Shown here: positions 1 through 64,000 of the stretch, one piece after another
Position numbering within the stretch: position 1 is the stretch's first letter
How the letters are laid out: each line of letters starts with the position of its first letter
IMG/VR virus record: IMGVR_UViG_3300047160_035978
Coordinates: 713-64,712 of that record
Source: a virus
Taxonomy: Duplodnaviria > Caudoviricetes
Length of the DNA: 64,000 bases
Direction: 5' to 3' (one strand)
Made by a program: the position numbers and the translations under genes
Notes under the pieces: model-generated
The model's database searches: none
Seen by the model: the letters and a program-made list of their open reading frames with translations, nothing else
What the model was told of the DNA's origin: nothing

Positions 1-180
1 CGGCATTCCAGCCTCCCAGTTCCGCGCCGCATACTTCTTCGCGCCGCGCTCCATCTGAAGCGCACCGGCGAGGATGCCGTAGATGGGAAGCAGGTCGAAT
101 GCGCCCTTGCCCTCGGCAGCGTCGCGGACGGCGCCGGTGCTGAACTCGCGCCGGGTGCCTGAATCCTTCAAGTCGGTCAT
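1..180 (-). CDS. dATP/dGTP diphosphohydrolase-like (DUF5664) protein, truncated by window edge
   Basis: Manual translation MTDLKDSGTRREFSTGAVRDAAEGKGAFDLLPIYGILAGALQMERGAKKYAARNWEAGMP contains the family GAxKY..NW..G motif. Confidence 0.7.
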   Translation of the reverse strand, partial: MTDLKDSGTRREFSTGAVRDAAEGKGAFDLLPIYGILAGALQMERGAKKYAARNWEAGMP

Positions 181-187
181 GTGAACC

Positions 188-619
188 TCAGCAGGGAAGC
201 CCGGCCGCCTGCCATTGCGCCTGCAGCAACAGGTAGGCGTTGAGGCCGATGCGGCGCCGGACCAGGTAGAGAAGTGCCTCGCGAAACATCACGCCGTGGT
301 CCTGGAAGCAGCTGTTCCAGACGCAGGCGTGGGCGATCTCGTGGAGCACGACGAAGTGCGTCCACTTCTTGCGCGGCAGGCAGATTTCGAAGCGTATCCC
401 ATCGTAGGTCGCGCATTGGGCGTAGCCGCGCAGGCCGGCGCCATTCCGCACGGTGAACTGCATCGGCTGCGGCCAGCGGCGCAGAAACCAGTCCTGCACC
501 ACCAGGATGCGGATGTAGCCGCGGATGTCGGCCAGCGAGTCGAAGCGCCGATCACCGACGGCCGCGATCATGCAGTCCTCGGCGGCATAGACGAGGGCGT
601 CGACGTCGCGGGTCATCAT
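188..619 (-). CDS. HExxH zinc metallohydrolase (SprT/Rv0185-like)
   Basis: VVLHEIAH followed by HGVMF. Confidence 0.65.
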   Translation of the reverse strand: MMTRDVDALVYAAEDCMIAAVGDRRFDSLADIRGYIRILVVQDWFLRRWPQPMQFTVRNGAGLRGYAQCATYDGIRFEICLPRKKWTHFVVLHEIAHACVWNSCFQDHGVMFREALLYLVRRRIGLNAYLLLQAQWQAAGLPC

Positions 620-1788
620 TCAATTCCGATCATCTCCGGCACCACCGTGTTGCGGCCGACCTGGCCGTACTCCGCGTGGTAGGTGATGGCCGATGCCTGG
701 CGCTCGGCGATCCAGCCGCCGCGGGCCGCGTAGGCGTCGCGCGCCGCGAGCGTGGGGTGCTGGATCACCGTGATACCACTATGCTCGCGCTCCTCGACGT
801 GGTGGCGGTGGCCGGTGTGGACGTAGCGCTTCGTCGTGTCGCCCCAGAGCTTGGGGAACTGGGCGGCGAACAGCAGCGGCAGTTCGTTGTTCTTCTTCAG
901 ATGGCCGTGGTGCCAGCCGAGGAAGGTCTTGCCGAACTGGATCGCGTAGTAGGGCAGTGGCGAGTCGATCACCTGCACCCGCGGCTCTTTCTCGTAGAGC
1001 GCGGCGAACAGCACGCGAAGCCAGATGCTGGAGCTGATGTCGTGGTTGCCCTCCGCCATCAGGACGATGACCTTGCGGTGCCTCTGCAGGGCGCGGTCGA
1101 CGATGCGGCGCAGGATGCTGACGGCGATCTGCACGACCTTGGAGAACCGGCCGTCGGCGTCCAGCAGATGGCCGCTGGTGGGCGTCGCGGGGGAAATGTT
1201 GTCCATATGCAGGAAGTCGCCCAGCTGCGCCACAATGCCGAGCGAGGCTTTGGGCGCGCCTTCCACGAGGGCGTCGAAGCAGCCGGTGAGAGTGCGTTCC
1301 GCGATGCGCAGGTCCCAGTCCGCGCCTGCCTCCTGCCGCCAGGCCAGGGCGCCGACGTGAGCATCGGTCAGGGTGTAGACCGTGGCCAGAGCCTCGGCGG
1401 TAAGCTTTGGTGGCTTGACCGCCGGCCGGCGCGGGATTTCCTCGGCGAGAGACGTCACCGCAGCGCGTAGAGCCTCCAGCACCAGCTGTTGGTCTGGGCT
1501 CTGCCGCTCCCAGGTGCGTTCCACGGCGCCGCCAGCGTCGCGCTGCACGGTCACTTTGCCCATCAGGTATCCGGGGGCAACTCCGCTGTCCCAGTTGCCC
1601 GGAGCATGTCCTTCGCGGGCGGCCCGTCGGCGAAGGCCGGCAATCGTCTCGAAGATCTTTCGGACGCCGACGCCGGTTTCCTCTGAAGCCTTGCGATAGC
1701 TGCCGAGCCTTGTGATGGCGTCGATAAACTGGGCCTGCCTCGGCGTTGCGTAGGGGAGCAGTGCGGCGAGGTCAGGACGGGCGTTCAT
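616..1788 (-). CDS. Calcineurin-like metallophosphoesterase with N-terminal HTH
   Basis: Motifs TDAHVG, LGDFLH, GNHD, HHGH, HTGHRHH in canonical order. Confidence 0.8.
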   Translation of the reverse strand: MNARPDLAALLPYATPRQAQFIDAITRLGSYRKASEETGVGVRKIFETIAGLRRRAAREGHAPGNWDSGVAPGYLMGKVTVQRDAGGAVERTWERQSPDQQLVLEALRAAVTSLAEEIPRRPAVKPPKLTAEALATVYTLTDAHVGALAWRQEAGADWDLRIAERTLTGCFDALVEGAPKASLGIVAQLGDFLHMDNISPATPTSGHLLDADGRFSKVVQIAVSILRRIVDRALQRHRKVIVLMAEGNHDISSSIWLRVLFAALYEKEPRVQVIDSPLPYYAIQFGKTFLGWHHGHLKKNNELPLLFAAQFPKLWGDTTKRYVHTGHRHHVEEREHSGITVIQHPTLAARDAYAARGGWIAERQASAITYHAEYGQVGRNTVVPEMIGIE

Positions 1789-2105
1789 TCGTCCGCCAGG
1801 CTCTTCGTTCCGAGCATGAAGCCCTCGATTCTGGCGACCTTCTTGTCGACGCCATGGACCGATTCGATCAGGCGGATGATTGTCTCCGAATTTGGCAGGT
1901 GTTGGATGCCAGCCTCGATGCGGTCGACTCGACCCTCCAGGCGGTCCAGCTTTGCGGATAGGTCGGCGTAGTGCTCGCCCTCCTGATGCGGCTGGCGTCC
2001 CATCAGGCGCTTGTAGGCGAATACCGAGCCGCCAACCGCTGCTCCAAGGCCGGTGCCGCCGGCCGCCGCCCAGCCTAGGACTTCCATCAGTGCTTGCGCG
2101 TCCAT
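1785..2105 (-). CDS. Single-TM coiled-coil protein (DUF2730-like), lysis region
   Basis: N-terminal hydrophobic segment then heptad pattern LDRLEGRVDRIEAGIQHLP. Confidence 0.5.
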   Translation of the reverse strand: MDAQALMEVLGWAAAGGTGLGAAVGGSVFAYKRLMGRQPHQEGEHYADLSAKLDRLEGRVDRIEAGIQHLPNSETIIRLIESVHGVDKKVARIEGFMLGTKSLADE

Positions 2106-2203
2106 CGCTTCTCCCTCCAGGCTTTGAATTCGCGCCGGGCGAGATCGATCACCCAGAGCAGGATGGCCAGCAGCACCATGAGGCGGTATGGCCAGGGCAC
2201 GGC

Positions 2204-2395
2204 TCAGCCTTGACCGGCCTGCTGGATCGCCTTGTCGGCCGCGGCCAGGTCGGCCTGCCAGGACGAGGCGAGTGCTGCCAGCTCGTCGGCCGTCGGCGCG
2301 CGGCCGTTGGCGATGACGAACTGGTGATACAGATCCATGAGCTGAGGGGCTTCCTGCAGCAGGAGGGTCAGCAGCTGGATGGCAAGGGCGGGCAT
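2204..2395 (-). CDS. Small hypothetical protein, lysis region
   Basis: 63-aa ORF with AGGAG RBS, co-oriented with operon. Confidence 0.55.
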   Translation of the reverse strand: MPALAIQLLTLLLQEAPQLMDLYHQFVIANGRAPTADELAALASSWQADLAAADKAIQQAGQG

Positions 2396-2405
2396 GGTAG
2401 TTCTC

Positions 2406-3056
2406 CTATTTCTGCGGGATCAGGGCGGCCAGCGCCGCGAGCGCGGCGTCGAGGTCGGCGGTGGAGCAGGCGGCCGTGCAGCCCTGCAGCGCGCCGGCGG
2501 CGCCATAGACGATCACGGCGGCATTCCGGATCTTGGTCGCGGTGGCAGGTGTGATGGCGCCGTTGCCCAGCAGGATCGGGATCTGCTTGACTGCGGCGTC
2601 GGCGGTGAGCTGGGCGTCATAGGCGGCAGACTGCACGTTCGGCGTCGAGGCGCAGTTGGCTAGGCCGAGCAGCAGCAAGCCGGCCGTAGCCATGCCGAGT
2701 AGCAGACCCAGCCGAACAAAACCATCCTGTTTGGGGGCCATGTCGCCCTGCGGCGCGGCCTGCACGGCCGTCGTGCTCTTGTTCAGGGTAGAGTCGAGCG
2801 TGAAGCCTGCGGTGAAGCCGGCCATCAGCAACGGCTTCAGGGTGAGGTCGTCGAGCGTGCCGGTGAACCAGGCGGTCGCCGCAGCCGCAATGACGCCGCT
2901 GAACGACGCCGCAGTGGCGCGCGGGTTGTCGCGGAAGAGGTAGTCCAGCAGGTTGCCGGCAATCTCCTTCCGATACCAAGCTTTCCAGTAATGGCCGAAC
3001 ATGCCGGCGATGCCGGCGGCGGCGAAAATGAGGGCGTTCTGCAACGTCGGATCCAC
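2406..3056 (-). CDS. Holin-like membrane protein with internal lipoprotein-like C-terminal half (possible holin/spanin)
   Basis: GTG start 3056 after AGGAG; several TM segments; internal LLLLGLANC lipobox; directly downstream of endolysin. Confidence 0.55.
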   Translation of the reverse strand: MDPTLQNALIFAAAGIAGMFGHYWKAWYRKEIAGNLLDYLFRDNPRATAASFSGVIAAAATAWFTGTLDDLTLKPLLMAGFTAGFTLDSTLNKSTTAVQAAPQGDMAPKQDGFVRLGLLLGMATAGLLLLGLANCASTPNVQSAAYDAQLTADAAVKQIPILLGNGAITPATATKIRNAAVIVYGAAGALQGCTAACSTADLDAALAALAALIPQK

Positions 3057-3061
3057 GGGTG

Positions 3062-3661
3062 CTACTCCTGGCCGGCGCCGCCGGCGATGGGGGAAGGGAT
3101 GAGGGCCATGGCGGCTGCCTGGACGCGCTCGACACGTGCGCCCCAGCCGCCGCCGTAGTGCGGCCACTTCGGCAGGGATTGCAGGAAGGCGAGCCGGCGG
3201 CGCTCGAAGTCGGGGATCACCGTCGACAGGTCGGCGACCTGGGCAGAGTTGATGGTGATGGGGCCGAGCGCATCGTCGACCGCGACGCCCAGGGCGCCCT
3301 GCAACCATGCCACGGTGCGGTGGATGTGGCCGGTGCGCGATCCCAGGCCACTCATCACCTCGGAGTCCAGCGCGACGTAGGCCAGCGGCAACGGCAGTTC
3401 GTCGCCGTGCAGCGGCACCCAGTACCTGGCATCGTAGATCGCCAGCGCCTCTTCCTGCGTCAGGGCGCGCATGTCGGCGGCAGTGACCGGCGTCCTGCGC
3501 CAGGACGCCAGCACCGGTGCGGAGATGCCGCGGCAAGTGCCAATCAGAGCGCCAGCGCCGGCTGTTCCGCCGGACCAGTTGCCGTCATCCTCGGGATCGC
3601 ACTGATATAGGCCCTCGCTGTTGAGGACGCCGGCGGCGCAGGTGAGAAAGTTGGGGCTCAT
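3062..3661 (-). CDS. Endolysin, glycoside hydrolase family 108 with C-terminal PG-binding domain
   Basis: EGLY..DPEDDGNWSGG, GIS, YW, GWxxRV pattern typical of GH108. Confidence 0.85.
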   Translation of the reverse strand: MSPNFLTCAAGVLNSEGLYQCDPEDDGNWSGGTAGAGALIGTCRGISAPVLASWRRTPVTAADMRALTQEEALAIYDARYWVPLHGDELPLPLAYVALDSEVMSGLGSRTGHIHRTVAWLQGALGVAVDDALGPITINSAQVADLSTVIPDFERRRLAFLQSLPKWPHYGGGWGARVERVQAAAMALIPSPIAGGAGQE

Positions 3662-6600
3662 CGGCCGGCCACCCACACGACATAGGCTTGGTTAGCGGGC
3701 GTACCCGCCGTGATCGCACAAACCTTGAAGGTGACAGTGCCAGGAGCGCTGACGAAGCCTCGTGTCACGAAGTTGTCGCCGGGGTCGTTGGCGGCCGCGC
3801 CCGAGACGGCAACCGCCATGGACGTGGTGGCGCCCGGCACCGATACCGTGCCGCTGGTGCACTGCCCGGCGGTCAGCGCCGATCCTCCGATGCTGCTGGT
3901 GGTCACTGGCGGAAGCACCATCGACTTGCCTGGGCCAAACTGTGTCGGCACCGTGCCGAAGGCGGTCCATACCTCGCCAGTTCCGGCCGTCCAGCTCCGC
4001 GCGCCGGCCGAAGGCAGCAACCACTGCACCACAGCGGAACCGCCCAGGGTGGTTGCGATCTCGGCGCGCCCGATGGGGCCGGTGGAGTTCAGTGCCGTGC
4101 CTTGGTATCCGGATCCGGCTTCCACCACCTGGGTGGCCGAATCGAAGATCGTCAACGAGCCGAGGATCGTCGTGCCCCCGAGCTGGGTCCAGGTGCCAGC
4201 GGAGTCGTCCGAATTGACCGGCGCCGTCCACAGCGTGACGGCACCAGTCGACGCGGTGAGCTGGGCGCGAACCCATAGGTCCGAGGTCAGCGGCGATGGC
4301 AGAAGTGACGCGCCCGAGCTGCCGGACACCTCGGTGGTGCCGTTCGTCGATGTGGCGAACTGCAAGGCGCCGGAGCCGTTGACGAAGAAGCGGTAGCAAA
4401 GCGCGCTGCCGCCGGACTTGCCGATCAGGTTTGCCTGCCCGGTCGGTCGGGTGATATAGCCCGCCCGGAGCAGGGCGCGCAGCTCGATGTTCCCGGTGAT
4501 GCGGTTCGCGCTGGCGGATGGAGTGCTGAAGTAGTTGCCAGCGGTGCCGGGGAAATTGGCGCCGATGACGGTGTTCAGGTACGTCCCGAGGCCAGCCACC
4601 TTGGCCGGGTTCACGCCGGCCGAGTTGTTGACCATGTAGTCCTGCAGGAACCCGGTGACCGGCACGATCGGCTGCGGCGGCGACAGGCTGCCGCTGAGCG
4701 TGCGGCCGCGCTGGACGATGATCTTCTGGATGTAGGTCGCGGTGCTCGAGCCGAGCTCGTCGCCATAGAGGAACAGGTCGGCGAACTTCACGCCCGGGGG
4801 GAAGTAGAGCGTGACCGAGTGCCAGAACCAGTTGCCTTGTCCATCGCGCTTGCCGTTGTTGTAGGCGATGGACGGCGCGGTGGAATTGACCTTGACCGCG
4901 CCGTTGTTGGCATCGATGTAATGCAGACCGAGCGCGCAGTTCTCGGTGGGGTCCGTGCCCACGTCGTAGCGGCATAGGATCTGCGCGGTGACCCATTGGC
5001 CGGCTACCGAGTTGGGGCCGCTGACCGCCAGCGGAATGTCCAGCGTGTTATTGGAAGAGGTCGCGACCAGCTTCAGCGCGGTGACGCCGGGGAAGTCGGT
5101 TGTGTCCTTGCTGTACGTGATGTTGGTTGCGGTCAGGCCGGGGATCGGCAGCGTGCCGTCCGCGTTCCAGTCCAGCAGCAGGCCGTCCGCCACCAGCTGC
5201 TCCTGCGCTGCGGTCTGGAATAGCGACTTCGGCACCGACGGCGGAGCCATGCGCCCAAAGGACTTCGGCTGAAACAGCCTGTTGACCAGGCCGGCCCACA
5301 CTCCGTAGCCGGTGGTGTTGGGGTGCAGATTGTTGCTCATCCACTGGCTTTGCCAGCTCGGGTTCGCGTTGAACACCGACCACACGTCGACGTAGCCATA
5401 GCCACGCTGCGCCGCGATCTGAGAGACGATGCGGGTCTTGATCGGTTCGTCCGCCTGCAGCGAGGTGCTGTCGAAGCGGGGGTTCTGGCCCATCATGATG
5501 ACCGGGGCCTGATGGACCGCGGTCAGCTGCTCCACCGAGCGCAGCACGTCGGTGAAGAAGTTGTTCTGCCCGTTGGATCCGATGTTGGTCTGGATCTCGT
5601 TGTGGCTGTGGTTGAAGAACCACAGGTCCGGGCGGATAACGCCCAGGGAGGGATCGCGATACTGGCCGAAGCCGTACAAGGAGCGGGAGCCAGAGATGGC
5701 TACGCTCCAGAAGTGGATGACCGGATCCGCGCCTAGTTGCACCGTGCACTGGCTGCCACCGCATGCCGTCGGCCCCAGCGTCTGTGTCGGGTAGATCGCG
5801 TTGCCCTCCTCGTTGAGGAGGGTGAAGCTGGTGCCGGCGGTGACCACACCGACGAAGGCATGCGGCGGGATACCCAGGCCCAGGACGTGCTTGCCGGCGT
5901 CGCCCGAGGCGATGCTGCTGTCGGTGATGACGTTGCTGGTGGTGGCGCCCGAGACATTGTGCGTCGACAGGCCGGACGGGCCGGTCTGCAGGATCGTCGG
6001 CGCGTACCAGGTGTACGGTGCAGCGGTGGCGGCCGGAGCGCTTGTGGTGGGGTCCAGCCACTGCGAGTAAGCGACCGTGTAGGCCGGCCACTGCGGCCCC
6101 AGCAGCACCGCGAACTGCCGCAGGTAGGTGAGCGGCTGGGTATTGTCGGTGAGATATAGCTGGGTGTCGCCCGTGGAATCGGAGAGTTGGCCGAAGGTCA
6201 CGTCCTGGCCGCGCTGCAATTTCAGCAGCACCGCCTGGGTCACGGCCTCGTTCTGGAGATCGAGGTCGCCCAGGGCGGCTTGCGTGGTCGAGCCGGGGAC
6301 GGTGGAGTCGTTGGCGACCTGCGACGTGGCCGGCTGAGCCGTGGTAATAACGCCAGAGCCGTTTATGCCAGTCACGTATTGGTTGGCGACCGGCGCCGCA
6401 CTCTTGACGCCACCCAGGGTCGAGCCAGTCGGCGCCGGAAGCCGCGCCGCCGGCAGCATGCCGGTGCCCAGATCAGAGGCGGAACCACTCGTGGCGACCG
6501 GGGCTAGTCCGGACACGTCGCCGCTGGTGATGCTTAGCACGCTCTTGGCCTGGCTGGCCGTACAAGCGGTCGGCGGCGCAGTGCCGCCGGTGGAATTGCA

Positions 6601-6738
6601 GAGGAGCGTCTGGCCCGACTGCGGCACGAGCTTGGTCAGCGGCGTGGTCTGGTCCTGGATGACCTTTCCATTGATCGTCTGCTGCGCGAATGCGGGAAGC
6701 GCGATGGCTGTGAGCAGCAGCAGAAGCTTAGAACGCAT
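3658..6738 (-). CDS. Large tailspike/fibre-like protein with SGNH esterase domain and lectin-like modules; N-terminal Sec signal-like sequence
   Basis: SGNH blocks LSDSTG, FNHSHNE, NNLHPNTTGY; Gly/Thr-rich beta regions; N-terminus MRSKLLLLLTAIALPAFA. Confidence 0.7.
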   Translation of the reverse strand: MRSKLLLLLTAIALPAFAQQTINGKVIQDQTTPLTKLVPQSGQTLLCNSTGGTAPPTACTASQAKSVLSITSGDVSGLAPVATSGSASDLGTGMLPAARLPAPTGSTLGGVKSAAPVANQYVTGINGSGVITTAQPATSQVANDSTVPGSTTQAALGDLDLQNEAVTQAVLLKLQRGQDVTFGQLSDSTGDTQLYLTDNTQPLTYLRQFAVLLGPQWPAYTVAYSQWLDPTTSAPAATAAPYTWYAPTILQTGPSGLSTHNVSGATTSNVITDSSIASGDAGKHVLGLGIPPHAFVGVVTAGTSFTLLNEEGNAIYPTQTLGPTACGGSQCTVQLGADPVIHFWSVAISGSRSLYGFGQYRDPSLGVIRPDLWFFNHSHNEIQTNIGSNGQNNFFTDVLRSVEQLTAVHQAPVIMMGQNPRFDSTSLQADEPIKTRIVSQIAAQRGYGYVDVWSVFNANPSWQSQWMSNNLHPNTTGYGVWAGLVNRLFQPKSFGRMAPPSVPKSLFQTAAQEQLVADGLLLDWNADGTLPIPGLTATNITYSKDTTDFPGVTALKLVATSSNNTLDIPLAVSGPNSVAGQWVTAQILCRYDVGTDPTENCALGLHYIDANNGAVKVNSTAPSIAYNNGKRDGQGNWFWHSVTLYFPPGVKFADLFLYGDELGSSTATYIQKIIVQRGRTLSGSLSPPQPIVPVTGFLQDYMVNNSAGVNPAKVAGLGTYLNTVIGANFPGTAGNYFSTPSASANRITGNIELRALLRAGYITRPTGQANLIGKSGGSALCYRFFVNGSGALQFATSTNGTTEVSGSSGASLLPSPLTSDLWVRAQLTASTGAVTLWTAPVNSDDSAGTWTQLGGTTILGSLTIFDSATQVVEAGSGYQGTALNSTGPIGRAEIATTLGGSAVVQWLLPSAGARSWTAGTGEVWTAFGTVPTQFGPGKSMVLPPVTTSSIGGSALTAGQCTSGTVSVPGATTSMAVAVSGAAANDPGDNFVTRGFVSAPGTVTFKVCAITAGTPANQAYVVWVAGR

Positions 6739-7426
6739 AGGAAAGCCTCACGGTTTGGAAGGTGGTCTGGTCGACGCCGGGCGCGATACTGAGCGAGCGG
6801 CCGGATATGACAACGTTTGCCGACGGCTGCTCGATGCCGTCGAAGAAGACGAGCAGCATTGAGTTATTCGGTTGCTGTGACAGCGTGTATGGACCCGGCA
6901 CCGACACCGCGAAGGAGTCGTTGTGGACGCGCAGCGAAGCGCTGCTCAGGTAGGTGTAGGCAGCCCGGACCGTGCTGAAAAGCGTGTGGTCCACGCTTGG
7001 ATCGAGGACGATCTGCTGGCCTTGCAGCGACCAGTTGTCGGTGGGTTGCTCGATGCCATCGAAGAAAACCAGCAGCAACTTCCCATCAGGCTGGAAGCTC
7101 AGGGGGAAGGGGCCGGCGCCGCTGCTGAATGTATCGGAAGCCGTGCGCAGACTGCTGCCGGAGCCGGCGAGTACCAGAGTCAGTTGCGAGACCAGGCCAG
7201 CTAAGTCGCCGTTGTCGAGCACGCTCTGGCCGAGCGTATTGACGATGACCTGGGCGAGAGCCGCGCTGACGAACGTTGCTTGGCGTAGGGCCTTGTTGAT
7301 GTCCGCCGGCTGCACCGGACCCGGCGAATAGCCGAGCTGTGTGCTTCGTGCACCGGCATAGGCACTCTGTGGAGTGACCACCGCACCAGGCTGGGCCGCG
7401 AAGGGAACGAATTCATTGACGCTCAT
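6728..7426 (-). CDS. Tail fibre-associated protein: baseplate-anchor N-terminus plus two internal repeats
   Basis: N-terminus NEFVPFA...NKALRQ paralogous to the 7439-8344 product; repeat LLVFFDGIEQP occurs twice. Confidence 0.65.
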   Translation of the reverse strand: MSVNEFVPFAAQPGAVVTPQSAYAGARSTQLGYSPGPVQPADINKALRQATFVSAALAQVIVNTLGQSVLDNGDLAGLVSQLTLVLAGSGSSLRTASDTFSSGAGPFPLSFQPDGKLLLVFFDGIEQPTDNWSLQGQQIVLDPSVDHTLFSTVRAAYTYLSSASLRVHNDSFAVSVPGPYTLSQQPNNSMLLVFFDGIEQPSANVVISGRSLSIAPGVDQTTFQTVRLSYAF

Positions 7427-7438
7427 GGGCTATGCCTC

Positions 7439-8344
7439 TTAGTTCCACCGACCGATCGCGCGCCAGCCCATCGACGTCGCTCCGTTGGTGTTGCGGATGT
7501 CCATGCTCGCCGTGGTGATGTTGGTGATTTCGCTCGTGCTGTCGCCGACACCGGTGAAGTTATTGCCAAAGTAGGTGCCGACGATGTTGGCCGCGTTGGT
7601 GAAGCCGCCAGCCCCCGGTGTCAGCGGGAAGGTGACGGTGTAGAGGGCGCCCGCCGCGCTGACCGGTAGATATCCCCACTGCTCCAATACTCCGCTGGAG
7701 CGCTTCTCCCACCAGCCATTGGCATTGCTGCCTGACGACGCTGGGCTGCGCGCCTGGTAGTACATAAGCACTTGCCAAGTGCCGCTGCCGAGGTACTCTG
7801 CGATGAGGAAATCGCCCGCCGCAGCCTGGATGTTTGCGGCACCGGGAAGAAGCAGGTTGCCGCTGTTGGTGAGCAGGGGGGCGCCGGTGAACGTCACGAA
7901 GTACAGCGGGCGGCTAACATCAGCGGTGCTGCCGAACGAATTGATGCCTGCCGCGCCGGTGACTTGGACAAAATGCGAGGCGATGCCACCCCCGGCGACC
8001 TTCTCGGCCGTGCCAAGATCGGTAGTCGCTGCCGATGCCAAGGCGAAGACCGGGCCGGTGGCGCCGACGAGCTGCATCGTTTGCAGGAAGTCAGCCAGTT
8101 TGCCCGTCGAATCGCCGTCATCGACGACGTTCTTGTTCAGCTTCGCCACGATGGCGTCTCCGAGCAGCTGCGCCCAGAACGAGGACTGGCTCCACGCCTT
8201 GTTGAGCTGGTTGGAATAGGCGGTCTTGTCGGTGCCCGTGGTGGGGAAGCCGGAAGCCAGCCAGGATGCAGCGGCATATACCGCCTGACTGATCTTGTTG
8301 GCTCCTACGCCATAGGCGAATTTGAGGAAGTCGTTGGTTGCCAT
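7439..8344 (-). CDS. Tail fibre protein (gp53-like C-terminal domain)
   Basis: MATNDFLKFA...NKAWSQ anchor; C-terminal NGWWEKRSSGVLEQWG..VTFP. Confidence 0.75.
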   Translation of the reverse strand: MATNDFLKFAYGVGANKISQAVYAAASWLASGFPTTGTDKTAYSNQLNKAWSQSSFWAQLLGDAIVAKLNKNVVDDGDSTGKLADFLQTMQLVGATGPVFALASAATTDLGTAEKVAGGGIASHFVQVTGAAGINSFGSTADVSRPLYFVTFTGAPLLTNSGNLLLPGAANIQAAAGDFLIAEYLGSGTWQVLMYYQARSPASSGSNANGWWEKRSSGVLEQWGYLPVSAAGALYTVTFPLTPGAGGFTNAANIVGTYFGNNFTGVGDSTSEITNITTASMDIRNTNGATSMGWRAIGRWN

Positions 8345-8352
8345 CTCAGGCC

Positions 8353-9231
8353 TCAGGTAGGCGTGGCGAATGCTTCGTTCGAAGTCAGGGTCTGGCCGAA
8401 GACGTTGGTGGCCTTGACCTTGAAGTAGTACGTGGTGCCCGGGGTCAGCCCCGAGATCGTGGTTGTCACGGTGCTATTCGGATTCGCCGCGGTCGGCGCC
8501 GGGCCGGTTGCCGTGAACACCGGCGTCGGGCCTTCACCACCAGGGCTGGTGCCCTTGTAGACGGCGTAGCTGACGCCGTTCATGGTGTTGAAGCCCAGCT
8601 GCACCGCGCCGGGCTCTGCGGCGGCCACGAGGGTGAAGCCGACGTCGGTGATCAGGTAGGTATGGATGCTGATCGTCGACGGCCGCACGCTCAGGTAATC
8701 GCCGTAGAACATCGCCTTGGTGTCGGCGTCCGGCGCGATCTGATACAGCAAGCCCAAGGTGATCGACAGGTCGCCGTTGTCCTTGATGCTGATCTGGTAG
8801 CCGGTGCCGGAGAACAGCGTGTCCCAGATCGCGTACGCGGCCGGCAGGCTCCCATCCCACTGGTTGCGCAGCACCTTGGCCTTCAGCGCCAGGCGGTAGT
8901 GCAGGTCATCCAGCGTCAGCGCAGTGCCTGGAGAATCGCCCGGCTCGAACCACGGCACCTCGTCGAAGCCGGCGGCCGGAATGTCGAAGCTGAAGTACTG
9001 CCCCTGCGGCGGCAGCGTGATGTATCGCGACAGGCCGATCCACTGGCCGATCTTGTCGAGCTGGTCCCCGACCGCGGTGTCGAGGTCCATCAATGATGGC
9101 AGACCCGCCAGCACGTTCTGGTTGTTGACGAAGGGCTCGACGAAAAGCGCGATGACGGCGTTGAAGTTCGGCTGTGGCCGATACAGGCTCGTCAGCAGCG
9201 ACTGGTACTGCTGAATCGTTGCAGCGGTCAC
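8353..9231 (-). CDS. Baseplate wedge protein (DUF2612) with C-terminal fibronectin type III domain
   Basis: GDQLDKIGQWIGLSR and DDLHYRLALKAK; tail ISGLTPGTTYYFKVKATN. Confidence 0.75.
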   Translation of the reverse strand: MTAATIQQYQSLLTSLYRPQPNFNAVIALFVEPFVNNQNVLAGLPSLMDLDTAVGDQLDKIGQWIGLSRYITLPPQGQYFSFDIPAAGFDEVPWFEPGDSPGTALTLDDLHYRLALKAKVLRNQWDGSLPAAYAIWDTLFSGTGYQISIKDNGDLSITLGLLYQIAPDADTKAMFYGDYLSVRPSTISIHTYLITDVGFTLVAAAEPGAVQLGFNTMNGVSYAVYKGTSPGGEGPTPVFTATGPAPTAANPNSTVTTTISGLTPGTTYYFKVKATNVFGQTLTSNEAFATPT

Positions 9232-10466
9232 GTCGTCACCACAACATTGCCGGCGGTGAGCGCCGCGGCCGCGTTGAAGGCGATGGGCACATCTACGGTG
9301 CCGGTCGGCGCCGGCGCGATACCCACGGTGAGGGCCGTGATCTCGTAGGTCGCCGCCAGGGCTTCAAGCTGGGCCTGGGTGAGGCCATTGCCTCCCAGCA
9401 CGGTGATCGAGGCCTGGACGGCCGCGGAGCCAGACAGGTTCGCCGGCGCGGAGAGCTTGTTGTACTGGATCGAAACGCCGATCCCAAGGGTGCTGACGTA
9501 CTGCGCCAGCGCGGCCTGGATCAGCGCCACCGTCGAGGTGGCAAATCCAGCCAGCGGGGTCAGCGTCAGCGAGACATAGATCGTGGTCTGCGTCAGCACG
9601 AAATAGTTGATCGTGCTGGTGTTGCCGACTTCATCGGTGTAGGTGCCGCTGGTGGTGCCGTAGGTCTTCCCGCCGGGCACCTTGGTGTTGCCGATGGCAT
9701 TGACAATGTCCTGGACGGCGCCGCCCTTGACCACGAATGAAATGCTGCTGGGCGGCAGGCCGTTGGAGTCGGTGGTGGGCGAGGCGTTCTCGTAGGGCTT
9801 CAGCGCCTGGACGCCAGCCACGCCGGCGACGTTCGCGTAAATGGCATCCAGGATGGCCTGGCCGGGCAGGGCGGTCGAAACCGACTGCCGCTGTCGCAGG
9901 GCGGGATCGGATTCCGGTGCAGCACCAGGCGCCGCCGCCGCACCGTTCGTCACGCTCTGCCAGCCCAGGGAGGGGGTCAGGATCTTGGTCAGGGAGCCGG
10001 CCGCGGCCGTGATGGCGCCCGGGGTCGTGCACACGGCGGTGACGTCGATGGTCCCGCTCATGGGGATCGTGACGCTCGCCGGCAGGGCCCATTTCGTGCC
10101 CAAGTTGGCGTTGTCGCCGACCAAGCCGTTGGTGATCGTCGAGAAGGCCTGACCGACGATGGTGACCACGGCATTGCTGTTGCTGCCAGCTTGTCGCTTC
10201 AGGCCGTTTATCTTGGTCATGTTCGACAGTCCGACGCCCTGCGCGTACTGCGGCGCGAAGCCGTTGTAGACCGCGATGGTGGCGTCGTTGCCGTCGTTGA
10301 TGGCCTGGGCCTGGATGGCGAGCCACTGGCCGTCCGGGCTGTCCGGCGTGAGCACGGAGTCGCTGCCGTAGATGGCCTGGTACTGCGTGATCAGCGACGC
10401 CAGGATGGCCGCGAAGCTGGGCGCCGAGGCGCCAGTCGAGCTGATCGTCACGCCCAGGGTGCTCAT
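9228..10466 (-). CDS. Baseplate J/gp47-like protein
   Basis: GVGLSNMTKINGLKRQ, ESDPALRQR motifs; position in baseplate module. Confidence 0.85.
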   Translation of the reverse strand: MSTLGVTISSTGASAPSFAAILASLITQYQAIYGSDSVLTPDSPDGQWLAIQAQAINDGNDATIAVYNGFAPQYAQGVGLSNMTKINGLKRQAGSNSNAVVTIVGQAFSTITNGLVGDNANLGTKWALPASVTIPMSGTIDVTAVCTTPGAITAAAGSLTKILTPSLGWQSVTNGAAAAPGAAPESDPALRQRQSVSTALPGQAILDAIYANVAGVAGVQALKPYENASPTTDSNGLPPSSISFVVKGGAVQDIVNAIGNTKVPGGKTYGTTSGTYTDEVGNTSTINYFVLTQTTIYVSLTLTPLAGFATSTVALIQAALAQYVSTLGIGVSIQYNKLSAPANLSGSAAVQASITVLGGNGLTQAQLEALAATYEITALTVGIAPAPTGTVDVPIAFNAAAALTAGNVVVTT

Positions 10467-10828
10467 ACGGAGATTCCGACGTTGAAGGCGACAGGGGTGG
10501 TGCTGTACTTCGTCTGGACCTGGCCGGAGACGGTGAGGCGCCGCGCGGCGCGGTCCAGGTTGCTGCTGTAGCTCACGATCTGGGTCACGCCCTGCACGCC
10601 CTTGATGACGCGCTGGATCTCGGCGTCATAGAGGCCGCTGGTGTTGTTGCCGAGGATCTGGGTCTGGTAGCGCACGCCGGCGCTCAGGTCCAGGTACCAC
10701 TCGCCGGCCCACAGCTGCAGCGCGGTCGCGATGCACTGCGCGACCGCCGCCGGGCTGTTAGACAAAAAGTTCCCCTGCCCCTGGCCGAAGGTGAAGTCGC
10801 CAGAGGGTGATAGCGCGCGGACTCTCAT
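10463..10828 (-). CDS. Baseplate wedge/sheath initiator (gp25-like)
   Basis: GDFTFGQG, LQLWAGEWYLDLSAGV; size and position. Confidence 0.75.
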   Translation of the reverse strand: MRVRALSPSGDFTFGQGQGNFLSNSPAAVAQCIATALQLWAGEWYLDLSAGVRYQTQILGNNTSGLYDAEIQRVIKGVQGVTQIVSYSSNLDRAARRLTVSGQVQTKYSTTPVAFNVGISV

Positions 10829-11496
10829 GGACCTGCGACCTGACCTGAATTGCCGGAGCCCGGCTGCACGTTGTTGTGGTAGTGCGTCGTGTCGATGTGC
10901 TTGCCGTTCTGCTTCACAGTGGCCGTGCCAAAGTCAGTGTTGCCGCTGACGTCGATATGGACGCCATTGAGGTTGATACCGCCGGGAGCAACGATGTTCA
11001 GGACGCCTGCCTGCGTAAGCTCCAGGTAGGCGCTGCCGTCGACCTTACGCAGCTGTGCACTTCCAGTGCTGATGCCGCCGGGCACACGGGGCTTCGACCA
11101 TAGACAAGGAATTGCCACCGCATCGGATAGGTCGTGCATCCGCAGCTCGGCTTGCACCTGGACTTTGCCGTTTTGCGCCCAGGTGTCGATGCAGCGGCTG
11201 CAGAACTGCAGCAGCACTTCATCGCCCTGTGCGAGCGGGAAGGTGGTGACGAAGCCGCCACCGCCAATCAGCTGAACCGGCACATCCACTATTAGGGGAA
11301 GAGTCACATTGTTGTCGATGCTTCCGTCAGCGCTCTGCTTCCAGCCAGCAATCGCTGGCAACACACTGCAGGTATTCGTCGCTGGATCGTAGGACTGGAC
11401 AATGCCAGGCAGGCTGGTCCAGATCGTGGACTGGCGATCATCCAGCGCCACCCGGATGGCGTCTTGGTGGTCGCCGATTCGTTCCCGCTGGTCCAT
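10825..11496 (-). CDS. Baseplate spike (Gp138 N-terminal domain family)
   Basis: IWTSLPGIVQSYD, GDEVLLQFCSRCID, RMHDLSDAVAIP, C-terminal THYH; ATG 11496 with GGAG. Confidence 0.85.
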   Translation of the reverse strand: MDQRERIGDHQDAIRVALDDRQSTIWTSLPGIVQSYDPATNTCSVLPAIAGWKQSADGSIDNNVTLPLIVDVPVQLIGGGGFVTTFPLAQGDEVLLQFCSRCIDTWAQNGKVQVQAELRMHDLSDAVAIPCLWSKPRVPGGISTGSAQLRKVDGSAYLELTQAGVLNIVAPGGINLNGVHIDVSGNTDFGTATVKQNGKHIDTTHYHNNVQPGSGNSGQVAGP

Positions 11497-11509
11497 GTCT
11501 GCTCCAATG

Positions 11510-11536
11510 AAAAAGGCCCACTGTTTCCAGTGAGCC
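11510..11536 (-). terminator. Intrinsic terminator closing the RAMP/pentamer-array operon
   Basis: Minus strand GGCTCACTG-GAAA-CAGTGGGCC-TTTTT (9-bp stem, GNRA loop, U-tract). Confidence 0.8.
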
Positions 11537-11548
11537 ATCCTGCTTCGC

Positions 11549-11714
11549 TGCCTTTACAGGCCCCGCCTTGCGATGCGTTGCCACATCGTGCGTTGCCTGC
11601 CGCGTCGTGCTGCGCCATGCGGGGGCGGGCCGAATCTAGCCACACCTAGCCTAGCCTGCGGCGCCATGCGTGAACGCGCCCCGCCTCGCCTGGTCATGCC
11701 TTGCCTGCCGTGCC
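11549..11714 (-). ncRNA. GGY-NN pentamer array (putative guide-RNA array) in three segments
   Basis: 29 pentamers on minus strand: 16 exact GGY, 12 with one mismatch, Y at position 3 in 28/29; last two bases variable; segments separated by (G/C)GCA tetramers; lies between a stop codon and a terminator. Confidence 0.75.
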
Positions 11715-11752
11715 AATCCCTCTTCAACAATCGCTTCCCTGCATCGGTGCTG

Positions 11753-12202
11753 CTATGCTGCCAACTTCAACTTCTGTTGCCGTTCCAGCTTTTCGATCTC
11801 GGTGAAAATCCGCTTCAGTTCCTTGAGGCGGGAATACTTCTCCTGCAGCGACTTGAGGTCAAGCAGGGCATCTGCCAGCAGCTGGCGGTACAGCTCTTCG
11901 TTGCTCACGACCGAAGCCAGCGAGCGGTAACCGCCGCCGCCTTGCCGGTCATTGCGCAGCGAAACGTAAGCCCGAACCGGCTGAGATGGCGCGGCCGGCT
12001 CCACGATCACGTAGGTGCGGATCAGTTGCCGGGCCTGCTCCAGCCGGTAGGCGGAGGCGGCCTTGCTGTCATTCCATTCGAAACAGGCATGCAGCGGGCT
12101 GTTCCGATTGCGGGCGGCCTGAACCACACGTTCCGGCTTGAGGATGCCGCTGCGCGAAGTGAGGCCGTCCAGTGCGGCGCGAATGTCTTCCTGGCGGCTC
12201 AT
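11753..12202 (-). CDS. Conserved-looking partner protein of the RAMP gene (149 aa, function unknown)
   Basis: ATG 12202 overlaps upstream stop (ATGA); motif PLHACFEWNDSKAASAYRLEQARQLI. Confidence 0.8.
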   Translation of the reverse strand: MSRQEDIRAALDGLTSRSGILKPERVVQAARNRNSPLHACFEWNDSKAASAYRLEQARQLIRTYVIVEPAAPSQPVRAYVSLRNDRQGGGGYRSLASVVSNEELYRQLLADALLDLKSLQEKYSRLKELKRIFTEIEKLERQQKLKLAA

Positions 12203-12831
12203 GACGGTTCGGCCTCCAGCTGGAACAGGCCCCAACCCTGGCCGGCACTGTTCTTGGAATCGGGCCGGCCTTCGCCGATGCCGACCTGGGCGCCGACGCG
12301 GGCCAACAGGTTCGCCACGTCCTGTAGCGTGAACATATCGGCGTCGAAGCGGATGCGGACATCGGCGCCCCACTGCTCCCACATCGCCCGGACCCTCAGG
12401 TCGGCCACGCCGGTGACGAGGCGCACCATGCTCTCGTGCTGCCGCGGCTCGCCGTCGATGCGCACCAGCGGCTCGCCGCTCTCGCGGTCGAAGCCGTCAG
12501 GCTCGACGAAGATACCGAGGCGCCCCAAGGTCATCTTGAAGTTGACCAGCCGGCAGGCGCTAATCATCGCGTTGCGGAAGCAGGAGGCTGGCATGCCGGC
12601 CCACCCTTCGCGGCTGCGATGGATCGACTGCTCGAACAGCAGGCTGAAGTCCTTGGCCTCGCGCTTGCGCTTGCTACGCGCGGTGCTGCCAGCGGCCTGG
12701 GCCTCGCGGATCTGGTTCTTGGCCTTCTCCGAGAACTTGCAGGCCACGTAGGGCGCCACGCCGCGGATACGGAAGTTGGCGACCTGCATGTTCGGCGCCG
12801 GGATGCTGACGGTCTTGCCCGCGGCGCTCAT
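12199..12831 (-). CDS. Stand-alone RAMP/Cas7-like protein (210 aa)
   Basis: RAMP-like order: FRIRGVAPY, GMPASCFRNAMISA, LRVRAMWEQWGADVRIRF, LQDVANLLARVG, Gly-rich loop VGIGEGRP...GQGWGLF; GGAG RBS; ATGA overlaps at both ends. Confidence 0.7.
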   Translation of the reverse strand: MSAAGKTVSIPAPNMQVANFRIRGVAPYVACKFSEKAKNQIREAQAAGSTARSKRKREAKDFSLLFEQSIHRSREGWAGMPASCFRNAMISACRLVNFKMTLGRLGIFVEPDGFDRESGEPLVRIDGEPRQHESMVRLVTGVADLRVRAMWEQWGADVRIRFDADMFTLQDVANLLARVGAQVGIGEGRPDSKNSAGQGWGLFQLEAEPS

Positions 12832-13154
12832 TGCAGTCTCCGCAGGCCGGGCCATTGGTATCTGATCTTCGCCCTCGCGAATGGATCAGCGCCCGAATCG
12901 ATGAATTCACGGAACTCGTCAGCTGCAGGATCACCTTCTTCGAAGGCCCACCCGCCACGGATGAGATACGCCTCATCAAGGCCTAGCGCCCAGGCCATGA
13001 TCAGCGTGCCTTCTGCCATTTTTAGCGTAGGTAGTTCGCGGCTGAGGGCGTATTCGACCCCATCGAACTTCCCAACAACCTGAAAATATTGAACTTCGTT
13101 GGGTGACAGCGCCAAGCTGTCTACCACAACGGCACGGCTTGTGCTAGATTGCAT
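12828..13154 (-). CDS. Hypothetical protein (108 aa) in RAMP operon
   Basis: GGAGGT RBS; stop overlaps RAMP start. Confidence 0.7.
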   Translation of the reverse strand: MQSSTSRAVVVDSLALSPNEVQYFQVVGKFDGVEYALSRELPTLKMAEGTLIMAWALGLDEAYLIRGGWAFEEGDPAADEFREFIDSGADPFARAKIRYQWPGLRRLQ

Positions 13155-13211
13155 CTCGTTGTTACCTCCAAAGGGTTCAACACCTGCCCCTCGAACGCCA
13201 CCGGCCAAGGT

Positions 13212-13415
13212 TTAAGCGTTCGGGGGGTTTTTCGTTTTTGCTGCCTGTTCATCCTTCTGCACCTGCTCCAACAGGCACACGATCTCGGAATTTCCGCTGC
13301 GGCGATTACGGGTTGCGCGCTCGCGCACCCAATCCCGCAGCGAAACAGGCAGGCGCACCATAAGCCCGACCTGCTGTGCCGCTTCCACTTTCACCTCCTG
13401 TTTCGGCTTCGCCAT
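13212..13415 (-). CDS. Arc-family ribbon-helix-helix repressor
   Basis: LMVRLPVSLRDWVRERATRNRRSGNSEIVCLL. Confidence 0.85.
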   Translation of the reverse strand: MAKPKQEVKVEAAQQVGLMVRLPVSLRDWVRERATRNRRSGNSEIVCLLEQVQKDEQAAKTKNPPNA

Positions 13416-13434
13416 GAGGTCCCATCCTGTCAAA

Positions 13435-13466
13435 ACACTATCGTAGTGTCAACACTATTGTAGTGG
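13435..13466. promoter_or_regulatory. Tandem inverted-repeat operator between divergent Arc-family genes
   Basis: ACACTA-TCG-TAGTGT (13435-13449) and ACACTA-TTG-TAGTGG (13452-13466). Confidence 0.7.
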
Positions 13467-13514
13467 CGACACTGGATCGGTGGCATATCTTGGTGAAACT
13501 GCTATGCTTTTTTT

Positions 13515-13826
13515 ATGGAATCCCAAGACGACTACGTCCGGTCACAGCTCCGTGTCCCCCGCGAGCTACACGAGAAGCTCACTGAGGCGGCCCGGATTGC
13601 CAGACGCTCTCTCAATGCAGAGGTCAATGCGCGACTCGTTGAGTCATTTGAGCGTCGCGATGCCCAGAATCTCGAAGACATCGATGCGCGACTCGACCGA
13701 AACTTTGCGAAATTGATTGAGGCGGTCAAAGGACTATCGCCCGAGGCGGCGGCGGCGATAACTAAGGCGTTGGAGCCAAATCCAGCCTCAAAGCGTCGTC
13801 GCCAATCAACGTCTCGAGGAGGGTGA
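13515..13826 (+). CDS. Arc/Mnt-family repressor
   Basis: SQLRVPRELHEKLTEAARIARRSLNAEVNARLVESF; TGcTATGCT extended -10 just upstream suggests leaderless mRNA. Confidence 0.85.
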   Translation: MESQDDYVRSQLRVPRELHEKLTEAARIARRSLNAEVNARLVESFERRDAQNLEDIDARLDRNFAKLIEAVKGLSPEAAAAITKALEPNPASKRRRQSTSRGG

Positions 13827-13827
13827 C

Positions 13828-14139
13828 GTGGCGCTAATCGCTTGTCATGAGTGCGGCCACCAAGTATCGAACCTGGCTTCAAATTGTCCTAATTGTGGCG
13901 CGCCTACCGGCACTGCATTGCCTACTCCAAAGTCCACAAAAAGCAGGGGTTTGGCTGCTTTTCTAGCTTTTTTCCTAGGAGGCCTTGGAATCCATAAATT
14001 CTATTTAAACCGACCTGGCCAAGCTGTTATTTATTTGCTTTTTTGCTGGACGTTTATTCCTACGGTAGTCGCTTTTTTTGAAGCTATTTTCTATTGCTTT
14101 TTAAGCAACGAAGAATTTAAGCAAAAATATCAATATTAG
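13828..14139 (+). CDS. Zinc-ribbon + TM2 (NINE) membrane protein; candidate superinfection exclusion
   Basis: CHEC..CPNC zinc ribbon; KSRGLAAFLAFFLGGLGIHKFYL; AT-rich relative to flanks. Confidence 0.8.
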   Translation: MALIACHECGHQVSNLASNCPNCGAPTGTALPTPKSTKSRGLAAFLAFFLGGLGIHKFYLNRPGQAVIYLLFCWTFIPTVVAFFEAIFYCFLSNEEFKQKYQY

Positions 14140-14157
14140 AAGCAATCTTGCCAATCA

Positions 14158-14337
14158 TCACCAGCGCCCCCGGCCGCGCGGCATTAACCCGCCACGCAGA
14201 TTGATCATGTCCTCCACCGCGCGCTGCCTGGCTTCCCGCTGAGCGTACCGCTGCGCCTCCGCGTTGTGGGCTGCCCGGATCTGGTCCATGGGGGAAACCT
14301 GCCGCGGCTGTGGGCGAATGCACTTCACGATGATCAT
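14158..14337 (-). CDS. Small hypothetical protein (59 aa, not in ORF track)
   Basis: Manual translation MIIVKCIRPQPRQVSPMDQIRAAHNAEAQRY...; GGAGG RBS. Confidence 0.45.
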   Translation of the reverse strand: MIIVKCIRPQPRQVSPMDQIRAAHNAEAQRYAQREARQRAVEDMINLRGGLMPRGRGRW

Positions 14338-14341
14338 GGGT

Positions 14342-15271
14342 TCAACCCTCCGCTTTTGCTGCCTGATCTGCAGGCGCAGTCTTGTCGATGGCCAAGCATG
14401 TTAGTTCCGAATACCAGGGCTCGCCGCGGGTATCACCGACATATTCGCTGACCAGCACTCGGTAGAAGCCGTCGTCATTGATCACTTTCGGCAGGAGGCC
14501 TGGCAGGGATTCGAGACGCCCAGGCGTATATAGCAGATTGCCACCGAGCAAAGCGCCTGTGATGTCGTTGCTGTTCAGCTGAATGAGCGATCCGACCCGG
14601 ATTTGCGGGTTCAGCAGTGCCCGCACACAGATTCCGCCCGGCGTCACCTCGGGCACGCCGATCAGGCCGGTGAATTTGTTCAGCACCACGGCTTGTCCGG
14701 GGACATAACCGGTCATCGGCACCAGCACCAGCTGGCCGCGCTGGATCGACCAGCGCAGCTGGTAGGTCTGCGCGAAGTCACGCAGGTACCAGCGGGCTAG
14801 GCCGTACATGGCTTTGCCGCGCTGCAGCGCATTCGGCGGCAAATCGGGCGCGTAGCCGACGGGCAAGCCCATCGCGGCCGCCAGGCGCTGCAGCACCTGA
14901 TCAGAGGTGGTGCCAGCGGCCAGCGTCTCGTTCACAGTCGCTTGGTTGTAGGCTTCGTCGCCATCCGCGGCCAGGATGTCCAGGAAGGAGTCTGGTCCGA
15001 TAAACCGGCCACGCCGCGTCTGCTTGATCGAGCCTTCAAAAATTATCCCGAAAGAGTCGTTCTCGTACCCGGCCTGCAGGATCACCCGGGTGAACTCGTT
15101 TTCAACCCGTGTCAGTGTCTCCGGCGCCAAGTTGTACACCCGGATCAGCGCGCTGTTGGGCGTTTCGACATCGCTCTGCTGGACCTGGAAGGTGATGCGA
15201 AGCTCCGACAGGTCCAGCGCCTCTGTGTCATTCGCCACCAGAAGCGTGCATTTCCGCAGGTACTGGCTCAT
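14342..15271 (-). CDS. Baseplate hub protein
   Basis: LRITFQVQQSDVETPNSALIRVYNL, ILQAGYE, TGLIGVP; position. Confidence 0.8.
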   Translation of the reverse strand: MSQYLRKCTLLVANDTEALDLSELRITFQVQQSDVETPNSALIRVYNLAPETLTRVENEFTRVILQAGYENDSFGIIFEGSIKQTRRGRFIGPDSFLDILAADGDEAYNQATVNETLAAGTTSDQVLQRLAAAMGLPVGYAPDLPPNALQRGKAMYGLARWYLRDFAQTYQLRWSIQRGQLVLVPMTGYVPGQAVVLNKFTGLIGVPEVTPGGICVRALLNPQIRVGSLIQLNSNDITGALLGGNLLYTPGRLESLPGLLPKVINDDGFYRVLVSEYVGDTRGEPWYSELTCLAIDKTAPADQAAKAEG

Positions 15272-15579
15272 GGCAGCAAGGCAAACAGATGGCCGGTGCT
15301 GCCGAGGTTGCTGAAGGTCGGCGGACTATCCGGCGCGTTGTCCGTCTGCGTGTAGAGAGAAAAGCCCAGGTTCAGATACCCCAGCTGGGCGACCAGGTTA
15401 GGACCCGGGACCAGTGGGATGCCAGTGGTAATCGGATTCCCGTTCCGGTCAGCTAGGTCCAGTATCCAGGCCGCAGCTGTGACATTCCAGCGAAGCGTGA
15501 CCGTGTAGGTCACCCCCGCCAGCGAGACCGTAAAGGTCTGCGGCTGCCGGCTGGTCGGGATCTCGTAAGCGGTGCTCAT
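15268..15579 (-). CDS. Small baseplate adaptor protein
   Basis: EIPTSRQPQTFTVSLAGVTY..LRWN; position. Confidence 0.7.
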   Translation of the reverse strand: MSTAYEIPTSRQPQTFTVSLAGVTYTVTLRWNVTAAAWILDLADRNGNPITTGIPLVPGPNLVAQLGYLNLGFSLYTQTDNAPDSPPTFSNLGSTGHLFALLP

Positions 15580-16121
15580 GGGCCGATCTGGTCCTGCACG
15601 CCCGGCGCATTGCGATTGAAAAGGGTCGTCGGTGTCGCCTGTTTCTGCCCCAGGTTGGCAACCGGCTGGTTGCTCTCTGGGTTTGCCATCACCGAAGGGT
15701 CGGTCCCGATGCTGGTTACCTGCGTCTGCACGATGATGATCTGCTCGATGGTCACCGACACAAACAGGGCATGAGCGGTGCGCTCGTCGGTCACCTGCGT
15801 CAGTGCCGCGATGAGCATGTTCTCGTAGCTGCGCTTTGCCGTGACCAGCTTAAACGGCAGCCTGGCGTCCTTCAGCGCCAGCAGCTGCGCATAGACCTCG
15901 TCAATGTAGCTGGTGGACAGGGCCCGCGGCGAGCTGTTGCTCCAGCCTAGCCGTAGGTTCACTCGCGCCGGCTCAACGATGGCGTGGTCGGTGATTTGCG
16001 CGCCCTGCTCGACAGGGTGCCGCGTGATCGTCACCGTATCGGTCCCGGCCTCTTCGATCCAGGCGTCGGCCTTGATGGGCTGGCCGCTGGCCGGGATGAT
16101 CAGGAAGCGGCCGTTGGTCAT
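15576..16121 (-). CDS. Dit-like tail/baseplate protein
   Basis: ITRHPVEQGAQITDHAIVEP. Confidence 0.75.
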   Translation of the reverse strand: MTNGRFLIIPASGQPIKADAWIEEAGTDTVTITRHPVEQGAQITDHAIVEPARVNLRLGWSNSSPRALSTSYIDEVYAQLLALKDARLPFKLVTAKRSYENMLIAALTQVTDERTAHALFVSVTIEQIIIVQTQVTSIGTDPSVMANPESNQPVANLGQKQATPTTLFNRNAPGVQDQIGP

Positions 16122-17851
16122 GCCATCCGCACCTTGAAGTTGCGCACTAGGTCGGCGTTCACGCGCCGCTGCTCATCGCCGACCAAGCGCGCCGCGGTAT
16201 GCGGGTCGCCGCTGCCGTGCACGTGGATATCGACCTTCTGGTGTACGGTCGGATCGCCATATTGGCGTCCGTTCTCGAACTGGAAGATCGAGCGTGCCAG
16301 GTCCGGAATGCGGTCGGCGCCCAGCGGCGCGTCAGCGCTCACGCCCAGGGCGTTGGCGGCGAAATTGATGTAGCCGCCGGTGTTGTTCTCGCTGCTCGGG
16401 GCGTAGCGGCCGATGATAGAGCGCAGCGTGTTGTAGCCGTGGCCCATGTAGCCGCGGAGTAGGGCGGCGGTCGCTGCGATGCCCTGGCGCATTGACGGGA
16501 AGATGGCGAAGCCGCCGCCATCCGCGCCGGTGGCCCCCATCTTCCGTGCGAACGCCCCATACCTCAAATTGCCCGGGTTGCGGTTGCGGATCCCGCGTGG
16601 CTCACTGCCAGTCGGTGCGCTGCTTGGAGGCTGCGCAGCTTGCGGCACATCGCCTGCGGCCGTCACAATGCCATCCCGTGTATCGGTCAGCAGCTTGGTG
16701 AAATCTCCCCATGCCCTGGAAGCGTCGTTTTTGGCGGTGCCGAAATTGCCGCTCAGCAAGTTGATGATCGCCGCCGACAGGTCCAGCACCAGGTGCAGGA
16801 CATCGCCCAAGTCCTTCAGGGCGGTCAGCAGAACGGTCTTGATCGTCGGTCCGACAAAGCCAGCGATAGCCAGCCCGAGCTTGCCCAGCTCCACGGCCAA
16901 GTCCTTCGTGCCACTGATCAGATCTTTGAAGGTGTCGCGCCAGGAATCCCACGGCCCCAGCAAGTCCGATGCGGCCTTGCCGATCGTGTCGAGGACGCCT
17001 CGCATCTTGTCGCCGCCGGCGACGAAATTGACCACCCATAAGCCGGCGTCCTTCAGCCATTGAAGGACCGGAGTTAGAATCGGCTGCACGTAACCAGCCA
17101 GCGTGATGCCGACCTGCCGCCATTCCTCGCCCAGGCTGCGCACCTGGACCATTAGCTGATGCGCCTGCTTCGCCAACTGGTCAGTGTTGTCGCCAGCCTG
17201 GCGCTGGATCTCGTCGCCCTGGCGCAGGGCTTGGACGAACTCTCCCCAGTTGGCCGCGGCCTGCTGGATCATCTTCGGATCGAGGCCGAACTGCTGGCCG
17301 TACATCGCGGCCAGGAAGGTCGGCATCTTGCGCAGGCGGTCCAGCAGGGCGATCAGTTGCTCTTTGCCGTCGCGCCCGTTGAGGGGGCCGATCAGCGCCT
17401 GAAGCAGGCCGACATTGCCGGGATTCAGGCGGCCGGCCTGGACCAAGTTCTCGACGGCCGCGCGGGCGGCGTTGGCGTCGATGCCGATTTGGCTGGCTGC
17501 AAAGCCGATCGATCGCAAGTCCTTGACAGTCGATCCGGCGCGCTGGGCTTGGAAGGCGAGCTTTTCAAGGTCGTCGGAGACGTGCTCCACTGCGCGTGCA
17601 GCAGCGATTGCAAGCGCCTCGAGGCTGGCGACTATCAGAGCAAACTTGAGCGCCGTTGCGCCCCCTGATTTCTGCGCGCCCGCCTCAGCCTTTACTCCAG
17701 CCTCTTCAATCTCCTTCGCCGCCTTTCCAATCTGCTGCGCCTGCTTCGTCGCCTGATCAACCGCGCCCTTGTACTTGGCCTGCGACGACCCATCGACGCG
17801 GAATCCAATCTTGACCAGAAACTCCTTCAGAATCTCAGTTCCGCCGGCCAC
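16118..17851 (-). CDS. Tape measure protein with C-terminal lysozyme-like domain
   Basis: ILKEFLVKIGF start, helical body, RGIRNRNPGNLR...RYAPSSENNT; GTG start after GGAGG. Confidence 0.85.
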   Translation of the reverse strand: MAGGTEILKEFLVKIGFRVDGSSQAKYKGAVDQATKQAQQIGKAAKEIEEAGVKAEAGAQKSGGATALKFALIVASLEALAIAAARAVEHVSDDLEKLAFQAQRAGSTVKDLRSIGFAASQIGIDANAARAAVENLVQAGRLNPGNVGLLQALIGPLNGRDGKEQLIALLDRLRKMPTFLAAMYGQQFGLDPKMIQQAAANWGEFVQALRQGDEIQRQAGDNTDQLAKQAHQLMVQVRSLGEEWRQVGITLAGYVQPILTPVLQWLKDAGLWVVNFVAGGDKMRGVLDTIGKAASDLLGPWDSWRDTFKDLISGTKDLAVELGKLGLAIAGFVGPTIKTVLLTALKDLGDVLHLVLDLSAAIINLLSGNFGTAKNDASRAWGDFTKLLTDTRDGIVTAAGDVPQAAQPPSSAPTGSEPRGIRNRNPGNLRYGAFARKMGATGADGGGFAIFPSMRQGIAATAALLRGYMGHGYNTLRSIIGRYAPSSENNTGGYINFAANALGVSADAPLGADRIPDLARSIFQFENGRQYGDPTVHQKVDIHVHGSGDPHTAARLVGDEQRRVNADLVRNFKVRMA

Positions 17852-18436
17852 GATGCGCCTCCGCAATCCGCTGCCTGTTCAGGTCTTCCACGTCAAGAGC
17901 CTCATTGAGGTCCGCAACTTGGGCCAGGCTAACGCTGCCGTCATCCAGATCCCGTACATGCAGATGCCGGCGAAGCACGGGCCGGAACAGCCAGTCCTCG
18001 CCTGAAGCCATCTGCACGAGCGTCACGCCGGAGACGGCGCCTCCGCCTTGGACCCGGACGGCAGGGCGGGAAAAAAACCCCCCATGTTCTCCTGGATCAC
18101 CGCCACGACAAGGCGCAGCATCTGCGGCATGGCCATGTCCTCGAACATAAGCCGGCCGCCAGGGGCCATGACCTTGGCCCAGGCCGGCCCCTGCTGGCGC
18201 TCGCAGACAGCCAGGCAGGTGTCAAGAATGAAATCGACATCCTTATCTGGCATCTGCGCCACCACCTCGGCCAGCTGATCCAGTCCAGACAGGTTGCCGC
18301 TTTCGGCGCCCTTGAAGGCGTCGACATTCTCGGCCAGCACTTTGATGAAGGGCGCGAGCCGCCGGACAACATGGAACTGCACCCGAGCGCTGATGACGCC
18401 GGTGCGGTAGGTGAATTCACCGACTTTGAGTTCCAT
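17835..18436 (-). CDS. Tail assembly chaperone G (18023-18436) with -1 frameshift extension GT to 17835
   Basis: Slippery G-GGT-TTT at 18074-18080; -1 frame is open (...SRPAVRVQGGGAVSGVTLVQMASGEDWLFRPV) to 17835. Confidence 0.8.
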
Positions 18437-18439
18437 GGC

Positions 18440-18937
18440 TTAGCCCAGCGCGTCCGCGATCACGGAGCCGGCGCCGGCGGCGGCCAGGAGCTGGTTAAGC
18501 AGGGCGCCCCCGAGGGTGAAGTCGATCAGGATACTATCGAAGCTCCATTCGTTCATGCCGGCGACCGCGGCATAGTTGATGGTGGGCTGCTTGCTGAAGG
18601 CGCACTGCTGACAGGTGATGTGGTCACCCATCACATTGCCGATGATGATGGTGTTGTTGCCGTGCAGAAGTGACGAGCTGCGCTGTAGGTTGAGCATCGT
18701 CTGAAGCTGCGCGTTGAGTGGGCTCGTCTTGAGGGTCCGCACCAGCAGCTTGCCGGATCGGTTGGCGCTCAGACTGTGCTGGCCGTCGCCGCCGGCGCCG
18801 ATCGCCATGTTGTTCAGGTCGGCGGATGGCTCGATCGAGATGCCTTCCTCCGCGATGCCTGCGTTGGCGCCCATGTTGAAGTTACCACCGGGCCCGTTGA
18901 TGTTGGCGACGGTGTCGAGAAAGGAATACGTGGCCAT
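18440..18937 (-). CDS. Tail tube protein (DUF3277)
   Basis: MATYSFLDT..I.GPGG, AEEGI; follows sheath. Confidence 0.85.
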   Translation of the reverse strand: MATYSFLDTVANINGPGGNFNMGANAGIAEEGISIEPSADLNNMAIGAGGDGQHSLSANRSGKLLVRTLKTSPLNAQLQTMLNLQRSSSLLHGNNTIIIGNVMGDHITCQQCAFSKQPTINYAAVAGMNEWSFDSILIDFTLGGALLNQLLAAAGAGSVIADALG

Positions 18938-18949
18938 GGAAGCTCCGGA

Positions 18950-20434
18950 TTACTGGTTGACGACGAGGGCGATCTTCACGGTTTCGATCGCGCCGGCGAG
19001 CTTGGCGGCGATCTGGAACGTGACCGACTTGCGAGCGGCGCGGTCCGCCTGGCTCTGGCCGGCAATCGGCGGGGCGTAGCAGTAGAAGCCTGCCGACAGC
19101 CACTGCCCCTGCTGCAGCGAGCCGAAGCCCGCGGCATTCCATTGGCCCGGAGCCAGCACGCCGTTCTGCACATACTTGGAAAGCACAGCCTCGATGGCTG
19201 TCACCACTTGGTGGTTGCCGCTGTCGGTCTGTGGGACCTTCGTCGGGCTGGTATAGAGCAGGTTGAACACCGCGGTCTGGATGTCGATGCTCAGATTGTC
19301 GACCGCAGTCCGGACATCGATCGGAATGCCCGAGAACATCCGGCCCTGCCAGATGATCGCCGTGTTGTTGTTGAAGGCCAGGAAGGCGTTGCAGGACTTG
19401 CTCTGCAGGGCACCAAGCTGAGTGGCGGAGATGATCTCCGGCACGATGCCAGGCTCCTGTTTATACGCGAGGACGATCGCGGTGTTGTTGCCGGTGTAGT
19501 CGACCGTCAGGGCGCGGCCGGTGAGCGAGCAGGCCGAATAGGGGTTGCTGCTGCTGTATTGGCCACCGCTGCGGCTGTACTTCAGGGCGCTCAGCTCCGC
19601 GGCGATGTCGGTCGTGCTGGTGGGCGACAGCACGCCCGCCTCCTGAGTGGAAACCCAGTACGTATGAATCGGGCTACTCGCGGCCTCGATGTATGGGGCG
19701 ATGGCCAGATGATCGGCATCCACAGCCCCAGCCACGGTGACGCCATACCACTCCGTGCCGTAGAGCAGATCGAAAAGTTCCACCGCAGAGAGAGCAGTTT
19801 CGGCGGCCAGACCTGGGGCCTCGTAGGCGCCATTTCCGCTGACGTTCGTACCGTTGATCAGGCCGCTGATGTCGGTGCCCAAACTCGGCGCCGAGAGGAA
19901 GCTGATGGTCGAGCTGGTGCCTGTGGTGGCCGAGGTGAAGACGAACTGATTCTGGCTGGCCGAATAGGTGCAAGTCGCACCGGTCAGCGCGGCGCTGATG
20001 ATTGCGGCCGCGGCGTTGAAATTGCCAATGGCGCTGAAGTTCAGGCCCGACAAATGTTGTGCCGACCCTCCGTCGACCGTCACCGTGAAGCCGCCGCTGG
20101 TGACCGCCTTCAGGGCGGCCAAGGCGCTGTTGCCGAGGGCGCCACAGATCAGTTCGCCATTGGATGCCGACTGGACCCAGCGACCGATGAGCAGGTCGGT
20201 AGGCTGGGGCGCCTGCTCGAACCATAGAACGGCAGCAAGGTATTCGGGCGCGCTAGTCCCGAAGTCGGCGGCGACCGCATCGATCCCGGGGTACGTGCGC
20301 AAGCGCTCGACCGTGTCGATGACCGTCGAACTGCCGAGGACCAGCAGCGAGTTGAGAGACTGGCTCTGCGCGGCCTGAGGCGTCAGTGTGACGCCCACAT
20401 TGACCAGCAAAGACACGGGAAGGGGAGCAGTCAT
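18950..20434 (-). CDS. Tail sheath protein (DUF3383)
   Basis: VAADFGTSAPEYLAAVLWFEQAPQP, KVPQTDSG, KLAGAIETV. Confidence 0.9.
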   Translation of the reverse strand: MTAPLPVSLLVNVGVTLTPQAAQSQSLNSLLVLGSSTVIDTVERLRTYPGIDAVAADFGTSAPEYLAAVLWFEQAPQPTDLLIGRWVQSASNGELICGALGNSALAALKAVTSGGFTVTVDGGSAQHLSGLNFSAIGNFNAAAAIISAALTGATCTYSASQNQFVFTSATTGTSSTISFLSAPSLGTDISGLINGTNVSGNGAYEAPGLAAETALSAVELFDLLYGTEWYGVTVAGAVDADHLAIAPYIEAASSPIHTYWVSTQEAGVLSPTSTTDIAAELSALKYSRSGGQYSSSNPYSACSLTGRALTVDYTGNNTAIVLAYKQEPGIVPEIISATQLGALQSKSCNAFLAFNNNTAIIWQGRMFSGIPIDVRTAVDNLSIDIQTAVFNLLYTSPTKVPQTDSGNHQVVTAIEAVLSKYVQNGVLAPGQWNAAGFGSLQQGQWLSAGFYCYAPPIAGQSQADRAARKSVTFQIAAKLAGAIETVKIALVVNQ

Positions 20435-21087
20435 GGGGACTCCTGAATGGTGATGCTCGTCGAGACGGCAGGCTGGTCCGTCGTGACCTGAACAGAGGCC
20501 GATTCTAGGTTCAGGATCGGCACGAAATTGATGATGGCGCGGCGCAACTGCACCGAGAGATCACATCGGCGCAGCCAGCGCTCTTTGAGCAGCGTCGGTA
20601 CCACCGTGATTCGTCCGGTCGAAATCAGCCCAATCCCGAGCTGTTGAAGAGGCTCAAGGTTCTGGGCGACCTGAAGGCTCTCCCGCAATCGGCGGCAGTA
20701 GCCTTCGCAGTTGGGGCCATAGAAACTGCACTGAACGGTCAGCTCTTCCGTCCGGTACTGGATGTTGTATCCCTCGTAGTCCGGAAAGTGGCCCTGCCAA
20801 TCGAAGATATCCGCATCGATGTAGGTGATTCCGATGGACGCCCAATTTGTGCCATAGGCAGGCACGTTCGGGGTCTCGGGCTGCCACCGCGGCCGAACCA
20901 TCGTTGGATCCAGTCCGATGATCCCGGCCAGAATGTTCTGGAGGATCGAGTCCAGATCATCGTCGCTGAAGTTCGGAAGGGCACCTAATGCGCCGAGTCC
21001 GAGGCCCGCATAACCGGGCGGGGGCGTCCCTAGCGCGAACGCGGGAAATGACGCCAGCGGGCCGCCCGTTGAAGAATCGTTGGTCAC
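20431..21087 (-). CDS. Neck/tail terminator protein
   Basis: IIGLDPTMVRPRWQPE, QCSFYGP; position. Confidence 0.75.
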   Translation of the reverse strand: MTNDSSTGGPLASFPAFALGTPPPGYAGLGLGALGALPNFSDDDLDSILQNILAGIIGLDPTMVRPRWQPETPNVPAYGTNWASIGITYIDADIFDWQGHFPDYEGYNIQYRTEELTVQCSFYGPNCEGYCRRLRESLQVAQNLEPLQQLGIGLISTGRITVVPTLLKERWLRRCDLSVQLRRAIINFVPILNLESASVQVTTDQPAVSTSITIQESP

Positions 21088-21089
21088 GG

Positions 21090-21485
21090 TCAGATCTGTG
21101 GCACAGCGTTAAGATCGACGGTTGTACATTCAGCCTCGACAAAGCCGGGGCCATACAGGTACGGTTTGACGCTCTTCACGATGTAGTTGCCGCCGCGCCA
21201 CTGAACCAGATCGGGCTGATAGTTGTTCGTCCCATCGGTCGACGCGCCACGCAGCCCGAACATGGTCACCACCGTGATCGTTGACGCTTGGGTCGAGAAA
21301 TCGGCCTGACGGACCAGGCTGTTTTCTCCGGTCGGGAACACGGCACCGACAACATTGGTAAACGGTGTCGTCGTCAGTTGAGAACGCCCATGTGTGTCGA
21401 TCGCTTCCTGCCGTCTGAGGACCGTGAATTGACTCCCGGCCAAGTCGGTGTCCAGCAAAAGGTCGGTGACATCAAGGTCGGCCAC
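21090..21485 (-). CDS. Head-tail adaptor protein
   Basis: Position and DLVQWRGGNY motif. Confidence 0.7.
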   Translation of the reverse strand: MADLDVTDLLLDTDLAGSQFTVLRRQEAIDTHGRSQLTTTPFTNVVGAVFPTGENSLVRQADFSTQASTITVVTMFGLRGASTDGTNNYQPDLVQWRGGNYIVKSVKPYLYGPGFVEAECTTVDLNAVPQI

Positions 21486-21988
21486 TACTTACTCCGACGA
21501 CGAAGAACGTAGGTGATGGCCTGGCGGTACTGCCCAGACTCCTGCAGCGGCGCCTCGCCCTCGTGGCCGCGGCGCTTCCGGGCCGCGATGGTGGACGGCG
21601 CCAAAGGCACGAACGGGCCGGTGATGATCCGGCTCCGCACCGCGGCTTGGGCGATCAGGCCGGCGCGGTTGAGGCGCGTGTCCACGTCGTCCATGCGGCC
21701 GTCCAGCGCCGCGGCGAAGGCGCCGCCGAGCTCGGGGGTGAGGCGATCCCGGGCATCCTCGATGCCGGGAAACAGGTGCGGGCGCGCCGGGATGTTGTTC
21801 ACTGGCGAGCCGAACTCGTTGATGTAGCCGATGGCCGCATTCGTGATGCCGGCCGGTTCGCCTGGTTCAGGCTCCCGCTGGGTCTCGGCCTCCGGCACGC
21901 CGACCAGCACGTCCTGCGTGGATAGGGCCCGCAGATCTCGCACCAGGGCACCGACCCGGTCGACGGTGACCTCGATGCCGGACTTCAC
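21485..21988 (-). CDS. Neck protein (HK97 gp10-like)
   Basis: VLVGVPE, AIGYINEFGSP..NIPARP, PLAPSTIAARK. Confidence 0.75.
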   Translation of the reverse strand: MKSGIEVTVDRVGALVRDLRALSTQDVLVGVPEAETQREPEPGEPAGITNAAIGYINEFGSPVNNIPARPHLFPGIEDARDRLTPELGGAFAAALDGRMDDVDTRLNRAGLIAQAAVRSRIITGPFVPLAPSTIAARKRRGHEGEAPLQESGQYRQAITYVLRRRSK

Positions 21989-21994
21989 GGTGCC

Positions 21995-22411
21995 CTACAG
22001 CCGGAAGCGGCCGCGGTAAGTACGCGGCCGATATACCGGCCCCAAGCAGTACTGCTGCATCATCTTGTAAAGGCGCTGGCCGTAGACGGTCGCGTTCCAT
22101 AGGCCGGCGCCCTCGATGGCGGCAGCCTGGGTGTCGTAGGACGCCGAAACCGGGCCGACCGTCTTCGAGGACTGCGGAGCCGCAGCCTGGCCGGGGATGC
22201 CGCCTTGCAGCGCAGCCTTGTTCTGTCGCGCGGCCAGCACCAGGTAGTGCGCCACGAACAGCGATGCTGCCAAGTCCAGCTGCGAGCCGAACCGCGAGGC
22301 GTTCAGTTGGCCGTAGGCAGCCGAGATTTCCAGTTGGATTCGCGCCGGCGGATACGTGGTTGAGTCGCTGAACTCCGGAAATGACTCAACAAACGATGCT
22401 GGTGTGATCAT
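21995..22411 (-). CDS. Head-tail connector (DUF4054)
   Basis: FVESFPEFSD, LFVAHYL, WNATVYGQR. Confidence 0.85.
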   Translation of the reverse strand: MITPASFVESFPEFSDSTTYPPARIQLEISAAYGQLNASRFGSQLDLAASLFVAHYLVLAARQNKAALQGGIPGQAAAPQSSKTVGPVSASYDTQAAAIEGAGLWNATVYGQRLYKMMQQYCLGPVYRPRTYRGRFRL

Positions 22412-22477
22412 TTCAGGGGCTCTTCTTGAAGCTCGACCAGGTCTTTACCGATGGCATCGGCAAACACATCGTCGACT

Positions 22478-24697
22478 TCAGTAGCCCGTGCAACTGAGCT
22501 GGATCACGTCGCCGGATGCCCATGCCCCAGCCGCACCGGCTGTGGTGAAGTTGCCGATGGTGATCGAGGTCGTGGTAGTCGCAGTAACCTTCGTCATGAA
22601 TACGGTGGCGGAGGTGGTTGTGAGATCATTGGGCGCCGGACACGACCACCCATGGCTCGCCGCCGGCATCGTGATGACGCCACTGGTCGCGGTCCCGCCG
22701 GTACCGACGTTCACAGTGAAGGCTGCGGTGCCATTGTTGGCACCCACTGACGGCGTGGTGCCGAATCCGCTGGCGATTGATGGGGCTGTCGCTGACTCCC
22801 ACAGAGTCACAAGGTTGATGCTGGAGTTGATATTGACGGAGCCGTTGAACTGGCTCGTGCCCGCCGCGACATACAAAGCGCGCGGAGCGCTCAGGGTGAC
22901 GTTGGTTCCAGCCGCCGGCGCGTTGTCGATGCAGAGAGTGCATACGACAGCGCTGTAGGTGACGCCGGAGTTGGAGGCGGCCAGGGTCGGTTGCAGGAAG
23001 CCGTACATATACTGCTTCGTCGCATTCGTGCCGGTCGCCGTGCTGGTGTCAGTCGCAGTGGCGGCGGCGTTCGCAGCGAAGTACCCGGCCGTGCCTTGGG
23101 AGGTGACGGAGATGTTGCCGCTGTTTTTGAAGATGGCTGCGGCGATGGAGGAGCTGAACGTGTCGGCGCCGCTGAAGGTAAGCGTGCCGTTCAGTAGCCC
23201 CAGGGTCGCCCCGCTCGTGCCGGTGCTCTGGTAGGCGGCGCTGCCGAGCGTGCCGCCGCCGCCGATTGCGAGGGTGCTGCCGTCAGTCGCGGTCAGCGTC
23301 AGGGTGTTGGAGGCGGTCAGCGTTTTGCCATCGGCAATGGTCAGCGTCGATCCGGTGGCCGGGGCGGTCAGCGTCACCTTGTTGATCGTGGTCGCGGTCG
23401 CCGCGCCGAGGACCGGGGCGGTCAGCGTCTTGTTGCTGAGCGTCTGGGTGTCAGTCGTTGTGACGATCGGATTGCCATTGGCGGTGATGTTCGCCAGCGA
23501 GCCCGCCGTCAGGTTCGTGGTATCCCCGGCGTTGGCCGAGTCGCCGAGCACGTTCGCGATGGTGCTGCCGGTCTTGATGCTGGAGAACACCGTCGTAGGG
23601 GTCTTGCCGTTGCGCAGCAGCAGAGTCCCGTTCTTCAGGTCGAAGCGCGCCATCTCCCAGGCGCTGCCGTTGGTACCATCACTGGCGCCGATGCTGATTG
23701 GGGCAGAGGAGACGAAGTTGCTGGCTGCGCCCACGACGCAGCTCTCCCCGGTCGGACCGCCAACCACCTGCGCACCCTGCGTGCTGCCGACACCGGTGCA
23801 GAACATGGCGGTCTGCGTCTCGCTGCCGACGGCCGCCAGCAGACCGGCGAAGGCCCCGCCGCCAATGCCAGGATCCTGAACCGACAGCAGCGGGTCGCCG
23901 CCGGGCGCCGACGTGAAAAGCACATCGTTGCCGAAGACCTTGAATTCCTCGCCGTAGAACGAATCCTTGTAGTCGAGTGCGTTCAGCTGATTGGCAGCGC
24001 CGTAGGTCAGGAACAGGCCGTCCGTGGTTGAGGCGGTCCCGCCGTCGGAGACGGGGACGATCCCGAAGGTGCCGGTGCCATTGTTTTGGAACGCGAGCTG
24101 CTTCTCGTTGGCGGTCCCCGTGGTGGACTGGATGATCAGCTGCTTGCCGGCGGCGCCGGTGTTCGAGAAGGTCTGCGTGCCTGGTCCCCACAGGCATGCC
24201 GAGGCCGATAGCAGGCAGTAAAACGACGAGTAGTCGGAACCGGTCGGCGCCACCGCGCCGGTCCGGCCGTTGAATGACGTCACCGCATTCGAGGCATTGA
24301 CCCCGCCGCCACTCTTCAGGGCGACGGGACCATTGGCCTGCATGATCCGAAGCGTGGTCGTGCTCGACGCCGTGATGGCTGCCAGGTACGTGTTGGAGCC
24401 GGCCCAGAGGCTCAGGCCAGTCCCTGCCGGCACGGCGATTCCCGTGGTCGTCGCCACGACGGAGTTGCCACCTAGGGCGATGAATGCCTCGACGGTGCCC
24501 TCGTTGAAGACGTAGACCGTCGAATACGGCGCTGAGGCGGGGAGGGCGACGTTCGAGGATGAGCTGCTGACCGCCAGGGGAGTGGAGGTCGGCGCGATCA
24601 CCGAGCTCGGCGGCGGGTCCGGCGGGGGGGCCGCCAGGCCAGCGGAGGCAATCAGCGCTCCGCCGGCCAGCGCCAGCATGCGAAGTAAGGTCCGCAT
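22478..24697 (-). CDS. Large Gly/Thr/Ala-rich fibre-like protein with signal-peptide-like N-terminus
   Basis: MRTLLRMLALAGGALIASAGLA-A; fibre-like tract TDTQTLSNKTLTAP..TINKVTLTAPATGSTLTIADGKTLT. Confidence 0.6.
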   Translation of the reverse strand: MRTLLRMLALAGGALIASAGLAAPPPDPPPSSVIAPTSTPLAVSSSSSNVALPASAPYSTVYVFNEGTVEAFIALGGNSVVATTTGIAVPAGTGLSLWAGSNTYLAAITASSTTTLRIMQANGPVALKSGGGVNASNAVTSFNGRTGAVAPTGSDYSSFYCLLSASACLWGPGTQTFSNTGAAGKQLIIQSTTGTANEKQLAFQNNGTGTFGIVPVSDGGTASTTDGLFLTYGAANQLNALDYKDSFYGEEFKVFGNDVLFTSAPGGDPLLSVQDPGIGGGAFAGLLAAVGSETQTAMFCTGVGSTQGAQVVGGPTGESCVVGAASNFVSSAPISIGASDGTNGSAWEMARFDLKNGTLLLRNGKTPTTVFSSIKTGSTIANVLGDSANAGDTTNLTAGSLANITANGNPIVTTTDTQTLSNKTLTAPVLGAATATTINKVTLTAPATGSTLTIADGKTLTASNTLTLTATDGSTLAIGGGGTLGSAAYQSTGTSGATLGLLNGTLTFSGADTFSSSIAAAIFKNSGNISVTSQGTAGYFAANAAATATDTSTATGTNATKQYMYGFLQPTLAASNSGVTYSAVVCTLCIDNAPAAGTNVTLSAPRALYVAAGTSQFNGSVNINSSINLVTLWESATAPSIASGFGTTPSVGANNGTAAFTVNVGTGGTATSGVITMPAASHGWSCPAPNDLTTTSATVFMTKVTATTTTSITIGNFTTAGAAGAWASGDVIQLSCTGY

Positions 24698-24708
24698 GGC
24701 AGGGAGTC

Positions 24709-25143
24709 CTACGCCGCTTCCTTGGTGCCGCGTTCGATGCCCTTGAGCGCCTTCTGCGGCTTCTCGGGATCGATCGGTTCCAGGCCGCTGCGCTGCGCCT
24801 CGTGCTCCTTGGCGCAGGCCTCGACGTCCGCCGGCTTGTCGTAGGCGAAGATCAGGTTGGCCTTGACGGCGTCGTGATCCTTGTTCTGTTTCAGCCACTC
24901 GGTGAAGAACTCGGCATCGACGTTCGGCGTCAGCGCATATCCCGCCACCACGGGGTAGGCAGGGTTGCGGCCGAAGAGCGCGGCGCCAGGGCCATTGATC
25001 TTGACGGCCTCGCCGATCTGCTCGGCGCGCTTGATCTTTCGGGTGCCGCCGCCGAGAACGGGCTCGGCGTCTTCCACCATCTTGAAGAGGCGCAGCAGGA
25101 GGCCGTTGGCGACCTTGCAGGCAACGGTAACGGTACCGGTCAT
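24709..25143 (-). CDS. Conserved head-region protein following the major capsid gene
   Basis: TVTVACKVANGLLLRL, GYALTPNVDAEFF.EW, SGLEPIDP. Confidence 0.65.
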   Translation of the reverse strand: MTGTVTVACKVANGLLLRLFKMVEDAEPVLGGGTRKIKRAEQIGEAVKINGPGAALFGRNPAYPVVAGYALTPNVDAEFFTEWLKQNKDHDAVKANLIFAYDKPADVEACAKEHEAQRSGLEPIDPEKPQKALKGIERGTKEAA

Positions 25144-25182
25144 GGGTTGAAGTCCTCTGACTTGAAAAAAAGGCCGGGCAAC

Positions 25183-25207
25183 AAAAAACCCGCCTTTCGG
25201 CGGGTTT
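25183..25207 (-). terminator. Intrinsic terminator after major capsid gene
   Basis: Minus strand AAACCCGCC-GAAA-GGCGGG-TTTTTT. Confidence 0.8.
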
Positions 25208-25229
25208 CCTGTTCAGCTCCGGAGGGTTG

Positions 25230-26321
25230 TTACACGCCCACCATCTGGGCGAAGCCGGCGGGGAGGCGGATGATCGCGCCCCAGGTACCGCCGGTGACCT
25301 TCTGCTTGTAGCTCGACGCGGCCGGGATGATCTTGTGCGCCCGCATCTTCTCGTTGAAGGCGCAGTAGCCGGTCTTCATGCCCTCGACCTCCTCCACGAT
25401 CATCTGGACCATGTTGCCCGCCGCGACGCCCTGCGGGTTCGAGCTGGAGAGCGCCCCGTACTGCACCGCCGTCTCGAAGCGGATGTTGGGGAAGTTCTTC
25501 TTCAGCAGGTCGTAGACGTTGACGTTGAAGCTGTTGGTCGCGGTCAGAGCCACTGCCGAGCTCGGGGACATGGACAGCACCAGCTTGGCCTGCTGGTCGA
25601 CCAGGCCACCGGTCTGGTTCACCAGCTGGATGAACAGCGACTGGATGTCGGCGTAGACCTCATTCGCCGTGGCATTGATCACGCCGCCGCTGGTGATCCA
25701 CTTCACGCCGCCGGCCGCCTTGGTGGCCGGGGTCAGCGCGGCCGACAGGTTCGGATCGTTCAGCAGGCCGTAGTTCTGCAGGCCGGCCACGCCGAAGAAG
25801 TAGGTCAGGTTGCTGAACTTGTTCAGCACCGTCGCCGCGGCGCGGTCGATCTCGGACACCCAGTTGATGCGGGCCAGGCCGGCGCGCTCCAGCTCGCGCT
25901 CGCCGTATTCCTTCATCGTCTGGAACAGGTAAGCCTGGCGCTGGGGCCAGTTGGTGTTGGCGCCGGCGCGGCCGTTCTCGGCGAAGTCGCCGTAGCTGGA
26001 CACCTCGCCGGTGTGCTCGACCACCGGGAACATCGCGGTCTCGTCCAGCCAGGTGCCCTTCTTCTGCTCGCCCAGGATCATGGCGCCCTTGTTGGGGGCG
26101 AACAGGATCTTGAAGACTTCCGGGTCGATCAGGGTTGTGAGTAGCGCCGGGACACCGGAGTTCGGGTCGGTGACCAGGGCCGGCAGGGCGTCCATGGCCA
26201 GTTCCGAGTCATAGGCCCAGCCGTCGGGGATGTATGCGGCGACGCCGGGGAGAACGACGCCACGAGCTGCCATCTGGGCCGCATCGCTGCGCCAGGCGGC
26301 AATCGCTTCTTGAAGGTTCAT
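25230..26321 (-). CDS. Major capsid protein (DUF2184)
   Basis: KKGTWLDET, GEVSSYGD, GLQNYGLLNDPNL, GGTWGAIIR. Confidence 0.9.
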   Translation of the reverse strand: MNLQEAIAAWRSDAAQMAARGVVLPGVAAYIPDGWAYDSELAMDALPALVTDPNSGVPALLTTLIDPEVFKILFAPNKGAMILGEQKKGTWLDETAMFPVVEHTGEVSSYGDFAENGRAGANTNWPQRQAYLFQTMKEYGERELERAGLARINWVSEIDRAAATVLNKFSNLTYFFGVAGLQNYGLLNDPNLSAALTPATKAAGGVKWITSGGVINATANEVYADIQSLFIQLVNQTGGLVDQQAKLVLSMSPSSAVALTATNSFNVNVYDLLKKNFPNIRFETAVQYGALSSSNPQGVAAGNMVQMIVEEVEGMKTGYCAFNEKMRAHKIIPAASSYKQKVTGGTWGAIIRLPAGFAQMVGV

Positions 26322-26346
26322 CTTTTTGCTCCTGTGGTGCGCGCGC

Positions 26347-27294
26347 TTAGCCGAGCGAGCTCATGTGGGTGGCGACCTTGACCAGTTCACCCGCAGCACC
26401 GGACGACACCGCATAGAACGCGGTTTCGGTGTTGGTGGTGGAGGTCATCGCCTCCGAGGCGACGGTCTGGGTGAGGTTGACGATGTAGGTGCCGGCGCCG
26501 CCGGTGCCCGTGCCCAAGGCGGTGATGGTGGTTCCAGCGGACACGCCTGCACCACCGACCACGCCGCCGACCTCGATGGTGCCGGTGACGGCCGAGGCCG
26601 TCAGGGTGCCGTAGGTGCCGGAGATCGTGGTGGAGGCGACGGTCTGCTCGCTCGGGGTCACCGCGTAGGTGCCGATGCCGCCGGCGGTGCCGGACAGCTG
26701 CGAGACCACGGAGCTGCCCGAGGCGACACCGGTGCCGGAGATCGCGGCGCCCGGAACGATGGTGCCGGAACCGACCGCGGTCACCGTCATCACGTTGCCG
26801 CTGATCGAGCCGGTCACCGAGAAGGTGTTGGCAGCGATGGCACCGGTGAACGAAGCGCTGGACGGCGAATTCGTGGCAGCGAAGCTGAGCTTGCCGGTCG
26901 CGAAGTCGGCATAGGCCTTCTGGCCGTACTGCGCCTGGGTCGAGCCTTCGTTCTTCACCCACAGGCCGCCGCGGCTGATCAGTTCCAGCTGGAAGCCCTG
27001 CGGGATCACCATGGAGGCGTCGGCCAGGTACTGGGTGATCAGGCCCTGCTGGCGACGCGGAACGATACCGGCGATGGCGCCGGAACCGAAGTTGTTGACG
27101 ATGATGGGCGCGTTGTCGGGGTCGATCAGGCTGGACGACAGCCAGGCAGCGCGGCCGACAGTGACGCCAGCGGCGCCAGCAACGAGGCCACCGGGGCCAG
27201 CGTTGACCGAAACGCGGGGATTGGAATCGGCGAAATCACCCGCAACGGCCGGTGCCGGCTGAGTGTTCACCGCGGTTTGGAAGCCACCGGACAT
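26347..27294 (-). CDS. Head decoration/cement protein with internal duplicated insert
   Basis: GFQTAVNTQPAPAVAGDFADSNP; two similar units (..ISGTGVASG..GTAGGIGTY / ..GAGVSAGT..GTGGAGTY). Confidence 0.75.
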   Translation of the reverse strand: MSGGFQTAVNTQPAPAVAGDFADSNPRVSVNAGPGGLVAGAAGVTVGRAAWLSSSLIDPDNAPIIVNNFGSGAIAGIVPRRQQGLITQYLADASMVIPQGFQLELISRGGLWVKNEGSTQAQYGQKAYADFATGKLSFAATNSPSSASFTGAIAANTFSVTGSISGNVMTVTAVGSGTIVPGAAISGTGVASGSSVVSQLSGTAGGIGTYAVTPSEQTVASTTISGTYGTLTASAVTGTIEVGGVVGGAGVSAGTTITALGTGTGGAGTYIVNLTQTVASEAMTSTTNTETAFYAVSSGAAGELVKVATHMSSLG

Positions 27295-27321
27295 GGAACT
27301 TTCTCCTGAAGGGGTGGTGGA

Positions 27322-28113
27322 TTACTGCAGGCCGATGCGCTTGGCGTCGGGGTAACGTTCGAAGAAGCCCTTCGCGCCGGCGGCATCTGCGGCGAGGGTC
27401 TCCTTCTTCTTGGTCTTGGCGCCCGGCTGCGGCTGGGCATCGAGCAGGGCGCGGTAGGCCGACGGGTGGATGCCATCGGTCTTCACGCCCAGGGCGGTCA
27501 GCGCGGCCTTGTAGACGCCGTCGGCGCTGTCCTGCGCCTGGGCCAGGTCACCGACCCACGGACGCACGGCGCGCTCGGCGTCGCGGATCTCCTGGGCGTT
27601 CTTGGCCGCGTCCTTGCGGACCTGCGCCAGGGCGGCGTCCATCGCACCCTTGGTGACATGCTCTTCATCGGGCTTCTTCGCGGCGCCCTGGGTCTGCGGC
27701 GGCTCATCCGAGGCGCCTTCGCCCTTGCAGAGCTTCTCGACCTCGGCCAGGTCGGTCTCGCTGAGCTTGCCCTTGAGGAAGGCCATCAGCTTGGCGTGGT
27801 CGCTGTCCATGGCCTCCATATCCATCGGCAGGCCGGTGTTCGGGTCGGTGTCGGCGCCTTCGGCGACCTCGACCCCCTCGAGCGCGTCGAGCAGCTGCGC
27901 GACGTCCTCGATGTTGGCGTCCTTCGCCAGCTTGTCCTTCGTGGCGGCTTTGATGGCGGTGACTATGCCGCCCTTCTTTTCCTTGAAGTTCTTGGCCGAC
28001 AGGCCTTCGAATACGGGGGCCAGGTCGATCTTGGCGTCCTGGGCGAGCTTCGGCGCGAGGTAAGCCTTCAGGGCACCCTCGGCGAACACTGCTTTGCGCG
28101 ACAGCACTTTCAT
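27322..28113 (-). CDS. Scaffolding-like protein (C-terminal DUF2213-type half as separate gene)
   Basis: ATG 28113 with GGAGA; LAQDA, AERAVRPWVGDLA, GIHPSAYRAL. Confidence 0.7.
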   Translation of the reverse strand: MKVLSRKAVFAEGALKAYLAPKLAQDAKIDLAPVFEGLSAKNFKEKKGGIVTAIKAATKDKLAKDANIEDVAQLLDALEGVEVAEGADTDPNTGLPMDMEAMDSDHAKLMAFLKGKLSETDLAEVEKLCKGEGASDEPPQTQGAAKKPDEEHVTKGAMDAALAQVRKDAAKNAQEIRDAERAVRPWVGDLAQAQDSADGVYKAALTALGVKTDGIHPSAYRALLDAQPQPGAKTKKKETLAADAAGAKGFFERYPDAKRIGLQ

Positions 28114-28183
28114 TGATGAATCTCCGTATGGACGGGGTGTTGTGAGGCGAGGCCACAGGCCCCATCCTCGGATGAGAAACGGC

Positions 28184-29644
28184 TCAGCCGAAGCGGCTGA
28201 AGTCGTAGCGGTTGTTGAAGGCGTTGAAGCCCCAGCCGAGCTGCAGAGCGGAGTCGGCCACCACCACGTCAGGGCCGGCACGGCCTTCGCGCACCAGAGC
28301 GACGTGGTTGCCGACGATGTCCCGCATGACGCCGTCGTAGGGCTTGCCCTCAAACGTGCCAGGGGTCATATCGGCGCGGTAGCTGTAGGCGCAGGACAGT
28401 TCCTTGACCTGCTCCTTTTCATCTTCGGTCTCGATGCCGTTGATGGCCGGAGCCGTCCAGATCGCTAGGCTGTTCTGCAGGTGCGGCTCGTTGAACTCGG
28501 CCTCGCTGCCGGTGGTGCCAACCACAATCATGTGGTCGTGGTCTTCGGCGGAGACCTTCTGGTGCTTGGAAAGCACCGGCAGGTTGTTGAAGGTCGCGGC
28601 ACCCTTCGCCAGCTCCGCCGGATCGCGCAGCAGGTAGTAGACCTTGGTCGAGTCTAGGCCGAGTTCCTGCCACTTCGGGATCTCGTTGCCGCGGTAGGGA
28701 TTCACCGTGGCCTTGCTGATGTTGGAAGCCTTGATGTGGAGCCGGCCGTCCTTGTCCTTAGTGCGCACCGACTCGCGATCGAAGGCGATCAACGCGGAGT
28801 CCTGCGCGCCGCCGAACTTGCGTTCCCGGATCGAGTCGGCGTGCTTGGCCAGATCCTCGTGGCCATGCATGCGAGCCTCGCGTGCCGCGGCCAGCAGCAG
28901 GTCGCGGCTGTAGATCCAGGCGCCGTCCTTCATGGCCTTGACCGGATACTTCCGGGTGGCCGGCTGTAGGAAGGCCGAAGCGGGCATGCTGGCGCGCTCC
29001 TTGGCGGTGCGGTCGGCCTCGGCGCTCTCCTTCTCGTTCAGCTTGCCATGCTCGTCATCCTCGGCGTGCTCGCCCTCGGCCTCTTCCTCGCGGGTCCACT
29101 TGGCGAAGCCGCTGCGTAGCGCTTCCCACTCTTCGTGGTCCATGTCCTCGGCCATGCCGAGGCGGTTGTTGAGCATCTTGCCGAGGGCCGGATGGAGCGG
29201 CTGCGGCAGGCGCTCCATCGACACCCAGGCATAGCCGCAGTGCTCGTCGTTGAGCTTTGGCGCGAACTTGTCCGCTGGCTGGGCGAAGGTATGGAAGGCC
29301 ATGCCGGTCGGGGTGACGACGCTGTCGAGCAGCTTGGCGACACCCTTTGGCGTAGCGCCCAGCTCTTCCTCGGCCTCGCGCTGCGCAGTCTGGATCGGGG
29401 TCTCGCCGGCCTCGCCCTTGCCGCCGGGGAGCGCCCAGTGGTTGGCGTAGTTCTTCTCGGTGGCCGAGCGCAGCAGCACCAGGATGTCGCCATCCGGCGC
29501 GACGAACAGCACGCCGGCGGCGTGGCCCTTCGTGGCGTCCTTGGCGATGAATTCCTCGCCGACCTTCTTCGGGATGCCCAGGCGCGACTTTCCCTCAGCG
29601 GCGGCATACATCGCGCGGCGCTGGGCGTCGGAGACTGCTGGCAC
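28184..29644 (-). CDS. Prohead protease (DUF2213) fused to an N-terminal NUDIX hydrolase
   Basis: Nudix box [23 protein letters not shown]; DUF2213 motifs [27 protein letters not shown]. Confidence 0.85.
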
Positions 29645-29645
29645 G

Positions 29646-30140
29646 TTAGGCGGCCGGTTGCAGATCGGCAGTGGCCGGAGCCTGGCCGCTGGATGCCTCT
29701 TCGGCGGGCGCGGCCGGCGCTTCCGGCGGAGCGGCCTTCAGTGCGGCCAGCTCCTGGCGCAGGCGCTCGACTTCGGCACCACTGACTTCCAGCTTCGCCG
29801 CAGCGTTGGCGATCTGCGCGAGGAAGTCGGCCGCAGCGTCTTGGTTGATCTTCGCCTCGGCTGCGAGCTTCTGCTCGAGGCCGGAGGCATGCTCGGTCAG
29901 AGCGCCGATCTGCGCGCGCAGTGCCTGCGTATCCTCGGCCGACCCCGGTGCGGCTGAAGATCCGTCGACGTTGGCGAAGGCGTCCTTGAGGCGCCGGCTT
30001 AACACCAGCACCAGGTCGGGCTCGCCGCTGATGGACCGCAGGTAATCGGCCAGCTCGTTGGCCAGGACCTGCACGCCGCGCAGCGGCACCGTGCTGTAGG
30101 TCTTGATCGCCTCGACCACGTCGCTGATGTTCTGGTTCAT
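29646..30140 (-). CDS. Hypothetical coiled-coil protein
   Basis: Co-oriented ORF filling gap between gpF-like gene and protease. Confidence 0.6.
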
Positions 30141-30163
30141 CGTTGATCCTGTTGGAGAATCGT

Positions 30164-30910
30164 TCACAGTTTCGGCAGCACCGGCTCCGGATGGCACCGG
30201 CAGTTGTAGTCCTCGCCGGCGTGCACACGGCGTCCTTCGAGCTCAGGGCGCTGAGCCCATGGCACGAACTTGCCCTCCATTCGGCGGTGGCTTTCGCGCA
30301 CGCTGCCGTCGCGGGAGGTCCGCCAGATGTAGCCCGGCGAGCCGACGGCGACGGCGCGGGCTTCGACCAGCGCGGTCGACGAGGTGCCGACCTGTGTGCG
30401 CGCCAGACGGGCGGCGCTGCTGGCCGAGACCTCGCCGCTGCGCATGATCTCCTTGGCGATCTCGGAGGCACGGGAGCCGTTCAGCATCGCCTCGACGGTC
30501 AGATGCTGGATGCGCTCGCCGGCGTCGATCGGCAGGCCCTTGATCAGCCCGACCTGCGCCTCGACCAGGTTCTGGTAGACGCCACCGACGGGCGTCTCCA
30601 GGATCTCGCGGCGCAGTAGGCGGCTGATGTCGGCGCTGTGCGACTTCCAGGCCCGCAGGTTCCGGCGCTCGACATCGGCGACCATGCGCTCGGCGATGCG
30701 GCGCCCCCAAGGGCCAAGCATCTCGGCGTAGACCGAGAGCTCGCGCATCAAGGCAGCTACGGCGCCAGGGTCGGCGATCAGTACCTCAGGGCCATACGAG
30801 CCAATGACTTGGCCGATGGTCCTAGCGATCGGCCCTAGCTGGCGCCGGTACTGCGCTTCGGCGTTACGAACCCGGGCGAAGGGGTTACCGCGGTTGTCGT
30901 CAGCGGCCAT
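30164..30910 (-). CDS. Head morphogenesis protein (Mu gpF / SPP1 gp7 family)
   Basis: YIWRTSRDGSVRESH...NCRC. Confidence 0.9.
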   Translation of the reverse strand: MAADDNRGNPFARVRNAEAQYRRQLGPIARTIGQVIGSYGPEVLIADPGAVAALMRELSVYAEMLGPWGRRIAERMVADVERRNLRAWKSHSADISRLLRREILETPVGGVYQNLVEAQVGLIKGLPIDAGERIQHLTVEAMLNGSRASEIAKEIMRSGEVSASSAARLARTQVGTSSTALVEARAVAVGSPGYIWRTSRDGSVRESHRRMEGKFVPWAQRPELEGRRVHAGEDYNCRCHPEPVLPKL

Positions 30911-32427
30911 CAGGCCGCCTTGGCCAGCTCCGGCCGGCCCTTCTTGAGCTCGGCACGCAGTGCCTTCTCGTCAGGTGGCTGCGGCAGCTCATCGACCTTC
31001 AGGCCGGCGTAGGGCGACTCTGGATCCGCGGCCACGCGCCGGCGGGAGTCTTCAGCGGTGACAGAGCCGATGTCGAACAGCGTCGAGTCGGTCTCGGCCC
31101 GCAGCTTGTCGACCTCGGCCTTGCCCTTCTCGTCGAGGGCCCACAGCGGCTCGAAGATGAAGCCGATGGCCGGATCGACTTCGCCCCACAGCGACAACTG
31201 GGCGAAGGCGATCACCTTCTGAAGATTCGGCCGGAAGAACAGTTCCTGATAGGCGTGGATCCAGTCATAGAACGCCCGGATCTCGCCTTCGGAGGAGGCG
31301 TTCAGGCCGGTCGGCGTGATGCCCAGCAGGAACACCAGCGGGATGCCGCTGACCGCCGCCATGTGCTCCTGCGCCTGCGCCTGCAGGGCATCCAGGGTGC
31401 CGAGTGGCGCGGCGACGTTGTCGAAATCCTCCGTGTTCTTGTCGACCACGAAGGTGCCGCGGTTGTTGCGCAGCTCGTTGAACAGGTCGACGCGGTTGTA
31501 GATGTTGTTGGCTTCGTTGTTGTTGATCTGCTCCGGCAACTGGGTCTTGAAGACCATGACCGAGAAAGCCTCGATCAGGTCCGACACCGACTGCCTGGTG
31601 CGCAGCCAGTTGTCGACGTAGGGCTTCGCCATCTGCGACAGCGACAGGCCGCCGAAGCTGTACGCCGGCTTCAGCAGGTCCGGCACCTCGCGACCGATGA
31701 ACGTCAGCAGGCGGGAGGCATGGATCTCCTTGCCCATCACGAACCACTGCTGCGGCCGGTACCAGTCCGGCTTCAGCGGGTCGTTGCTGTTGTAGTTGGT
31801 CGGGTAGGTCCAGACCGCCTCGACGCTGCGGAGGCGCTTCAGCGATCCCTTGCCGATCTTCTGCTTGCTGAGGTCATTATCGCCGGTGCCGATCGGCTTT
31901 TTGAGCTCTTCCCGATCATCGGTATTGCCGAAGTCGAGATAGACATGGGAGCGGCCGAAGAATCCATCCTGCTCGGCAGCCTCGCGGAACACCTCGCGCA
32001 CGTTGAGGCGCTTCAGCTCGTCCTCGAGCTGCTTGATCTTGTCGGTCTTGTCTTCGGCGCCGCTGGCGGCCTGGAGCTTGATCCAGCGCCGCGTCATCTG
32101 CGTGGCGATGGTCTCACTGATGCGGCGGTACTCCGGCCGCTGCGCCAGGATCGCCAGTTCGGTGTAACCGAGGAAGGTCTGCCCCTCGGCGAAGGCGCCC
32201 AGCATGGAGGCGTTGACGGCGCCGGCGGCCCAGGTGAGGGACTCGCCAATGGCCTCGTCCTGCGCCAGGCCGTTGTCCTTCGGTGCCACACCCGGCGGAT
32301 GCTGGGGCACGGCGAAGTACTGTGGCTGCGCTTTGGCCTTGGGCCTCTTCGCCTTGGCGGCCAGAACCGCGCCCATCTCGACTCGGCGTGGCTGCCGCGG
32401 CTTGACTGCTGCTTGGCCTTTCTTCAT
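30910..32427 (-). CDS. Portal protein (DUF1073)
   Basis: GYTELAILAQRPEYR, LKPAYSFGGLSL, GITPTGLNASSEGEIR. Confidence 0.9.
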   Translation of the reverse strand: MKKGQAAVKPRQPRRVEMGAVLAAKAKRPKAKAQPQYFAVPQHPPGVAPKDNGLAQDEAIGESLTWAAGAVNASMLGAFAEGQTFLGYTELAILAQRPEYRRISETIATQMTRRWIKLQAASGAEDKTDKIKQLEDELKRLNVREVFREAAEQDGFFGRSHVYLDFGNTDDREELKKPIGTGDNDLSKQKIGKGSLKRLRSVEAVWTYPTNYNSNDPLKPDWYRPQQWFVMGKEIHASRLLTFIGREVPDLLKPAYSFGGLSLSQMAKPYVDNWLRTRQSVSDLIEAFSVMVFKTQLPEQINNNEANNIYNRVDLFNELRNNRGTFVVDKNTEDFDNVAAPLGTLDALQAQAQEHMAAVSGIPLVFLLGITPTGLNASSEGEIRAFYDWIHAYQELFFRPNLQKVIAFAQLSLWGEVDPAIGFIFEPLWALDEKGKAEVDKLRAETDSTLFDIGSVTAEDSRRRVAADPESPYAGLKVDELPQPPDEKALRAELKKGRPELAKAA

Positions 32428-33887
32428 CTGCGCCTCACAGCCATGGTTCGGTTCAGGACGGAAGGGGCGACGACGATGGGGCCTCTCCGCTTCGCGGCGA
32501 GCACCCGATATCGCACCGCGTCGTAGATGTGATCCTCGGCCGCGGTGTCGACGTCATCCGGATCGCGCGGGTCGCGCGGGAGCACTGGCAACTGCGCGAT
32601 GGCGCTGCGGCAGTGCTCCATGATGAAAAGCGCCGGATCTTCCGGGTGGTCCTTGCCGGCCTCTTCCAGGCGCGCGCGCAGAAGCTCCAGGCCGATGGTG
32701 CGCGTGCCCGGCGCCTTGTCGCTCTCGGTCCAGACGATACCCTCCGCCTTCATCTCATCGGCGATGGTCGGCGTATCAGGATTGGAGACGGCGGAAATCT
32801 GGTTGTCTGCTGGGCCTGGGGCCGGCTTCTTGGCCACCCACGAGCCTTCAATGAGCTTCTTTTCCCGCTCAAGGATCCCGGCGGCGATCTTGCGCGGCCC
32901 TAGCTTCAGGCCTTTGTTCGGGCCGCTGGCGCCGTACCATTCGTGCACCAGAATCAGCGAGCCGCGCGGGGGGCACCAGGCCTGGCCGCTGGGCAGTTTC
33001 GCCTCGGTGCCGTCCGCCTCCGCCCACCAGCACACCGAGAACGGATGGCTGGAGCCCCAGTCGAAGGACCGATCAACCCGCCAGGTCGGCGGGATAGCGA
33101 AACGCGCCACCTCGATGCGCTTGCTCCAGACGTCATCGAGCGCGCCGCCGGCGACAATGTTCCAGTCGCCCTCGCGCATCGCCTTGACCAGTTCGGCACT
33201 GCCGAGGCCGGAGAGGCGGTCGACGTAGTTCGGGTCGTTCTCGACCAGCGTCGGGTTGTCGTCGAGCCGCGCCGGGATGAACTGGCGGCGCATGCCGCCC
33301 TCGTCCTTCGCCGCGGTGAACATCTGTAGCGCCGGCGCCGGTGAGATGAAGTCCGCCTTGACCCAGTTGTGACCAATGCCGCCCGGGTTCGCCCCGCACA
33401 AGACTCGGGGGAAGCAGTCCTTGTAGGGCTGTGGGACTTTCAAGCCGCCGAGGCGCACGCGGCCGCGGAGATATGTGTACATCGCCTTCGGCCACTGAGT
33501 CAGCTCGTCGATCATCAGGACGTGAATTTCAGCGCCCTGGTAGTCGTAGACATCCTTCTCGTGCTGGCAGTGGCAGAGGTGAATCTTGCTACCGTTCGGG
33601 AACCTAATCTGCCCGGGGCTGCTGTAGATGATTTGGGCCTGGCCCGTGTTGGTCCAGGGCGCCAGCAGGGCGGGGAATGACCCCGGACCCTCCATGTGGT
33701 TCTTCCACAGGTCCGGATAGGTCCGGCGGAAGATGTAAACCTGCAGGCCGGGAATGGCCGTGCACCACGAAATCGCCGCGACTCGGAACAGGTGGGACTT
33801 GCCGCCGCCGGCCGCGCCGCCGTACAGGATCTCGGTCGCCTTGCTGAGGAATGCCTCACCCTGCTTGCGGTGCAGGCGCAGCTGCAT
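32424..33887 (-). CDS. terL: Terminase large subunit
   Basis: Walker A YGGAAGGGKS, Walker B LMIDELTQ, nuclease DWG..., EDHIYDAVRY. Confidence 0.95.
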   Translation of the reverse strand: MQLRLHRKQGEAFLSKATEILYGGAAGGGKSHLFRVAAISWCTAIPGLQVYIFRRTYPDLWKNHMEGPGSFPALLAPWTNTGQAQIIYSSPGQIRFPNGSKIHLCHCQHEKDVYDYQGAEIHVLMIDELTQWPKAMYTYLRGRVRLGGLKVPQPYKDCFPRVLCGANPGGIGHNWVKADFISPAPALQMFTAAKDEGGMRRQFIPARLDDNPTLVENDPNYVDRLSGLGSAELVKAMREGDWNIVAGGALDDVWSKRIEVARFAIPPTWRVDRSFDWGSSHPFSVCWWAEADGTEAKLPSGQAWCPPRGSLILVHEWYGASGPNKGLKLGPRKIAAGILEREKKLIEGSWVAKKPAPGPADNQISAVSNPDTPTIADEMKAEGIVWTESDKAPGTRTIGLELLRARLEEAGKDHPEDPALFIMEHCRSAIAQLPVLPRDPRDPDDVDTAAEDHIYDAVRYRVLAAKRRGPIVVAPSVLNRTMAVRRR

Positions 33888-34347
33888 CTTGGCCCTCGAT
33901 CACCACTTGCAGCGTGGCCGGCCCCAGCGCCAGGTCCTTGCCGCCGGCGCCGGTCAACTCGCGGCGGTTGGTGTAGGCGTTGCCCGATTCCTTTGCCGCC
34001 TGCTCGAGCAACTGGGCGGCCAGCGCGAGATTGCCGCGACCCTCCGCCTTCTCGGCCATGCGATGCAGCGAGCGCAAGCGCATGGATTTGTTGGCGATGC
34101 CGATCTTGGAGGAGTCCTCCAGGAACTCTTTGCGGGTGGCTTCGAACAGGGCGCGCCACTTGTCCGACAGGTTGCGGCCGGCCCGCTTGGTCGGGTCGTA
34201 GGCCTCGACCGACTGCGGTTTGATCGAGACGGCGAATTCCTTCCTGACCGCTTCGGCGACCACGCCGGGCGAATCCCAGCAGGCCAGGGCCATGACGATG
34301 TAGGCCCGGCCCTCATCGGTCAGCTTCGAGTTCGGTTTTCCGGCCAT
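33856..34347 (-). CDS. terS: Terminase small subunit (DUF2280)
   Basis: IVMALACWDSP, YDPTKRAGRNLSDKW, LEQAAKE. Confidence 0.9.
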   Translation of the reverse strand: MAGKPNSKLTDEGRAYIVMALACWDSPGVVAEAVRKEFAVSIKPQSVEAYDPTKRAGRNLSDKWRALFEATRKEFLEDSSKIGIANKSMRLRSLHRMAEKAEGRGNLALAAQLLEQAAKESGNAYTNRRELTGAGGKDLALGPATLQVVIEGQDAAAPAPQAG

Positions 34348-34374
34348 CAGGATGTCCTCAGCCCTTGTCGGGTC

Positions 34375-35022
34375 TTAGGCCGCCCTCAGCTGGCACGTCC
34401 CGCAAGCCCTCGCAATGTCGATTCCAGCCACTTCCGGCCGGGTGTTGGCGGCGGCGACCAGTTCGGCCAGCCGGCCCTTTACTGCCCCGTAGCGACGGAC
34501 CACTCCGACGAATTCCTCGACGTCATGTCCGCGAATGGTCAGCTTGGGCTGGCCTTCCTTGGTGAACATCGGGGCGCCGTAGCTGTCGCGCTTCTGGGCA
34601 ATGTGGTACAGCTCGTGTTCGGCCAGGGCCAGGAACTCGGCATCGGAGCATTGCCGGCAGTAACTGGCGTCCAGGGTGATCAGGAAGGCTGGCACTCGGC
34701 CGAACCATTCCGTGAACTGCTGTTCCTGACGGCCGCGCTGCCAGGCGTTGCAGCGGAAGGTCAGTTCCTCGGCGGTGCCCAGCACCAGGTTGCCTTGGCG
34801 CTCGAAGCCGCTGGCGGCCCATAGGGCGGCTACATCCGCCTCAAGCAGATGCGCATGGTCCGGGTTGTGCAGGCGGCCGTTCGGGTCGATGACCAGCTCG
34901 ACCAGCCACGCCCAGACGTCCATGGCCGGGGCGAAGCTCTTGGGGAAACTGCCGTCTTCCCCGAACTGGCCCAGACGCTCCGGCGGCATTGGCCGGTTGG
35001 ATTTCAGGCGGCTGGGCCTCAC
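34375..35022 (-). CDS. Putative phage metallopeptidase
   Basis: EHELYH and GHDVEEFVGVVRRYG. Confidence 0.85.
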   Translation of the reverse strand: MRPSRLKSNRPMPPERLGQFGEDGSFPKSFAPAMDVWAWLVELVIDPNGRLHNPDHAHLLEADVAALWAASGFERQGNLVLGTAEELTFRCNAWQRGRQEQQFTEWFGRVPAFLITLDASYCRQCSDAEFLALAEHELYHIAQKRDSYGAPMFTKEGQPKLTIRGHDVEEFVGVVRRYGAVKGRLAELVAAANTRPEVAGIDIARACGTCQLRAA

Positions 35023-35333
35023 CCGTGGTGCTCGCGGGTGGGCGCCGGCGTCAGGTCGACGTAATACTCGCCGCCCTCTTCGAACATGGCGTGCGCAGCC
35101 TCATTTACCACGTACATGGAGAACGAGGCCGACGGCGTCCACTGGCCGAAGAGCTTGTTTTCTTCGCAGCTTTGCTGGTAGCTGACGAACTTGCCGTCCT
35201 GGTCCAGCGTGGCGCCGTGAACGGCGGTGAAGGTCAGCGATGCGCCCTGGACGGTATTGCCGTCGTCCAGGTGGTGCGGGTGCAGGGTCTTGGAGGTGCA
35301 GCGCAGCTTGCAGCGGACTTTTTCAACGGACAT
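35019..35333 (-). CDS. Conserved hypothetical phage protein
   Basis: KVRCKLRC..., EENKLFGQWTPSASFSM, EYYVDLTPA. Confidence 0.65.
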   Translation of the reverse strand: MSVEKVRCKLRCTSKTLHPHHLDDGNTVQGASLTFTAVHGATLDQDGKFVSYQQSCEENKLFGQWTPSASFSMYVVNEAAHAMFEEGGEYYVDLTPAPTREHHG

Positions 35334-35464
35334 GGCGATACTCCTTCGGTGAGTTGATGGCGTATCGCCTGGCGCCGTCGCTGCGGGGCCTCGCGACATC
35401 TCGGAATAAAAGCGCCGGAAAGCCCGGCGCGCCCCTCGCCAACTGGCAGGACAGGGGTGAAACG

Positions 35465-35491
35465 AAAAACCCCGCACTGGGCGGGGTTTTT
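35465..35491. terminator. Bidirectional hairpin terminator downstream of Q-like gene
   Basis: AAAAACCCCGC-ACTGG-GCGGGGTTTTT. Confidence 0.75.
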
Positions 35492-35517
35492 GACTTTCCT
35501 CCGGGCAAGCGCTGCCC

Positions 35518-35976
35518 TCAGGCAGCAAGCTCGTCAGGAAATGACGGTAGGTCGGTCTTCTTCTGCCGGTTATATGGGCTTTTGTTCCGGAGTGCAAGTG
35601 CCTCCTGGTGCTCCAGCAGTCGCAGGCTGTTGCCGAGGTCCAGCAGGCAGCGCTGGTTGAAGGATTCGAGCAGCGCGGGCCGCAGCTGGACGGCCTTGGC
35701 GATCTTCTTGACCGGGCTGCGCCGGACGTACCAGAGGCGCAGGAAGACGCGCTCCAGCGGGTAGGGGATCGCCTGGTAGGCGCGCTCCAGCAGTTCGGCG
35801 TCGCGCTCGTCGATCGGCGCCCTGGCCCCCGCGGCGGCCTTCTGCTCGTCCGGTCGCGGCGGGACGTAGAAGCGCTCGGCGCTGGCGCAGGTCATCTGCG
35901 GGTCGCCGTCGGAGCGCGCCCAACGGGCCCAGTTGTCGATGCGGTCAAGCAGCGGCTTTTGGCTTGTCTTTGCCAT
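35518..35976 (-). CDS. Late-gene regulator (Q-like antiterminator)
   Basis: LDRIDNWARW; C-terminal HTH-like segment; last gene before the late operon. Confidence 0.6.
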   Translation of the reverse strand: MAKTSQKPLLDRIDNWARWARSDGDPQMTCASAERFYVPPRPDEQKAAAGARAPIDERDAELLERAYQAIPYPLERVFLRLWYVRRSPVKKIAKAVQLRPALLESFNQRCLLDLGNSLRLLEHQEALALRNKSPYNRQKKTDLPSFPDELAA

Positions 35977-36554
35977 GGGTTTCCTTTGTGCGCTTGCAGC
36001 AGGCGCTGCACTTCTTGCGTTTCCGGCTCATCAGCGCGAAGCCGGTGCCGACTGGCTTCCGCTTCGAGCACCAGCAGCAGTAGAACGTCGCCTCGGGCGC
36101 CTGGCGGATGGCCTCGCGGAGCTTCATGCGGCCCTCCCGACCACGCGCCACTCCGCCATCTCGCCGCCGAATAGCGCTTGGCCGATCACGGTTCTGGCCA
36201 GCCCCGGATGCCGCCATGGTCGGTCATAGACGATCTGCGCCGCGCCTGGCTTCGAGCACTCCACGCGCGCATCAGGCCGGCCGCCCGCGATATATCGGAT
36301 GTGGTCGCCTGTTCGCATGGCGCTCACCATGGCAGCTTGGCGCGCTCGCGCGCCGCAACGTCGATGGGGCGCCGTGGGTCCGGTGCGTTGACCGACCCCT
36401 CGTGCTCGTGGTCGAAACATTCGGTGGACGAGCACCACTCGCCGGGCCCGTCATGCGTGAATTTGACGTAGTAGCCGTAGCAGCCGGCCGGCGCGGTGAT
36501 CTCGCCCCAGCCCTTCTTGGGGACGAAGACGCGATCTCCGATTTCGAAGCTCAT
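35945..36554 (-). other. Three small hypothetical genes (36324-36554, 36124-36327, 35945-36127; last is Cys-rich)
   Basis: Chain of ATGA/GTGA start-stop overlaps. Confidence 0.55.
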
Positions 36555-37483
36555 GCCGCCTTCCGCGCTTGCCATGATTTGCGGTGACGCCTCAAAACGT
36601 CGATGGAGACCTTCAGGCCGCGATCCGCATACCACTTGGCGATTGCCTTGTAGCCGAATTTCTTGCCCAGAAGCTCATGCGTTACCGGGATCAGGTGGTC
36701 GAGCGAACCGCGGGCTTCGCGCGCGGGCTCAGCCTTCGCCTGTTCCAGCAGCTGCAGCGTTGTGGGGCCTGCGGCTTGGGGCGACCGGCTCAGCGATGGG
36801 CTGGTGGCCGGCAGCGGAGCCGGCGGCGGCGTGGGGTTCGGCGCGGCGGCGGGGTCGGCCGGAGAACCGCGCAGCCTGTACTGCCCGCTGCTGGTCTCGA
36901 CGATATCGCCGGCCCTACGCAGCAGGCTGATGGTCGTCATGACGGTGCCGGGGTTGGCGTCGGCCAGTCCGGCAAGGATGCTGGCCCGGCTGATCTGACG
37001 CCCGGGGCTGAACAGCGCGAGGATGCGATCGCGCGCTCGATGGCCCGGCGCCGGCCTGGCTTCGCGCTTATTTGCTGCCGAACTGGCTCGGGCCAGAGCG
37101 GCATGGGCCGCGGCCTTGACGGCGTCAGGCGCAGGCGCCTCAACCTTGGCCGGCGGCGGCTTCGGCGCCGGCGCGCCGGCATCCTGCATCCGCTGGTTGA
37201 ATGTGGACTCGGCGCGCAACATTGCTGCTGGCGATGACTGCTCGCCGACCCAGCGATAGAGAGGGCGAGGACCCTCATCGGGCCGCCTCTCGACGAGCCC
37301 CTGGGCGGCGAGCGCATCCAGGGCGAACAGAGCTTCGCGCGGCGAGACGCCGAGGTTTTCGCCGAGGCCAGCGGCCGTCATGGTGGTACCGACGCTACAA
37401 AGGCGATAGCGCACGCGGGCGCAGGTGGTTTTGCCTTCGACCTGCCTGATGAGGTCGGCAGCGGAATCCAGTGCGATGCTCAT
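36551..37483 (-). CDS. Multi-HTH DNA-binding protein
   Basis: Two winged-helix-like segments (TAAGLGENLGVSPREALFALDALAAQGLV; SRASILAGL...LRRAGDI) separated by Pro/Ala linkers. Confidence 0.55.
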   Translation of the reverse strand: MSIALDSAADLIRQVEGKTTCARVRYRLCSVGTTMTAAGLGENLGVSPREALFALDALAAQGLVERRPDEGPRPLYRWVGEQSSPAAMLRAESTFNQRMQDAGAPAPKPPPAKVEAPAPDAVKAAAHAALARASSAANKREARPAPGHRARDRILALFSPGRQISRASILAGLADANPGTVMTTISLLRRAGDIVETSSGQYRLRGSPADPAAAPNPTPPPAPLPATSPSLSRSPQAAGPTTLQLLEQAKAEPAREARGSLDHLIPVTHELLGKKFGYKAIAKWYADRGLKVSIDVLRRHRKSWQARKAA

Positions 37484-37929
37484 GCGGTGCTCCTTGGAAC
37501 CTGCTTGTTCGGCGCGGCGGTGGGGCTGACGCGCGCCACCCGGCCGCCGCCCAGCTTGGCCTTCGTCTTCGACCGGCTCCGGCGCGCCAGCTCGCGGTCG
37601 GTCACTACCAGAATGCCTTCCCGCGCTCTCGACACGGCGATCTCGCCGCGGATTAGGATGAACAGGATCCAGCGCTCCCATGCGGCCATGAAGACGCGCT
37701 CTTTCTCGGCGCGCGCGGCCGGACCGTGGTCGAGCCATGTGTGGCAGTGGGCGCAGCCCGGCGCCACGAAGGCGTCATGCGCCTTGAGGCCGGCGCCGTG
37801 GCCGTGCCGCAGCAGGTTGGAGTGGCAGGGCACGACGGTTGCCGGATCGGCGCAGACCACGCCCGGCGCCTGGATGTAGCAGGGCTTGCCGGCGCAGAGG
37901 TCGCGGAAGGGCTTGCAGGTCCAGTTCAT
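37480..37929 (-). CDS. DUF1364/Ref-like HNH-type nuclease
   Basis: C..APGVVC...VVPCH...GAGLKAHD..APGCAHCH. Confidence 0.75.
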   Translation of the reverse strand: MNWTCKPFRDLCAGKPCYIQAPGVVCADPATVVPCHSNLLRHGHGAGLKAHDAFVAPGCAHCHTWLDHGPAARAEKERVFMAAWERWILFILIRGEIAVSRAREGILVVTDRELARRSRSKTKAKLGGGRVARVSPTAAPNKQVPRSTA

Positions 37930-38038
37930 GCGGCGTTCAAAAAGATCACGACAGCGGCGAACAGGAACCATCCCCAACCCCCGACCTTGCGATAGGCGAG
38001 CGCTGCGGCTGCAACGGCAAGGAATCCGGCGACGAAGA

Positions 38039-38509
38039 TCACGCCGCCTCCTTCATGAGCTCCGCCATCGGCTCGATCTGCGCTGGGTCGAGGCCCGGCC
38101 AGTAGGTCTTCGCGATGTGCTTGCAGAACGCCGAATAGACCTGCTCGAAAGCCGCCTGGTCCATGTTCTCGAAGCTGATGCTGCGCGGCACGCGGTGCTC
38201 GAGCATGCCCAGGCCAGGCGCCTTGATGGCGATGGAGTCGCAGGCGATGTTGGCCTCCAGCTGCAGGCGCTTCAGGACGGAGTGGGCATCCTCGTAGGCC
38301 TCGAACTCGGGCACGTTGTCGATCAGCAGCTGGCCGAGCGCGTGCACCATGCGATGGAACTTCGGGTTACGGGGCTTCTTCAGCTCGGCGCTCAGGATGT
38401 CGCCGATGCTGTAGTTGCGCTCGCGGAGCATCCGCGCCGACGGCAGGTCGGCCGGGACCAATGCGCCCTTCACTACGCGGAGCAGGATGGTCTTGCGGGG
38501 CTTGCTCAT
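38039..38509 (-). CDS. DUF1367/NinB-like protein
   Basis: RNPKFHR, RSISFENMDQAAFEQVY. Confidence 0.7.
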   Translation of the reverse strand: MSKPRKTILLRVVKGALVPADLPSARMLRERNYSIGDILSAELKKPRNPKFHRMVHALGQLLIDNVPEFEAYEDAHSVLKRLQLEANIACDSIAIKAPGLGMLEHRVPRSISFENMDQAAFEQVYSAFCKHIAKTYWPGLDPAQIEPMAELMKEAA

Positions 38510-38700
38510 GCGGCTTTCCTCTGCTTCGGCCCTTTGGCGAAGCGCGTCAGATATTCGGTGGTGGCGCTGCGGTCGACGCAGTAGCGCGAGTGGTTCTCCA
38601 GGACCTCGACCTTGTGCAGGTTACACGTGCCGATAGACGAGGCGGGCGCGCTGCGCTGGAAGCGGTCGCAGCCCTGGCAGGTGACGGGCTTATAGTCCAT
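38506..38700 (-). CDS. Small Cys-rich hypothetical protein
   Basis: CQGCDRF..GTCNLH..YC; overlaps neighbours. Confidence 0.5.
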   Translation of the reverse strand: MDYKPVTCQGCDRFQRSAPASSIGTCNLHKVEVLENHSRYCVDRSATTEYLTRFAKGPKQRKAA

Positions 38701-40078
38701 CGTCGTAGCCCTCCGGCGCCTGCTCGTAGAAGCGCTGCTCGCGGCCGTTGAACCAGAACTTGTGCCGGTCATGCGGCGTGCCTAGCCAACCCTCGCGACC
38801 GTCACGGTTCTTGAACAGGCCGAACTCGCGCGGATAGTCACCGGTGGCGTTGTTCGGCGGCGTGTGCAGGAAGATCACTAGGTCGGCGTCCTGCTCGATG
38901 TTGCCGGAGTCGCGCAGGTCGGAGAGCACCGGCGGACGGCCGTCCTTCTCGTTGGCGCGGGTCAGCTGGCTCAGGCCGATGACGGCGATGTCAAGGCGCT
39001 TTGCGGTGCGCTTCAGCGTCCAGGTGACTTCGCCGATCTGGCGGTCTCGGCTCTGCTTCGAGTCCATCCCTTGGACCAGGCCGATATGGTCGACTGCGGC
39101 CCACTGGATGCCGTAGCGCCGCTTGGCCTCATACATGCGCGCGACGATGGCCTGCAGGTCGCTGGTGTCGGTATCGATGTAAACCGGCAGGCGCATCGTT
39201 TCGGCTTTGCCGGTCAGGCCGCGCTCGGCCTTGCCGATCTCGTCGCGGTAGCCGCGCAGGATGCCTGTGACGTTCGTGCGGGCGATGCTGGCGGCGGCGC
39301 GGGCGCCCAGCTGGGTGCGGCTCATCTCTAGTGACAGCATCAGGCCGGGAAAGCCGCGGCGTGCGGAGTGCACGGCGATCTGCGACAGAAAGGCAGTCTT
39401 GCCAGTCCCGGGCCTGGCCGCGATGATGTAGAAGCAGCCGCGGGCAAAGGCGCCCAGGCATTCGTCGACTGCGGGCAGGCCGGTGGTAGCGCCGTAGTCC
39501 TCGCCAGCCTCGCGCCGCGTTGCGCGGGCCCTGGCGGCGTCCATCGCCTCGCCGATGACCTCGCGCAGCGTGACGATCTCGCCGGCGTCATGGCGCTGTA
39601 GGGCAGCGATGCGGTGCTCGGCCTTGCCGATCAGCTCGCCCGGCTCGTGGTCGCCCGGCTCGTAGCCCCACCCGGCGATGTCCAGGCCGGCTGCGATCAG
39701 GCCGCGGAGCTGCGCCATCTGCTGGACGATCCTGGCGTAGGCCAGCACGTTCGCGGCACTCGGGGTGTCGGCTGCCAGGGTTCCGAGGTAGGCCAGCGTG
39801 CTGGCGTCGGCGTTGCCCTGCTCGCGGATCTTCTGCGACACCGTGACGAAATCGAACGGCTCGTTCTCCTCGGCCAGGTCGCCGATGGCGAAGAAAATCA
39901 CCCGGTGGTCTTGGGTGTAGAAGTCTTCAGCCGACAGCAGCGCGCGCACGTCCGGCCATGCCCGGTTGTTCAGCAGCAGGCCGCCTAGCACCGACTGCTC
40001 GGCCTCCATCGAATGCGGCGGGTGCTTGGGGCTGGGGGCGAGCTTGCCGTCGCGGGCGGCTTGCAGGGGGGTGGCCAT
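38690..40078 (-). CDS. dnaB: Replicative DNA helicase
   Basis: PPHSMEAEQSVLGGLL, AARPGTGKT, SLEMS, LSQLTR, LSDLRDSGNIEQDAD. Confidence 0.95.
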   Translation of the reverse strand: MATPLQAARDGKLAPSPKHPPHSMEAEQSVLGGLLLNNRAWPDVRALLSAEDFYTQDHRVIFFAIGDLAEENEPFDFVTVSQKIREQGNADASTLAYLGTLAADTPSAANVLAYARIVQQMAQLRGLIAAGLDIAGWGYEPGDHEPGELIGKAEHRIAALQRHDAGEIVTLREVIGEAMDAARARATRREAGEDYGATTGLPAVDECLGAFARGCFYIIAARPGTGKTAFLSQIAVHSARRGFPGLMLSLEMSRTQLGARAAASIARTNVTGILRGYRDEIGKAERGLTGKAETMRLPVYIDTDTSDLQAIVARMYEAKRRYGIQWAAVDHIGLVQGMDSKQSRDRQIGEVTWTLKRTAKRLDIAVIGLSQLTRANEKDGRPPVLSDLRDSGNIEQDADLVIFLHTPPNNATGDYPREFGLFKNRDGREGWLGTPHDRHKFWFNGREQRFYEQAPEGYDDGL

Positions 40079-40914
40079 TACATTCCTCCGCCGGTCAGGA
40101 CGCGGTCATTCCCGACCACGCTGCCGCCGTTTCGGCCAACCGCCGGTGCGCGGTCCTGGGCCCTACCCAGCCAGTTCACGATGAACCGCGGCATACCCTG
40201 CAGCGTCTTCGCGTTCTTCGGGTTGGATTCCAGCCAGGCCTGCATCCGCCGCAGTTCGTTTTCCACGCGCAAGGCCGGGAACTGCTGCTGCAGTCGGTCG
40301 ATGTACTCGCGGTGAACGTCGAAGCGTTTGCCGGACAGCGCCTGGAACACCAGCACCGGGGGGCCGAGGTCGGCAGGCGGCGGGGAGGCGGCTGCGTCCG
40401 CCTTCCCGCTTATATCCTGCTCTTGTTCCTGCTCCTGTTCCTGCTCTTGGCTTGCAAGGGCCTCGCAAGGGGCTTCTATGGGGCTTGATGTTCCACGCGG
40501 CGCCTTGAGGTGATAGGCGTCGGCATAGCGTTCGAAAAACGCTTGTAAGTGTCTGTTTTCCGGGAGCCCGTTGTACTCGTTCTGCACCCCAGCACAGCGC
40601 TTGTCGTTGGAGCTGAGCTGGTCGCCGATCTGGTATGCGGCCATTTCGTGGACCCAGACCATCTCGGTAGCCTCGTCGTAGGAACAAAACCCCACTTCGG
40701 AGAGGCTTTTAAGGGCCTTGCAAGCCCCTTCCATGGGTATTCCGGTGTCGTTGCATATGTAGGTTTTCGGCAGGTAGTAGAGGCCGAGCATATTGGCGTG
40801 GTGGCACGTCAGTAGGTACATGGCCATGATCTGCGCTTCATAGCCGCAAGCGCGGATCTTCTTGCCAGTGTTGCCGATCCAGAACTTGGGGCTGACCTTC
40901 GAGTAGTCGCGCAA
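40078..40914 (-). CDS. Phage replication initiator protein
   Basis: MRDYSKVSPKFW N-terminus; C-terminal ELRRMQAWLESNP..FIVNWL; upstream of dnaB. Confidence 0.8.
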   Translation of the reverse strand: MRDYSKVSPKFWIGNTGKKIRACGYEAQIMAMYLLTCHHANMLGLYYLPKTYICNDTGIPMEGACKALKSLSEVGFCSYDEATEMVWVHEMAAYQIGDQLSSNDKRCAGVQNEYNGLPENRHLQAFFERYADAYHLKAPRGTSSPIEAPCEALASQEQEQEQEQEQDISGKADAAASPPPADLGPPVLVFQALSGKRFDVHREYIDRLQQQFPALRVENELRRMQAWLESNPKNAKTLQGMPRFIVNWLGRAQDRAPAVGRNGGSVVGNDRVLTGGGM

Positions 40915-40917
40915 GGG

Positions 40918-41358
40918 CTAGACCTCGACGATCTCGATGCCGTAGTGGTGCTCGACCTCGCGGCGCTTCACCCGGTAGGTCTGGAGCTTCCGCGTCGCCT
41001 CCGACTTCACGTCCTCGACGGTGACGCGGCCATCGGCCCACACCACCAGGAAGTCGGCGTAGTAGCGCGTCCCGCCGGGCAGCCGGAAGGGCGCCTGGGC
41101 GATGAACCAGCGCACGCGGCCGCCAGCGCGGAGCAGCTTCAGCTCGGCGTAGCGGCCGGCTTCCTTCTTGCTGTCGAAGGTGACCCCGTCGACCACGGTC
41201 TTGCGGTTTCGATACTTGCTGGGCTTCGCGGCCGGCGTGGAGGAGATCGCCAACATCTTGCCGGGGACCAGCGTGGGCAGCTCCAGCGACTTGAAGCCGC
41301 GGGCCGCACGCGCCTGGTAGGCGGCTGCCTGCTCTGCGGTGAGACGGAGGACGTTCAA
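40918..41358 (-). CDS. DUF1064 (PD-(D/E)XK) endonuclease
   Basis: SKYRNRKTVVDGVTFDSKKEA, YYADF, VEDVKS. Confidence 0.85.
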   Translation of the reverse strand: MNVLRLTAEQAAAYQARAARGFKSLELPTLVPGKMLAISSTPAAKPSKYRNRKTVVDGVTFDSKKEAGRYAELKLLRAGGRVRWFIAQAPFRLPGGTRYYADFLVVWADGRVTVEDVKSEATRKLQTYRVKRREVEHHYGIEIVEV

Positions 41359-42302
41359 GGATGCCTCCGAGAGCGCGCCATGCGCCGCTTGTCCAACCAG
41401 TCGGACAGCCACGCCGGGCGCTTCTCGCGCGCGGCGATCAGCCGGTCGCAAATGGGCATGATCAGCTCGGACCAGAACATGGCAACGACCAGGGCGAGGC
41501 GCAAGAAGACGATCAGCAGCTCGTTGAGGATCCAGTTCACGCCGCCTCCGTGAAGCCGGTAGGCAGCCCGCGCCTCGGCAGGGCGGCGCGGCCCATGTCG
41601 GTCAGCCGAATACGACCATCAGACCCTATCAGATAGCCCTTGGCGAACAGGCCCAGCCATGCCGGGAATGCTCCTTGGTGGCAGGTCTGGCCTTGCGCGC
41701 AGACGCGGCCGTAACTGTCGAGGTAGCCGTCCCCACCGTTGTCGGCCAGCCAGACGAGTCGGCGGAGCTGCTGTTCCGTCAGACCTTGCATGGCTGCTCC
41801 TCCGGATCGGTGCCGCCGGTCAGAACCAGAGTCACGCGGTAGCGCTCGGAGCCGTCCTTGTTCGTGGCAATGCTGCCGTCGCCGTCGCCGACTGGGATGT
41901 ATTGCAAGTCGGCGTCGTAGACGTTGAGGACCACATGGCCGTCTGCCTCGCAGGGATCGGTGAAGGTAGTCTTGTAGACGGCGACGGGTTTTCGGGCGTG
42001 GCCCTGCTCGACCAACTGGCCGAGGAGCTTATGCAGCCGGCCAACGGTGAAGGCACTCACTGCGGCATCTCCGGCTTTTCGGCAGTGAGCAACTGCGGCT
42101 GCAGGGGCTGGTTAAATGTCAGAACCTGGTGCCAGACGTAGCCGGTGAAAAACAGGCGCACGCGCTCGCGCCAGGTCAGCCGCCAGCAGCAGACGATGCG
42201 GCCTTGCGGGTCGTTGGCGAAGCGGTATGCGGGCAGCGGCAGGTATTCCGGCTGGTCCTTGGCGATCACCACGGTCTGCTCGGGAAACTGGACGAGATCC
42301 AT
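41355..42302 (-). other. Four small early genes (41355-41540, 41537-41791, 41779-42060, 42057-42302)
   Basis: Overlapping start/stop chain, co-oriented. Confidence 0.55.
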
Positions 42303-42712
42303 TACGCGGCCCTCGCTTCACGCACGAACTTGGTGATGGTCGCCAGTTCGCGCTTCAGGGCCTCCTTTTCCTCGCGCTCGGCGCGCAGTTGCTGCTGCAG
42401 CTCGGTCTCGCGCTGGCGCATGGCCTCGACGTCGTAGCCACGCTGATGATTCAGCCACATCAGCGGGAACTCGGAGCCGCAGGCATCCATGAAGGCGCAG
42501 AGCTTGTCCGGCATGACGCCCAGCTGGCCGCCCAGAGTCTTGCTGAACTGGCCCTCGTCCATCTCAATGTCGACGGCGAGGGCCTTCCGGCCGATCCCGC
42601 TGAGGTCCGCGGCGCGTTGCATCGCCTTGGCCCAGGTCTTGACCTCAGCCATTTCGGCATTGGTGGCCGGTTTCAGCGGACGTCGGATGCGCAGTGCAAG
42701 CTGGTCGTTCAT
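42302..42712 (-). CDS. CII-like transcriptional regulator
   Basis: HTH RKALAVDIEMDEGQFSKTLGG, FMDACGS; position between cro and replication genes. Confidence 0.6.
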   Translation of the reverse strand: MNDQLALRIRRPLKPATNAEMAEVKTWAKAMQRAADLSGIGRKALAVDIEMDEGQFSKTLGGQLGVMPDKLCAFMDACGSEFPLMWLNHQRGYDVEAMRQRETELQQQLRAEREEKEALKRELATITKFVREARAA

Positions 42713-43523
42713 GGTCCGTCTAAAAAATTGAATTGCGTTGAACATCCATCGCCGGGCAAATTTTTTTGCATGCGACAGACGAGGAAGACAAAGGACCGCC
42801 GAAGCGGTCAAGGCTCAGGGATGGCCCCTGACGCAGGGAGACGAAGCGCCCTTGCGGGCGAAAGCGCGGACCTGCACAGCAACATCCGCGCTGGAGGAGA
42901 TGGGCGGCCGGCGGCATCAGCTGAGGGCCTGGGCGGCGTCGGCGGCGAGTGGTGCTTTGCGAAGCGGGCCGGACGCGACGCCGGCTCCTCCTTGCTGGCG
43001 CACTCAGGCCACTCTCAGACGTTTGGTCGGGTATCCGCCGCGCCAGGCGTGTTCCAGGCTCAAGAGGTCCGAGCGTGCTCGGGTCTGCTTTCCCCGACGC
43101 CGCTTCGCAAAACACCATGCCCCGCGCCGGCTGGGCACTCAGCCGGCGCGAGGACTTCCAACCTGTGCAGGAGTGCCCCGCGGCTTCGCGATGGAGGCAG
43201 AAGGCCGGCCCGACGCCGGTTTCCCCTGTACCTTTCGGTTTCAAAACAGGGACTGCCTTTCTGGGGGTATGGGTGCCCAGCTGCGCCGGGGCATTCCAGC
43301 GCAGCGGGGGCTTTTGGTGCCGCACTTCAGGGTGCCGCGGCGGGGCCGATCCGTGGCCGTGAATTGCGCACCACTGCGCGAGGGAGTGACGCGCTTCCAG
43401 CCGGGCAAGGGAAACCGGCTGACGCTGGTGGTGCCCAGCGTGAGGCGCCGGACGGGGGATTCCGGCGGACTTCGTGGTACCTTCAAAGCGCCGGGTCATT
43501 TCCGGCTCCTTGTGAGGTGACAC

Positions 43524-43652
43524 ATGACAACGAGCAAGAAGGACGCTTCATTGGCTTCAAAGCAGCTGCGCAACGGCAAGACGAAGGCCGAACGCAGCGT
43601 CGCTGGCTCGGACTTGGCGCAGGCCAAGCACAAGCCGAAGAAGCGAAAATAG
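43524..43652 (+). CDS. Small basic protein antisense to the early operon (42 aa)
   Basis: GAGGTG RBS; MTTSKKDASLASKQLRNGKTKAERSVAGSDLAQAKHKPKKRK. Confidence 0.55.
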   Translation: MTTSKKDASLASKQLRNGKTKAERSVAGSDLAQAKHKPKKRK

Positions 43653-43655
43653 CGC

Positions 43656-43904
43656 TCACCGCAAGACCTCCAAAGAGAGGATCGAGCAGCGCGGGATGTT
43701 CAGATCGCCGAAATGCTGCTCGTCACCGTCCTTATCGATCAGCCGATGCGGACGGATGTTGGCCGCCGTTTCGGTCAGGTGGGAAAGGAAGCCCACCGAT
43801 TCATGTTCCCGCAGCTCGTTCGGCTCGGAATACGTCCAGTCTGGCTGGCGCTGCGAGTCGAGCCAGCGCACCAGCACGATGTCTCCAACCTTGGGCTGGC
43901 TCAC
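43656..43904 (-). CDS. Small hypothetical protein
   Basis: IVLVRWLDS..W, ESVGFL, IPRCSI; GTGA overlap. Confidence 0.6.
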   Translation of the reverse strand: MSQPKVGDIVLVRWLDSQRQPDWTYSEPNELREHESVGFLSHLTETAANIRPHRLIDKDGDEQHFGDLNIPRCSILSLEVLR

Positions 43905-44344
43905 GAGAAGCCCCTGCGCTTGCCCAGCGCCCCGGCCAGCAGGCCAGCGAGCGCGAACACGGCGCGAAGGTAGTAGGCGAGGGCCAGCACCAGCACCGCG
44001 GCGATACCGAACGGCACGGCCAGCAGGAGCATGGGGAAGGCAGCCAGGAACTTCATCTACTCGCTCCAGGCCAGCAGGTTGTAGGCGGCCAGCGCCATGG
44101 CGACGGCCAGGCCGAAGCAGGTCCAGGCCACGGCGCGGAGGACGGCGCGCAGGAACCGGCGCGGCGAGAAGTCCAGCCAGACGGCGGCCAGGATCAGCAG
44201 GCAGGCGGCAAGGGTGGCGGCTTGGAGGGTGGACATGGGTCAGCCAAGCCCCAGGCGCTTGGCGGCCAGGACGGTGAACCAGGAGAGAACGCCGCCGATT
44301 ACGGGGATGGCGAGGACGGCGAGGAAGACGGTGAGGTTGGACAT
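43901..44344 (-). other. Three tiny membrane proteins (44240-44344, 44057-44236, 43901-44056)
   Basis: Manual translation gives 34-, 59- and 51-aa hydrophobic ORFs directly after cro. Confidence 0.55.
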
Positions 44345-44581
44345 TTAGGCGGCTGCCTTCTGGCGCTGCTGCTTCACCTTCGGCAGCTCGCCGTAAATCT
44401 CGTCATAGGTGACACGGTGGCCGAGGCTTGCGGCGTGGGCGATCAGCTTCTTCGCCATATCGGGGGGCACCGTCTGCCCACGTTCGTAAAAGGAAACGTT
44501 GCCCTGCGTGCATCCAAGGGCTTCGGCGATGGCGCTCTGGCTAAGGCCCAGACGCTCGCGGATGGCTTTGAAGGTGTTCAC
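44345..44581 (-). CDS. cro: Cro-like repressor
   Basis: LGLSQSAIAEALGCTQGNVSFYERG; divergent from cI. Confidence 0.85.
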   Translation of the reverse strand: MNTFKAIRERLGLSQSAIAEALGCTQGNVSFYERGQTVPPDMAKKLIAHAASLGHRVTYDEIYGELPKVKQQRQKAAA

Positions 44582-44587
44582 GAGCGC

Positions 44588-44651
44588 ACATTAGTCCGAC
44601 TAAAGAGGATTGTCAACAGTCAGACTGTTTGTTGCTTATTAGTCGTACTTA
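44588..44651. promoter_or_regulatory. OR region: PR promoter and three operators
   Basis: Minus-strand TTGACA (44611-44616)-17bp-TAATGT; palindromes TTAGTC-C-GACTAA (44591), AACAGTC-A-GACTGTT (44615), TTAGTC-G-TACTTA (44639). Confidence 0.8.
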
Positions 44652-44664
44652 TATGGTTTGGACC

Positions 44665-45663
44665 ATGCCATCCAGACCACTAACCACGGAACAACAGGCC
44701 GACGCCGCGCGGCTCAAGACCCTCTTCGAGAACTGGCGGGAAGGCCGGGTTGCTGGCGGCGACAAGCGCAGCTACGACGAGCTGGCGGCCTCGATCGGCA
44801 TGAAGCAAAGCGCCTTCAGTCAGCGACTCAACGGCACGATGGCACTGAATGCCTCGTCCGCAGCCAGCTTTGCCCGCCTGATCGGCTGTTCAGTGGCGGA
44901 TTTCAGCCCCACATTGGCTGATCAAATCTCGAAGCAGGCAGCCACGCTGGCGCCTTCAACGGGTCAAGCGAGCCGTGTGACCGCTTTCCATCCTGATGAT
45001 CCAGTCGGAGATGAAGAGGTGCGAATCGAAGAATCGCGCCTGGTCCGCTTCGCCGGCGGCCGCGGCCACGAAGCCCCGATTTACGAGACCGTGGAGGACA
45101 GCGAGCCCGCAACGTATCGGCAATCTTGGTTCCAGAAAGAGCGCATCAATCCGCTCAAGACCAAGCGCTTTCGGATCACCGGCCACAGCATGGAGCCGAT
45201 GCTGTTTCCGAACGACACGGTGCTGGTGAACATTGAAGAGACAACGATCCGGGACGGTCACATCTATGCTATTGCCCAAGGCAATGCGATGCGCGTCAAA
45301 GTGCTCTACAAGCGGCCGGACGGCGTTTTGCTTCGCAGCATCAACTGGCAGGAATACCCTGACGAACTGGTCCAGGGCGCCGACCTGGAAGAATTTCGAG
45401 TAATCGGAAAGGTGCGCGACAAATCTGGCCGAGGCGGCCTAGCTGGTGTCCTACCTGATTTCGCAGTTCCTCAGCCGGGACGCATCGGTGGCGGAATGGA
45501 CAAAAACATCATGCGCGAAATCGTGGAACTGGTCGAAGGGGCATTTCCGAATGCATCGGCGTCGACCCGCGCCAACCTCATCGCCGAACTGTACGAACTG
45601 CGTCGCGAGAGCCCAGAGGTCCCAACAGAAAGGCTCTTGCGAATTGTAAAGATTGCGTCCTAA
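44665..45663 (+). CDS. cI: CI-like repressor (HTH + S24 peptidase) with C-terminal helical extension
   Basis: RPLTTEQQADAARLK (lambda CI-like), ITGHSMEP, VKVL. Confidence 0.9.
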   Translation: MPSRPLTTEQQADAARLKTLFENWREGRVAGGDKRSYDELAASIGMKQSAFSQRLNGTMALNASSAASFARLIGCSVADFSPTLADQISKQAATLAPSTGQASRVTAFHPDDPVGDEEVRIEESRLVRFAGGRGHEAPIYETVEDSEPATYRQSWFQKERINPLKTKRFRITGHSMEPMLFPNDTVLVNIEETTIRDGHIYAIAQGNAMRVKVLYKRPDGVLLRSINWQEYPDELVQGADLEEFRVIGKVRDKSGRGGLAGVLPDFAVPQPGRIGGGMDKNIMREIVELVEGAFPNASASTRANLIAELYELRRESPEVPTERLLRIVKIAS

Positions 45664-45668
45664 TCCCT

Positions 45669-45989
45669 GTGAAAACTGACAGGTACGTTGCTTATGAGGA
45701 ACCTCGTAATGTATATACCTCAACGGGAGGCGGGCATAGCCCGCGGGAGAGGCTGCCTTTGGACGGGGAAAGCCGTTGGGGGCGCGTTTTGGACGCGCTG
45801 AAGGGTGCGGCTGAGGAACAGCAAAAGGGCAGGGCAGGGGATTTGCCCATGTTCAATGCAGTGGGAAATTTCACCAATAACGGGCACGTCAATCTGATGA
45901 TCCTGTCCATGGCCGACGCGGAGCAGGTCGAGCGTATGGTGCAGCGGATCATGGCTACAACAACGGAGCAGCATCGGACCGAGGGGTGA
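45669..45989 (+). CDS. Hypothetical protein, immunity-region moron
   Basis: ORF 6 bp downstream of cI. Confidence 0.5.
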   Translation: MKTDRYVAYEEPRNVYTSTGGGHSPRERLPLDGESRWGRVLDALKGAAEEQQKGRAGDLPMFNAVGNFTNNGHVNLMILSMADAEQVERMVQRIMATTTEQHRTEG

Positions 45990-45992
45990 TCC

Positions 45993-46823
45993 ATGCAGAT
46001 GCGTTTGGTGGTTCTGATGTTCGCGTCCATGTTGGATGCGTGCTCCAACCTTCAGCAGATGGGGATCCCAATACCAGCAGCTGGCTATGATCAGCCTGCC
46101 GCAGCGAAAGACGACCCTGCTCTTAGCCAGCGCGCCAACTACCTGCGGAAGATGTTGGGCATTTCTTCCGAAGCTGCAGTTGCACTCGATCAACAAGATC
46201 AGGTGATCGAGCAACAAGAAGTCACCAAGGCTGAATCGCTGCCGTCTAACACGAAGGTTTGGGCACTCCAGCTGCCCAGTTCACAGTCGAGGTATCAAGA
46301 AGCGGCCGGTGGGATTCCCGACTGCACAGCGTCCCCGCTGGCCAGAGCGTTCAAGGCCGATCCGCGAACCTGCGACGTGAAACAACGCGACATCACAACC
46401 GCTGCCGAAATTGAAGATGGCCGAGTGAAGCAGGCGGTCGCGGACAAACTCCGCGAAATGGAACAAACCGAAGAGGCCAAGGCGTCTGCTGACAGAGCCG
46501 CCGCCAAGGTCGCTGCAGAGCAGCGGACTCAAGCGTTGATGACGTGCATGCAGCAAACCTCATACCGGCGATATTCTGCGGCGTCGGCCATTGTTAAGCT
46601 GCGCGAGCAGGAAGCTTATGGCCGCAGTTTGATCGAGCATGACCGCCAGGTTGAAGAAGAATCGGGCATCGTCAACATGGAGACCCGTCACATCGCTGGA
46701 GAGTTGATCGTCCGCTCGCGAGAGCAGGCGCAAAGTTCCTTTGAGGCCTATAAGGCCAGTGGCGGCGCCGCGCAGTCCGTGCGTGACGTGAAGGCCGAGT
46801 CCAACCCCTGCGGGAACATCTAG
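45993..46823 (+). CDS. Putative lipoprotein, immunity-region moron
   Basis: N-terminal hydrophobic stretch ending LDAC. Confidence 0.55.
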   Translation: MQMRLVVLMFASMLDACSNLQQMGIPIPAAGYDQPAAAKDDPALSQRANYLRKMLGISSEAAVALDQQDQVIEQQEVTKAESLPSNTKVWALQLPSSQSRYQEAAGGIPDCTASPLARAFKADPRTCDVKQRDITTAAEIEDGRVKQAVADKLREMEQTEEAKASADRAAAKVAAEQRTQALMTCMQQTSYRRYSAASAIVKLREQEAYGRSLIEHDRQVEEESGIVNMETRHIAGELIVRSREQAQSSFEAYKASGGAAQSVRDVKAESNPCGNI

Positions 46824-46827
46824 GGCA

Positions 46828-47022
46828 ATGACCCCAACCTGCCGCTACGGCCACGGCGAGCTCCGCCAGGCGACGGGAGAGGATGGTGAGCCGGCCGAAT
46901 GGTTTATGCCGCAGGTTCGCGCCGGCAAGGTTGCTCCAGGCTACGGCTACACCGTCCAGGTGTGGGAGTGCGGACAGTGCGGGTATGTTGAGTTGCGGGA
47001 TGGGGATGTAGCCCACGCCTAG
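46828..47022 (+). CDS. Small zinc-binding protein
   Basis: CRYGH ... CGQCGYVEL. Confidence 0.5.
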   Translation: MTPTCRYGHGELRQATGEDGEPAEWFMPQVRAGKVAPGYGYTVQVWECGQCGYVELRDGDVAHA

Positions 47023-47172
47023 CGAGGGAAAAAGCCGCGCTCTGCAAGACCGGTGCCACCTAACCGGTTGATTAAAAGGGGCTGGACGGTCATCCGCATA
47101 TACGGATAGGCATTGCTTTCAACCCCTGAAACCTATAAAATTTATAGGTGTCTATTGTCTTGAGACAGCGCC

Positions 47173-47487
47173 TTGCCGCCAGCGAAAGTCGTTCCACTGC
47201 GTCTTTCGGCCGATCGGGCCCTGGAAATTCTACGCTTTGCCGGGGCGGACTCTGGTCGAGTGGAATGGACCGAGCATGTACTGGAGAGGATGGAGGAACG
47301 CTCCATCACCGCCAAACAGGTCTTGGATTGCCTAGCCAAGGGCACCATGATCAAGGGCCCGACGCAGGAGAAGGGCAGTTGGAAGTGCAAGCTTCAGTGG
47401 ATTACAGCAGGTGTGCAATTGGATGTAGTAGCGGCCATTGACCTCAACGAAGAGCCGGTTGTCACGATCATTATTACGGTTTATTGA
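47173..47487 (+). CDS. DUF4258 family putative toxin (RelE-like)
   Basis: WTEHVLERMEERSITAKQV..C..KG, IIITVY. Confidence 0.75.
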   Translation: MPPAKVVPLRLSADRALEILRFAGADSGRVEWTEHVLERMEERSITAKQVLDCLAKGTMIKGPTQEKGSWKCKLQWITAGVQLDVVAAIDLNEEPVVTIIITVY

Positions 47488-47497
47488 GGGCTATGTC

Positions 47498-47956
47498 ATG
47501 AACAACGAGCGACTTCACTACACGGCGAGCGGCTTGCTCAATGTCTGGCTCGTCAACGGCTTCGAGTGGAAGGATGGGCGCCACGGACGCACCCTCAAGA
47601 TCCACGATCTGCATGGACTTCACGATGCTATCGGTGCGTGGATCGTCGAGCACAGCCCCGCGCTGACTGGCCCGGAGTTTCGCTTCTTGCGCAAGGAGCT
47701 GGATTTTTCCCAGAACACCGTTGGCAAGATCGTTGGCCAGACCGAGCAGTCGATCGCGCTTTGGGAGAAGAAGGTCGACAAGCCGGTGCCCAAGTCTGCG
47801 GACCTGGTGCTTCGCAGCGTCTACAAGAGCACCAAGGAAGGGAAGATGAACTTCCGCGAACTGGTCGATCGCATCAACGATCTCGACCGGCAGATCATCT
47901 CTCGCGAGCTCACGATGACCGATCAGGAAGGCCATTGGCGCGTTGCCTGCGGATAA
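47498..47956 (+). CDS. MqsA/HigA-like HTH antitoxin
   Basis: HYTASGLLNVWLVNG, LTGPEFRFLRKELDFSQ..ALWEK. Confidence 0.8.
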   Translation: MNNERLHYTASGLLNVWLVNGFEWKDGRHGRTLKIHDLHGLHDAIGAWIVEHSPALTGPEFRFLRKELDFSQNTVGKIVGQTEQSIALWEKKVDKPVPKSADLVLRSVYKSTKEGKMNFRELVDRINDLDRQIISRELTMTDQEGHWRVACG

Positions 47957-47974
47957 CGATCGCCATGCAACAAG

Positions 47975-48002
47975 AAAAGCCCGCTCTGCGCGGGCTTTTT
48001 TG
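47975..48002. terminator. Bidirectional terminator between convergent TA modules
   Basis: AAAAGCCCGC-TCTGC-GCGGGCTTTTTT. Confidence 0.75.
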
Positions 48003-48047
48003 TGCCTTATTTGCCCGTCGAGAAACGAGCCCAAACTCGATGGGTTA

Positions 48048-48455
48048 TTAGGCTGCTTCCTTCTCCAGCCTCTCCATTGCCGCCCGAGCGAGGAATCCCG
48101 AGCGGGTCTCGCCAAGACGCTCCGCCCGATTGTCGATGGCGGTCAGCAGAGTCTCTGGGAGGGTGATGTTCAGCCGGATCGCCTTCTTGCTCAGCTTGGA
48201 GAGGTCCACCGCAACGAAGGCCCAGACGAAGCCGCGGTACTCGCGCTTGCCCTTGAGGTCTTCGATCTTGCTGGGAGCCGGAGCGCCGTGGCCCTTCTCC
48301 AGGTGATCCTCGAGCCAGAGCAGGGCGGCCTCCTCAGCGTTGGCCACGGCCTCGTCGAATGAGTCGCCGGCCGAGTAGCAGCCGGGAAGATCGGGAAACA
48401 CCACGCCGTAGGCCTGGCGGTCGTTGCCTTCTTCGATAGCGATGGGGTAGCGCAT
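48048..48455 (-). CDS. hicB: HicB antitoxin
   Basis: YGVVFPDLPGCYSAGDSFDEA, C-terminal RHH RLNITLP..TRSGFLARAA. Confidence 0.9.
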   Translation of the reverse strand: MRYPIAIEEGNDRQAYGVVFPDLPGCYSAGDSFDEAVANAEEAALLWLEDHLEKGHGAPAPSKIEDLKGKREYRGFVWAFVAVDLSKLSKKAIRLNITLPETLLTAIDNRAERLGETRSGFLARAAMERLEKEAA

Positions 48456-48511
48456 TTTTCTATCCTGCCTGGTTGAAACGATTCCTGTGAAACCTAGTGC
48501 TGCTGCCGAGC

Positions 48512-48694
48512 TTACTTCAGCCCGGCGTCCTTCTTGATCCGTGCGACGAGGCCGCCGCCCAAGTCTTTCTTGGGGTGCGGCACCGTGATCGTCAGCGGGT
48601 TGGTCGGGTGCTTGAACATGTGGTGGCTCCCACGCACGCGGTCGAGAACCCAACCTGCTTCCTTCAGCTGCTTGATCAGTTCGGCGCTCTTCAT
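48512..48694 (-). CDS. hicA: HicA toxin
   Basis: LKEAGWVLDRVRGSHHMFKHP..ITVPHPKKDL. Confidence 0.9.
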   Translation of the reverse strand: MKSAELIKQLKEAGWVLDRVRGSHHMFKHPTNPLTITVPHPKKDLGGGLVARIKKDAGLK

Positions 48695-48722
48695 GGTGTG
48701 TATTATACACACCTATACACAC
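48695..48722 (-). promoter_or_regulatory. hicAB promoter/operator (leaderless)
   Basis: Palindrome GTGTAT-T-ATACAC covering a minus-strand TATAAT about 7 nt from the ATG. Confidence 0.65.
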
Positions 48723-48757
48723 TAATCCAGATCGAGCATCTACCGTTCATCGGATTA

Positions 48758-48810
48758 TTAGTCAGATGATTAGTCCGACTGTTGACTCTGATAATCAGTC
48801 CGACTAATCT
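48758..48810 (+). promoter_or_regulatory. OL region: PL promoter and three operators
   Basis: TTGACT (48782)-17bp-TAATCT; TTAGTC-A-GATGAT, TTAGTC-C-GACTGT, TCAGTC-C-GACTAA match OR consensus. Confidence 0.8.
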
Positions 48811-48837
48811 TAATCCATCGCCACCCAGGGAGCCGCG

Positions 48838-49394
48838 ATGGAACACCAAGCCTTCGACCCGAATCTGTCCGCCGCCGTCCGGCACACCGCCGTCCAGGAC
48901 GCCCACGCCGACGCCCTGAGCCGCGAAGTAGGGCAGTGCCGCACCTGGTCGGAGGACTTCCTGCAAGCCCTGGAAGGCGAGTTCCTGGCCGACGCAGACG
49001 AGCGCCGCATGGACTTGATCCGGATCGCCGCCAACCGCCGCTGCCTCGCCGCCCAGCGCGCCCTGCATAGCCTGTTCCGCAAGCTCGGGGACGGCGCGCA
49101 GCTGACCGCTGACGAACGCGCCCTGGCCGAGCACGCCCGCGATCTGGTCGAGGCCTACGCCGAGCGCCGCGTAGAGCGGATCGGTCTGTGATCGCCTCCG
49201 CCCCCATCCGCGTCATCACCGACGCCGAAACCACCGAGACCACCTGGTCGGCCTTCTGCGCCGACAACCTCGAAGGCTTCGATCAGGACCAGCTCGACGT
49301 CATGGCGCAGGAGCTGCGCCTGCACGGCGAGACCGACATTTCCCACCTCATGCACTGCGGCGAGCGCTGCGTGCTTTCCCGCGTCATCCAGTAG
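48838..49394 (+). other. Two hypothetical early genes (48838-49191, 49188-49394)
   Basis: First ORFs after PL, GTGA overlap. Confidence 0.6.
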
Positions 49395-49402
49395 GAGGCA
49401 CC

Positions 49403-49942
49403 ATGCCCGCAGCCAAGAAGAAGTCCGCCACCGCCCGCGCCCCGAAGCGCGCCATCCTGACCTGCCCCGACTTCATCAAGGTCAGCGCCACCGGCAAGAA
49501 GCTCCCGGCCTCGGCCGAGAACCACGCCGCGGTGATCTGCACCAAGTACCGCACCCGCAGCGGCCTGCCACTGATGTTCACGGCGCGCGACCTCGGCAGC
49601 CACAGCTATGAGGCGGCGCTGAAGCTGCCGGCGACGTTCGAGTTGCTGGGCGAGAAGGACTGGCGCCTGCCGGACGCGACCGAGTCCGCTTTCATGCTCA
49701 ACCGCGCCAACTGGCCGGCGAAGGACGCGCAGTTCTTCCCGGGTGAGGCGGGCTGGCAATGGACGGGCGAACCCACGTCCGATTCGTCGTACGCCTTCGG
49801 CGTCAGCCTCCGCTACGGCTGCGTCGACTGGAGCTACCGCTACCGCGGCGGGCTCGTCCGGCTGTGCCGCGAGGTCTCCCCCCGTCAGGCTTTGGCTTTT
49901 GGCATCCCCGTGGGGCCGGGCGCGGCGAAGGGCAAGCGCTAG
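49403..49942 (+). CDS. DGR target protein 1 (DUF1566/CLec-like)
   Basis: GEKDWRLPDATE..WQWT; contains VR1. Confidence 0.85.
   Translation: MPAAKKKSATARAPKRAILTCPDFIKVSATGKKLPASAENHAAVICTKYRTRSGLPLMFTARDLGSHSYEAALKLPATFELLGEKDWRLPDATESAFMLNRANWPAKDAQFFPGEAGWQWTGEPTSDSSYAFGVSLRYGCVDWSYRYRGGLVRLCREVSPRQALAFGIPVGPGAAKGKR
49776..49885 (+). repeat. DGR variable region VR1
   Basis: 110-bp copy of TR with 15 mismatches, all at TR adenines. Confidence 0.97.
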
Positions 49943-49951
49943 GCCCTCGCC

Positions 49952-50609
49952 ATGAACGGCCAGCACGACTTCGCCCATTCCGAGCATCTGATGCGCGCCC
50001 GCCGCAACCGGTTCCTGGTGCACGCCGCCAGCTGGCTCGCGGCGCTGGGATTCCTCTACGGCCTCGGCGCGCTGGTCTGCAAGGTGATCGCCCGATGAAC
50101 GCCAACCTCTCCGAGCCCGTGCGCTCGCTCTATGTGGCGCACGGCTTCTTCTCCGAAGCCTACATGCGCCGGTTCTTCCCGAACGGCCCCTGCACCAAGC
50201 AGGAGGCCATCCCGAAGCGCGAGGGCCCGGCGAACGACGCCAGTCCCTACGACGCCCACCGCCAGCAGGGAGCCGCAGCGTGAAGCGCCTGAACGATGCG
50301 CTGGCTGGCCTGCTCGTGGGCTTCTTCCTTGGCCTGATGCTGTTCTGCCTGTTCGCACAGCCGGCCCACGCGGGCGGCTACCCGCCGCGCTCGGAACCGA
50401 TCCAGGCACCCGTCATCGCCCTGGTCCACGAGCAGCGCGGCTGCCCGCGCGGCCAGTGGCGCGCCTACTTCTTCCAGGACGCCTTCGAACCCGTCGCGTT
50501 CTGCTGGCGCCGCTGCGGCGACGTGGTGGAAGTCCTCGACCGCGCCAACCTCATCACCACCATGCCGGCCTCCCGCTTCGCGCCGGTCTCGCAAGGAGTT
50601 TCCCAGTGA
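49952..50609 (+). other. Three small early genes (49952-50098, 50095-50283, 50280-50609)
   Basis: ATGA/GTGA overlap chain. Confidence 0.55.
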
Positions 50610-51232
50610 ACGACCTCATTTCCGGCGTCAGCCTGATCACCGCAGCGCGCGAGCGCCAGATGCAGCCGCAGGCCGTCCTCGCATTCCGCGAGCGCCTGGC
50701 GTACCTGGGCGCCGACATCGCCGGCCTGATCGACGATCTGCAGCCGGCGCCGCTGCCGGCCAGCGACCCGGCCTTCATCGATCCCCTGGCCGAGCCCGAA
50801 ATCATCCTGCTCGACGCCAACTGCCAGCCGATGAAGCCGGACGCGGGCCGCGCCACGGCCTTCTACCTGCCGCAGTACCGGCGCATGTATACCGCCGACG
50901 TGGTGTCCGCCTCCAACTGGGCGGCGGCCGTCGCCATGGGGCCGGCCGGCCGGCTGTTCGGCGAAACCGACTGGCACCTGGTCCGCGTCAAGGAACTGGA
51001 GCCGCTGATCTGCCGCGAGCAGCACGACCCGGCCACCTATCCGGTGCTGAAGCCGTACACGCCGACCAACGACTGGTACTGGACCGCCGACCCGCATCCG
51101 TCCGGTTCGTCGTGCGCCTTCGGCGTCTACCTCGGCGGCGGCAGCGTCTCCTGGGTCAGCCGCAACGCCAGCGGGCTCGTCCGGCTGTGCCGCGAGGTCT
51201 CCCCCCGTCAGGCTTTGGCTTTTGGGAAGTAG
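50606..51232 (+). CDS. DGR target protein 2 (DUF1566/CLec-like)
   Basis: GTG after AAGGAG; GETDWHLVRVKEL..WYWT; contains VR2. Confidence 0.85.
   Translation: MNDLISGVSLITAARERQMQPQAVLAFRERLAYLGADIAGLIDDLQPAPLPASDPAFIDPLAEPEIILLDANCQPMKPDAGRATAFYLPQYRRMYTADVVSASNWAAAVAMGPAGRLFGETDWHLVRVKELEPLICREQHDPATYPVLKPYTPTNDWYWTADPHPSGSSCAFGVYLGGGSVSWVSRNASGLVRLCREVSPRQALAFGK
51099..51208 (+). repeat. DGR variable region VR2
   Basis: 110-bp copy of TR with 17 mismatches, all at TR adenines. Confidence 0.97.
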
Positions 51233-51240
51233 GCCAGGCC

Positions 51241-51516
51241 GTGTCCGCTCAGCCAGAACTCGCGATGCCCGGCCCGGCGACGCCCGACTACCTAGCGCGG
51301 CTGGCAAAGCATCGCCAGCTGGTGGCCGAGGTCGACCGTGACGAGCGGGCGAAGGGGCTGCCTCAGGCCGAGCTGTTCCAGCTGCAGCCGCCGGCGCCGA
51401 CCGATCCGGAGTACCCGGGCGATGACGTGCTGGTGGGTCTGGTCTGCGGCGCCCTGAAGGTGCCGCTGGAAACCGCCAGGGCGTGGCTGGAGCAGTACCC
51501 GCATTTTCCGCTGTGA
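51241..51516 (+). CDS. Hypothetical protein
   Basis: Co-oriented ORF between target 2 and ERF gene. Confidence 0.5.
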   Translation: MSAQPELAMPGPATPDYLARLAKHRQLVAEVDRDERAKGLPQAELFQLQPPAPTDPEYPGDDVLVGLVCGALKVPLETARAWLEQYPHFPL

Positions 51517-51557
51517 CTGAATTTTCAACTGCCGGCTCGTCCGGCAAAGGAACTGAT

Positions 51558-52319
51558 GTGAGCAAGCCCCTGACCGCTGCCTCCCTGATGGAGCGCGAGG
51601 AATCCCTGCCGGTGCCGACCACTGGCACGCCTGACAGCATGCTGGTCTACGCGATGCAGAAGGGCGCCAGCATCGCGGACATCAAAGAGCTGTATGCCCT
51701 GCAGCAGCAGTTCGAGGCCGACGAGGCCCGCAAGGCCTACACCGTCGCCATGGCTGCCTTCAAGGCCGAGCCGATGGAAATCCTCAAGCGCAAGCTGGTG
51801 AGCTTCACGACCCGCGACGGCGACACCACCAGCTATCGCCACGCGGAGCTTTCGGACATCACCGATGTGGTGGCGCCGGCAATGGCCAAGCACGGACTGA
51901 TGCACCAGTGGGATGTGCGCCAAGAGAATGGCGGCGTGGTGGTGGACTGCATCATCAAGCACGAACTCGGCCACTCCGAGAAGGTGACGATGTTCGCCCC
52001 GCCGGATTCCTCCGGCAAGAAGAACGCGATCCAGCAGATTGCATCGAGCACCACCTACCTGATGCGCTACACGCTGCTGGCCGCAACCGGCATGGCCACC
52101 AAGGGCATGGACGACGACGGCCAGGGCGGTGAGCCAGTGCTGATGACCGAGGAGCACGCCGACACCATTGACTCCCTGTGCAAGGAGATCGGCCCCAAGA
52201 TCCTCGGTAGCGTCCTGAGCGAGTACCGCGTCAAGGAGCTGGCCGAAATCCCCGACTCCGAGTACGAGGACATCGTCCGCCGCCTGAACGTCACCAAGCA
52301 GCAGCGGGCGGCGAAATGA
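51558..52319 (+). CDS. ERF-family single-strand annealing recombinase
   Basis: YRHAELSDI, KHGL, QQIASSTTYLMRYTLLAATG..DDDG. Confidence 0.85.
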   Translation: MSKPLTAASLMEREESLPVPTTGTPDSMLVYAMQKGASIADIKELYALQQQFEADEARKAYTVAMAAFKAEPMEILKRKLVSFTTRDGDTTSYRHAELSDITDVVAPAMAKHGLMHQWDVRQENGGVVVDCIIKHELGHSEKVTMFAPPDSSGKKNAIQQIASSTTYLMRYTLLAATGMATKGMDDDGQGGEPVLMTEEHADTIDSLCKEIGPKILGSVLSEYRVKELAEIPDSEYEDIVRRLNVTKQQRAAK

Positions 52320-52933
52320 CCGAGGAACTGGTCCAGGGCAGCCCCGAGTGGGTGGCCGCGCGCCTCGGCAGCTTCGGCGCCTCCATGCTCGGCGCGCTGA
52401 TGGCCAAGGGCGAGGGGAAGACCCGCGCCAAGCTGATCGACCAGCTCGCCTGCGAGCGCCTAAGCGGCAAGCCGCAGGGCTGGGAGGGCAACAGCGCCAC
52501 CGAGGCCGGCCACGCGCAGGAGCCGCTGGCGCGGCGCGCCTATGGCGAGCGCCATGGCGTCTTCGTGCAGCAGGTCGGCCTGATCCGCCACGCCGCGCTG
52601 CCGTTCTCCCACGCGAGCCCGGATGGCCTGGTGGACGAAGACGGCGGCTTGGAGCTGAAGTCCCACGTCAAGTTCATGACCCACTTCGCCGCGATCCAGG
52701 CCGGCATGAGCAAGGCGCACGTCTACCAATGCCAGTGGGGCATGGCCTGCACCGGGCGCAGCTGGTGGGACTACGGGCACTTCTGCGCCGAGGCGCCGGA
52801 GCACATGCGCTTGCATATGTTCCCGCGCATCCAGCGGGACGAAACCATCATCGCGACCCTGGCCGTGGCGATCCGCGACGCGGAAGTCGAGGTCGCGGCC
52901 AAGGTCGAGCAATTCTCTAAGAGGGCCGCATGA
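52316..52933 (+). CDS. YqaJ/lambda exonuclease-family protein
   Basis: QGSPEWVAARLG, ASPDGLV, LELKS, QCQWGM. Confidence 0.9.
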   Translation: MTEELVQGSPEWVAARLGSFGASMLGALMAKGEGKTRAKLIDQLACERLSGKPQGWEGNSATEAGHAQEPLARRAYGERHGVFVQQVGLIRHAALPFSHASPDGLVDEDGGLELKSHVKFMTHFAAIQAGMSKAHVYQCQWGMACTGRSWWDYGHFCAEAPEHMRLHMFPRIQRDETIIATLAVAIRDAEVEVAAKVEQFSKRAA

Positions 52934-53997
52934 GTACCGAACTCGAACTGGTCAACAAGGCCGTTGCGGACTTCGACGCCGTGGCCGAGGGTATCCAGTC
53001 CCTGAAGGCGCAGTATGCCGGCGTCGTCTACGACGTCAGCACCGGCAAGGGCATGACCGAGGCCAAGGGCGCCCGCGCTGCGATCCGCGAGCCCCGCTAC
53101 GCCATCGAGAACACCCGCAAAGCGGCCAAGGCCCCGATTCTGGCGCTCGGCAAGCGCTTGGACGGCCGCGCCGCCGAGATCACCGACGAGTTGCTGGCGA
53201 TCGAGGAACCGATCGACCAGCAGATCAAGGCCGAGGAAACGCGAAAGGAAGCCGAGCGCCAGGCCAAGATCGAGGCCGAGAAGAAACGCGTTGCGGACAT
53301 CCAGGACCGCATCAACGAACTGCGCGGCACCATCGGCGCGGCCAGCACCAGTTCTGCCGCACTGATCCTCGAGCATATCGGCGACCTGGACAGGATCCAG
53401 ATCGACGACAGCTTCGCCGAATTCCGCCAGCAGGCCGAGGACGCCAAGACGGCAACCCTCGCCACGCTGGCCAAGATGTATGACGAGCGCGTGCAGCACG
53501 AAGCCGAACAGGCTCGCATCAAGGCGGAGCGCGAGGAACTGACCCGGCTGCGCGCCGAGCAGGAAGAGCGCCAGCGGAAGGAACGCGCCCAGCGGGAGGC
53601 TGAGGAGGCCGAAGCCCGCAGGAAGCGCGAGGCGGAAGAGGCCGAGGCCCGCAAACTGCGCGAACAGGAAGAAGGTCGCCTCCGCCAGGAGCGCGCCGCC
53701 CTGGAAGCCGAGCAGGAGCGCCAGCGGCAGGCCCAGGCCGAACTCGACCGCCAGCGCGCCGACCTGGAGGCCAAGCGCCAGCAGCAGGAGCGCGAGGAGC
53801 GGACGCGCCGCGACGAAGCTGCCCGCGCCGAGCGCTTGCGCAACATGTCCGTGCAGGAGCGCTTCGGCGCTATCTGTTGGGACCTAGCCGGCAAGCGTCT
53901 GAACGACCACGACTTGTCCACCCGCTTCATGTCCGCTTTCGCCCGCGACGGCCTGGCGCTCGTGAAGGTCAAGGCTGCCATGCAGGAGGCCGCGTAA
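52930..53997 (+). CDS. Long coiled-coil protein
   Basis: Glu/Arg/Ala-rich heptads; located between exonuclease and ssb. Confidence 0.7.
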   Translation: MSTELELVNKAVADFDAVAEGIQSLKAQYAGVVYDVSTGKGMTEAKGARAAIREPRYAIENTRKAAKAPILALGKRLDGRAAEITDELLAIEEPIDQQIKAEETRKEAERQAKIEAEKKRVADIQDRINELRGTIGAASTSSAALILEHIGDLDRIQIDDSFAEFRQQAEDAKTATLATLAKMYDERVQHEAEQARIKAEREELTRLRAEQEERQRKERAQREAEEAEARRKREAEEAEARKLREQEEGRLRQERAALEAEQERQRQAQAELDRQRADLEAKRQQQEREERTRRDEAARAERLRNMSVQERFGAICWDLAGKRLNDHDLSTRFMSAFARDGLALVKVKAAMQEAA

Positions 53998-54431
53998 TGT
54001 TCACCACTCTTTTCCGCATCGGCCGCGACGCCGAGCTGCGCACCATCGCTAGCGGCGAATCCGTCACCGACCTGGCGCTGGCCTACAACTACGGCCGCAA
54101 GGGTCAGGACGGCAAGCAGCCGACCCAGTGGATCAAGGCCGCGCTCTGGGGCAAGCGCGCCGAGTCCCTGGCGCCCTACCTCAAGAAGGGCGGCCTGATC
54201 GTCGCCACGCTGGACGAAGTGCATATCCAGTCGCGCGAGCACGAAGGCAAGACCTACACCGACCTCGTAGCCCGCGTGGTCGACGTGCGGCTGGTGCCGT
54301 CGGCCAAGGCGCCGGAGAAGCAGGAGCAGCCGAAGCCCAAGCCGGCGCCCAAGCCCGAATCGCAGGGCGGCGGCGCATTCGTCGACGACGACATCCCATT
54401 CAATCGCAAGTCGGGCCTGGACGCGCTGTGA
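53997..54431 (+). CDS. ssb: Single-stranded DNA-binding protein
   Basis: RIGRDAELR, LWGKRAESLAPYLKKG, acidic DDDIPF tail. Confidence 0.9.
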   Translation: MFTTLFRIGRDAELRTIASGESVTDLALAYNYGRKGQDGKQPTQWIKAALWGKRAESLAPYLKKGGLIVATLDEVHIQSREHEGKTYTDLVARVVDVRLVPSAKAPEKQEQPKPKPAPKPESQGGGAFVDDDIPFNRKSGLDAL

Positions 54432-54721
54432 GCCTCCAGGACCTCTACCAGGACGCGCTCGACCACATCGCCAAGGTGGCGGGGATGGCACGCATCCAGA
54501 CCGACCGTCTGGCCTTCATCGAGGCGCGGGCCAAGACAGCCCTGTCCGGTGAGCGCTGGAACCCGCGCTATGTGAAGTACCCGAAGCAGTCGACCAAGAA
54601 GCACCTGGTCAAGCAGCTGCTGCTGGTGACCGACAACCGGCCGGAAGAGCGCCAGATGGTGATCGGCTGGCTTCAGGCCGGCGTGATTCCGGAGCCCACT
54701 CTCGAAGAGGCGGAAGGCTGA
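54428..54721 (+). CDS. Hypothetical protein
   Basis: GTGA overlap with ssb. Confidence 0.55.
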   Translation: MSLQDLYQDALDHIAKVAGMARIQTDRLAFIEARAKTALSGERWNPRYVKYPKQSTKKHLVKQLLLVTDNRPEERQMVIGWLQAGVIPEPTLEEAEG

Positions 54722-54939
54722 TGACCCGTCTCGGAGACGCCATCCGCCTCTACCGCCAGTCCCTGCGCCTGCTGCAGAAGGATGTGGCGGCCGAGATCGG
54801 CATCCCGGCTGGCGCTCTGTCCCGGCTGGAGAACGGCGGCGGCCTCGACATGGCCGACCTGGTGAAGGTCATGGCGTGGCTCACCGCAGGGCCGATCACC
54901 ACCGCAACCGAACAACCCCAGCAAGCGCTGGGCGTGTAA
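54721..54939 (+). CDS. XRE-family HTH protein
   Basis: LGDAIRLYR..LLQKDVAAEIGIPAGALSRLENG. Confidence 0.8.
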   Translation: MTRLGDAIRLYRQSLRLLQKDVAAEIGIPAGALSRLENGGGLDMADLVKVMAWLTAGPITTATEQPQQALGV

Positions 54940-54962
54940 CCCATTCCCCACAGGAGCATCCG

Positions 54963-55391
54963 ATGCCCGATTCCGCCGCTGTCGCCGTTTCCCGCTGGAC
55001 CAAGCTCGAGGAGGGCTGCGTCCGCGACAACATCCTCTACACCCGCCTGGACGGCTCGCAGTTCCAGCGTGAGTGGAGCCCCTTCCTGCCGGTCAACAGC
55101 CACTACGACATCGACAAGGTGGCGTCCGAGTGCGCGCTGCTCGGCGGCGGCTGGCACGTGGCCAACCCGCAGGAGCTGTTCACGACGCTGAACCACGCCA
55201 AGTACAACCCGGCGATGGACGAGGAGATCGCGGGCGGCAAGACCGGCGGCTGGGTCTGGACATCCCAGATCGATCCGTCCGATTCGTCGTACGCCTTCTA
55301 CGTCGGCCTCGGCCACGGCGGCGTCAGCTGGGGCACCCGCAGCGGCGGCGGGCTCGTCCGGCTGTGCCGCGAGGTCTCCCCCCGTCAGTAA
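54963..55391 (+). CDS. DGR target protein 3 (DUF1566/CLec-like), adjacent to avd
   Basis: AGGAG RBS; LGGGWHVANPQEL..WVWTS; contains VR3. Confidence 0.85.
   Translation: MPDSAAVAVSRWTKLEEGCVRDNILYTRLDGSQFQREWSPFLPVNSHYDIDKVASECALLGGGWHVANPQELFTTLNHAKYNPAMDEEIAGGKTGGWVWTSQIDPSDSSYAFYVGLGHGGVSWGTRSGGGLVRLCREVSPRQ
55276..55385 (+). repeat. DGR variable region VR3
   Basis: 110-bp copy of TR with 16 mismatches, all at TR adenines. Confidence 0.97.
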
Positions 55392-55415
55392 CTCGGCTTT
55401 TGGCCTGACAGCACC

Positions 55416-55865
55416 ATGAATCCCACCATCCCTCACATCGTGAAAGCCGCCGGCAGCCTTCTGCTGGAAGTGGAGAAGGCTGTGGCGGACTTCCCGAGGA
55501 AGCACCGCTATAGCCTCGGCACGGATCTGAGGGATGGCGCGATCAACCTGGTGCTGTTGGGCCAGGAGGCGAGCAGAGCGGGACGGGAGCCGAACCGCCA
55601 GCGTGCCCTGCTGCGCGAGCTGTCCCGCTGCATCGACAAGCTGAAGCTGCAAATCCTCATGGGCCACCGCCTGCAGTGCTTCAGCTTCGCGCGGTGCGAG
55701 CTGCTGACCACGATGGCCGCGAGTTGCGGCCGGCAGTGCGGCGGCTGGCTGAAGGCCCATACCATCAAACACCCGAAAGGCCAGAATCCTGCCGCTTCAG
55801 GGCGGCAGGAGCGCGCCGAGATTCTGAGTACCGCTGCCGCCTCCGGCCAGGGGGCTTACGCATGA
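55416..55865 (+). CDS. avd: DGR accessory variability determinant (four-helix bundle)
   Basis: FPRKHRYSLGTDLR ... CGRQCGGWLKA; between VR3 and TR. Confidence 0.9.
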   Translation: MNPTIPHIVKAAGSLLLEVEKAVADFPRKHRYSLGTDLRDGAINLVLLGQEASRAGREPNRQRALLRELSRCIDKLKLQILMGHRLQCFSFARCELLTTMAASCGRQCGGWLKAHTIKHPKGQNPAASGRQERAEILSTAAASGQGAYA

Positions 55866-57217
55866 CGACGCCACGCTACCAGACCGGATGCGTGGCCGGG
55901 TCCCAAGCGCAGCGGGATGCGTCCGATTCGTCGTACGCCTTCAACGTCAACCTCAACAACGGCAACGTCAACTGGAACAACCGCAACAACAGCGGGCTCG
56001 TCCGGCTGTGCCGCGAGGTCTCCCCCCGTGAGAATCAGGGTGTAATACTCCGTGAGCTGCATGCCGCCTACCGCAGCGCCCGCGCTGGCAAGGTGCCGAG
56101 CGCCGATCAGCTGCGCTTCGACTGCAACTGGATGGAGGAATTGCTGGGGCTGCAGGCCGAGCTGAACGGCTTCGCCTGGAAGCCCGGCCGCAGCACCCTG
56201 ACCATCGCCAGCAGGCCGAAGGCGCGCGAGATCCATGCGCCGGCCTTCCGCGACCGCGTCGTGCACCACGCCCTGATGCCATACCTTGAGGCCGCCTGGG
56301 AGCCCGTGTTCATCCACGACTCCTACAGCAACCGGAAAGGCAAGGGCACGCTGGCGGCGATGAAGCGGGCCCGGCAGTTCATCCGCCAGGTGCACAGCGG
56401 CCAGGGCGGTGGCTGGTGTCTGAAGCTCGACATCCGCAACTTCTTCAACAGCATCCGGCGGGACATCCTGTGGGCGCAGCTGAAGGGGCGCCTGGTCCGC
56501 GCCGGCGCGCCGAAGTGGGTGCTGCGCGCCGTGCACGCCCTCCTGCGGCAGTCCCCGCTCGCCGCCGGCGTGCTCGACCTCACCACCGCTGCGCAGCGCG
56601 CCCTAGTGCCGCCGCACAAGCGCCTGGCCAATGCAGGGCAGGGCAGGGGGCTGTGCATCGGCAACCTGTCCTCCCAGTTCTTCGCCAACGTCTACCTCAA
56701 CGACCTCGACCAGTTCGTCAAGCATGAGCTGAAGGCGCAGCGGTATGTCCGCTACGTCGACGACTTCCTGCTGATCCACCAGGACCGCGAACAGTTGCAA
56801 AAATGGAAAGAGTTGGTCATCGCCTTCCTGCGCGACCGGCTCGGCCTGGAGCTGAAGGACGAAGGCGAACTGAAGCCGCTGACCGAGGGCGTGGATTTCC
56901 TCGGCTACGTCATCCGCCCCACCCATACCACCGTTCGACGCCGCGTCGTCTCCCACGCTCGCGAGAAGCTGTCGCTGTGGGAGCAGCAGCACGTTACCGC
57001 CGGCAGCGCCCGCGCCACGCCTGAGCAGTATCGCCAAGTCCGCGCTGTCTGGGCCTCCTACGACCTGGGCCACTTTCCCCATGCGAACAGCCACCGGCTG
57101 ACGCAGGACTTCCACCGCCGCTATCCCTGGCTGCACCAGCTGGCCGAGGTGCCGCGGCGATTCCATAACCGACTCGAAGGAAAGCACGTGACGATCAAAC
57201 TGGTGGTGGCGGCATGA
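55862..57217 (+). CDS. DGR reverse transcriptase (N-terminus includes translated TR)
   Basis: FRDRVVHHAL, LKLDIRNFF, GLCIGNLSSQFFAN, YVRYVDDF, GVDFLGY; ATG overlaps avd stop. Confidence 0.95.
   Translation: MTTPRYQTGCVAGSQAQRDASDSSYAFNVNLNNGNVNWNNRNNSGLVRLCREVSPRENQGVILRELHAAYRSARAGKVPSADQLRFDCNWMEELLGLQAELNGFAWKPGRSTLTIASRPKAREIHAPAFRDRVVHHALMPYLEAAWEPVFIHDSYSNRKGKGTLAAMKRARQFIRQVHSGQGGGWCLKLDIRNFFNSIRRDILWAQLKGRLVRAGAPKWVLRAVHALLRQSPLAAGVLDLTTAAQRALVPPHKRLANAGQGRGLCIGNLSSQFFANVYLNDLDQFVKHELKAQRYVRYVDDFLLIHQDREQLQKWKELVIAFLRDRLGLELKDEGELKPLTEGVDFLGYVIRPTHTTVRRRVVSHAREKLSLWEQQHVTAGSARATPEQYRQVRAVWASYDLGHFPHANSHRLTQDFHRRYPWLHQLAEVPRRFHNRLEGKHVTIKLVVAA
55920..56029 (+). ncRNA. DGR template repeat (TR)
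   Basis: Ten AAC codons in a GC-rich genome; invariant source for VR1-3. Confidence 0.97.
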
Positions 57218-57674
57218 GCCTGCCTATCTGCGGAGATACCCACGCCCTACTGTCGCAGCTGGAGAAGTCCGGCGCCGAGTTCGGTCTGGTCGCGTCCAGC
57301 CCCAGCCTGCCGGAGAACGTGCGCCTGGAGAACCAGGAGGACATCCAGCGGGTGATGGTGAGGGTGCGGCTGGCGGTGAACACCGGCGCGCGGGAGAAGA
57401 GTCTGTGAACGGCGACTACGTCCCTCTGGTGTTCAACAAGGCCGATCCCATGGTGATCGTGTTCCGTCTGCCCGAGGCATTGCCCAGCGGCTTTTGCTTC
57501 AGCGGCGGATACGCGGTCAACTTCCAGATGGTCGACTGGTTCCAGTCCCGCCCCGAGCTGGGCGAGGATGCCCTGCGCGATTTCATCCGCCGCAAGCCCT
57601 ACTACAAGGCCGGCGGCAACTTTCTGGTGCTGGCGCGCGCCGGTTCGGCTTTCCTCGTGGATGTGCCGGCATGA
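57214..57674 (+). other. Two small hypothetical genes (57214-57408, 57405-57674)
   Basis: Overlap chain. Confidence 0.55.
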
Positions 57675-59608
57675 GCGAAATCGAAATCCGCCACTTCCAT
57701 ATGTGCTGCGGCTCCGGCGGCGGCAAGAAGGGCTTCAACCGAGGCACGGCTAGGGTTGGCCGCATGGTTGCAGTGCCGCGCTGCATCGGCGGCGTCGACA
57801 ACGATCCGGATGCGATCGAGGACTTCAACGCCGAGGGCGGTGCAGCTGGCACGGTGCTGGACCTCTTCACGCGCGAGCAGTATCGGGCTTTCCACGGCCA
57901 CGAGCCACCGGAAGGTTGGCGCGAGGCGACGCCGGCGGACATCATCCGCGCCGCGCACAACCTGCGCCCGCACGTCATCTTCATGTCGGCACCGTGCAAG
58001 GGCTTCTCCGGCCTGACCTCCGAGACCAAGAGCCGGGAGGAGAACTACGTCGCGCTCAACGAGCTGGCGCTGCGCTGCGTCTGGCTTTGCCTGGAGGCCT
58101 GGAAGGATGACCCGGTGGAATTCATCCTGTTCGAGAACGTGCCGCGCATCATGCACCGCGGCAGGCCGCTGCTGGAGCACATCCAGGCGCTGTATCGGGC
58201 CTACGGCTACGTCTATGCCGAGACCACCCACGACTGCGGAGAGCTGGGCAACCTGGCGCAGAGCCGCAACCGCTTCTTGATGGTCTCTCGCAATGCCGAG
58301 AAGGTGCCGAGCTTCCTGTACGAGCCGCCGCGGCGCCCGCTGCGGGCGGTGGGCGACGTGCTGTCGCGCCTTCCGATGCCAGGCACTGCCGCGGCGGCGT
58401 CGAACCCGCTGCACCGGTTGCCGCGCCTTCAGTGGAAGACCTGGGTGCGCCTGGCCTTCGTCCAGGCTGGCAAGGACTGGCGCTCCCTCAACCGCCTGCG
58501 GGTGGTGGACGGCGAGCTGGCCGACTTCGGCATCGTGCCCGACACGATCTATCGCAACGATGCCTTCGGGGTGAAGGGCTGGGAGCAGTCGGCTGGCACC
58601 ATCACCGGCAACGGCCGCCCCGCCGCCGGCGCCTTCAGCGTGGCAGACCCGCGCTTCGATCCCAATCTCTACGACTGCAGCCAGTACGGCGTGCAGCGCT
58701 GGGACCAGACCGCGCGCACCGTGATCGGCCTGAAGTCGCCAGGCCAGGGTGGCTACAGCGTGGCGGACCCCCGCGTCGGCCATGGGCCCTCTGGCCCGCA
58801 CTTCAGCAACGTCTACCGCGTCGTGCGTTGGGACCAGGTCGGTCCGACGATCTCCAGCGGCCACGGCCCCAGCGCGGGCGGCATGGCTGTCGCCGACCCT
58901 CGGCCGGGCTGGGATCGCCACCAGAACGCGCTGCAGGTCGGTGAGTGGGACAAGCCCACCGGCACGATCATCGGCGGCGGCAAGGGTGTGCAGGGCGGCT
59001 GGGGCTCGATCGCCGATCCGCGCCTGAACTGGGGTGAGGGCGCGCACGGCAGCAAGCTGCAGGTGCAGGACTGGGATGGACATGCCGGGACGATCACCGG
59101 CGCGCGCTTCCAGAGCGGAGCCCAGGCGGTGGCGGACCCGCGGCCCGGCCTCGATCGCGGGAAGGGTGACCACTACCTGACCTGCGGCCACTATGGCGTC
59201 ATTCCATGGGATCGGCCGTCGAATGCCGTCACCGGCGCCGGGCGCCATGACAACGGCTTCGGCAACGTCGCAGACCCGCGGTTGCCGGCGCCAGCTGACC
59301 GCCTCAACGCCATCATCCTCGCCGAGGACGGCACCTATCACCGCCCGTTCTCGACCCTGGAGAACGGCGCCCTGCAGAGCTACGTCGACTTGGAGGAATG
59401 GGCCGACTTCCGCATGGCGGGTAACTCCGAAAGCCGGAAGCGGGAGCGCATCGGAAACATGGTGCCGCCGGACACGGCGCAGGCCATCGCCAGCCAGATG
59501 TACAAGACCCTCCTGCTGGCCTGGTCGGGCGAGACCTTCATCCTCAGCAACGAGCCGGTGTGGGTGCGCGAACAGATCATCGCCATTTCGTGCGGGAGCG
59601 CTGCGTGA
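57671..59608 (+). CDS. DNA cytosine-C5 methyltransferase with six tandem internal repeats
   Basis: HMCCGSGG (motif I variant), SAPCKGFS, FENVP, IGNMVPP; W-x-T-I-x-G...ADPR repeats. Confidence 0.85.
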   Translation: MSEIEIRHFHMCCGSGGGKKGFNRGTARVGRMVAVPRCIGGVDNDPDAIEDFNAEGGAAGTVLDLFTREQYRAFHGHEPPEGWREATPADIIRAAHNLRPHVIFMSAPCKGFSGLTSETKSREENYVALNELALRCVWLCLEAWKDDPVEFILFENVPRIMHRGRPLLEHIQALYRAYGYVYAETTHDCGELGNLAQSRNRFLMVSRNAEKVPSFLYEPPRRPLRAVGDVLSRLPMPGTAAAASNPLHRLPRLQWKTWVRLAFVQAGKDWRSLNRLRVVDGELADFGIVPDTIYRNDAFGVKGWEQSAGTITGNGRPAAGAFSVADPRFDPNLYDCSQYGVQRWDQTARTVIGLKSPGQGGYSVADPRVGHGPSGPHFSNVYRVVRWDQVGPTISSGHGPSAGGMAVADPRPGWDRHQNALQVGEWDKPTGTIIGGGKGVQGGWGSIADPRLNWGEGAHGSKLQVQDWDGHAGTITGARFQSGAQAVADPRPGLDRGKGDHYLTCGHYGVIPWDRPSNAVTGAGRHDNGFGNVADPRLPAPADRLNAIILAEDGTYHRPFSTLENGALQSYVDLEEWADFRMAGNSESRKRERIGNMVPPDTAQAIASQMYKTLLLAWSGETFILSNEPVWVREQIIAISCGSAA

Positions 59609-60831
59609 GCCGTCCCCGCATCCAGGCCGACCTGTTCAGCGCCTCCCCGCGCATGGAGGTCGGCGAGGCCATGGAACTGACCGTCCAGTCGCTTCTGGCC
59701 CACGCCACGGTGCATGAGCACTGGGCCATCGCTTGGTCCGGCGGAAAGGATTCGACTTGCACCTTAACGCTGGTGATCGCGCTGATCGAGAGCGGAGCCG
59801 TGCCGCGGCCGAAGTCACTGACGGTCTTCTATGCCGACACCCGCATGGAACTGCTGCCGCTGGCAGTGGCTGCGATGGCGATCATTGCCCGGCTTCGGGA
59901 GATCGGGATCCGGGTCGAGATCGTGACGGCGCCGCTGGACAAGCGCTTCTTCGTCTACATCCTCGGCCGTGGCGTGCCGCCGCCGAACAACAATACGCTC
60001 CGCTGGTGCACCCGGCAGATCAAAGTCGACCCGATGCAGGAGGCGCTGGGCGCGCGCCTGGAGGAGCTTGGTGGCTCCGCGGTGATGATCACCGGCGTCC
60101 GCGAGGGCGAGTCGGCGGTGCGCGACCGGCGCATCGAGATGAGCTGTTCCAAGGACGGCGCCGAATGTGGCCAGGGTTGGTACCAGAAGGTGGTGCCGGA
60201 GTCGCCGGGCCTGCGCGGCAAGCTGGCGACCTTGGCGCCGATCCTGCATTGGCGGGTCTGCCTGGTCTGGGATTGGCTGCGCATTTACGCGCCGATGCCG
60301 GAGTACGGCGCCTGGTACACCGCGCCGATCGCTGATGCCTACGGCGGCGACGAGGCCGAGGAGATCAACGCGCGCACCGGCTGCGTGGGCTGTCCGCTGG
60401 CCGAGAAGGAAACGGCGCTGGATGCCGTCCTGCTCACGCCGGAGTGGTCCTATCTCGCGCCCTTGCGCCGCCTCAAGCCGATCTACCGCTGGCTGCGGAA
60501 GCCCGAGAACCGCCTGCGCAAGCCAGGCCTGGAGCCGCTGAAGAGCGGGGGTTTTTCATCCAACCCGCAGCGCCTGGGCCCGCTCACCTTCGAGGCTCGG
60601 CTGGAGGCGCTGGGCCAGGTGTTGGCCATCCAGGCCGAAGTGAACAGCGCCGCGGCAGAGCAGGGGCGGCCGGTGCTGGACCTGCTCAATGCCGAGGAAG
60701 AAGCCCGCATCCGGGAACTGATCGCGGCGGAGACCTGGCCGGACGGCTGGGAGGGCGATGAACCCACGGGTGACGTGCCGCTCGACAAGGTGAACGCGGG
60801 CGGGTCGGTCCAATGGCTGCTGGTGCGCTGA
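59605..60831 (+). CDS. PAPS reductase-family (DndC-like) protein
   Basis: WSGGKDST, RWCTRQIK, GVREGES..R, RTGCVGCP. Confidence 0.85.
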   Translation: MSRPRIQADLFSASPRMEVGEAMELTVQSLLAHATVHEHWAIAWSGGKDSTCTLTLVIALIESGAVPRPKSLTVFYADTRMELLPLAVAAMAIIARLREIGIRVEIVTAPLDKRFFVYILGRGVPPPNNNTLRWCTRQIKVDPMQEALGARLEELGGSAVMITGVREGESAVRDRRIEMSCSKDGAECGQGWYQKVVPESPGLRGKLATLAPILHWRVCLVWDWLRIYAPMPEYGAWYTAPIADAYGGDEAEEINARTGCVGCPLAEKETALDAVLLTPEWSYLAPLRRLKPIYRWLRKPENRLRKPGLEPLKSGGFSSNPQRLGPLTFEARLEALGQVLAIQAEVNSAAAEQGRPVLDLLNAEEEARIRELIAAETWPDGWEGDEPTGDVPLDKVNAGGSVQWLLVR

Positions 60832-61264
60832 TGGGCGGCAAGACCGTGTCACCGGAAGTTGTCGCCCTGGCGCTGAAGATCGCCGACAGCGTGTCCCGGT
60901 CTGATATCGAGTGCTACTGCCTGATGACCAAGAACCGCCGCATCTGGTGGTACGACACGGCCGTTGCCGAGCCGGAGGATGCCGAGTTCGTCGCCGAGGC
61001 GGTGCGCTACCTCGATCTGCGCGGCCTGCTCGTGCACCACGAAGCGGACGGAAAGCTGGTGCGGTTCAAGAAGGAGGGCGAAGCCTGATGGCCGAGCAAA
61101 TCAAGATCGAGTGCGGCGATCCCCGCTGCACGACCTGCGGTCTGGAGATCACTACCGGCCTGATGGCAGTGTTCTGCCCGCGCCGGCAGCAGTGCGAGTT
61201 CTATCCGCAGGAGCCGGAGTTGCAGGAGTTCGTCGAGGAGCTGCGCAGCGGGGTGGCGGCATGA
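60831..61264 (+). other. Two small hypothetical genes (60831-61088, 61088-61264)
   Basis: TGATG overlaps. Confidence 0.55.
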
Positions 61265-61599
61265 CACCCGAGCGCATCCAGCTGAGCCGCGCCAAGGGCT
61301 GGCGCATGCCGCCCAATACGGTGAAGGTCGACCGGACTACGAAGTGGGGCAATCCTTTCCGTGACTACGGACCGCCGGTGAAGCACCTGCTTGAGGTCTG
61401 GGGCTGGAAGCTTCGCAACTGGGGGGAAGAGTGCGGGACCGCCGAGGAAGCCGTCCAGCGCTTCCGCGCATGCGTCGCCTTCGATGGAGCATCCATCGCT
61501 CTGGCGCGCAAGGAATTGCGCGGCAATAACCTGGCTTGCTGGTGCCCGCCGGGAGCGCCCTGCCATGCCGATGTGCTGCTGGAGATCGCGAATGGATGA
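61261..61599 (+). CDS. DUF4326 protein
   Basis: VDRTTKWGNPF, LRGNNLACWC..PCHADVL. Confidence 0.85.
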   Translation: MTPERIQLSRAKGWRMPPNTVKVDRTTKWGNPFRDYGPPVKHLLEVWGWKLRNWGEECGTAEEAVQRFRACVAFDGASIALARKELRGNNLACWCPPGAPCHADVLLEIANG

Positions 61600-61870
61600 C
61601 ATCCGCGACCAGCTGCTGTCCGACCTGGCCAAGGCCGAGCTGAAGGCCTGGGAATCCCTGGCCCGCTACAAGTTCTGGATGTTCGGCTACCACGCCGCCG
61701 ATGTGGTGCGAATCAACCGGCGCCTGCGGCTGAAGCGGCCCAACCCTTTCCGCGTCATCGTCATGGTGGCGCGCGAGGTGCTGAAGGCGTGGCCGCGGCC
61801 TGTCTCAATTCCTCGGGAGATTACCCAGAAAGACCTGGGATTTGAGACTGAGCTGAAGGAGGCGGCGTGA
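61592..61870 (+). CDS. Hypothetical protein
   Basis: Co-oriented ORF. Confidence 0.55.
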   Translation: MDDIRDQLLSDLAKAELKAWESLARYKFWMFGYHAADVVRINRRLRLKRPNPFRVIVMVAREVLKAWPRPVSIPREITQKDLGFETELKEAA

Positions 61871-61872
61871 TG

Positions 61873-62022
61873 CTACCTCTTTTGCGCCGCCATCAGCGCC
61901 TGCGCCTCCGACTCGCTGATGGTCTTGCCGCCGACCGTGCTGGAAGCGCAGCGGGTGCATTTCTGCTGCGGGCCTTGCGGCACTGGCTTCTTGCAACTCG
62001 GACAGATGACGTAGGTGGCCAC
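61873..62022 (-). CDS. Small antisense zinc-ribbon protein (49 aa)
   Basis: GTG after AGGAG; CPSC...CTRC. Confidence 0.55.
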   Translation of the reverse strand: MATYVICPSCKKPVPQGPQQKCTRCASSTVGGKTISESEAQALMAAQKR

Positions 62023-62069
62023 GGCCTGATCTCCTCGGTGTTGTGCGGCAAGCATACACCGGGTCAGGC

Positions 62070-62081
62070 GGGGGGGGGGGG
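62070..62081 (+). repeat. Poly-G homopolymer (G12)
   Basis: Twelve consecutive G, 4 nt upstream of GTG 62086. Confidence 0.9.
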
Positions 62082-62085
62082 TGAC

Positions 62086-62601
62086 GTGAGCCTCTTCCCG
62101 CTCATCCGCTTCGACTCCATCCCACCGGACCAGGCCAACGACGCCCTGCGCCGCTGGGGCCATCGCATGGGCGCCGTGGAGCGGCCCTACGACAATACCC
62201 CCTGGGTGCACGGCCTGTTCCACGCCGAGCAGCTCGTGGCGCTCACCTATACGTCGACGCTGATCCGTGAGCACGTGGGCGGCGGCCTGGGCCATCTGGA
62301 CCGCTCGAACTGCCTGGAGCTGGCGCGCCTCTGCGCAGACCGGCCAGGCCTATGCCGCGTGGCACTCCGGCTGTGGCGCGAGTTCGTGTTTCCTGGCCTG
62401 GGCGTGCCAGTGGCGATCAGCTATCAGGATGCGGACTTGCACAGCGGCAACACGTACCGGTTCGACGGTTGGGAAAAGGTCGGCTTCTCGCGCAGCGGCA
62501 GCAGCGATCCGCGCACCGGAAGACAAGGCCGTGATCGGGTCATCTGGGCCTGGCCGCGCGGGGCTTGCGCCCGGCTGGCCGAGCGGCGGGGGGCGGCATG
62601 A
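62086..62601 (+). CDS. Mom-like (GNAT-fold) DNA modification protein
   Basis: LELARLCA, AISYQD..HSGNTYRFDGW resemble Mom-family motifs. Confidence 0.6.
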   Translation: MSLFPLIRFDSIPPDQANDALRRWGHRMGAVERPYDNTPWVHGLFHAEQLVALTYTSTLIREHVGGGLGHLDRSNCLELARLCADRPGLCRVALRLWREFVFPGLGVPVAISYQDADLHSGNTYRFDGWEKVGFSRSGSSDPRTGRQGRDRVIWAWPRGACARLAERRGAA

Positions 62602-63419
62602 AGGTCTCGCGCCCCCCCCTGAGGTATCACGGCGGCAAATGGAAGATCGCCGAATGGGTGATCAGCCATTTCCCGCCGCACAAAGTGTACGTCGAGCCCT
62701 GCGGCGGGGGAGCCAGCGTGCTACTCCGTAAGGCGAGGGTGCCGACTGAGATCTACAACGACCTCGACGCCGAGGTCGTGAACTTCTTCCGCGTGCTGCG
62801 GGACGAGGCAATGGCCCAGCGCCTGGCTGAAGCGCTCGCGCTGACGCCGTACGCCCGCGACGAATATGCCGACTGCTACCAGTCCAGCGCCGATGCAGTG
62901 GAAGCAGCGCGGCAGCTGGTGGCGCGCTCGTTCATGGGCATGTCCAGCAAGGGCATTTGGCAGAAGTCCGGCTTCGATGCGCGAGTGAACGATGACGGCT
63001 TCGTCGCGCGGGTGAATTCGCTGAGGGCGATGCCGGAGGTCGTGCTGCAATGCGCCGACCGGCTCCGGGGCGTGGTGATCGAGCACGGCGACGGCGTGAA
63101 ACTGATCAGCCGCTTCGACCGACCCGACTGTCTAATCTACATCGATCCGCCGTATCTGCCTGAGACGCGCACCGTCAGCATCTACGCGCACGACATGAGC
63201 GGGCCTGGCCACGTCCGGCTGCTGGAGACGATCCGCGGCCTTCGCCAGGCCATGGTCATCGTCTCCGGCTACCCCAGCGAGCTATACGACAACATGCTGC
63301 CCGGCTGGCAGTGCGTCACCCGCGATGCCGTGGCGGACACCGGCGCAGGCCGGGTGGAGGCGCTGTGGCTGAACCCCGCCTGCCAAGCCGCGCGGGCCAA
63401 TCAACAGGAAGCCGCATGA
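62598..63419 (+). CDS. dam: DNA adenine methyltransferase (D12 class)
   Basis: RYHGGK, YVEPCGGGASV, IYNDLD, IYIDPPY. Confidence 0.9.
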   Translation: MKVSRPPLRYHGGKWKIAEWVISHFPPHKVYVEPCGGGASVLLRKARVPTEIYNDLDAEVVNFFRVLRDEAMAQRLAEALALTPYARDEYADCYQSSADAVEAARQLVARSFMGMSSKGIWQKSGFDARVNDDGFVARVNSLRAMPEVVLQCADRLRGVVIEHGDGVKLISRFDRPDCLIYIDPPYLPETRTVSIYAHDMSGPGHVRLLETIRGLRQAMVIVSGYPSELYDNMLPGWQCVTRDAVADTGAGRVEALWLNPACQAARANQQEAA

Positions 63420-64000
63420 ATCACGAGATGAAAGTCAGCCGCATCGAGCGTCCATTCGAGGTCTACTGCTTCTCTGACCGTTGGGATGGCGGCACCGCAC
63501 TGCTGCGGGAGTGGACCCGCACCGCGCCGAACGGCCGCGTGGACCACTGTGGCGAAATCCTATTCCACACCAGCTATGGCAGCTACGCCTACACCTGGTC
63601 ATCGATGGCCACGAGGCTGAAGCACTTCTTGGCCGAGGCGGGGCGCCGAGGGGAATGTGGCTACATCATGGGAAAGTTCGCCGGCTCGGAACTCACGGAG
63701 CCCGACCGGGAGGCGACTGCCAACGAGTTTCGCAAGGGCGTGATCGAGCGGCGGCGCGAGAAGCGGCTAACCAAGGATCAGGCGCGCGAGGATTGGACCA
63801 TGATCGCCAATTACGAATGCGACACGATCGAGCGCCTGGTCGATGCCGTGAGCGATACGCACACCTTCGATGCCAACTGCTACGAGCACGTCTGCACGCG
63901 GATGAAGCCGGCGCACAAGCACTTCTGGGAAAACATCTTCCTCCCGCTCTGCAAGTGCCTGGAGCGGGAATTGCGCCCGGTTGAAGAGGCCGCTGCATGA
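63416..64000 (+). CDS. Hypothetical protein
   Basis: 194-aa ORF, ATGA overlap with dam. Confidence 0.65.
   Translation: MNHEMKVSRIERPFEVYCFSDRWDGGTALLREWTRTAPNGRVDHCGEILFHTSYGSYAYTWSSMATRLKHFLAEAGRRGECGYIMGKFAGSELTEPDREATANEFRKGVIERRREKRLTKDQAREDWTMIANYECDTIERLVDAVSDTHTFDANCYEHVCTRMKPAHKHFWENIFLPLCKCLERELRPVEEAAA

What the first reader, a model, noticed from the sequence alone, without database searches (positions are those of the whole stretch)
11510..12831. Stand-alone RAMP/Cas7-like gene plus GGY-NN pentamer RNA array: candidate non-CRISPR RNA-guided system
Seen: a 210-aa ORF (12199-12831) has RAMP-like element order and a C-terminal Gly-rich loop (VGIGEGRP..GQGWGLF). It is ATGA-coupled to a 149-aa partner. 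38 nt after the partner's stop there begins a 166-nt tract with 5-nt periodicity (GGY + variable NN), closed by a GAAA-loop terminator. No CRISPR repeats, cas1/2, cas3, cas5/6 or nuclease motif are visible in the window. Established: Cas7-type RAMPs polymerise along RNA with a fixed nucleotide step. Inference: one protomer binds each pentamer, holds the constant GGY and presents NN for base pairing, giving a programmable gapped guide. With no nuclease, the likely output is binding or silencing of DNA of competing phages. From memory, this resembles the recently reported 'VIPR' (Vipr + GGY/NN repeat RNA) architecture; I cannot verify that here.
Basis: partly seen in the sequence, partly recalled or inferred. 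Interest (0 to 1): 0.95.

Follow-up and report, generated by a model that had tools for sequence, protein, structure and literature searches.

The report
VIPR guide-RNA system in a phage
This is a real but already described kind of phage weapon, a VIPR system: a small Cas7-like protein, a DNA-binding-type partner and an array of GGY-NN pentamer guide RNAs, carried as an extra cassette in the tail genes of a 65-kb phage. It is one more member of a family reported in 2026.

Summary
They are a 210-aa gene (12199-12831), an ATGA-coupled 149-aa partner (11753-12202), a 38-nt leader, a 166-nt pentamer tract (11548-11714) and a GAAA-loop terminator (11515-11536).

- **Tract:** it is the only GGYNN chain in the 64 kb (score 12.75; shuffles 1.85 ± 0.6).
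- **Relatives:** 59 of 71 homologue loci carry such arrays, always on the vipr strand (78 chains against 0). GGY is about 92% conserved and NN is near maximum entropy.
- **Array:** a 2-unit header plus three guides of 10, 12 and 10 units. Each ends in xGCAG and overlaps the next by 1 nt, as in the published "staggered" VIPR arrays.
- **Closest relative:** a syntenic phage with an 89%-identical Vipr keeps the leader, junctions and terminator but has different NN.

The system is known (bioRxiv 10.64898/2026.04.26.720920), so this is a new member, not a new kind. No natural target was found. The scan's earlier notes on this array all come from this same window, not other DNA.

The parts
13457..13486 (-). 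Promoter-like site upstream of the Arc-like gene; candidate operon promoter
   Evidence: Consensus scan gives 9 of 12 matches with an 18-nt spacer. This is a pattern match only.
13212..13433 (-). Arc-like ribbon-helix-helix regulator gene, first gene of the leftward unit
   Evidence: PHROG Arc-like families, E 1e-8 to 6e-11. A 17-nt tandem repeat lies just upstream at 13434-13473.
12828..13208 (-). ORF of 126 aa or fewer, ATGA-coupled to vipr; not part of the conserved system
   Evidence: No Pfam, PHROG, NCBIfam or PADLOC hit. tblastn finds no match in any of 73 homologue loci.
12199..12831 (-). vipr: 210-aa minimal RAMP (RRM core, helical insertion, thumb hairpin 130-150, G-loop 184-200)
   Evidence: - AF2 model has pLDDT 80.4.
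- Foldseek top hits are all Csm3/Cas7, best E 4.8e-5.
- The family profile hits only SUSP1 Vipr (36pp) in the PDB, E 1.9e-6.
- It matches PHROG 4652.
11753..12202 (-). vap-like partner, 149 aa: winged-helix-like N-terminal domain plus C-terminal helical hairpin
   Evidence: - A relative lies within the locus in 67 of 73 homologue loci, in 66 of them next to vipr (64 downstream, 2 upstream).
- AF2 model has pLDDT 94.6.
- Foldseek gives weak but thematically consistent hits to forkhead, MarR and RepE winged-helix domains, E about 0.2.
- It matches PHROG 15946.
11715..11752 (-). 38-nt leader between the vap stop and the array
   Evidence: It is 90% identical to the syntenic phage L072, although the adjacent vap gene is only 66% identical in nucleotides.
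11705..11714 (-). 2-unit header ending in the first GGCAG junction
   Evidence: It is 100% identical in L072. The same header recurs in relatives L008, L062 and L024.
11656..11705 (-). Guide segment 1: 10 pentamers, last unit CGCAG, sharing its final G with segment 2
   Evidence: Chain scan. It is 65% identical to L072, with NN differing in 7 of 10 units.
11597..11656 (-). Guide segment 2: 12 pentamers ending GGCAG
   Evidence: Chain scan. L072 has 10 units here, and identity is 49%.
11548..11597 (-). Guide segment 3: 10 pentamers ending GGCAG
   Evidence: Direct reading of the sequence. The chain scan covers its first 8 units. It is 60% identical to L072.
11510..11536 (-). Intrinsic terminator (9-bp stem, GAAA loop, T-run) closing the unit
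   Evidence: Terminator scan. It is 90% identical in L072.

Best explanation
The cassette is a VIPR (Viral Interference Programmable Repeat) system carried as a moron between the baseplate-hub and baseplate-spike genes of a roughly 65-kb contractile-tailed phage.

**Proposed mechanism**
1. One leftward transcript, probably starting upstream of the Arc-like gene and ending at the terminator at 11515-11536, encodes Vipr, a winged-helix-like Vap and a tail-less "staggered" array.
2. Vipr protomers are inferred to coat the RNA one per pentamer. They would sequester G-G-Y through the thumb and G-loop and display the two variable bases.
3. The array is punctuated by xGCAG units that overlap the next unit by one base. 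This would give three guides of 10, 12 and 10 units.
4. Each filament would then bind double-stranded DNA whose sequence matches the NN pairs with one skipped base between them. With no nuclease in the locus, it would repress transcription of a competing phage, prophage or satellite.

**Shown here:** the fold, homology to a solved Vipr, the array's architecture and uniqueness, family-wide co-occurrence and strand bias, GGY conservation against NN variability, and the phage context.

**Inferred from the type II literature:** one protomer per repeat, the 1-nt skip rule and silencing as the output.

**Unknown:** the targets, RNA processing and whether this copy is active.
For: **Protein**
- The AF2 model shows a RAMP topology.
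- Foldseek's significant hits are Csm3/Cas7.
- phmmer's best PDB hit is SUSP1 Vipr, aligned end to end, E 0.002. A 45-sequence profile hits only that entry, at E 1.9e-6.
- SUSP1 RNA-contact residues R138 and R179 align with R148 and R189, and D177 with E187; these are invariant or nearly so in the family.

**Array**
- It is the only GGYNN chain in 64 kb and lies far above the shuffles.
- 78 chains lie on the vipr strand in 59 of 71 homologue loci, and none on the other strand.
- Over 4083 units, positions 1-3 are 93% G, 92% G and 92% Y. Positions 4-5 carry 1.84 and 1.99 bits, and all 16 NN occur.
- 83% of 4-nt steps follow an xGCAG unit, and the modal segment length is 10. This matches the published 1-nt-overlap staggered arrays.
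- L072 keeps the leader, header and terminator at 90-100% identity while the guides are 49-65% identical.
- The array RNA has no fold signal, z -0.78, as expected for a protein-coated guide.

**Locus and context**
- The partner is conserved next to vipr and is winged-helix-like.
- The genome has terminase, portal, sheath, tape measure and baseplate genes, and is held as a virus record.
- Burkholderia phage Magia has only one small gene between hub and spike.
Against: - No natural target was found:
  - The own genome gives nothing above shuffled controls.
  - Viral contigs give 0, 0 and 2 exact hits. The two hits lie in unrelated genes and are about what I expect by chance.
  - Metagenome contigs give none for guide 2.
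  - 401 genomes of the order of L048's genome (Azohydromonas aeria by its record title) give one 3-mismatch hit, about chance.
- Only 59% of the window's units are perfect GGY, the 6th percentile of the family.
- SUSP1 W178 aligns with a glycine, and H17 is not confidently alignable.
- The link to the characterised type II proteins is distant, about 20% identity.
- The guides lack the 3' pseudoknot tail of type II.
- The papers report sRNA-seq for the ribozyme-interspersed and single-guide layouts, not for staggered arrays.
- The winged-helix assignment of the partner rests on weak scores.
Confidence: 0.88

Rival explanations
1. The locus is a decaying or inactive VIPR relic. The genes are intact, but the array has drifted and no longer gives functional guides.
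For: Only 20 of 34 units are perfect GGY, the 6th percentile among 78 family arrays. No target was found.
Against: - Both ORFs are intact and translationally coupled.
- The leader, junctions and terminator are 90-100% conserved with L072, whose array has a similar GGY fraction (0.63). This suggests the sub-clade tolerates such units.
- Position 3 is a pyrimidine in 97% of the window's units, and degenerate units mostly keep two of the three positions.
- The paper notes frequent internal degeneracy of vrRNAs.
Confidence: 0.08
2. It is a working VIPR-family RNP with a different output from silencing a competitor's DNA. Examples would be regulating the phage's own lysis-lysogeny or tail genes, or binding RNA.
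For: The cassette sits beside two Arc-like regulators and inside the late tail module. No external target was identified.
Against: - No own-genome site exceeds the shuffled-order controls under the 1-nt skip rule.
- Published VIPR guides of the types whose targets were mapped (II, III and V) hit other phages, satellites or viral sequences, and none hit their own contig.
- The NN hypervariability between near-identical cassettes fits an arms race better than self-regulation.
Confidence: 0.03
3. It is not an RNA-guided system at all. The tract would be GC-rich filler or a regulatory leader of the baseplate-spike gene, and the protein a virion or other RRM-fold protein.
For: The cassette lies within a structural gene cluster. 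Tandem Repeats Finder does not call the tract.
Against: - None of 1000 shuffles reaches the tract's score.
- The arrays' strict same-strand association with homologues across many phyla and phages argues against filler.
- The only PDB sequence hit is a Vipr.
- Related phage Magia lacks the cassette, so it is not a required structural part.
Confidence: 0.01

Closest known systems
VIPR systems with staggered vrRNA arrays (bioRxiv 10.64898/2026.04.26.720920, Fig. S18; type number not determinable from the held text)
   Same: - It is a minimal vipr plus vap locus in a phage.
- It has GGY/NN pentamers.
- Consecutive guides overlap by 1 nt, seen here as a 4-nt step after xGCAG.
- It has no nuclease and a DNA-binding-type partner.
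   Different: - I could not match the locus to a numbered type, because the classification tables are not held.
- This copy has an unusually high share of imperfect GGY units, mostly CGC, GAY or GTT.
- It lies inside a baseplate module next to Arc-like regulators.
Type II VIPR of Escherichia phage SUSP1 and the Pseudomonas fulva prophage (characterised; PDB 36pp)
   Same: - It has a homologous Vipr: same fold, thumb arginine, G-loop acid and arginine.
- Guides have 9-16 units.
- The locus is vipr plus vap and is phage-borne.
   Different: - Identity is only about 20%.
- SUSP1 W178 is a glycine here, and the G-loop is longer, with an invariant tryptophan further on.
- No invariant 3' tail or pseudoknot follows each guide.
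- The guides are contiguous and staggered rather than separate units of about 100 nt.
Class 1 CRISPR backbone RAMPs (Csm3, Cmr4, Cas7, Cas7-11 domains)
   Different: - The step is 5 nt, not 6 nt.
- There is no second RRM.
- There are no CRISPR repeats or spacers, no cas1/cas2, no large or small subunits, and no nuclease partner.

Membership tests
[not shown]
   - AF2 model has pLDDT 80.4, order beta1, helices, beta-hairpin 130-150, beta, helix, G-loop 184-200, beta.
- Foldseek's best hit is Csm3, E 4.8e-5.
VIPR system | Sequence homology to an experimentally validated Vipr | tested here: met
   SUSP1 Vipr (36pp_D) is the best PDB hit for the single sequence, E 0.002 over residues 15-191 against 1-181. 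It is the only hit for a 45-sequence profile, E 1.9e-6. The relationship is distant.
VIPR system | GGY-contacting residues of SUSP1 Vipr (H17, R138, D177, W178, R179) | tested here: inconclusive
   R138 aligns with R148, R179 with R189 and D177 with E187; all are conserved in the family. W178 aligns with G188, and H17 with F33 in a weak part of the alignment.
VIPR system | Adjacent same-strand tandem YNNGG/GGYNN repeats, at least 4 units and 9-16 per guide | tested here: met
   34 units arranged as 2+10+12+10 begin 38 nt after vap. It is the only such chain in the window, and no shuffle in 1000 reaches its score.
VIPR system | GGY conserved and NN hypervariable across related loci | tested here: met
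   Over 4083 units from 59 loci, entropies are 0.47, 0.50 and 0.97 bits at positions 1-3 and 1.84 and 1.99 bits at positions 4-5. Between the window and L072 the scaffold is 90-100% identical and the guides 49-65%.
VIPR system | Minimal locus without a CRISPR array or cas genes, with a vap accessory gene | tested here: met
   - The partner gene lies next to vipr in 66 of 73 loci.
- Tandem Repeats Finder gives no CRISPR-like repeat.
- The cassette proteins have no PADLOC or NCBIfam hit.
- Not every ORF in the window was screened.
VIPR system | Viral or proviral context | tested here: met
   The genome has terminase, portal, sheath, tape-measure and baseplate genes. The 64,712-bp genome is held as a virus record.
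VIPR system | Natural targets obeying the 1-nt skip rule in competing mobile elements | tested here: inconclusive
   No hit rose above chance in the own genome, viral contigs, metagenome contigs (guide 2 only) or the 401 genomes of the order of L048's genome (guide 2 only).
VIPR system | vrRNAs are transcribed, processed and bound by Vipr | not testable with these tools
   This needs small-RNA sequencing and pull-down. Only the operon layout and the terminator support transcription.
Type II VIPR (SUSP1 clade) | Each guide is followed by an invariant structured 3' tail (pseudoknot) | tested here: not met
   The guides abut with a 1-nt overlap and have no tail. The array has no fold signal, z -0.78. 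The locus is therefore not filed under type II.
CRISPR-Cas class 1 | Repeat-spacer array and a cas operon (cas1/2, Cas5/6, large subunit or nuclease) | tested here: not met
   There is no CRISPR-like repeat, and neither the three cassette proteins nor the ten other ORFs scanned (PHROGs) gave a cas hit.

The most novel reading that the evidence does not exclude
In this untested clade, guide boundaries may be set only by a register slip. A terminal xGCAG unit shares its last G with the next unit, so there is no structured tail or ribozyme. Vipr may also tolerate CGC, GAY or GTT units in place of GGY. That would be a self-punctuating, relaxed version of the pentamer code. The staggered layout is drawn in the published work but is not among the two layouts for which sRNA-seq is reported, and the relaxed units are not described in the text I could read.
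Probability: 0.2. Interest if true: 0.5.

Novelty: new member of a known kind. Interest (0 to 1): 0.35.

Why it matters
VIPR is a newly described way to recognise DNA with RNA, using a gapped dinucleotide code, and it is proposed as the ancestor of the CRISPR RAMPs. This locus adds a clean, compact example from a clade that has not been characterised.

- **Array format:** the guides are staggered, GGCAG-delimited and tail-less.
- **Partner:** it looks like a winged-helix protein.
- **Position:** the cassette is a moron in a baseplate module.
- **Natural comparison:** a syntenic phage has the same scaffold but retargeted NN, which is a ready-made pair for testing guide evolution.
- **Spread:** the same clade occurs in cultured Cheoctovirus mycobacteriophages such as Brocalys and in Cyanophage Cy-LDV1. 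These offer tractable hosts for experiments.

The locus does not change the picture drawn by the 2026 papers.

Tried and rejected
**Target hunting led nowhere**
- NN-coded patterns with 0-3 skipped bases were run against the phage's own genome. Only the trivial self-match at skip 3 appeared, and skip 1 gave nothing above the shuffled-order controls.
- Exact 1-nt-skip patterns were run against viral contigs. Guides 1 and 2 gave none. Guide 3 gave two hits (L074, L075), both in frame with the skipped base at the wobble position, but in unrelated genes of contigs with 45% and 55% GC.
- By my rough estimate, 18 specified, A-rich, purine-first positions should give about that many chance hits. The size of the collection is not known to me.
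- Guide 2 against metagenome contigs gave none.
- Guide 2 with up to 3 mismatches in 401 genomes of the order of L048's genome (Azohydromonas aeria by its record title) gave one hit, which is about chance.
- 318 guides from all the homologue loci were run against about 0.5 Mb of fetched DNA (about 1.0 million positions counting both strands). There was no excess at skip 1 over skip 0 or 2, or over reversed controls. The search space was too small to be informative.

**Other dead ends**
- Pfam, NCBIfam and PADLOC gave nothing for the three cassette proteins.
- Rfam gave nothing credible.
- The VIA-align wide search of the partner was dominated by its C-terminal helical hairpin and told nothing about the N-terminal domain. 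The protein atlas returned only viral hypothetical proteins.
- The genome search with 'relatives' is not available for a virus record.
As a result the reversed-pattern control on viral contigs, and scans for guides 1 and 3 in metagenomes, were not run.
- I could not assign a VIPR type number because the classification tables are not in the held text.

Full report
**What is in the sequence**

All parts lie on the minus strand.
- A 210-aa ORF runs from 12831 to 12199.
- Its stop overlaps the start of a 149-aa ORF (12202 to 11753) in an ATGA. Another ATGA at 12828-12831 couples it to an upstream ORF of up to 126 aa.
- The pentamer tract starts 38 nt after the partner's stop, at 11714, and ends at 11548.
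- A 9-bp hairpin with a GAAA loop and a T-run follows at 11536-11510.
- The next gene is the baseplate spike (PF18352). Its likely start is 11496, not the upstream ATG inside the terminator.

**Is the tract more than chance?**

GGY triplets fall into four registers, each shifted by one base. I wrote a phase-tracking scan with 5-nt steps and penalised 4-nt steps.
- It finds one chain of score 6 or more in the whole 64 kb on both strands, and it is this tract.
- The tract scores 12.75. A thousand dinucleotide-preserving shuffles give 1.85 ± 0.60, with a maximum of 4.75.
- The tract reads as a 2-unit header followed by segments of 10, 12 and 10 pentamers.
- Each segment ends in GGCAG or CGCAG, and the final G is also the first G of the next segment.
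- Only 20 of 34 units are perfect GGY. Per position they are G 79%, G 79% and Y 97%, while positions 4-5 are mixed.
- The RNA has no fold signal (z -0.78) and no Rfam match.

**The protein**

- Pfam, NCBIfam and PADLOC are silent. PHROGs places it in family 4652, of unknown function.
- The family is very large: 5660 proteins at E ≤ 0.001 in the word-indexed search, and 2327 cluster representatives in the exhaustive one.
- An AlphaFold2 model built on 33 sequences has pLDDT 80.4. It shows an RRM core, a helical insertion after strand 1, a long beta-hairpin at 130-150 and a low-confidence glycine-rich loop at 184-200 before the last strand.
- Foldseek's significant hits are Csm3/Cas7-type RAMPs, best E 4.8e-5.
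- By sequence, the best PDB match of the single protein is "SUSP1 Vipr protein" (36pp), aligned almost end to end, E 0.002. A 45-sequence profile hits only that entry, at E 1.9e-6.
- In that alignment the SUSP1 thumb arginine R138 and G-loop R179 align with R148 and R189, and D177 with E187. All are invariant or nearly so in the family. W178 aligns with a glycine.

**Related loci**

- In 71 genome loci that encode a homologue, the same scan finds 78 arrays in 59 loci. All are on the vipr strand and none on the other.
- Over 4083 units, positions 1-3 are 93% G, 92% G and 92% Y. Positions 4 and 5 carry 1.84 and 1.99 bits, and all 16 dinucleotides occur.
- 83% of 4-nt steps follow an xGCAG unit, and internal segments are most often 9-11 units long.
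- The partner has a relative in 67 of 73 loci, and in 66 of them it lies next to vipr. The upstream 126-aa ORF is found in none.
- The partner model (pLDDT 94.6) has an N-terminal domain with weak matches to forkhead, MarR and RepE winged-helix domains, and a C-terminal helical hairpin.

**The closest relative**

Two metagenomic contigs (L072, L073) carry a syntenic tail module with a Vipr 89% identical in protein.
- Against the window, the leader is 90% identical, the header 100% and the terminator 90%.
- The three guides are 65%, 49% and 60% identical, and one has 10 units instead of 12.
- For comparison, vipr is 85% identical in nucleotides, vap 66% and the neighbouring spike gene 59%.
- So the scaffold is held constant while the NN positions are replaced. 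The vipr-array unit also looks more recently shared than its surroundings.

**Context**

- The genome is a 64,712-bp virus record with terminase, portal, sheath, tape-measure, baseplate-hub and wedge genes.
- Its tail module is nearest to Burkholderia phages, at 65-71% DNA identity.
- In Burkholderia phage Magia only one small gene lies between hub and spike. Here about 2.85 kb lie there:
  - two divergent Arc-like genes;
  - the 126-aa ORF;
  - vipr, vap, the array and the terminator.
- A promoter-like site (13486-13457) and a 17-nt tandem repeat (13434-13473) lie upstream of the leftward Arc gene.

**Comparison with what is known**

- VIPR systems were described in 2026 (bioRxiv 10.64898/2026.04.26.720920). 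They comprise a minimal RAMP (Vipr), usually one accessory gene (vap), and vrRNAs of 9-16 YNNGG repeats, and they occur mostly in phages and prophages. Seven types are defined, and the array layouts include "staggered arrays with overlapping vrRNAs" in which neighbours overlap by 1 nt.
- Structures (10.64898/2026.04.26.720927) show one protomer per repeat. GGY is held by the thumb and G-loop, and NN pairs with DNA while every third target base is skipped.
- A third paper shows that SUSP1's VIPR silences a satellite's recombinase gene.
- The window's locus meets every feature I could test. Two exceptions: it lacks the type II-specific 3' tail, and I could not find a target. It fits the staggered layout.
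- The papers report sRNA-seq for the ribozyme-interspersed and single-guide layouts, not for the staggered one.

**How it most likely works**

This is by homology, not shown here.
1. The operon RNA is coated by Vipr in register.
2. Each xGCAG|G slip ends one filament and starts the next.
3. Three guides of 10, 12 and 10 NN pairs then read 29-35 bp of double-stranded DNA in a competing element and block its transcription, with Vap assisting.

The targets remain unidentified.

**Verdict**

The locus is a new member of a known kind. Confidence that it is a VIPR locus is 0.88. Whether this particular, rather degenerate array is active is open.

Noticed in passing
L079 (Mycobacterium phage Brocalys, NC_031262.1) 2118-2350; also H2-H28: Cheoctovirus mycobacteriophages encode a 34%-identical homologue (Brocalys gp45) next to the immunity repressor, antirepressor and excisionase genes. 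A 41-unit GGCAG-punctuated array lies just upstream of it. The annotated gp45 start (2339) lies inside the array, so it is probably called too far upstream.
   Followed up: partly
L076 (Cyanophage Cy-LDV1, BK059895.1) 3138-3323 and 3921-4077: A 57%-identical homologue (g34) is followed by two staggered arrays that flank the next gene (g33). All of this is annotated as hypothetical.
   Followed up: partly
window 11497-14341: The junction between the baseplate-hub and baseplate-spike genes holds a 2.85-kb accessory island here, but only one small gene in Burkholderia phage Magia. It looks like a moron insertion site.
   Followed up: partly
window 13434-13473: A 17-nt tandem repeat (2.4 copies, 86% matches) lies between the two divergent Arc-like genes, beside a promoter-like site. 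It is probably an operator region controlling the cassette.
   Followed up: no
window 12828-13208: The ORF of 126 aa or fewer that is ATGA-coupled to vipr matches no family library and has no relative in the 73 homologue loci. L072 has unrelated small ORFs in the same position. It is a variable passenger gene of unknown role.
   Followed up: partly
window 11753-12831 compared with L072 6001-7076: Divergence is uneven within the cassette: Vipr is 89% identical in protein but Vap only 53%. The non-coding leader and the terminator are 90% identical, and the adjacent spike gene 59% in nucleotides. This suggests modular exchange or fast evolution of vap.
   Followed up: partly
L075 3083-3108 and L074 3644-3669: Two viral contigs match 9 of 10 NN pairs of guide 3 under the 1-nt skip rule. 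Both matches are in frame with the skipped base at the wobble position. One lies at the 5' end of a P-loop (GxxGxGKT) NTPase gene of 226 aa. I judge both to be chance-level, but they would be worth rechecking with a proper control.
   Followed up: partly
window 49403-57217: Earlier notes of this scan report a diversity-generating retroelement with three variable regions in the same phage. I did not examine it, and the pentamer-chain scan found no GGYNN array there or anywhere else in the window.
   Followed up: no

Follow-up and report, generated by a model that had tools for sequence, protein, structure and literature searches.

The window analysed here is a 64,000-nucleotide stretch of a viral record (IMGVR_UViG_3300047160_035978:713-64712), with positions counted from its first letter. 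Between 49403 and 57217 it very probably contains a complete diversity-generating retroelement (DGR) of the Avd-TR-RT type. The element lies in the early recombination operon; the phage is temperate, with Nevskia as its probable host. The identification follows from a DGR-type reverse transcriptase (RT), a divergent Avd-like protein, one template repeat (TR) and three C-terminal variable regions (VRs), which differ from TR only at adenines and lie in genes with a C-type-lectin fold (Table 1). The structural operon occupies 1-45 kb on the minus strand, and the target genes are encoded on the opposite strand, interleaved with genes for Erf, an exonuclease, SSB and an HTH protein, with a CI-like repressor upstream. 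The targets belong to a lambda pL-like early operon, away from the tail genes. Third-position GC indicates that the coding frame shifts to T2 at ~50600, and it rules out the longest-ORF starts of T2 (50132) and T3 (54876) in favour of starts near 50606 and 54963. The relatives used for comparison are four prophages in Nevskia metagenome-assembled genomes (L009-L012), whose RTs are 58-75% identical to that of this phage.

Table 1. Features of the DGR locus, in order of position.
Feature	Coordinates	Strand	Description
T1	49403-49942	+	179 aa, Lcl_C/DUF1566; PF07603 39 bits; GC3 0.93; basic N- and C-termini
VR1	49776-49885	+	15 mismatches vs TR, all at TR adenines
Post-VR1 flank	49886-49902	+	C marker (G in TR) and TTGG-N3-TTGG; candidate target-recognition element
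T2	50606-51232	+	208 aa, Lcl_C; PF07603 41.9 bits; GTG start picked by GC3
VR2	51099-51208	+	17 mismatches vs TR, all at TR adenines
Post-VR2 flank	51209-51225	+	C marker and TTGG-N3-TTGG, as after VR1
Intervening early genes, outside the DGR	51558-54939	+	Erf, YqaJ exonuclease, DUF1351-like, SSB, 97-aa ORF, HTH regulator
T3	54963-55391	+	142 aa, minimal stand-alone C-type-lectin-fold domain adjoining avd; PF07603 38.5 bits
VR3	55276-55385	+	16 mismatches vs TR, all at TR adenines
Post-VR3 flank	55386-55403	+	C marker, stop codon, then TCGG-N3-TTGG, non-coding here
avd	55416-55865	+	149 aa, divergent; NF033474 and Pfam bAvd matches, both below cut-off; between T3 and TR
RT ORF	55862-57217	+	RVT_1; conserved core from ~56048
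TR	55920-56029	+	24 A in 110 nt; ten AAC codons; invariant GC-rich last 38 nt common to all VRs

Template and variable regions

An in-register comparison places all 48 mismatches across the three 110-bp VRs at TR adenines, with no indels; if mismatches were uniformly placed, the chance of this outcome would be ~2e-32. A repeat search recovers the same four-copy family, with starts at 49741, 51064, 55241 and 55885. Every one of the 23 adenines in the variable part of TR is altered in at least one VR, and the adenine at 56016, within the invariant 3' block, is unaltered in all of them. Pairs of VRs differ at 14-18 positions, exclusively in TR-adenine columns. Read in the VR frame, TR comprises ten AAC codons together with GAT, TAC and AGC, from which no adenine substitution can reach a stop; the 13 adenine-bearing codons per target give ~4e13 possible variants, none with a stop. 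The stop codons of the three targets lie 2-19 codons past the VR ends.

These results bear out a preliminary description of the locus, which had reported three 110-bp VRs with adenine-only differences and no indels: all of its coordinates and counts were reproduced, and a substitution check agrees with its statement that mutating the adenines of AAC cannot give a stop. VR1 and VR2, which it had put about 6.1 and 4.8 kb upstream of TR, lie at measured distances of 6144 and 4821 nt, and the Erf, exonuclease and SSB genes that it had placed between these remote VRs and TR were found between VR2 and VR3, the exonuclease being of the YqaJ type. Its view that the VRs record independent retrohoming events is sound, given that they differ mutually only at TR-adenine columns. 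The genome-wide scan for further VRs that it had proposed was run and returned none in the 64.7-kb provirus record, tail genes included.

Avd, reverse transcriptase and flanking elements

The placement of avd between a target and TR is canonical. Its product matches NF033474 (DivGenRetAVD) with E 3e-11 over model positions 3-104 of 104, scoring 43.5 bits vs a cut-off of 80, and Pfam bAvd with 24.5 bits vs a gathering score of 40. The Avd model is the sole family that matches it in NCBIfam and in Pfam, and a sequence search of the PDB gave no match. The avd ORF stands where it was first described, with model matches below the cut-offs, and the YVDD and GNLSSQ motifs first noted in the RT are both present, the latter as IGNLSSQ. 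The signature of DGR RTs is [I/V/L]GxxxSQ (PMC7826257). The top PDB match to the RT is Brt (8ub7, E 1.4e-31), and group II intron RTs follow at 2e-11, 20 orders weaker.

Because there is no canonical start codon between TR and the conserved RT N-terminus, the RT ORF overlaps or contains TR. The sole in-frame ATG, GTG or TTG upstream of the RT core is the ATG at 55862, which overlaps the avd stop (ATGA); with this as the only candidate start, the RT ORF as read includes TR. The codon used as the canonical RT start in L010 (TTG), L011 (ATG) and L012 (GTG) is GTC here, and L009 has the same GTC together with the upstream ATG. A generally conserved N-terminal extension peptide was considered and rejected: the ATG at the avd stop is out of the RT frame in L010 and L011, and Burkholderia cenocepacia phage Magia also contradicts it, with a TR frame that differs from the VR frame.

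Across the five elements and 14 VRs, the invariant 38-nt block is followed by a fixed G in TR vs C in the VRs, an IMH/IMH* feature. A VR-only motif, TYGG-N3-4-TYGG, stands in 13 of the 14 VRs and is one base off in the remaining one. The post-VR motif and the marker would help to define targets. With the BPP-1 paradigm as a guide, RT and Avd would act as a complex to reverse-transcribe the TR-bearing operon transcript, often inserting wrong bases where the template has adenine, and the cDNA would then substitute for the last ~110 bp in any of the three target genes. The invariant GC-rich 3' block and the VR-specific flank, that is, the fixed C followed by the TYGG motif, would together ensure that transfer runs from TR to VR.

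A hairpin or cruciform 3' of the VR, with an 8-bp GC stem and a GRNA loop, is needed in BPP-1 (PMC3240598). After the VRs studied here no such GC hairpin with a GRNA loop was found: eight VR ends from this phage and its relatives fold no better than shuffles (60-nt DNA folds around VR ends, z -1.3 to +1.6), and a weak 5+3-bp structure 3' of VR3 is the sole one seen. A VR-end hairpin is not universal among the defining features of DGRs. For conserved RNA structure between the TR 3' end and the RT 5' end of the five elements, the RNAalifold covariation term is positive (unfavourable) with many broken pairs, in a region where coding confounds the measure. No Rfam families occur in 44-58 kb, and promoter and terminator scans gave counts at or under shuffle expectation.

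Target proteins and known systems

T1, T2 and T3 all exceed the PF07603 gathering score of 34.9 bits. T1 and T2 have ~60-65 extra N-terminal residues, and in T2 ~65 aa lie outside the Lcl_C match. Signal peptides, lipoboxes and hydrophobic segments are absent from all three proteins, and the hydropathy maximum of T1 is 0.95 (Kyte-Doolittle, 15-residue window). An AF2 model of T3 (pLDDT 94.4) has as its top structural match the C-terminal domain of Lcl (8q4e; Z 12.8, rmsd 2.8 A, 114 residues); its scores against many CTLDs are Z ~7-10, and those against TvpA and Mtd are Z 7.5-7.9. Homologues of T3 form a family of ~130-160-aa proteins with roughly 25 T3-like clusters. In PHROGs and NCBIfam, T1-T3 and most of the small neighbouring ORFs are without a match.

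The four Nevskia prophages carry 3, 2, 3 and 3 VRs. Orthologues of T1, T2 and T3 occur in the three relatives with three VRs (T1 in L009, L011 and L012), and the three-target layout is thus kept in three of the four. One tentative reading, with less than even probability, is that the targets are intracellular, early-expressed lectin-fold binders rather than receptor-binding proteins, diversified against variable cytoplasmic partners. These might belong to the defences of the host (counter-defence) or be proteins that superinfecting phages encode (exclusion). The lambda pL-like operon position and the retention of three orthologous targets fit this reading rather than prove it. The lambda pL operon houses gam, ral and sieB.

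T1-T3 might instead be virion components, either receptor-binding adaptors or decoration proteins, that are encoded outside the tail module and switch host range as in BPP-1. This we consider rather unlikely, even though Roux et al. (2021, PMC8144416) assign most viral DGR targets to the tail proteins, the absence of signal peptides also suits virion proteins, and the extra N-terminal residues of T1 and T2 could serve as an anchor. No part of the structural operon shares a strand with the targets, which lie among recombination and regulatory genes downstream of the CI-like repressor; T3 is a bare lectin domain without an attachment module, none of the three has a PHROG match, and the tail genes of the record are without a VR.

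The architecture is not new in kind: the published phage Magia follows the same plan, and one TR with several dispersed targets in a single prophage is already listed in an earlier catalogue, as are multi-target and non-adjacent arrangements (Wu et al. 2018, PMC5758913). Magia (MT701587; PMC7883833) is likewise temperate, and has a repressor, an early operon, a remote small lectin-fold target (gp57), nuclease, RecT, ATPase and regulator genes, lectin-fold targets, Avd and an RT ~39% identical to the one described here. A TR/VR scan of Magia gave three VRs with 15, 8 and 11 adenine-only differences and a TR inside the annotated RT CDS, whereas the targets noted in the Magia paper are genes 47 and 57 alone (PMC7883833). 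Unlike the present phage, Magia has target proteins without BLAST-level similarity to T1-T3, a RecT/PD-(D/E)XK rather than an Erf/YqaJ/SSB recombination module, and a TR whose frame in the RT ORF differs from its frame in the targets; two of its targets adjoin avd and the third is remote, against one adjoining and two remote targets here.

Bordetella phage BPP-1 (mtd-avd-TR-brt) resembles the locus in its target-avd-TR-RT order, adenine-specific differences, AAC-rich TR and C-terminal VR in a C-type-lectin fold, and its Brt is the top solved match to the RT. It differs in having a single late-region target, the tail-fibre tip protein Mtd, whereas the three targets here are small, non-tail and in an early operon. 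Its TR is intergenic with a spacer, and a GC hairpin/cruciform follows the IMH (PMC3240598), whereas here the RT ORF overlaps TR and a comparable hairpin was not found. CLec2/DUF1566 targets (category 'd' of Wu et al. 2018), such as Legionella LdtA, share a VR within a DUF1566/Lcl_C domain, but LdtA is a surface lipoprotein, unlike T1-T3 with their lack of export features. The locus adds one well-formed DGR and a small Nevskia-associated prophage clade to the tens of thousands already catalogued, and offers a clean, compact case in which a DGR bypasses the tail fibres and diversifies three conserved tiny lectin-fold proteins in an early operon. The plan is common to isolates such as Magia, and a cultivable member could reveal the purpose of non-structural phage DGR targets.

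Relatives and activity of the cassette

The variation at VR positions whose absence the preliminary description took as the sign of an inactive relic is seen in two sister phages. In L009, T1 and a variant from ENA are identical at 169 of 180 residues, and all 11 differences fall at TR-adenine codons; in L012, the corresponding pair is identical at 147 of 162 residues, with all 15 differences in residues 121-144 (the VR). Two assemblies of the L009 phage differ once in 16,979 nt, at a TR-adenine column of VR2. Because the same target genes differ only at VR codons between independent assemblies in both sisters, the sequences indicate recent DGR activity in the clade. For this particular phage we infer activity from its relatives, since no second copy was found: an exact 29-nt VR-end pattern had no matches in IMG/VR and recovered only the L009 sister phage from metagenomes, and protein searches found no near-identical variants of T1-T3.

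The lack of a second copy would also suit a frozen relic, in which the cassette looks whole, retrohoming has ceased and the VRs record past events, as would the GTC that replaces the RT start codon of L010, L011 and L012 and a divergent Avd that falls under both curated cut-offs. A relic is nevertheless improbable. RT motifs, the avd ORF, 24 of 24 TR adenines and three target ORFs are all intact, and L009, the nearest relative, with the same GTC and upstream ATG, has T1 and T2 that vary only at TR-adenine positions. The absence of non-adenine mismatches in the 330 VR bases compared implies little drift after the retrohoming events.

Plain paralogy or gene conversion among the four lectin-domain 3' ends, without reverse transcription, deserves practically no credence and is refuted by the mismatch pattern: homology between the TR region and the coding sequence upstream of the VRs does continue past 110 bp at lower identity (a 148-nt family, 70-80%), and TR therefore clearly derives from a duplicated target 3' end, but drift or gene conversion would not limit all differences to the adenines of one copy, the adenine-only pattern recurs in five elements (215 A-substitutions), and the A-rich copy is the only non-target copy and adjoins RT and Avd.

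Over the 14 VRs the substitution spectrum is A>G 66%, A>T 20% and A>C 14%. For bRT-Avd the raw order of misincorporation is dA most, then dC, then dG (PMC7826257), and the departure of the spectrum from this order may reflect selection or another enzyme bias.

Repeats, relatives and activity

The preliminary description had presented a complete diversity-generating retroelement (DGR) with one template repeat (TR) and three dispersed variable regions (VRs). Its coordinates and mismatch counts were reproduced. The interpretation is supported by the repeats, by a sub-threshold match to the accessory variability determinant (Avd) and by a reverse transcriptase (RT) with IGNLSSQ and YVDD motifs, and the element is one more example of an already known kind. 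A direct-repeat family has four copies in the window (49741, 51064, 55241 and 55885). In-register alignments contain no gaps, and all 48 TR–VR mismatches fall at TR adenines, with a probability of about 2e-32 if mismatches were placed uniformly over the TR. Each of the 23 adenines in the variable part of TR is substituted in at least one VR; A 56016, within the invariant 38-nt 3' block, is unsubstituted in all of them. The VRs differ from one another at 14–18 positions, exclusively in TR-adenine columns, and are thus separate products of one template, in agreement with the independent retrohoming proposed earlier. In the VR frame, ten TR codons are AAC, and GAT, TAC and AGC also occur; no adenine substitution gives a stop codon, which extends to the whole TR the earlier remark on the two A's of AAC. 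The theoretical repertoire per target is 4^23 (~7e13) DNA sequences and ~4e13 protein sequences, both GAG codons in the 3' block being left out of the enumeration. No further VR was found in the whole provirus record (64,712 nt, of which the window is 713–64712).

Features of the DGR and its neighbourhood in the window
Feature	Position	Strand	Remarks
Cro-like HTH gene	44345–44581	-	Heads leftward operon (DnaB, terminase, portal, capsid, tail genes)
CI-like repressor	44629–45663	+	Peptidase_S24 domain; divergent from Cro-like gene
HicB antitoxin	48048–48455	-	Strong Pfam match
HicA toxin	48512–48694	-	Strong Pfam match
T1	49403–49942	+	179 aa; Lcl_C
VR1	49776–49885	+	15 differences from TR
T2	about 50606–51232	+	208 aa; Lcl_C
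VR2	51099–51208	+	17 differences from TR
355-aa protein	52930–53997	+	Between exonuclease and SSB; weak sub-threshold matches to DUF1351 and a TrlF-family ATPase model
SSB	53997–54431	+	PHROGs
T3	about 54963–55391	+	142 aa; Lcl_C
VR3	55276–55385	+	16 differences from TR
avd	55416–55865	+	NCBIfam 'diversity-generating retroelement protein Avd', E 3e-11, whole model; Pfam bAvd
TR	55920–56029	+	110 nt, 24 A
645-aa protein	within 57671–63419	+	C5 cytosine methylase domain; downstream of RT, same operon
PAPS-reductase-domain protein	59560–60831	+	Downstream of RT, same operon
Dam-like N6-adenine methyltransferase	62565–63419	+	Downstream of RT, same operon

The nearest RTs (58–75% identical) lie on four Nevskia MAG contigs, L009, L010, L011 and L012, which carry 3, 2, 3 and 3 VRs, respectively, with A-only differences. 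Orthologues of the target genes T1, T2 and T3 occupy matching relative positions in L009, L011 and L012, among which the recombination genes between targets are mosaic; the L010 targets are only T2-like and T3-like. Across the 14 VRs of these five elements (window included), adenine is replaced by G 141 times, by T 43 times and by C 31 times. The raw misincorporation spectrum of bRT-Avd is less G-biased (PMC7826257), and the stronger G bias could come either from selection or from a different enzyme bias. Directly 3' of the shared block, TR has GTGAG and all 14 VRs have GTCAG. TYGG-N3-4-TYGG follows within about 10 nt in 13 of them (the remaining VR is off by one base), both where it is coding (..ALAFG) and where it lies beyond the stop codon; the plus strand of the window has 11 occurrences, three of them after the VRs.

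The preliminary description had called for variation data at the VRs. No second copy of the window phage was found in IMG/VR, metagenome and protein searches; sister phages supply the variation asked for, at VR positions. JGI contig Ga0070741_10000537 and the L009 contig are the same phage, and their 1 difference in 16,979 nt falls in a TR-adenine column of VR2 (random-site probability about 0.4%). L009 T1 shares 169/180 residues with an ENA variant, with 11/11 differences at TR-adenine codons, and L012 T1 matches an ENA variant at 147/162 residues, with 15/15 differences in residues 121–144, which constitute the VR. Because sister-phage assemblies differ only at VR positions, the sequences indicate that DGRs of this clade are active in nature, and we strongly infer that the window copy is active too.

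Avd and the start of the reverse transcriptase

The Avd model is the sole family matched by the avd product in NCBIfam and Pfam, below both curated cut-offs, which suggests a divergent Avd. The RT has an RVT_1 (Pfam) domain, and its IGNLSSQ motif fits the DGR signature [I/V/L]GxxxSQ (PMC7826257). Its closest solved relative is Brt, the RT of the prototype Bordetella phage DGR (8ub7, E 1.4e-31), followed by group II intron RTs (~2e-11).

No ATG, GTG or TTG occurs in the window from the TR end to the conserved RT N-terminus, where Brt residue 19 aligns (about 56060). The RT frame is open across the entire TR, in the same frame as the VR reading, and a single in-frame start lies close upstream of TR: ATG 55862, which forms ATGA with the avd stop. 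The equivalent ATG of L010 and L011 is not in frame with their RTs; within the TR 3' block, one codon reads TTG in L010, ATG in L011, GTG in L012, and GTC in the window and L009. These positions imply that, in all members, the RT ORF extends over the TR 3' end or more of TR, and the window RT probably starts at 55862, with translation passing through TR.

The segment between the avd stop and TR (55866–55919) and its equivalents in L009–L012 are a degenerate copy of the target coding sequence that immediately precedes the VR. When translated, the segment is similar to the pre-VR part of T3, with Trp codons lost, and it is a trace of how TR arose, by duplication of a target 3' end. In four of the five elements, about 20 nt immediately downstream of the avd stop are conserved as well.

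Target lectin domains and known counterparts

Lcl_C (PF07603, formerly DUF1566) exceeds the Pfam gathering score in all three targets, whose lengths are overstated by the longest ORFs; third-position GC points to shorter real genes. No hydrophobic segment occurs in T1–T3 (maximum Kyte-Doolittle mean over 15 residues ≤1.21). A T3 structure model built with 26 homologues has a pLDDT of 94.4. It is structurally closest to the Legionella Lcl C-terminal domain (8q4e; Z 12.8, rmsd 2.8 Å, 114 residues); many C-type lectin-like domains come next, and comparison with DGR variable proteins gives Z 7.9 for TvpA and 7.5 for Mtd. T3 consists of a bare lectin domain. The T3 family has about 25 clusters of 130–160-aa proteins with a common C-terminal tail (...RRV(S/P)xxQ), and its hypervariable columns coincide with the VR position. 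T1 homologues are scarce (seven matches among 5.8 billion proteins). P0015, a 163-aa T3-family member on a 963-nt Logan contig, extends past the usual ...SQ end with a sequence that resembles the RT N-terminus of the window clade; this may be either a reading through TR into the RT or, on so short a contig, a junction between target and RT.

VRs of the DUF1566 (CLec2) type account for 14% of DGRs, and phage-associated DGRs often have non-adjacent targets inside one prophage (Wu et al., PMC5758913). RTs about 40% identical occur in isolate phages of Pseudomonas, Burkholderia, Shewanella and others. Burkholderia phage Magia (L046, MT701587) has the same plan as the window: repressor, lectin-fold gp57, nuclease, RecT, ATPase, regulator, lectin-fold gp47, gp46, Avd and RT. 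Its announcement listed two possible targets, genes 47 and 57 (PMC7883833), and our TR/VR scan gave three VRs, in gp57, gp47 and gp46, with 15, 8 and 11 A-only differences. The third (L046 8245–8335), within gp46 (7891–8355, annotated as hypothetical), is absent from the published target list. The Magia TR (L046 8888–8979) lies inside the annotated RT CDS, just as the RT ORF overlaps TR in the window clade.

Operon context and possible target function

The tightly packed rightward operon starts at 48838 and runs through two small ORFs, T1, two small ORFs, T2, a small ORF, Erf, exonuclease, a DUF1351-like gene, SSB, a small ORF, HTH, T3, avd, TR/RT, two small ORFs, C5 methylase, a PAPS-reductase-like gene and a Dam-like methylase. 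Pfam matches cover ERF, YqaJ exonuclease, the DUF1351-like protein and the HTH protein, and the last three genes probably function in anti-restriction or DNA modification. The recombination operon of lambdoid phages is under pL; by synteny, the DGR-bearing operon is its counterpart, and early expression would be expected.

Viral DGR targets are mostly classed as tail proteins, the remainder being 'unknown' (Roux et al. 2021, PMC8144416). No tail gene in the provirus record is targeted by the DGR, and T1–T3 are very small, conserved lectin domains that lack signal peptides and lie in a putatively early operon. They might bind intracellular partners in phage–host or phage–phage conflict or, at a slightly lower probability, be unrecognised virion parts; each of the two readings has a low probability.

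Upstream, the Cro-like and CI-like genes form a divergent immunity switch. The GC content of 44–48 kb (58–60%) is below that of the rest of the window, and the HicAB pair separates the CI-like repressor region from the first genes of the DGR-bearing operon.

Follow-up and report, generated by a model that had tools for sequence, protein, structure and literature searches.

Introduction

Where do the proteins diversified by a phage DGR act? Phage DGR biology has been read almost wholly through tail-fibre tropism switching, and the lineage described in this work points to targets outside the virion. The locus under study lies in a window of 64,000 nucleotides (positions 713 to 64,712 of the IMG/VR record IMGVR_UViG_3300047160_035978), in a provirus that probably resides in a soil gammaproteobacterium of Nevskia-like type. 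A preliminary description of this DNA had proposed that its three DGR targets are small proteins, expressed early and acting in the cytoplasm, and not the receptor-binding fibre.

Results

An intact DGR with one TR and three VRs

The repeat occurs in exactly four copies, in the window as well as in the full 64.7-kb provirus record, namely one TR and three VRs, all on the plus strand. TR lies at 55885-56032 (112-nt core at 55921-56032, with 25 adenines and 10 AAC codons), VR1 at 49741-49888 (core 49777-49888), VR2 at 51064-51211 (core 51100-51211) and VR3 at 55241-55388 (core 55277-55388). VR1, VR2 and VR3 show 16, 18 and 17 mismatches to TR, respectively, of which 15, 17 and 16 are at adenines. 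Over the 112-nt core, TR adenines are the site of 48 of the 51 mismatches, the other three corresponding to one boundary G>C common to the VRs, and each VR is unlike the other two at the adenine sites. The G+C-rich 3' end (36 nt) does not differ between TR and any VR. Past this end, the VRs have in common CAG...GGCTTTTGG and TR diverges, so that each VR has an IMH-type element at its 3' end that differs from TR. None of the hairpins after the VRs folded better than shuffled sequence, and the Rfam search of 48.5-58 kb gave 0 matches, so that no known DGR RNA element was found in this region.

The accessory protein Avd is encoded at 55416-55865 on the plus strand (phrog_3206 "Avd protein of DGR", 5.6e-15), with a Pfam bAvd score of 24.5 bits that is under the cut-off of 40. 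The reverse transcriptase (RT) gene follows at 55862-57217 on the same strand (RVT_1, 1.1e-17). Its start is likely the ATG at 55862, overlapping the Avd stop (ATGA), and with this start TR falls within the 5' part of the RT ORF, the RT domain itself beginning at about 56039; the gene calls of the RT orthologue also take in TR. The RT translation contains an IGNLSSQ motif and YVDD, which we take to fit the DGR-type I/LGxxxSQ signature, and the relatives of this RT (41-75% identity) each adjoin Avd and A-biased VRs. All ORFs and post-VR motifs are intact. In view of the adenine-specific mismatches, of the presence of Avd and RT, and of the restriction of the repeat to four copies in the provirus, this retroelement is a real, intact DGR (Avd, TR, RT).

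Three small targets of C-type-lectin fold

The three target genes, all on the plus strand, are T1 (49403-49942), T2 (50606-51232, GTG start) and T3 (54963-55391, ATG start), and the sizes initially given for their products, 179, 208 and 142 aa, agree with the ORFs. All three pass the Lcl_C/DUF1566 family (PF07603), with 39.0, 43.4 and 39.0 bits for a Pfam gathering threshold of 34.9 bits, and no Lcl_C gene besides them was found in the provirus. T1 consists of an Lcl_C domain flanked at both termini by tails rich in Lys/Arg, while T2 has an N-terminal helical extension (residues 2-44, two to three helices) in addition to its Lcl_C domain, and T3, with about 40 residues ahead of the lectin domain, is close to the bare Lcl_C domain. 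The N-termini had been called unrelated, which is too simple: each protein comprises the whole Lcl_C domain plus short extensions, and each target has an orthologue of its own in related prophages. Nor do these proteins all end at the VR peptide, as had been stated, since T1 continues for 17 residues past the VR and T2 for 6.

The reported lack of signal peptides was confirmed: no hydrophobic leader was seen, with a maximal 15-residue Kyte-Doolittle mean of 0.95-1.22 over the full ORFs, and the maximum of T2 falls upstream of its chosen start. Elsewhere in the family, hydrophobic N-termini were seen in one protein (L005:5601) and in what may be a long form (L027:6526). Neither export nor anchoring on the virion is suggested by the sequences of the three targets, and searches of T1-T3 revealed no fibre-domain match, no effector domain and no PADLOC or PHROGs family. 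No conserved cysteine column was found across 36 family members.

The C-type-lectin fold that had been expected was borne out by an AlphaFold2 model of T2 (pLDDT 83), whose closest structure is the C-terminal domain of Legionella Lcl (PDB 8q4e; Z 9.7 over 119 aligned residues, VIA-align), followed by TvpA (Z 6.5), Mtd (Z 6.0) and then many C-type lectin domains. Foldseek also ranked 8q4e first for T2, with a probability of 0.93 but an E-value of 0.06; its E-values against PDB and BFVD were weak (0.01-0.06), the best matches being the expected family. The Atlas model of T3 matched Lcl_C clusters at TM 0.71-0.74. T1-T3 are small single-domain Lcl_C/DUF1566 proteins of C-type-lectin fold. This domain was also found, in phage structure libraries, as the tip of long fibre proteins. 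The ligands of Lcl are extracellular glycans and, to our knowledge, all Lcl_C/DUF1566 or DGR-target relatives of known role (Lcl, LdtA, Mtd, Bdellovibrio fibre tips) are extracellular adhesins.

A probable early-left operon behind candidate immunity operators

A Cro-like HTH gene (44345-44581, minus strand) heads the leftward arm, which comprises replication genes, with DnaB downstream, and then late genes. On the plus strand, a cI-like repressor with an S24 (LexA-type) peptidase domain is encoded at 44629-45663 (phrog_4, 1.3e-28; CI-like phrog_6201). A putative OR-like operator pair is made of the 13-bp palindrome TTAGTCCGACTAA at 44591-44603 and of a 2-mismatch copy at 44639-44651, and a putative PL-like pair (48770-48782 and 48795-48807), 30 nt ahead of orf48838, flanks a -35-like hexamer, TTGACT. 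The palindrome has four matches in 64 kb, versus 0.31 expected, and its sites are confined to the cro/cI gap and to the 30-70 nt upstream of the operon's first gene. Its occurrence at both places supports a repressor-controlled, PL-like early promoter, and a heteroimmune Nevskia prophage has another inverted repeat at those two places. The sequence supports these operators as candidate repressor sites that may control the early-left operon. The promoter and terminator scan gave nothing above background, the PL-like promoter being missed because of its weak -10 element. Terminator-like sites in the scanned 44-58 kb, which cover the operon, were not above background; one such site lies at 47988-48005, before the operon.

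The operon opens with two small plus-strand ORFs (48838-49394; 117 and 68 aa) without Pfam, PHROG or PADLOC family, the second of which is 83% conserved in Nevskia prophages; small neighbouring ORFs likewise gave no match in PADLOC, PHROGs or Pfam. Between T1 and T2, a 109-aa protein (50280-50609, plus strand) displays what looks like a cleavable signal peptide (AHA|GG), which is conserved. The stop codon of its gene overlaps the start of T2 (GTGA), and the two genes are also neighbours in the related loci L030 and L032; T2 and this exported neighbour would be expected in different compartments. The recombination module (51483-54431, plus strand) comprises ERF (51483-52319), a YqaJ exonuclease (52316-52933), a DUF1351-like protein and SSB (53997-54431), and an HTH_3 regulator (54721-54939, plus strand) is found just upstream of T3, a pairing kept in Nevskia prophages. 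T1, T2 and T3 are tightly packed after their upstream genes. The targets had been placed in a "PL" early operon, and they do stand on the plus strand among recombination genes (ERF/YqaJ/SSB), between the cI-like repressor and Avd-RT; the label "PL" is an analogy only, yet one supported by the operators common with the cro/cI switch. HicAB, located near by, is lysogen-type cargo of the prophage.

The genes for terminase, portal, sheath, tape measure, baseplate and a 1026-aa fibre are all on the minus strand, at 3.6-34 kb, and the fibre gene is at least 43 kb from the targets, which are on the opposite strand. As had been noticed, the tail and fibre ORFs lack the VR peptide, no tail gene containing any VR or Lcl_C domain. 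Encoding in a tail or late module, which characterises Mtd-type targets, was found for none of T1-T3.

Related loci and natural diversification

Around 30 related phage or prophage loci (Nevskia, Rhodanobacter, Mu-like and other backbones) contain 2-3 small targets each, located among recombination, replication, transposition, methylase or integrase genes and never in the tail module. Their neighbours include ERF/YqaJ, RecT/PDDEXK, RecE/Sak4, other annealing proteins and Mu A/B/Gam, as well as primases, ParB, DNA methylases and integrases; the module is portable between unrelated backbones. The only ambiguous locus is L027, where a tape-measure gene follows the targets at about 3.8 kb. The cassette of five related loci immediately precedes terminase and portal genes, so that late co-transcription is possible there. 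Among 50,697 isolated phage genomes, no match was obtained for the 8.5-kb region by megablast or for a consensus-like target by tblastn, and distant cultured relatives were found through RT only. Cultured or isolate-borne members include Burkholderia phage Magia, several Pseudomonas and Shewanella phages, and a prophage of Rhodanobacter thiooxydans LCS2.

Over 17.3 kb, only 16 sites distinguish two assemblies of one Nevskia prophage (L028 and L029), and all 16 are TR-adenine positions in the VR of the T1 orthologue, with no stops. The DGR is indeed active in nature on this remote early target. The T1 and T2 orthologues show 54-77% identity and have their own conserved positions, with 70% for Avd and 75% for RT. 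In four soil-metagenome contig sets of low depth, contigs break at VR1, VR2 and TR, with no variant letters, and the breaks at VR1 and VR2 are at most indirect evidence of ongoing homing in this provirus. Among the sequencing runs found to contain this sequence, none was of RNA.

Discussion

A probable early role inside the cell

The best explanation is that the element belongs to an early-left operon under repressor control in a temperate, lambda-like myovirus, a provirus here. From a mechanistic point of view, RT would introduce errors at adenines when copying the TR RNA, and the mutated cDNA would take the place of the 3' ends of the three target genes. The targets would then be made early and be cytoplasmic, outside the virion, each incoming genome may express its own target variants, and a genome would succeed if its variant bound some variable molecule inside the cell, whether from the host or from a competing element, in a context of host takeover or counter-defence. 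That the targets act intracellularly and early is the best-supported reading, and we consider it, on balance, probable. Weighing against it are the extracellular roles of the characterised relatives, the occurrence of the domain at the tip of long fibres, the two hydrophobic N-termini in the family, the packaging genes next to the cassette in five loci, the weak -10 element, and the lack of resemblance to described defence or anti-defence proteins in the PADLOC search. In lambda, the accessory proteins of the PL operon (Ral, Kil, CIII, Gam) bind host proteins, as do the early accessory proteins of Mu, and it is only by analogy with these, and from the gene neighbourhood, that we infer an anti-defence role. 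A further idea is that the neighbouring single-strand-annealing recombinases may help to install the mutagenised cDNA.

At the scale of the lineage, the early, repressor-controlled operons of phages of lambdoid, Mu-like and other types contain 2-3 bare lectin domains. It is possible, although this proposal is distinctly tentative, that this DGR lineage, widespread in temperate phages, provides small cytoplasmic repertoires of hypervariable lectin-fold proteins, expressed at the onset of infection and evolving in real time against variable host immune proteins or rival elements, which would constitute an adaptive viral counter-immunity. If their intracellular action is true, these proteins would represent the first viral effectors that are both hypervariable and intracellular, and would offer a natural scaffold for evolvable intracellular binders.

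The small lectins could also be virion-associated accessory adhesins, carried by fibres, baseplate or capsid and varying host or surface recognition like Mtd in BPP-1, with genes that are merely outside the tail module. We regard this as unlikely, even though characterised phage DGR targets are all receptor-binding proteins (PMC5758913, PMC8144416) and such a role is the field default for prophage targets without other domains (bioRxiv 10.1101/2024.11.15.621889; Magia announcement). The fold is common to Mtd and fibre-tip DUF1566 domains, and the cassette adjoins packaging genes in some relatives; however, the operon lies behind putative immunity operators, on the strand opposite to all structural genes, no tail gene has a VR or Lcl_C domain, and no anchoring or trimerisation domain was recognised in the targets, T3 being essentially a bare domain. 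Moreover, these small proteins recur in phages whose structural modules are unrelated, even right after Mu gam, and in every virion type a tail-tip adhesin would have to find a fitting partner on which to dock. A service to the lysogen, in which variable sensors or exclusion factors made by the prophage would recognise incoming phages or elements, in the manner of the intracellular sensors that DGRs diversify in multicellular bacteria, seems to us quite improbable. The targets are indeed beyond the terminator-like site that would end the cI operon, the operators ahead of them should silence them in the lysogen, as far as can be judged from their sequence, and the slot directly downstream of cI, usual for lysogen cargo, is occupied by other genes; no PADLOC match or effector domain was found in the targets. 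These points are set against the conflict systems of cellular genomes to which intracellular DGR targets are reportedly tied (PMC10907252, PMC7159879), against the proximity of other lysogen-type cargo (HicAB), and against the fact that some DGR expression in lysogens is required for variants to arise there.

That target, Avd, TR and RT form a mobile cassette landing in permissive early or accessory regions, with targets of little or no benefit and a position devoid of information, is very improbable. Such a cassette would account for its presence in very different backbones, beside integrases, HNH genes and swapped modules, but the T1 and T2 orthologues are as conserved as Avd and RT and keep their positions, no ORF or post-VR motif has decayed, and the VRs of near-identical genomes differ at adenine sites only, without stops. 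Least probable of all is an action of these leaderless proteins outside the cytoplasm, where, freed at lysis or together with the exported 109-aa protein, they would bind envelope or environmental glycans. The conserved signal-peptide protein overlapping the T2 start, a pair retained in Nevskia prophages, is consistent with this, as are the known Lcl_C ligands, which are extracellular glycans (8q4e entry title), but T1 and T3 lack any partner of this sort, a leaderless protein would not be expected to pass through Sec, and no twin-arginine motif was found in the 109-aa partner.

Comparison with known systems

Our literature search yielded no paper treating phage DGR targets as early or intracellular proteins. 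The novelty claimed for these targets with respect to "classical" DGRs was nevertheless overstated, since short DUF1566-only targets were catalogued in 2018 by Wu et al., who left their genomic position and role undiscussed (PMC5758913), and since the layout is annotated in Magia (MT701587; PMC7883833). The DGR of BPP-1 (mtd-avd-TR-brt) is alike in mechanism class, with Avd, TR, an adenine-mutagenic RT and a C-terminal VR in a C-type-lectin fold; by contrast, its single target, Mtd, is a 381-aa trimeric tail-fibre tip encoded by a tail-module gene, whereas the three targets described here, of 142-208 aa, have no recognised anchoring domain and belong to an early operon. The VR of LdtA from Legionella pneumophila, like that of the "category d / CLec2" targets of Wu et al. 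(PMC5758913), is in a DUF1566-type lectin fold, as here, but LdtA is a Tat-exported surface lipoprotein encoded on a genomic island, while our targets are phage early-operon genes without export signal. The C-terminal domain of Legionella Lcl, structurally the closest and from the same Pfam family, belongs to a secreted collagen-like adhesin without DGR diversification, unlike T1-T3. The intracellular DGR sensors of multicellular bacteria provide a precedent for in-cell targets in conflict systems; they are reported to be large and multidomain, combining NTPase and effector domains with lectin folds of the FGE type (PMC10907252; PMC7159879), in contrast with the small stand-alone phage proteins found here.

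The nearest parallel in layout is Magia, a temperate myophage of Burkholderia cenocepacia (MT701587; PMC7883833) with an early arm laid out in the same way and with remote and adjacent small targets, in the order cro | repressor, lectin-fold target (gene 57), PD-(D/E)XK nuclease and RecT, regulator, lectin-fold target (gene 47), Avd, RT and integrase. Its RT is only about 40% identical to that of the provirus, its two annotated targets (versus three here) score 20-26 bits on Lcl_C, under the cut-off, and they have no significant BLASTP similarity to T3. The Magia paper, which includes no functional work on these genes, proposes adaptation or a change of host range (PMC7883833). The layout is thus already visible in public phage records, and the present provirus adds a member to a catalogued kind.

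Genome map and putative control of the target operon

The provirus (64.7 kb record, 65% G+C, estimated completeness 81%) has its nearest relatives in prophages of Nevskia and Rhodanobacter genomes, and the public sequencing runs containing it are soil metagenomes. Codon-position G+C and PHROG matches gave a lambda-like gene map for the window. A Cro-like gene (44345-44581, minus strand) heads the leftward arm, and from it onwards DnaB, terminase, portal, protease, sheath, tape measure, baseplate and a 1026-aa fibre are all encoded on the minus strand. On the plus strand, a cI-like S24 repressor (from 44629) is followed by a small number of cargo genes, then by a HicAB pair in inverted orientation and, from 48838 onwards, by the tightly packed operon that carries the three DGR targets. 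This agrees with the position attributed to the targets in the preliminary description, in an operon with recombination genes. The strand of this operon is opposite to that of the structural genes.

The cro/cI gap contains a perfect palindrome, TTAGTCCGACTAA, next to a degenerate copy of it. Upstream of the target operon, 30-70 nt before its first gene, two more copies, with 1 and 2 mismatches, surround a TTGACT hexamer. These four sites are the only matches of this type in the 64 kb (0.31 expected), and a heteroimmune Nevskia prophage carries a different inverted repeat duplicated at those same two places. This is the arrangement of OR and OL/PL in lambda, an analogy which supports putative repressor control and early expression of the target operon. 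The HicA/HicB-like toxin-antitoxin pair (48048-48722, minus strand), recognized by reading translations and not by family search, lies in inverted orientation between the cI-side cargo genes and these putative operators, and its own promoter must share the putative operator region. A terminator-like site follows the cI-side cargo genes (47988-48005); terminator-like sites in the 44-58 kb scan, target operon included, were not above background.

Diversification machinery

Avd (phrog_3206) and then an RVT_1 reverse transcriptase (RT) lie 3' of the third target. A single repeat family is present, with four copies in the window: one template and three variable repeats (VRs). No fifth copy was found with a 31-nt probe (up to 3 mismatches) or in a search of the whole provirus record. 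Over the 112-nt core, the three variable copies show 16, 18 and 17 mismatches to the template. Indeed, 48 of these 51 differences lie opposite template adenines, the other three being one same base at the 3' boundary, and 20 of the 25 template adenines are inside ten AAC codons. Since the three VRs differ from one another, each has been rewritten separately. A 36-nt G+C-rich end is identical in template and VRs, and beyond it stands a motif common to the VRs and absent from the template; Rfam detected no DGR RNA element in 48.5-58 kb of the window. The RT reading frame most likely begins at ATG 55862, which overlaps the stop codon of Avd; the template would then fall within the 5' part of the frame, in line with the gene calls of an orthologue. 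As judged from this reading frame, the template repeat seems to encode the first 60 residues of the RT (55862-56039).

Sequence and fold of the targets

T1 (49403-49942, 179 aa), T2 (50606-51232, 208 aa) and T3 (54963-55391, 142 aa) all exceeded the Pfam threshold for Lcl_C/DUF1566. For T2, an AlphaFold2 model (pLDDT 83) shows helices at residues 2-44 followed by a lectin domain. Its top match among 48,161 solved chains was the C-terminal domain of Legionella Lcl (Z 9.7), followed by the DGR targets TvpA and Mtd together with many C-type lectins (Z about 6). The proposed CLec/DUF1566-like nature of these proteins was thus confirmed, as was the confinement of VRs to them and not to tail or fibre genes: the repeat has its four copies only, and a search of the whole provirus found no Lcl_C gene other than T1-T3. 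The absence of a signal peptide was also borne out, no hydrophobic stretch fit for a leader being found in any of the three. The statement that the proteins end in the VR-encoded peptide has to be corrected, as T1 and T2 run 17 and 6 residues further. T1 and its orthologues bear basic tails at both termini.

Alignment of 36 family members, taken from the window and 20 related loci (21 sources), showed that the lectin domain makes up the whole protein, with a short N-terminal strand in some members, and a longer paralogue type carries a helical N-terminal extension; no cysteine column is conserved across the family. At 50280-50609 lies the gene for a 109-aa predicted exported protein, in which the signal-peptide cleavage motif AHA↓GG is invariant. 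The stop codon of this gene and the start of T2 overlap (GTGA), and the pair is kept in Nevskia prophages at 57-83% identity.

Recurrence and mobility of the module

The RT search matched 23 viral contigs and, in species-representative genomes, eight closely related Nevskia/Rhodanobacter loci. Two or three VRs were found in 25 of the 27 loci with enough sequence, and VR mismatches fell mostly at adenines in nearly all of them (typically about 90%). Targets in related loci were always small proteins of the same kind. Their neighbours were ERF-YqaJ, RecT-PDDEXK, RecE/Sak4-like or other annealing proteins, Mu transposase A, B and Gam, as well as primases, replication initiators, ParB, large DNA methylases and integrases. 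The cassette lies between primase and terminase in five loci. Of all related loci, only the most distant, L027 (RT 41% identical), has tail genes less than 4 kb away. Four Nevskia prophages share the order orf49188, T1, exported protein, T2, recombination module, HTH, T3, Avd, RT. Among relatives, the recombination module that separates T2 from HTH-T3 has been exchanged and the targets on both sides of it are kept, as compared between the window (51483-54431), the related locus L030 (4180-8640) and Burkholderia phage Magia (L077, 3127-5009); its variants are ERF/YqaJ/SSB, PDDEXK/RecT/RNase T and YqaJ/SSB. In at least nine loci of this DGR lineage the cassette adjoins single-strand-annealing proteins or Mu Gam, and phage recombinases might help install DGR cDNA. 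In two Mu-like IMG/VR contigs, L008 and L013, gam is directly followed in the early operon by a tandem pair of small targets, then Avd and RT (about 6460-8930 of L008, a transposable phage contig), and the targets of these two contigs differ mainly within the VR.

Diversification on a remote target was observed in two assemblies of one Nevskia prophage, L028 and L029, which are independent records that may derive from one sample. They are identical across 17,325 nt apart from 16 positions, each of which falls within the VR of its T1 orthologue (7174-7227) and opposite a template adenine. The two records thus show population heterogeneity at just the sites expected of a DGR, in a target lying 7 kb away from the RT, and provide a convenient natural instance of DGR activity at a distance.

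Possible role of the targets

To our knowledge, every characterised relative of the targets is an extracellular adhesin. The best-supported reading is that T1-T3 are probably non-virion, intracellular and early proteins, which we propose with moderate confidence, because their genes lie behind putative immunity operators and are transcribed from the other strand than every virion gene, because the proteins have neither export signal nor anchoring domain, because the family has no conserved cysteine column, and because the module moves among phages with unrelated virions. Early accessory proteins of the lambda PL operon and of Mu mostly bind host proteins. A role of the targets specifically in counter-defence, suggested by analogy and by gene neighbourhood, is considered less probable. 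A DNA-modification island 3' of the RT (57671-63419) encodes two methylases, the first of 645 aa, together with PAPS-reductase-like (phrog_12882, 9.5e-210) and Mom-like proteins, which are typical counter-restriction cargo.

Comparison with known systems

DUF1566-type targets, half of them short and domain-only, were already listed by Wu et al., 2018 (PMC5758913), and viral targets were split into structural and 'unknown' ones, the latter without analysis, by Roux et al., 2021. The early arm of Magia has the same layout as that of the window: its GenBank annotation (MT701587) places two 'lectin fold domain' targets on either side of a nuclease-RecT pair, and its RT is 40% identical to that of the window. 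Unlike T1-T3, the Magia targets match Lcl_C at sub-threshold level only. The announcement of this phage (PMC7883833) goes no further than mentioning 'relatively short reading frames' and suggesting a role in host range. Gene 46 of Magia (L077 7891-8355), annotated as a 'hypothetical protein', lies between target gene 47 and Avd and also has a sub-threshold Lcl_C match (24 bits); on this match, Magia may hold a third lectin-fold gene, not annotated as a target. Because short DUF1566 targets have been catalogued and the layout is annotated in Magia, the DGR of the window is not the first of its kind; it is a further, three-target case of a kind already catalogued.
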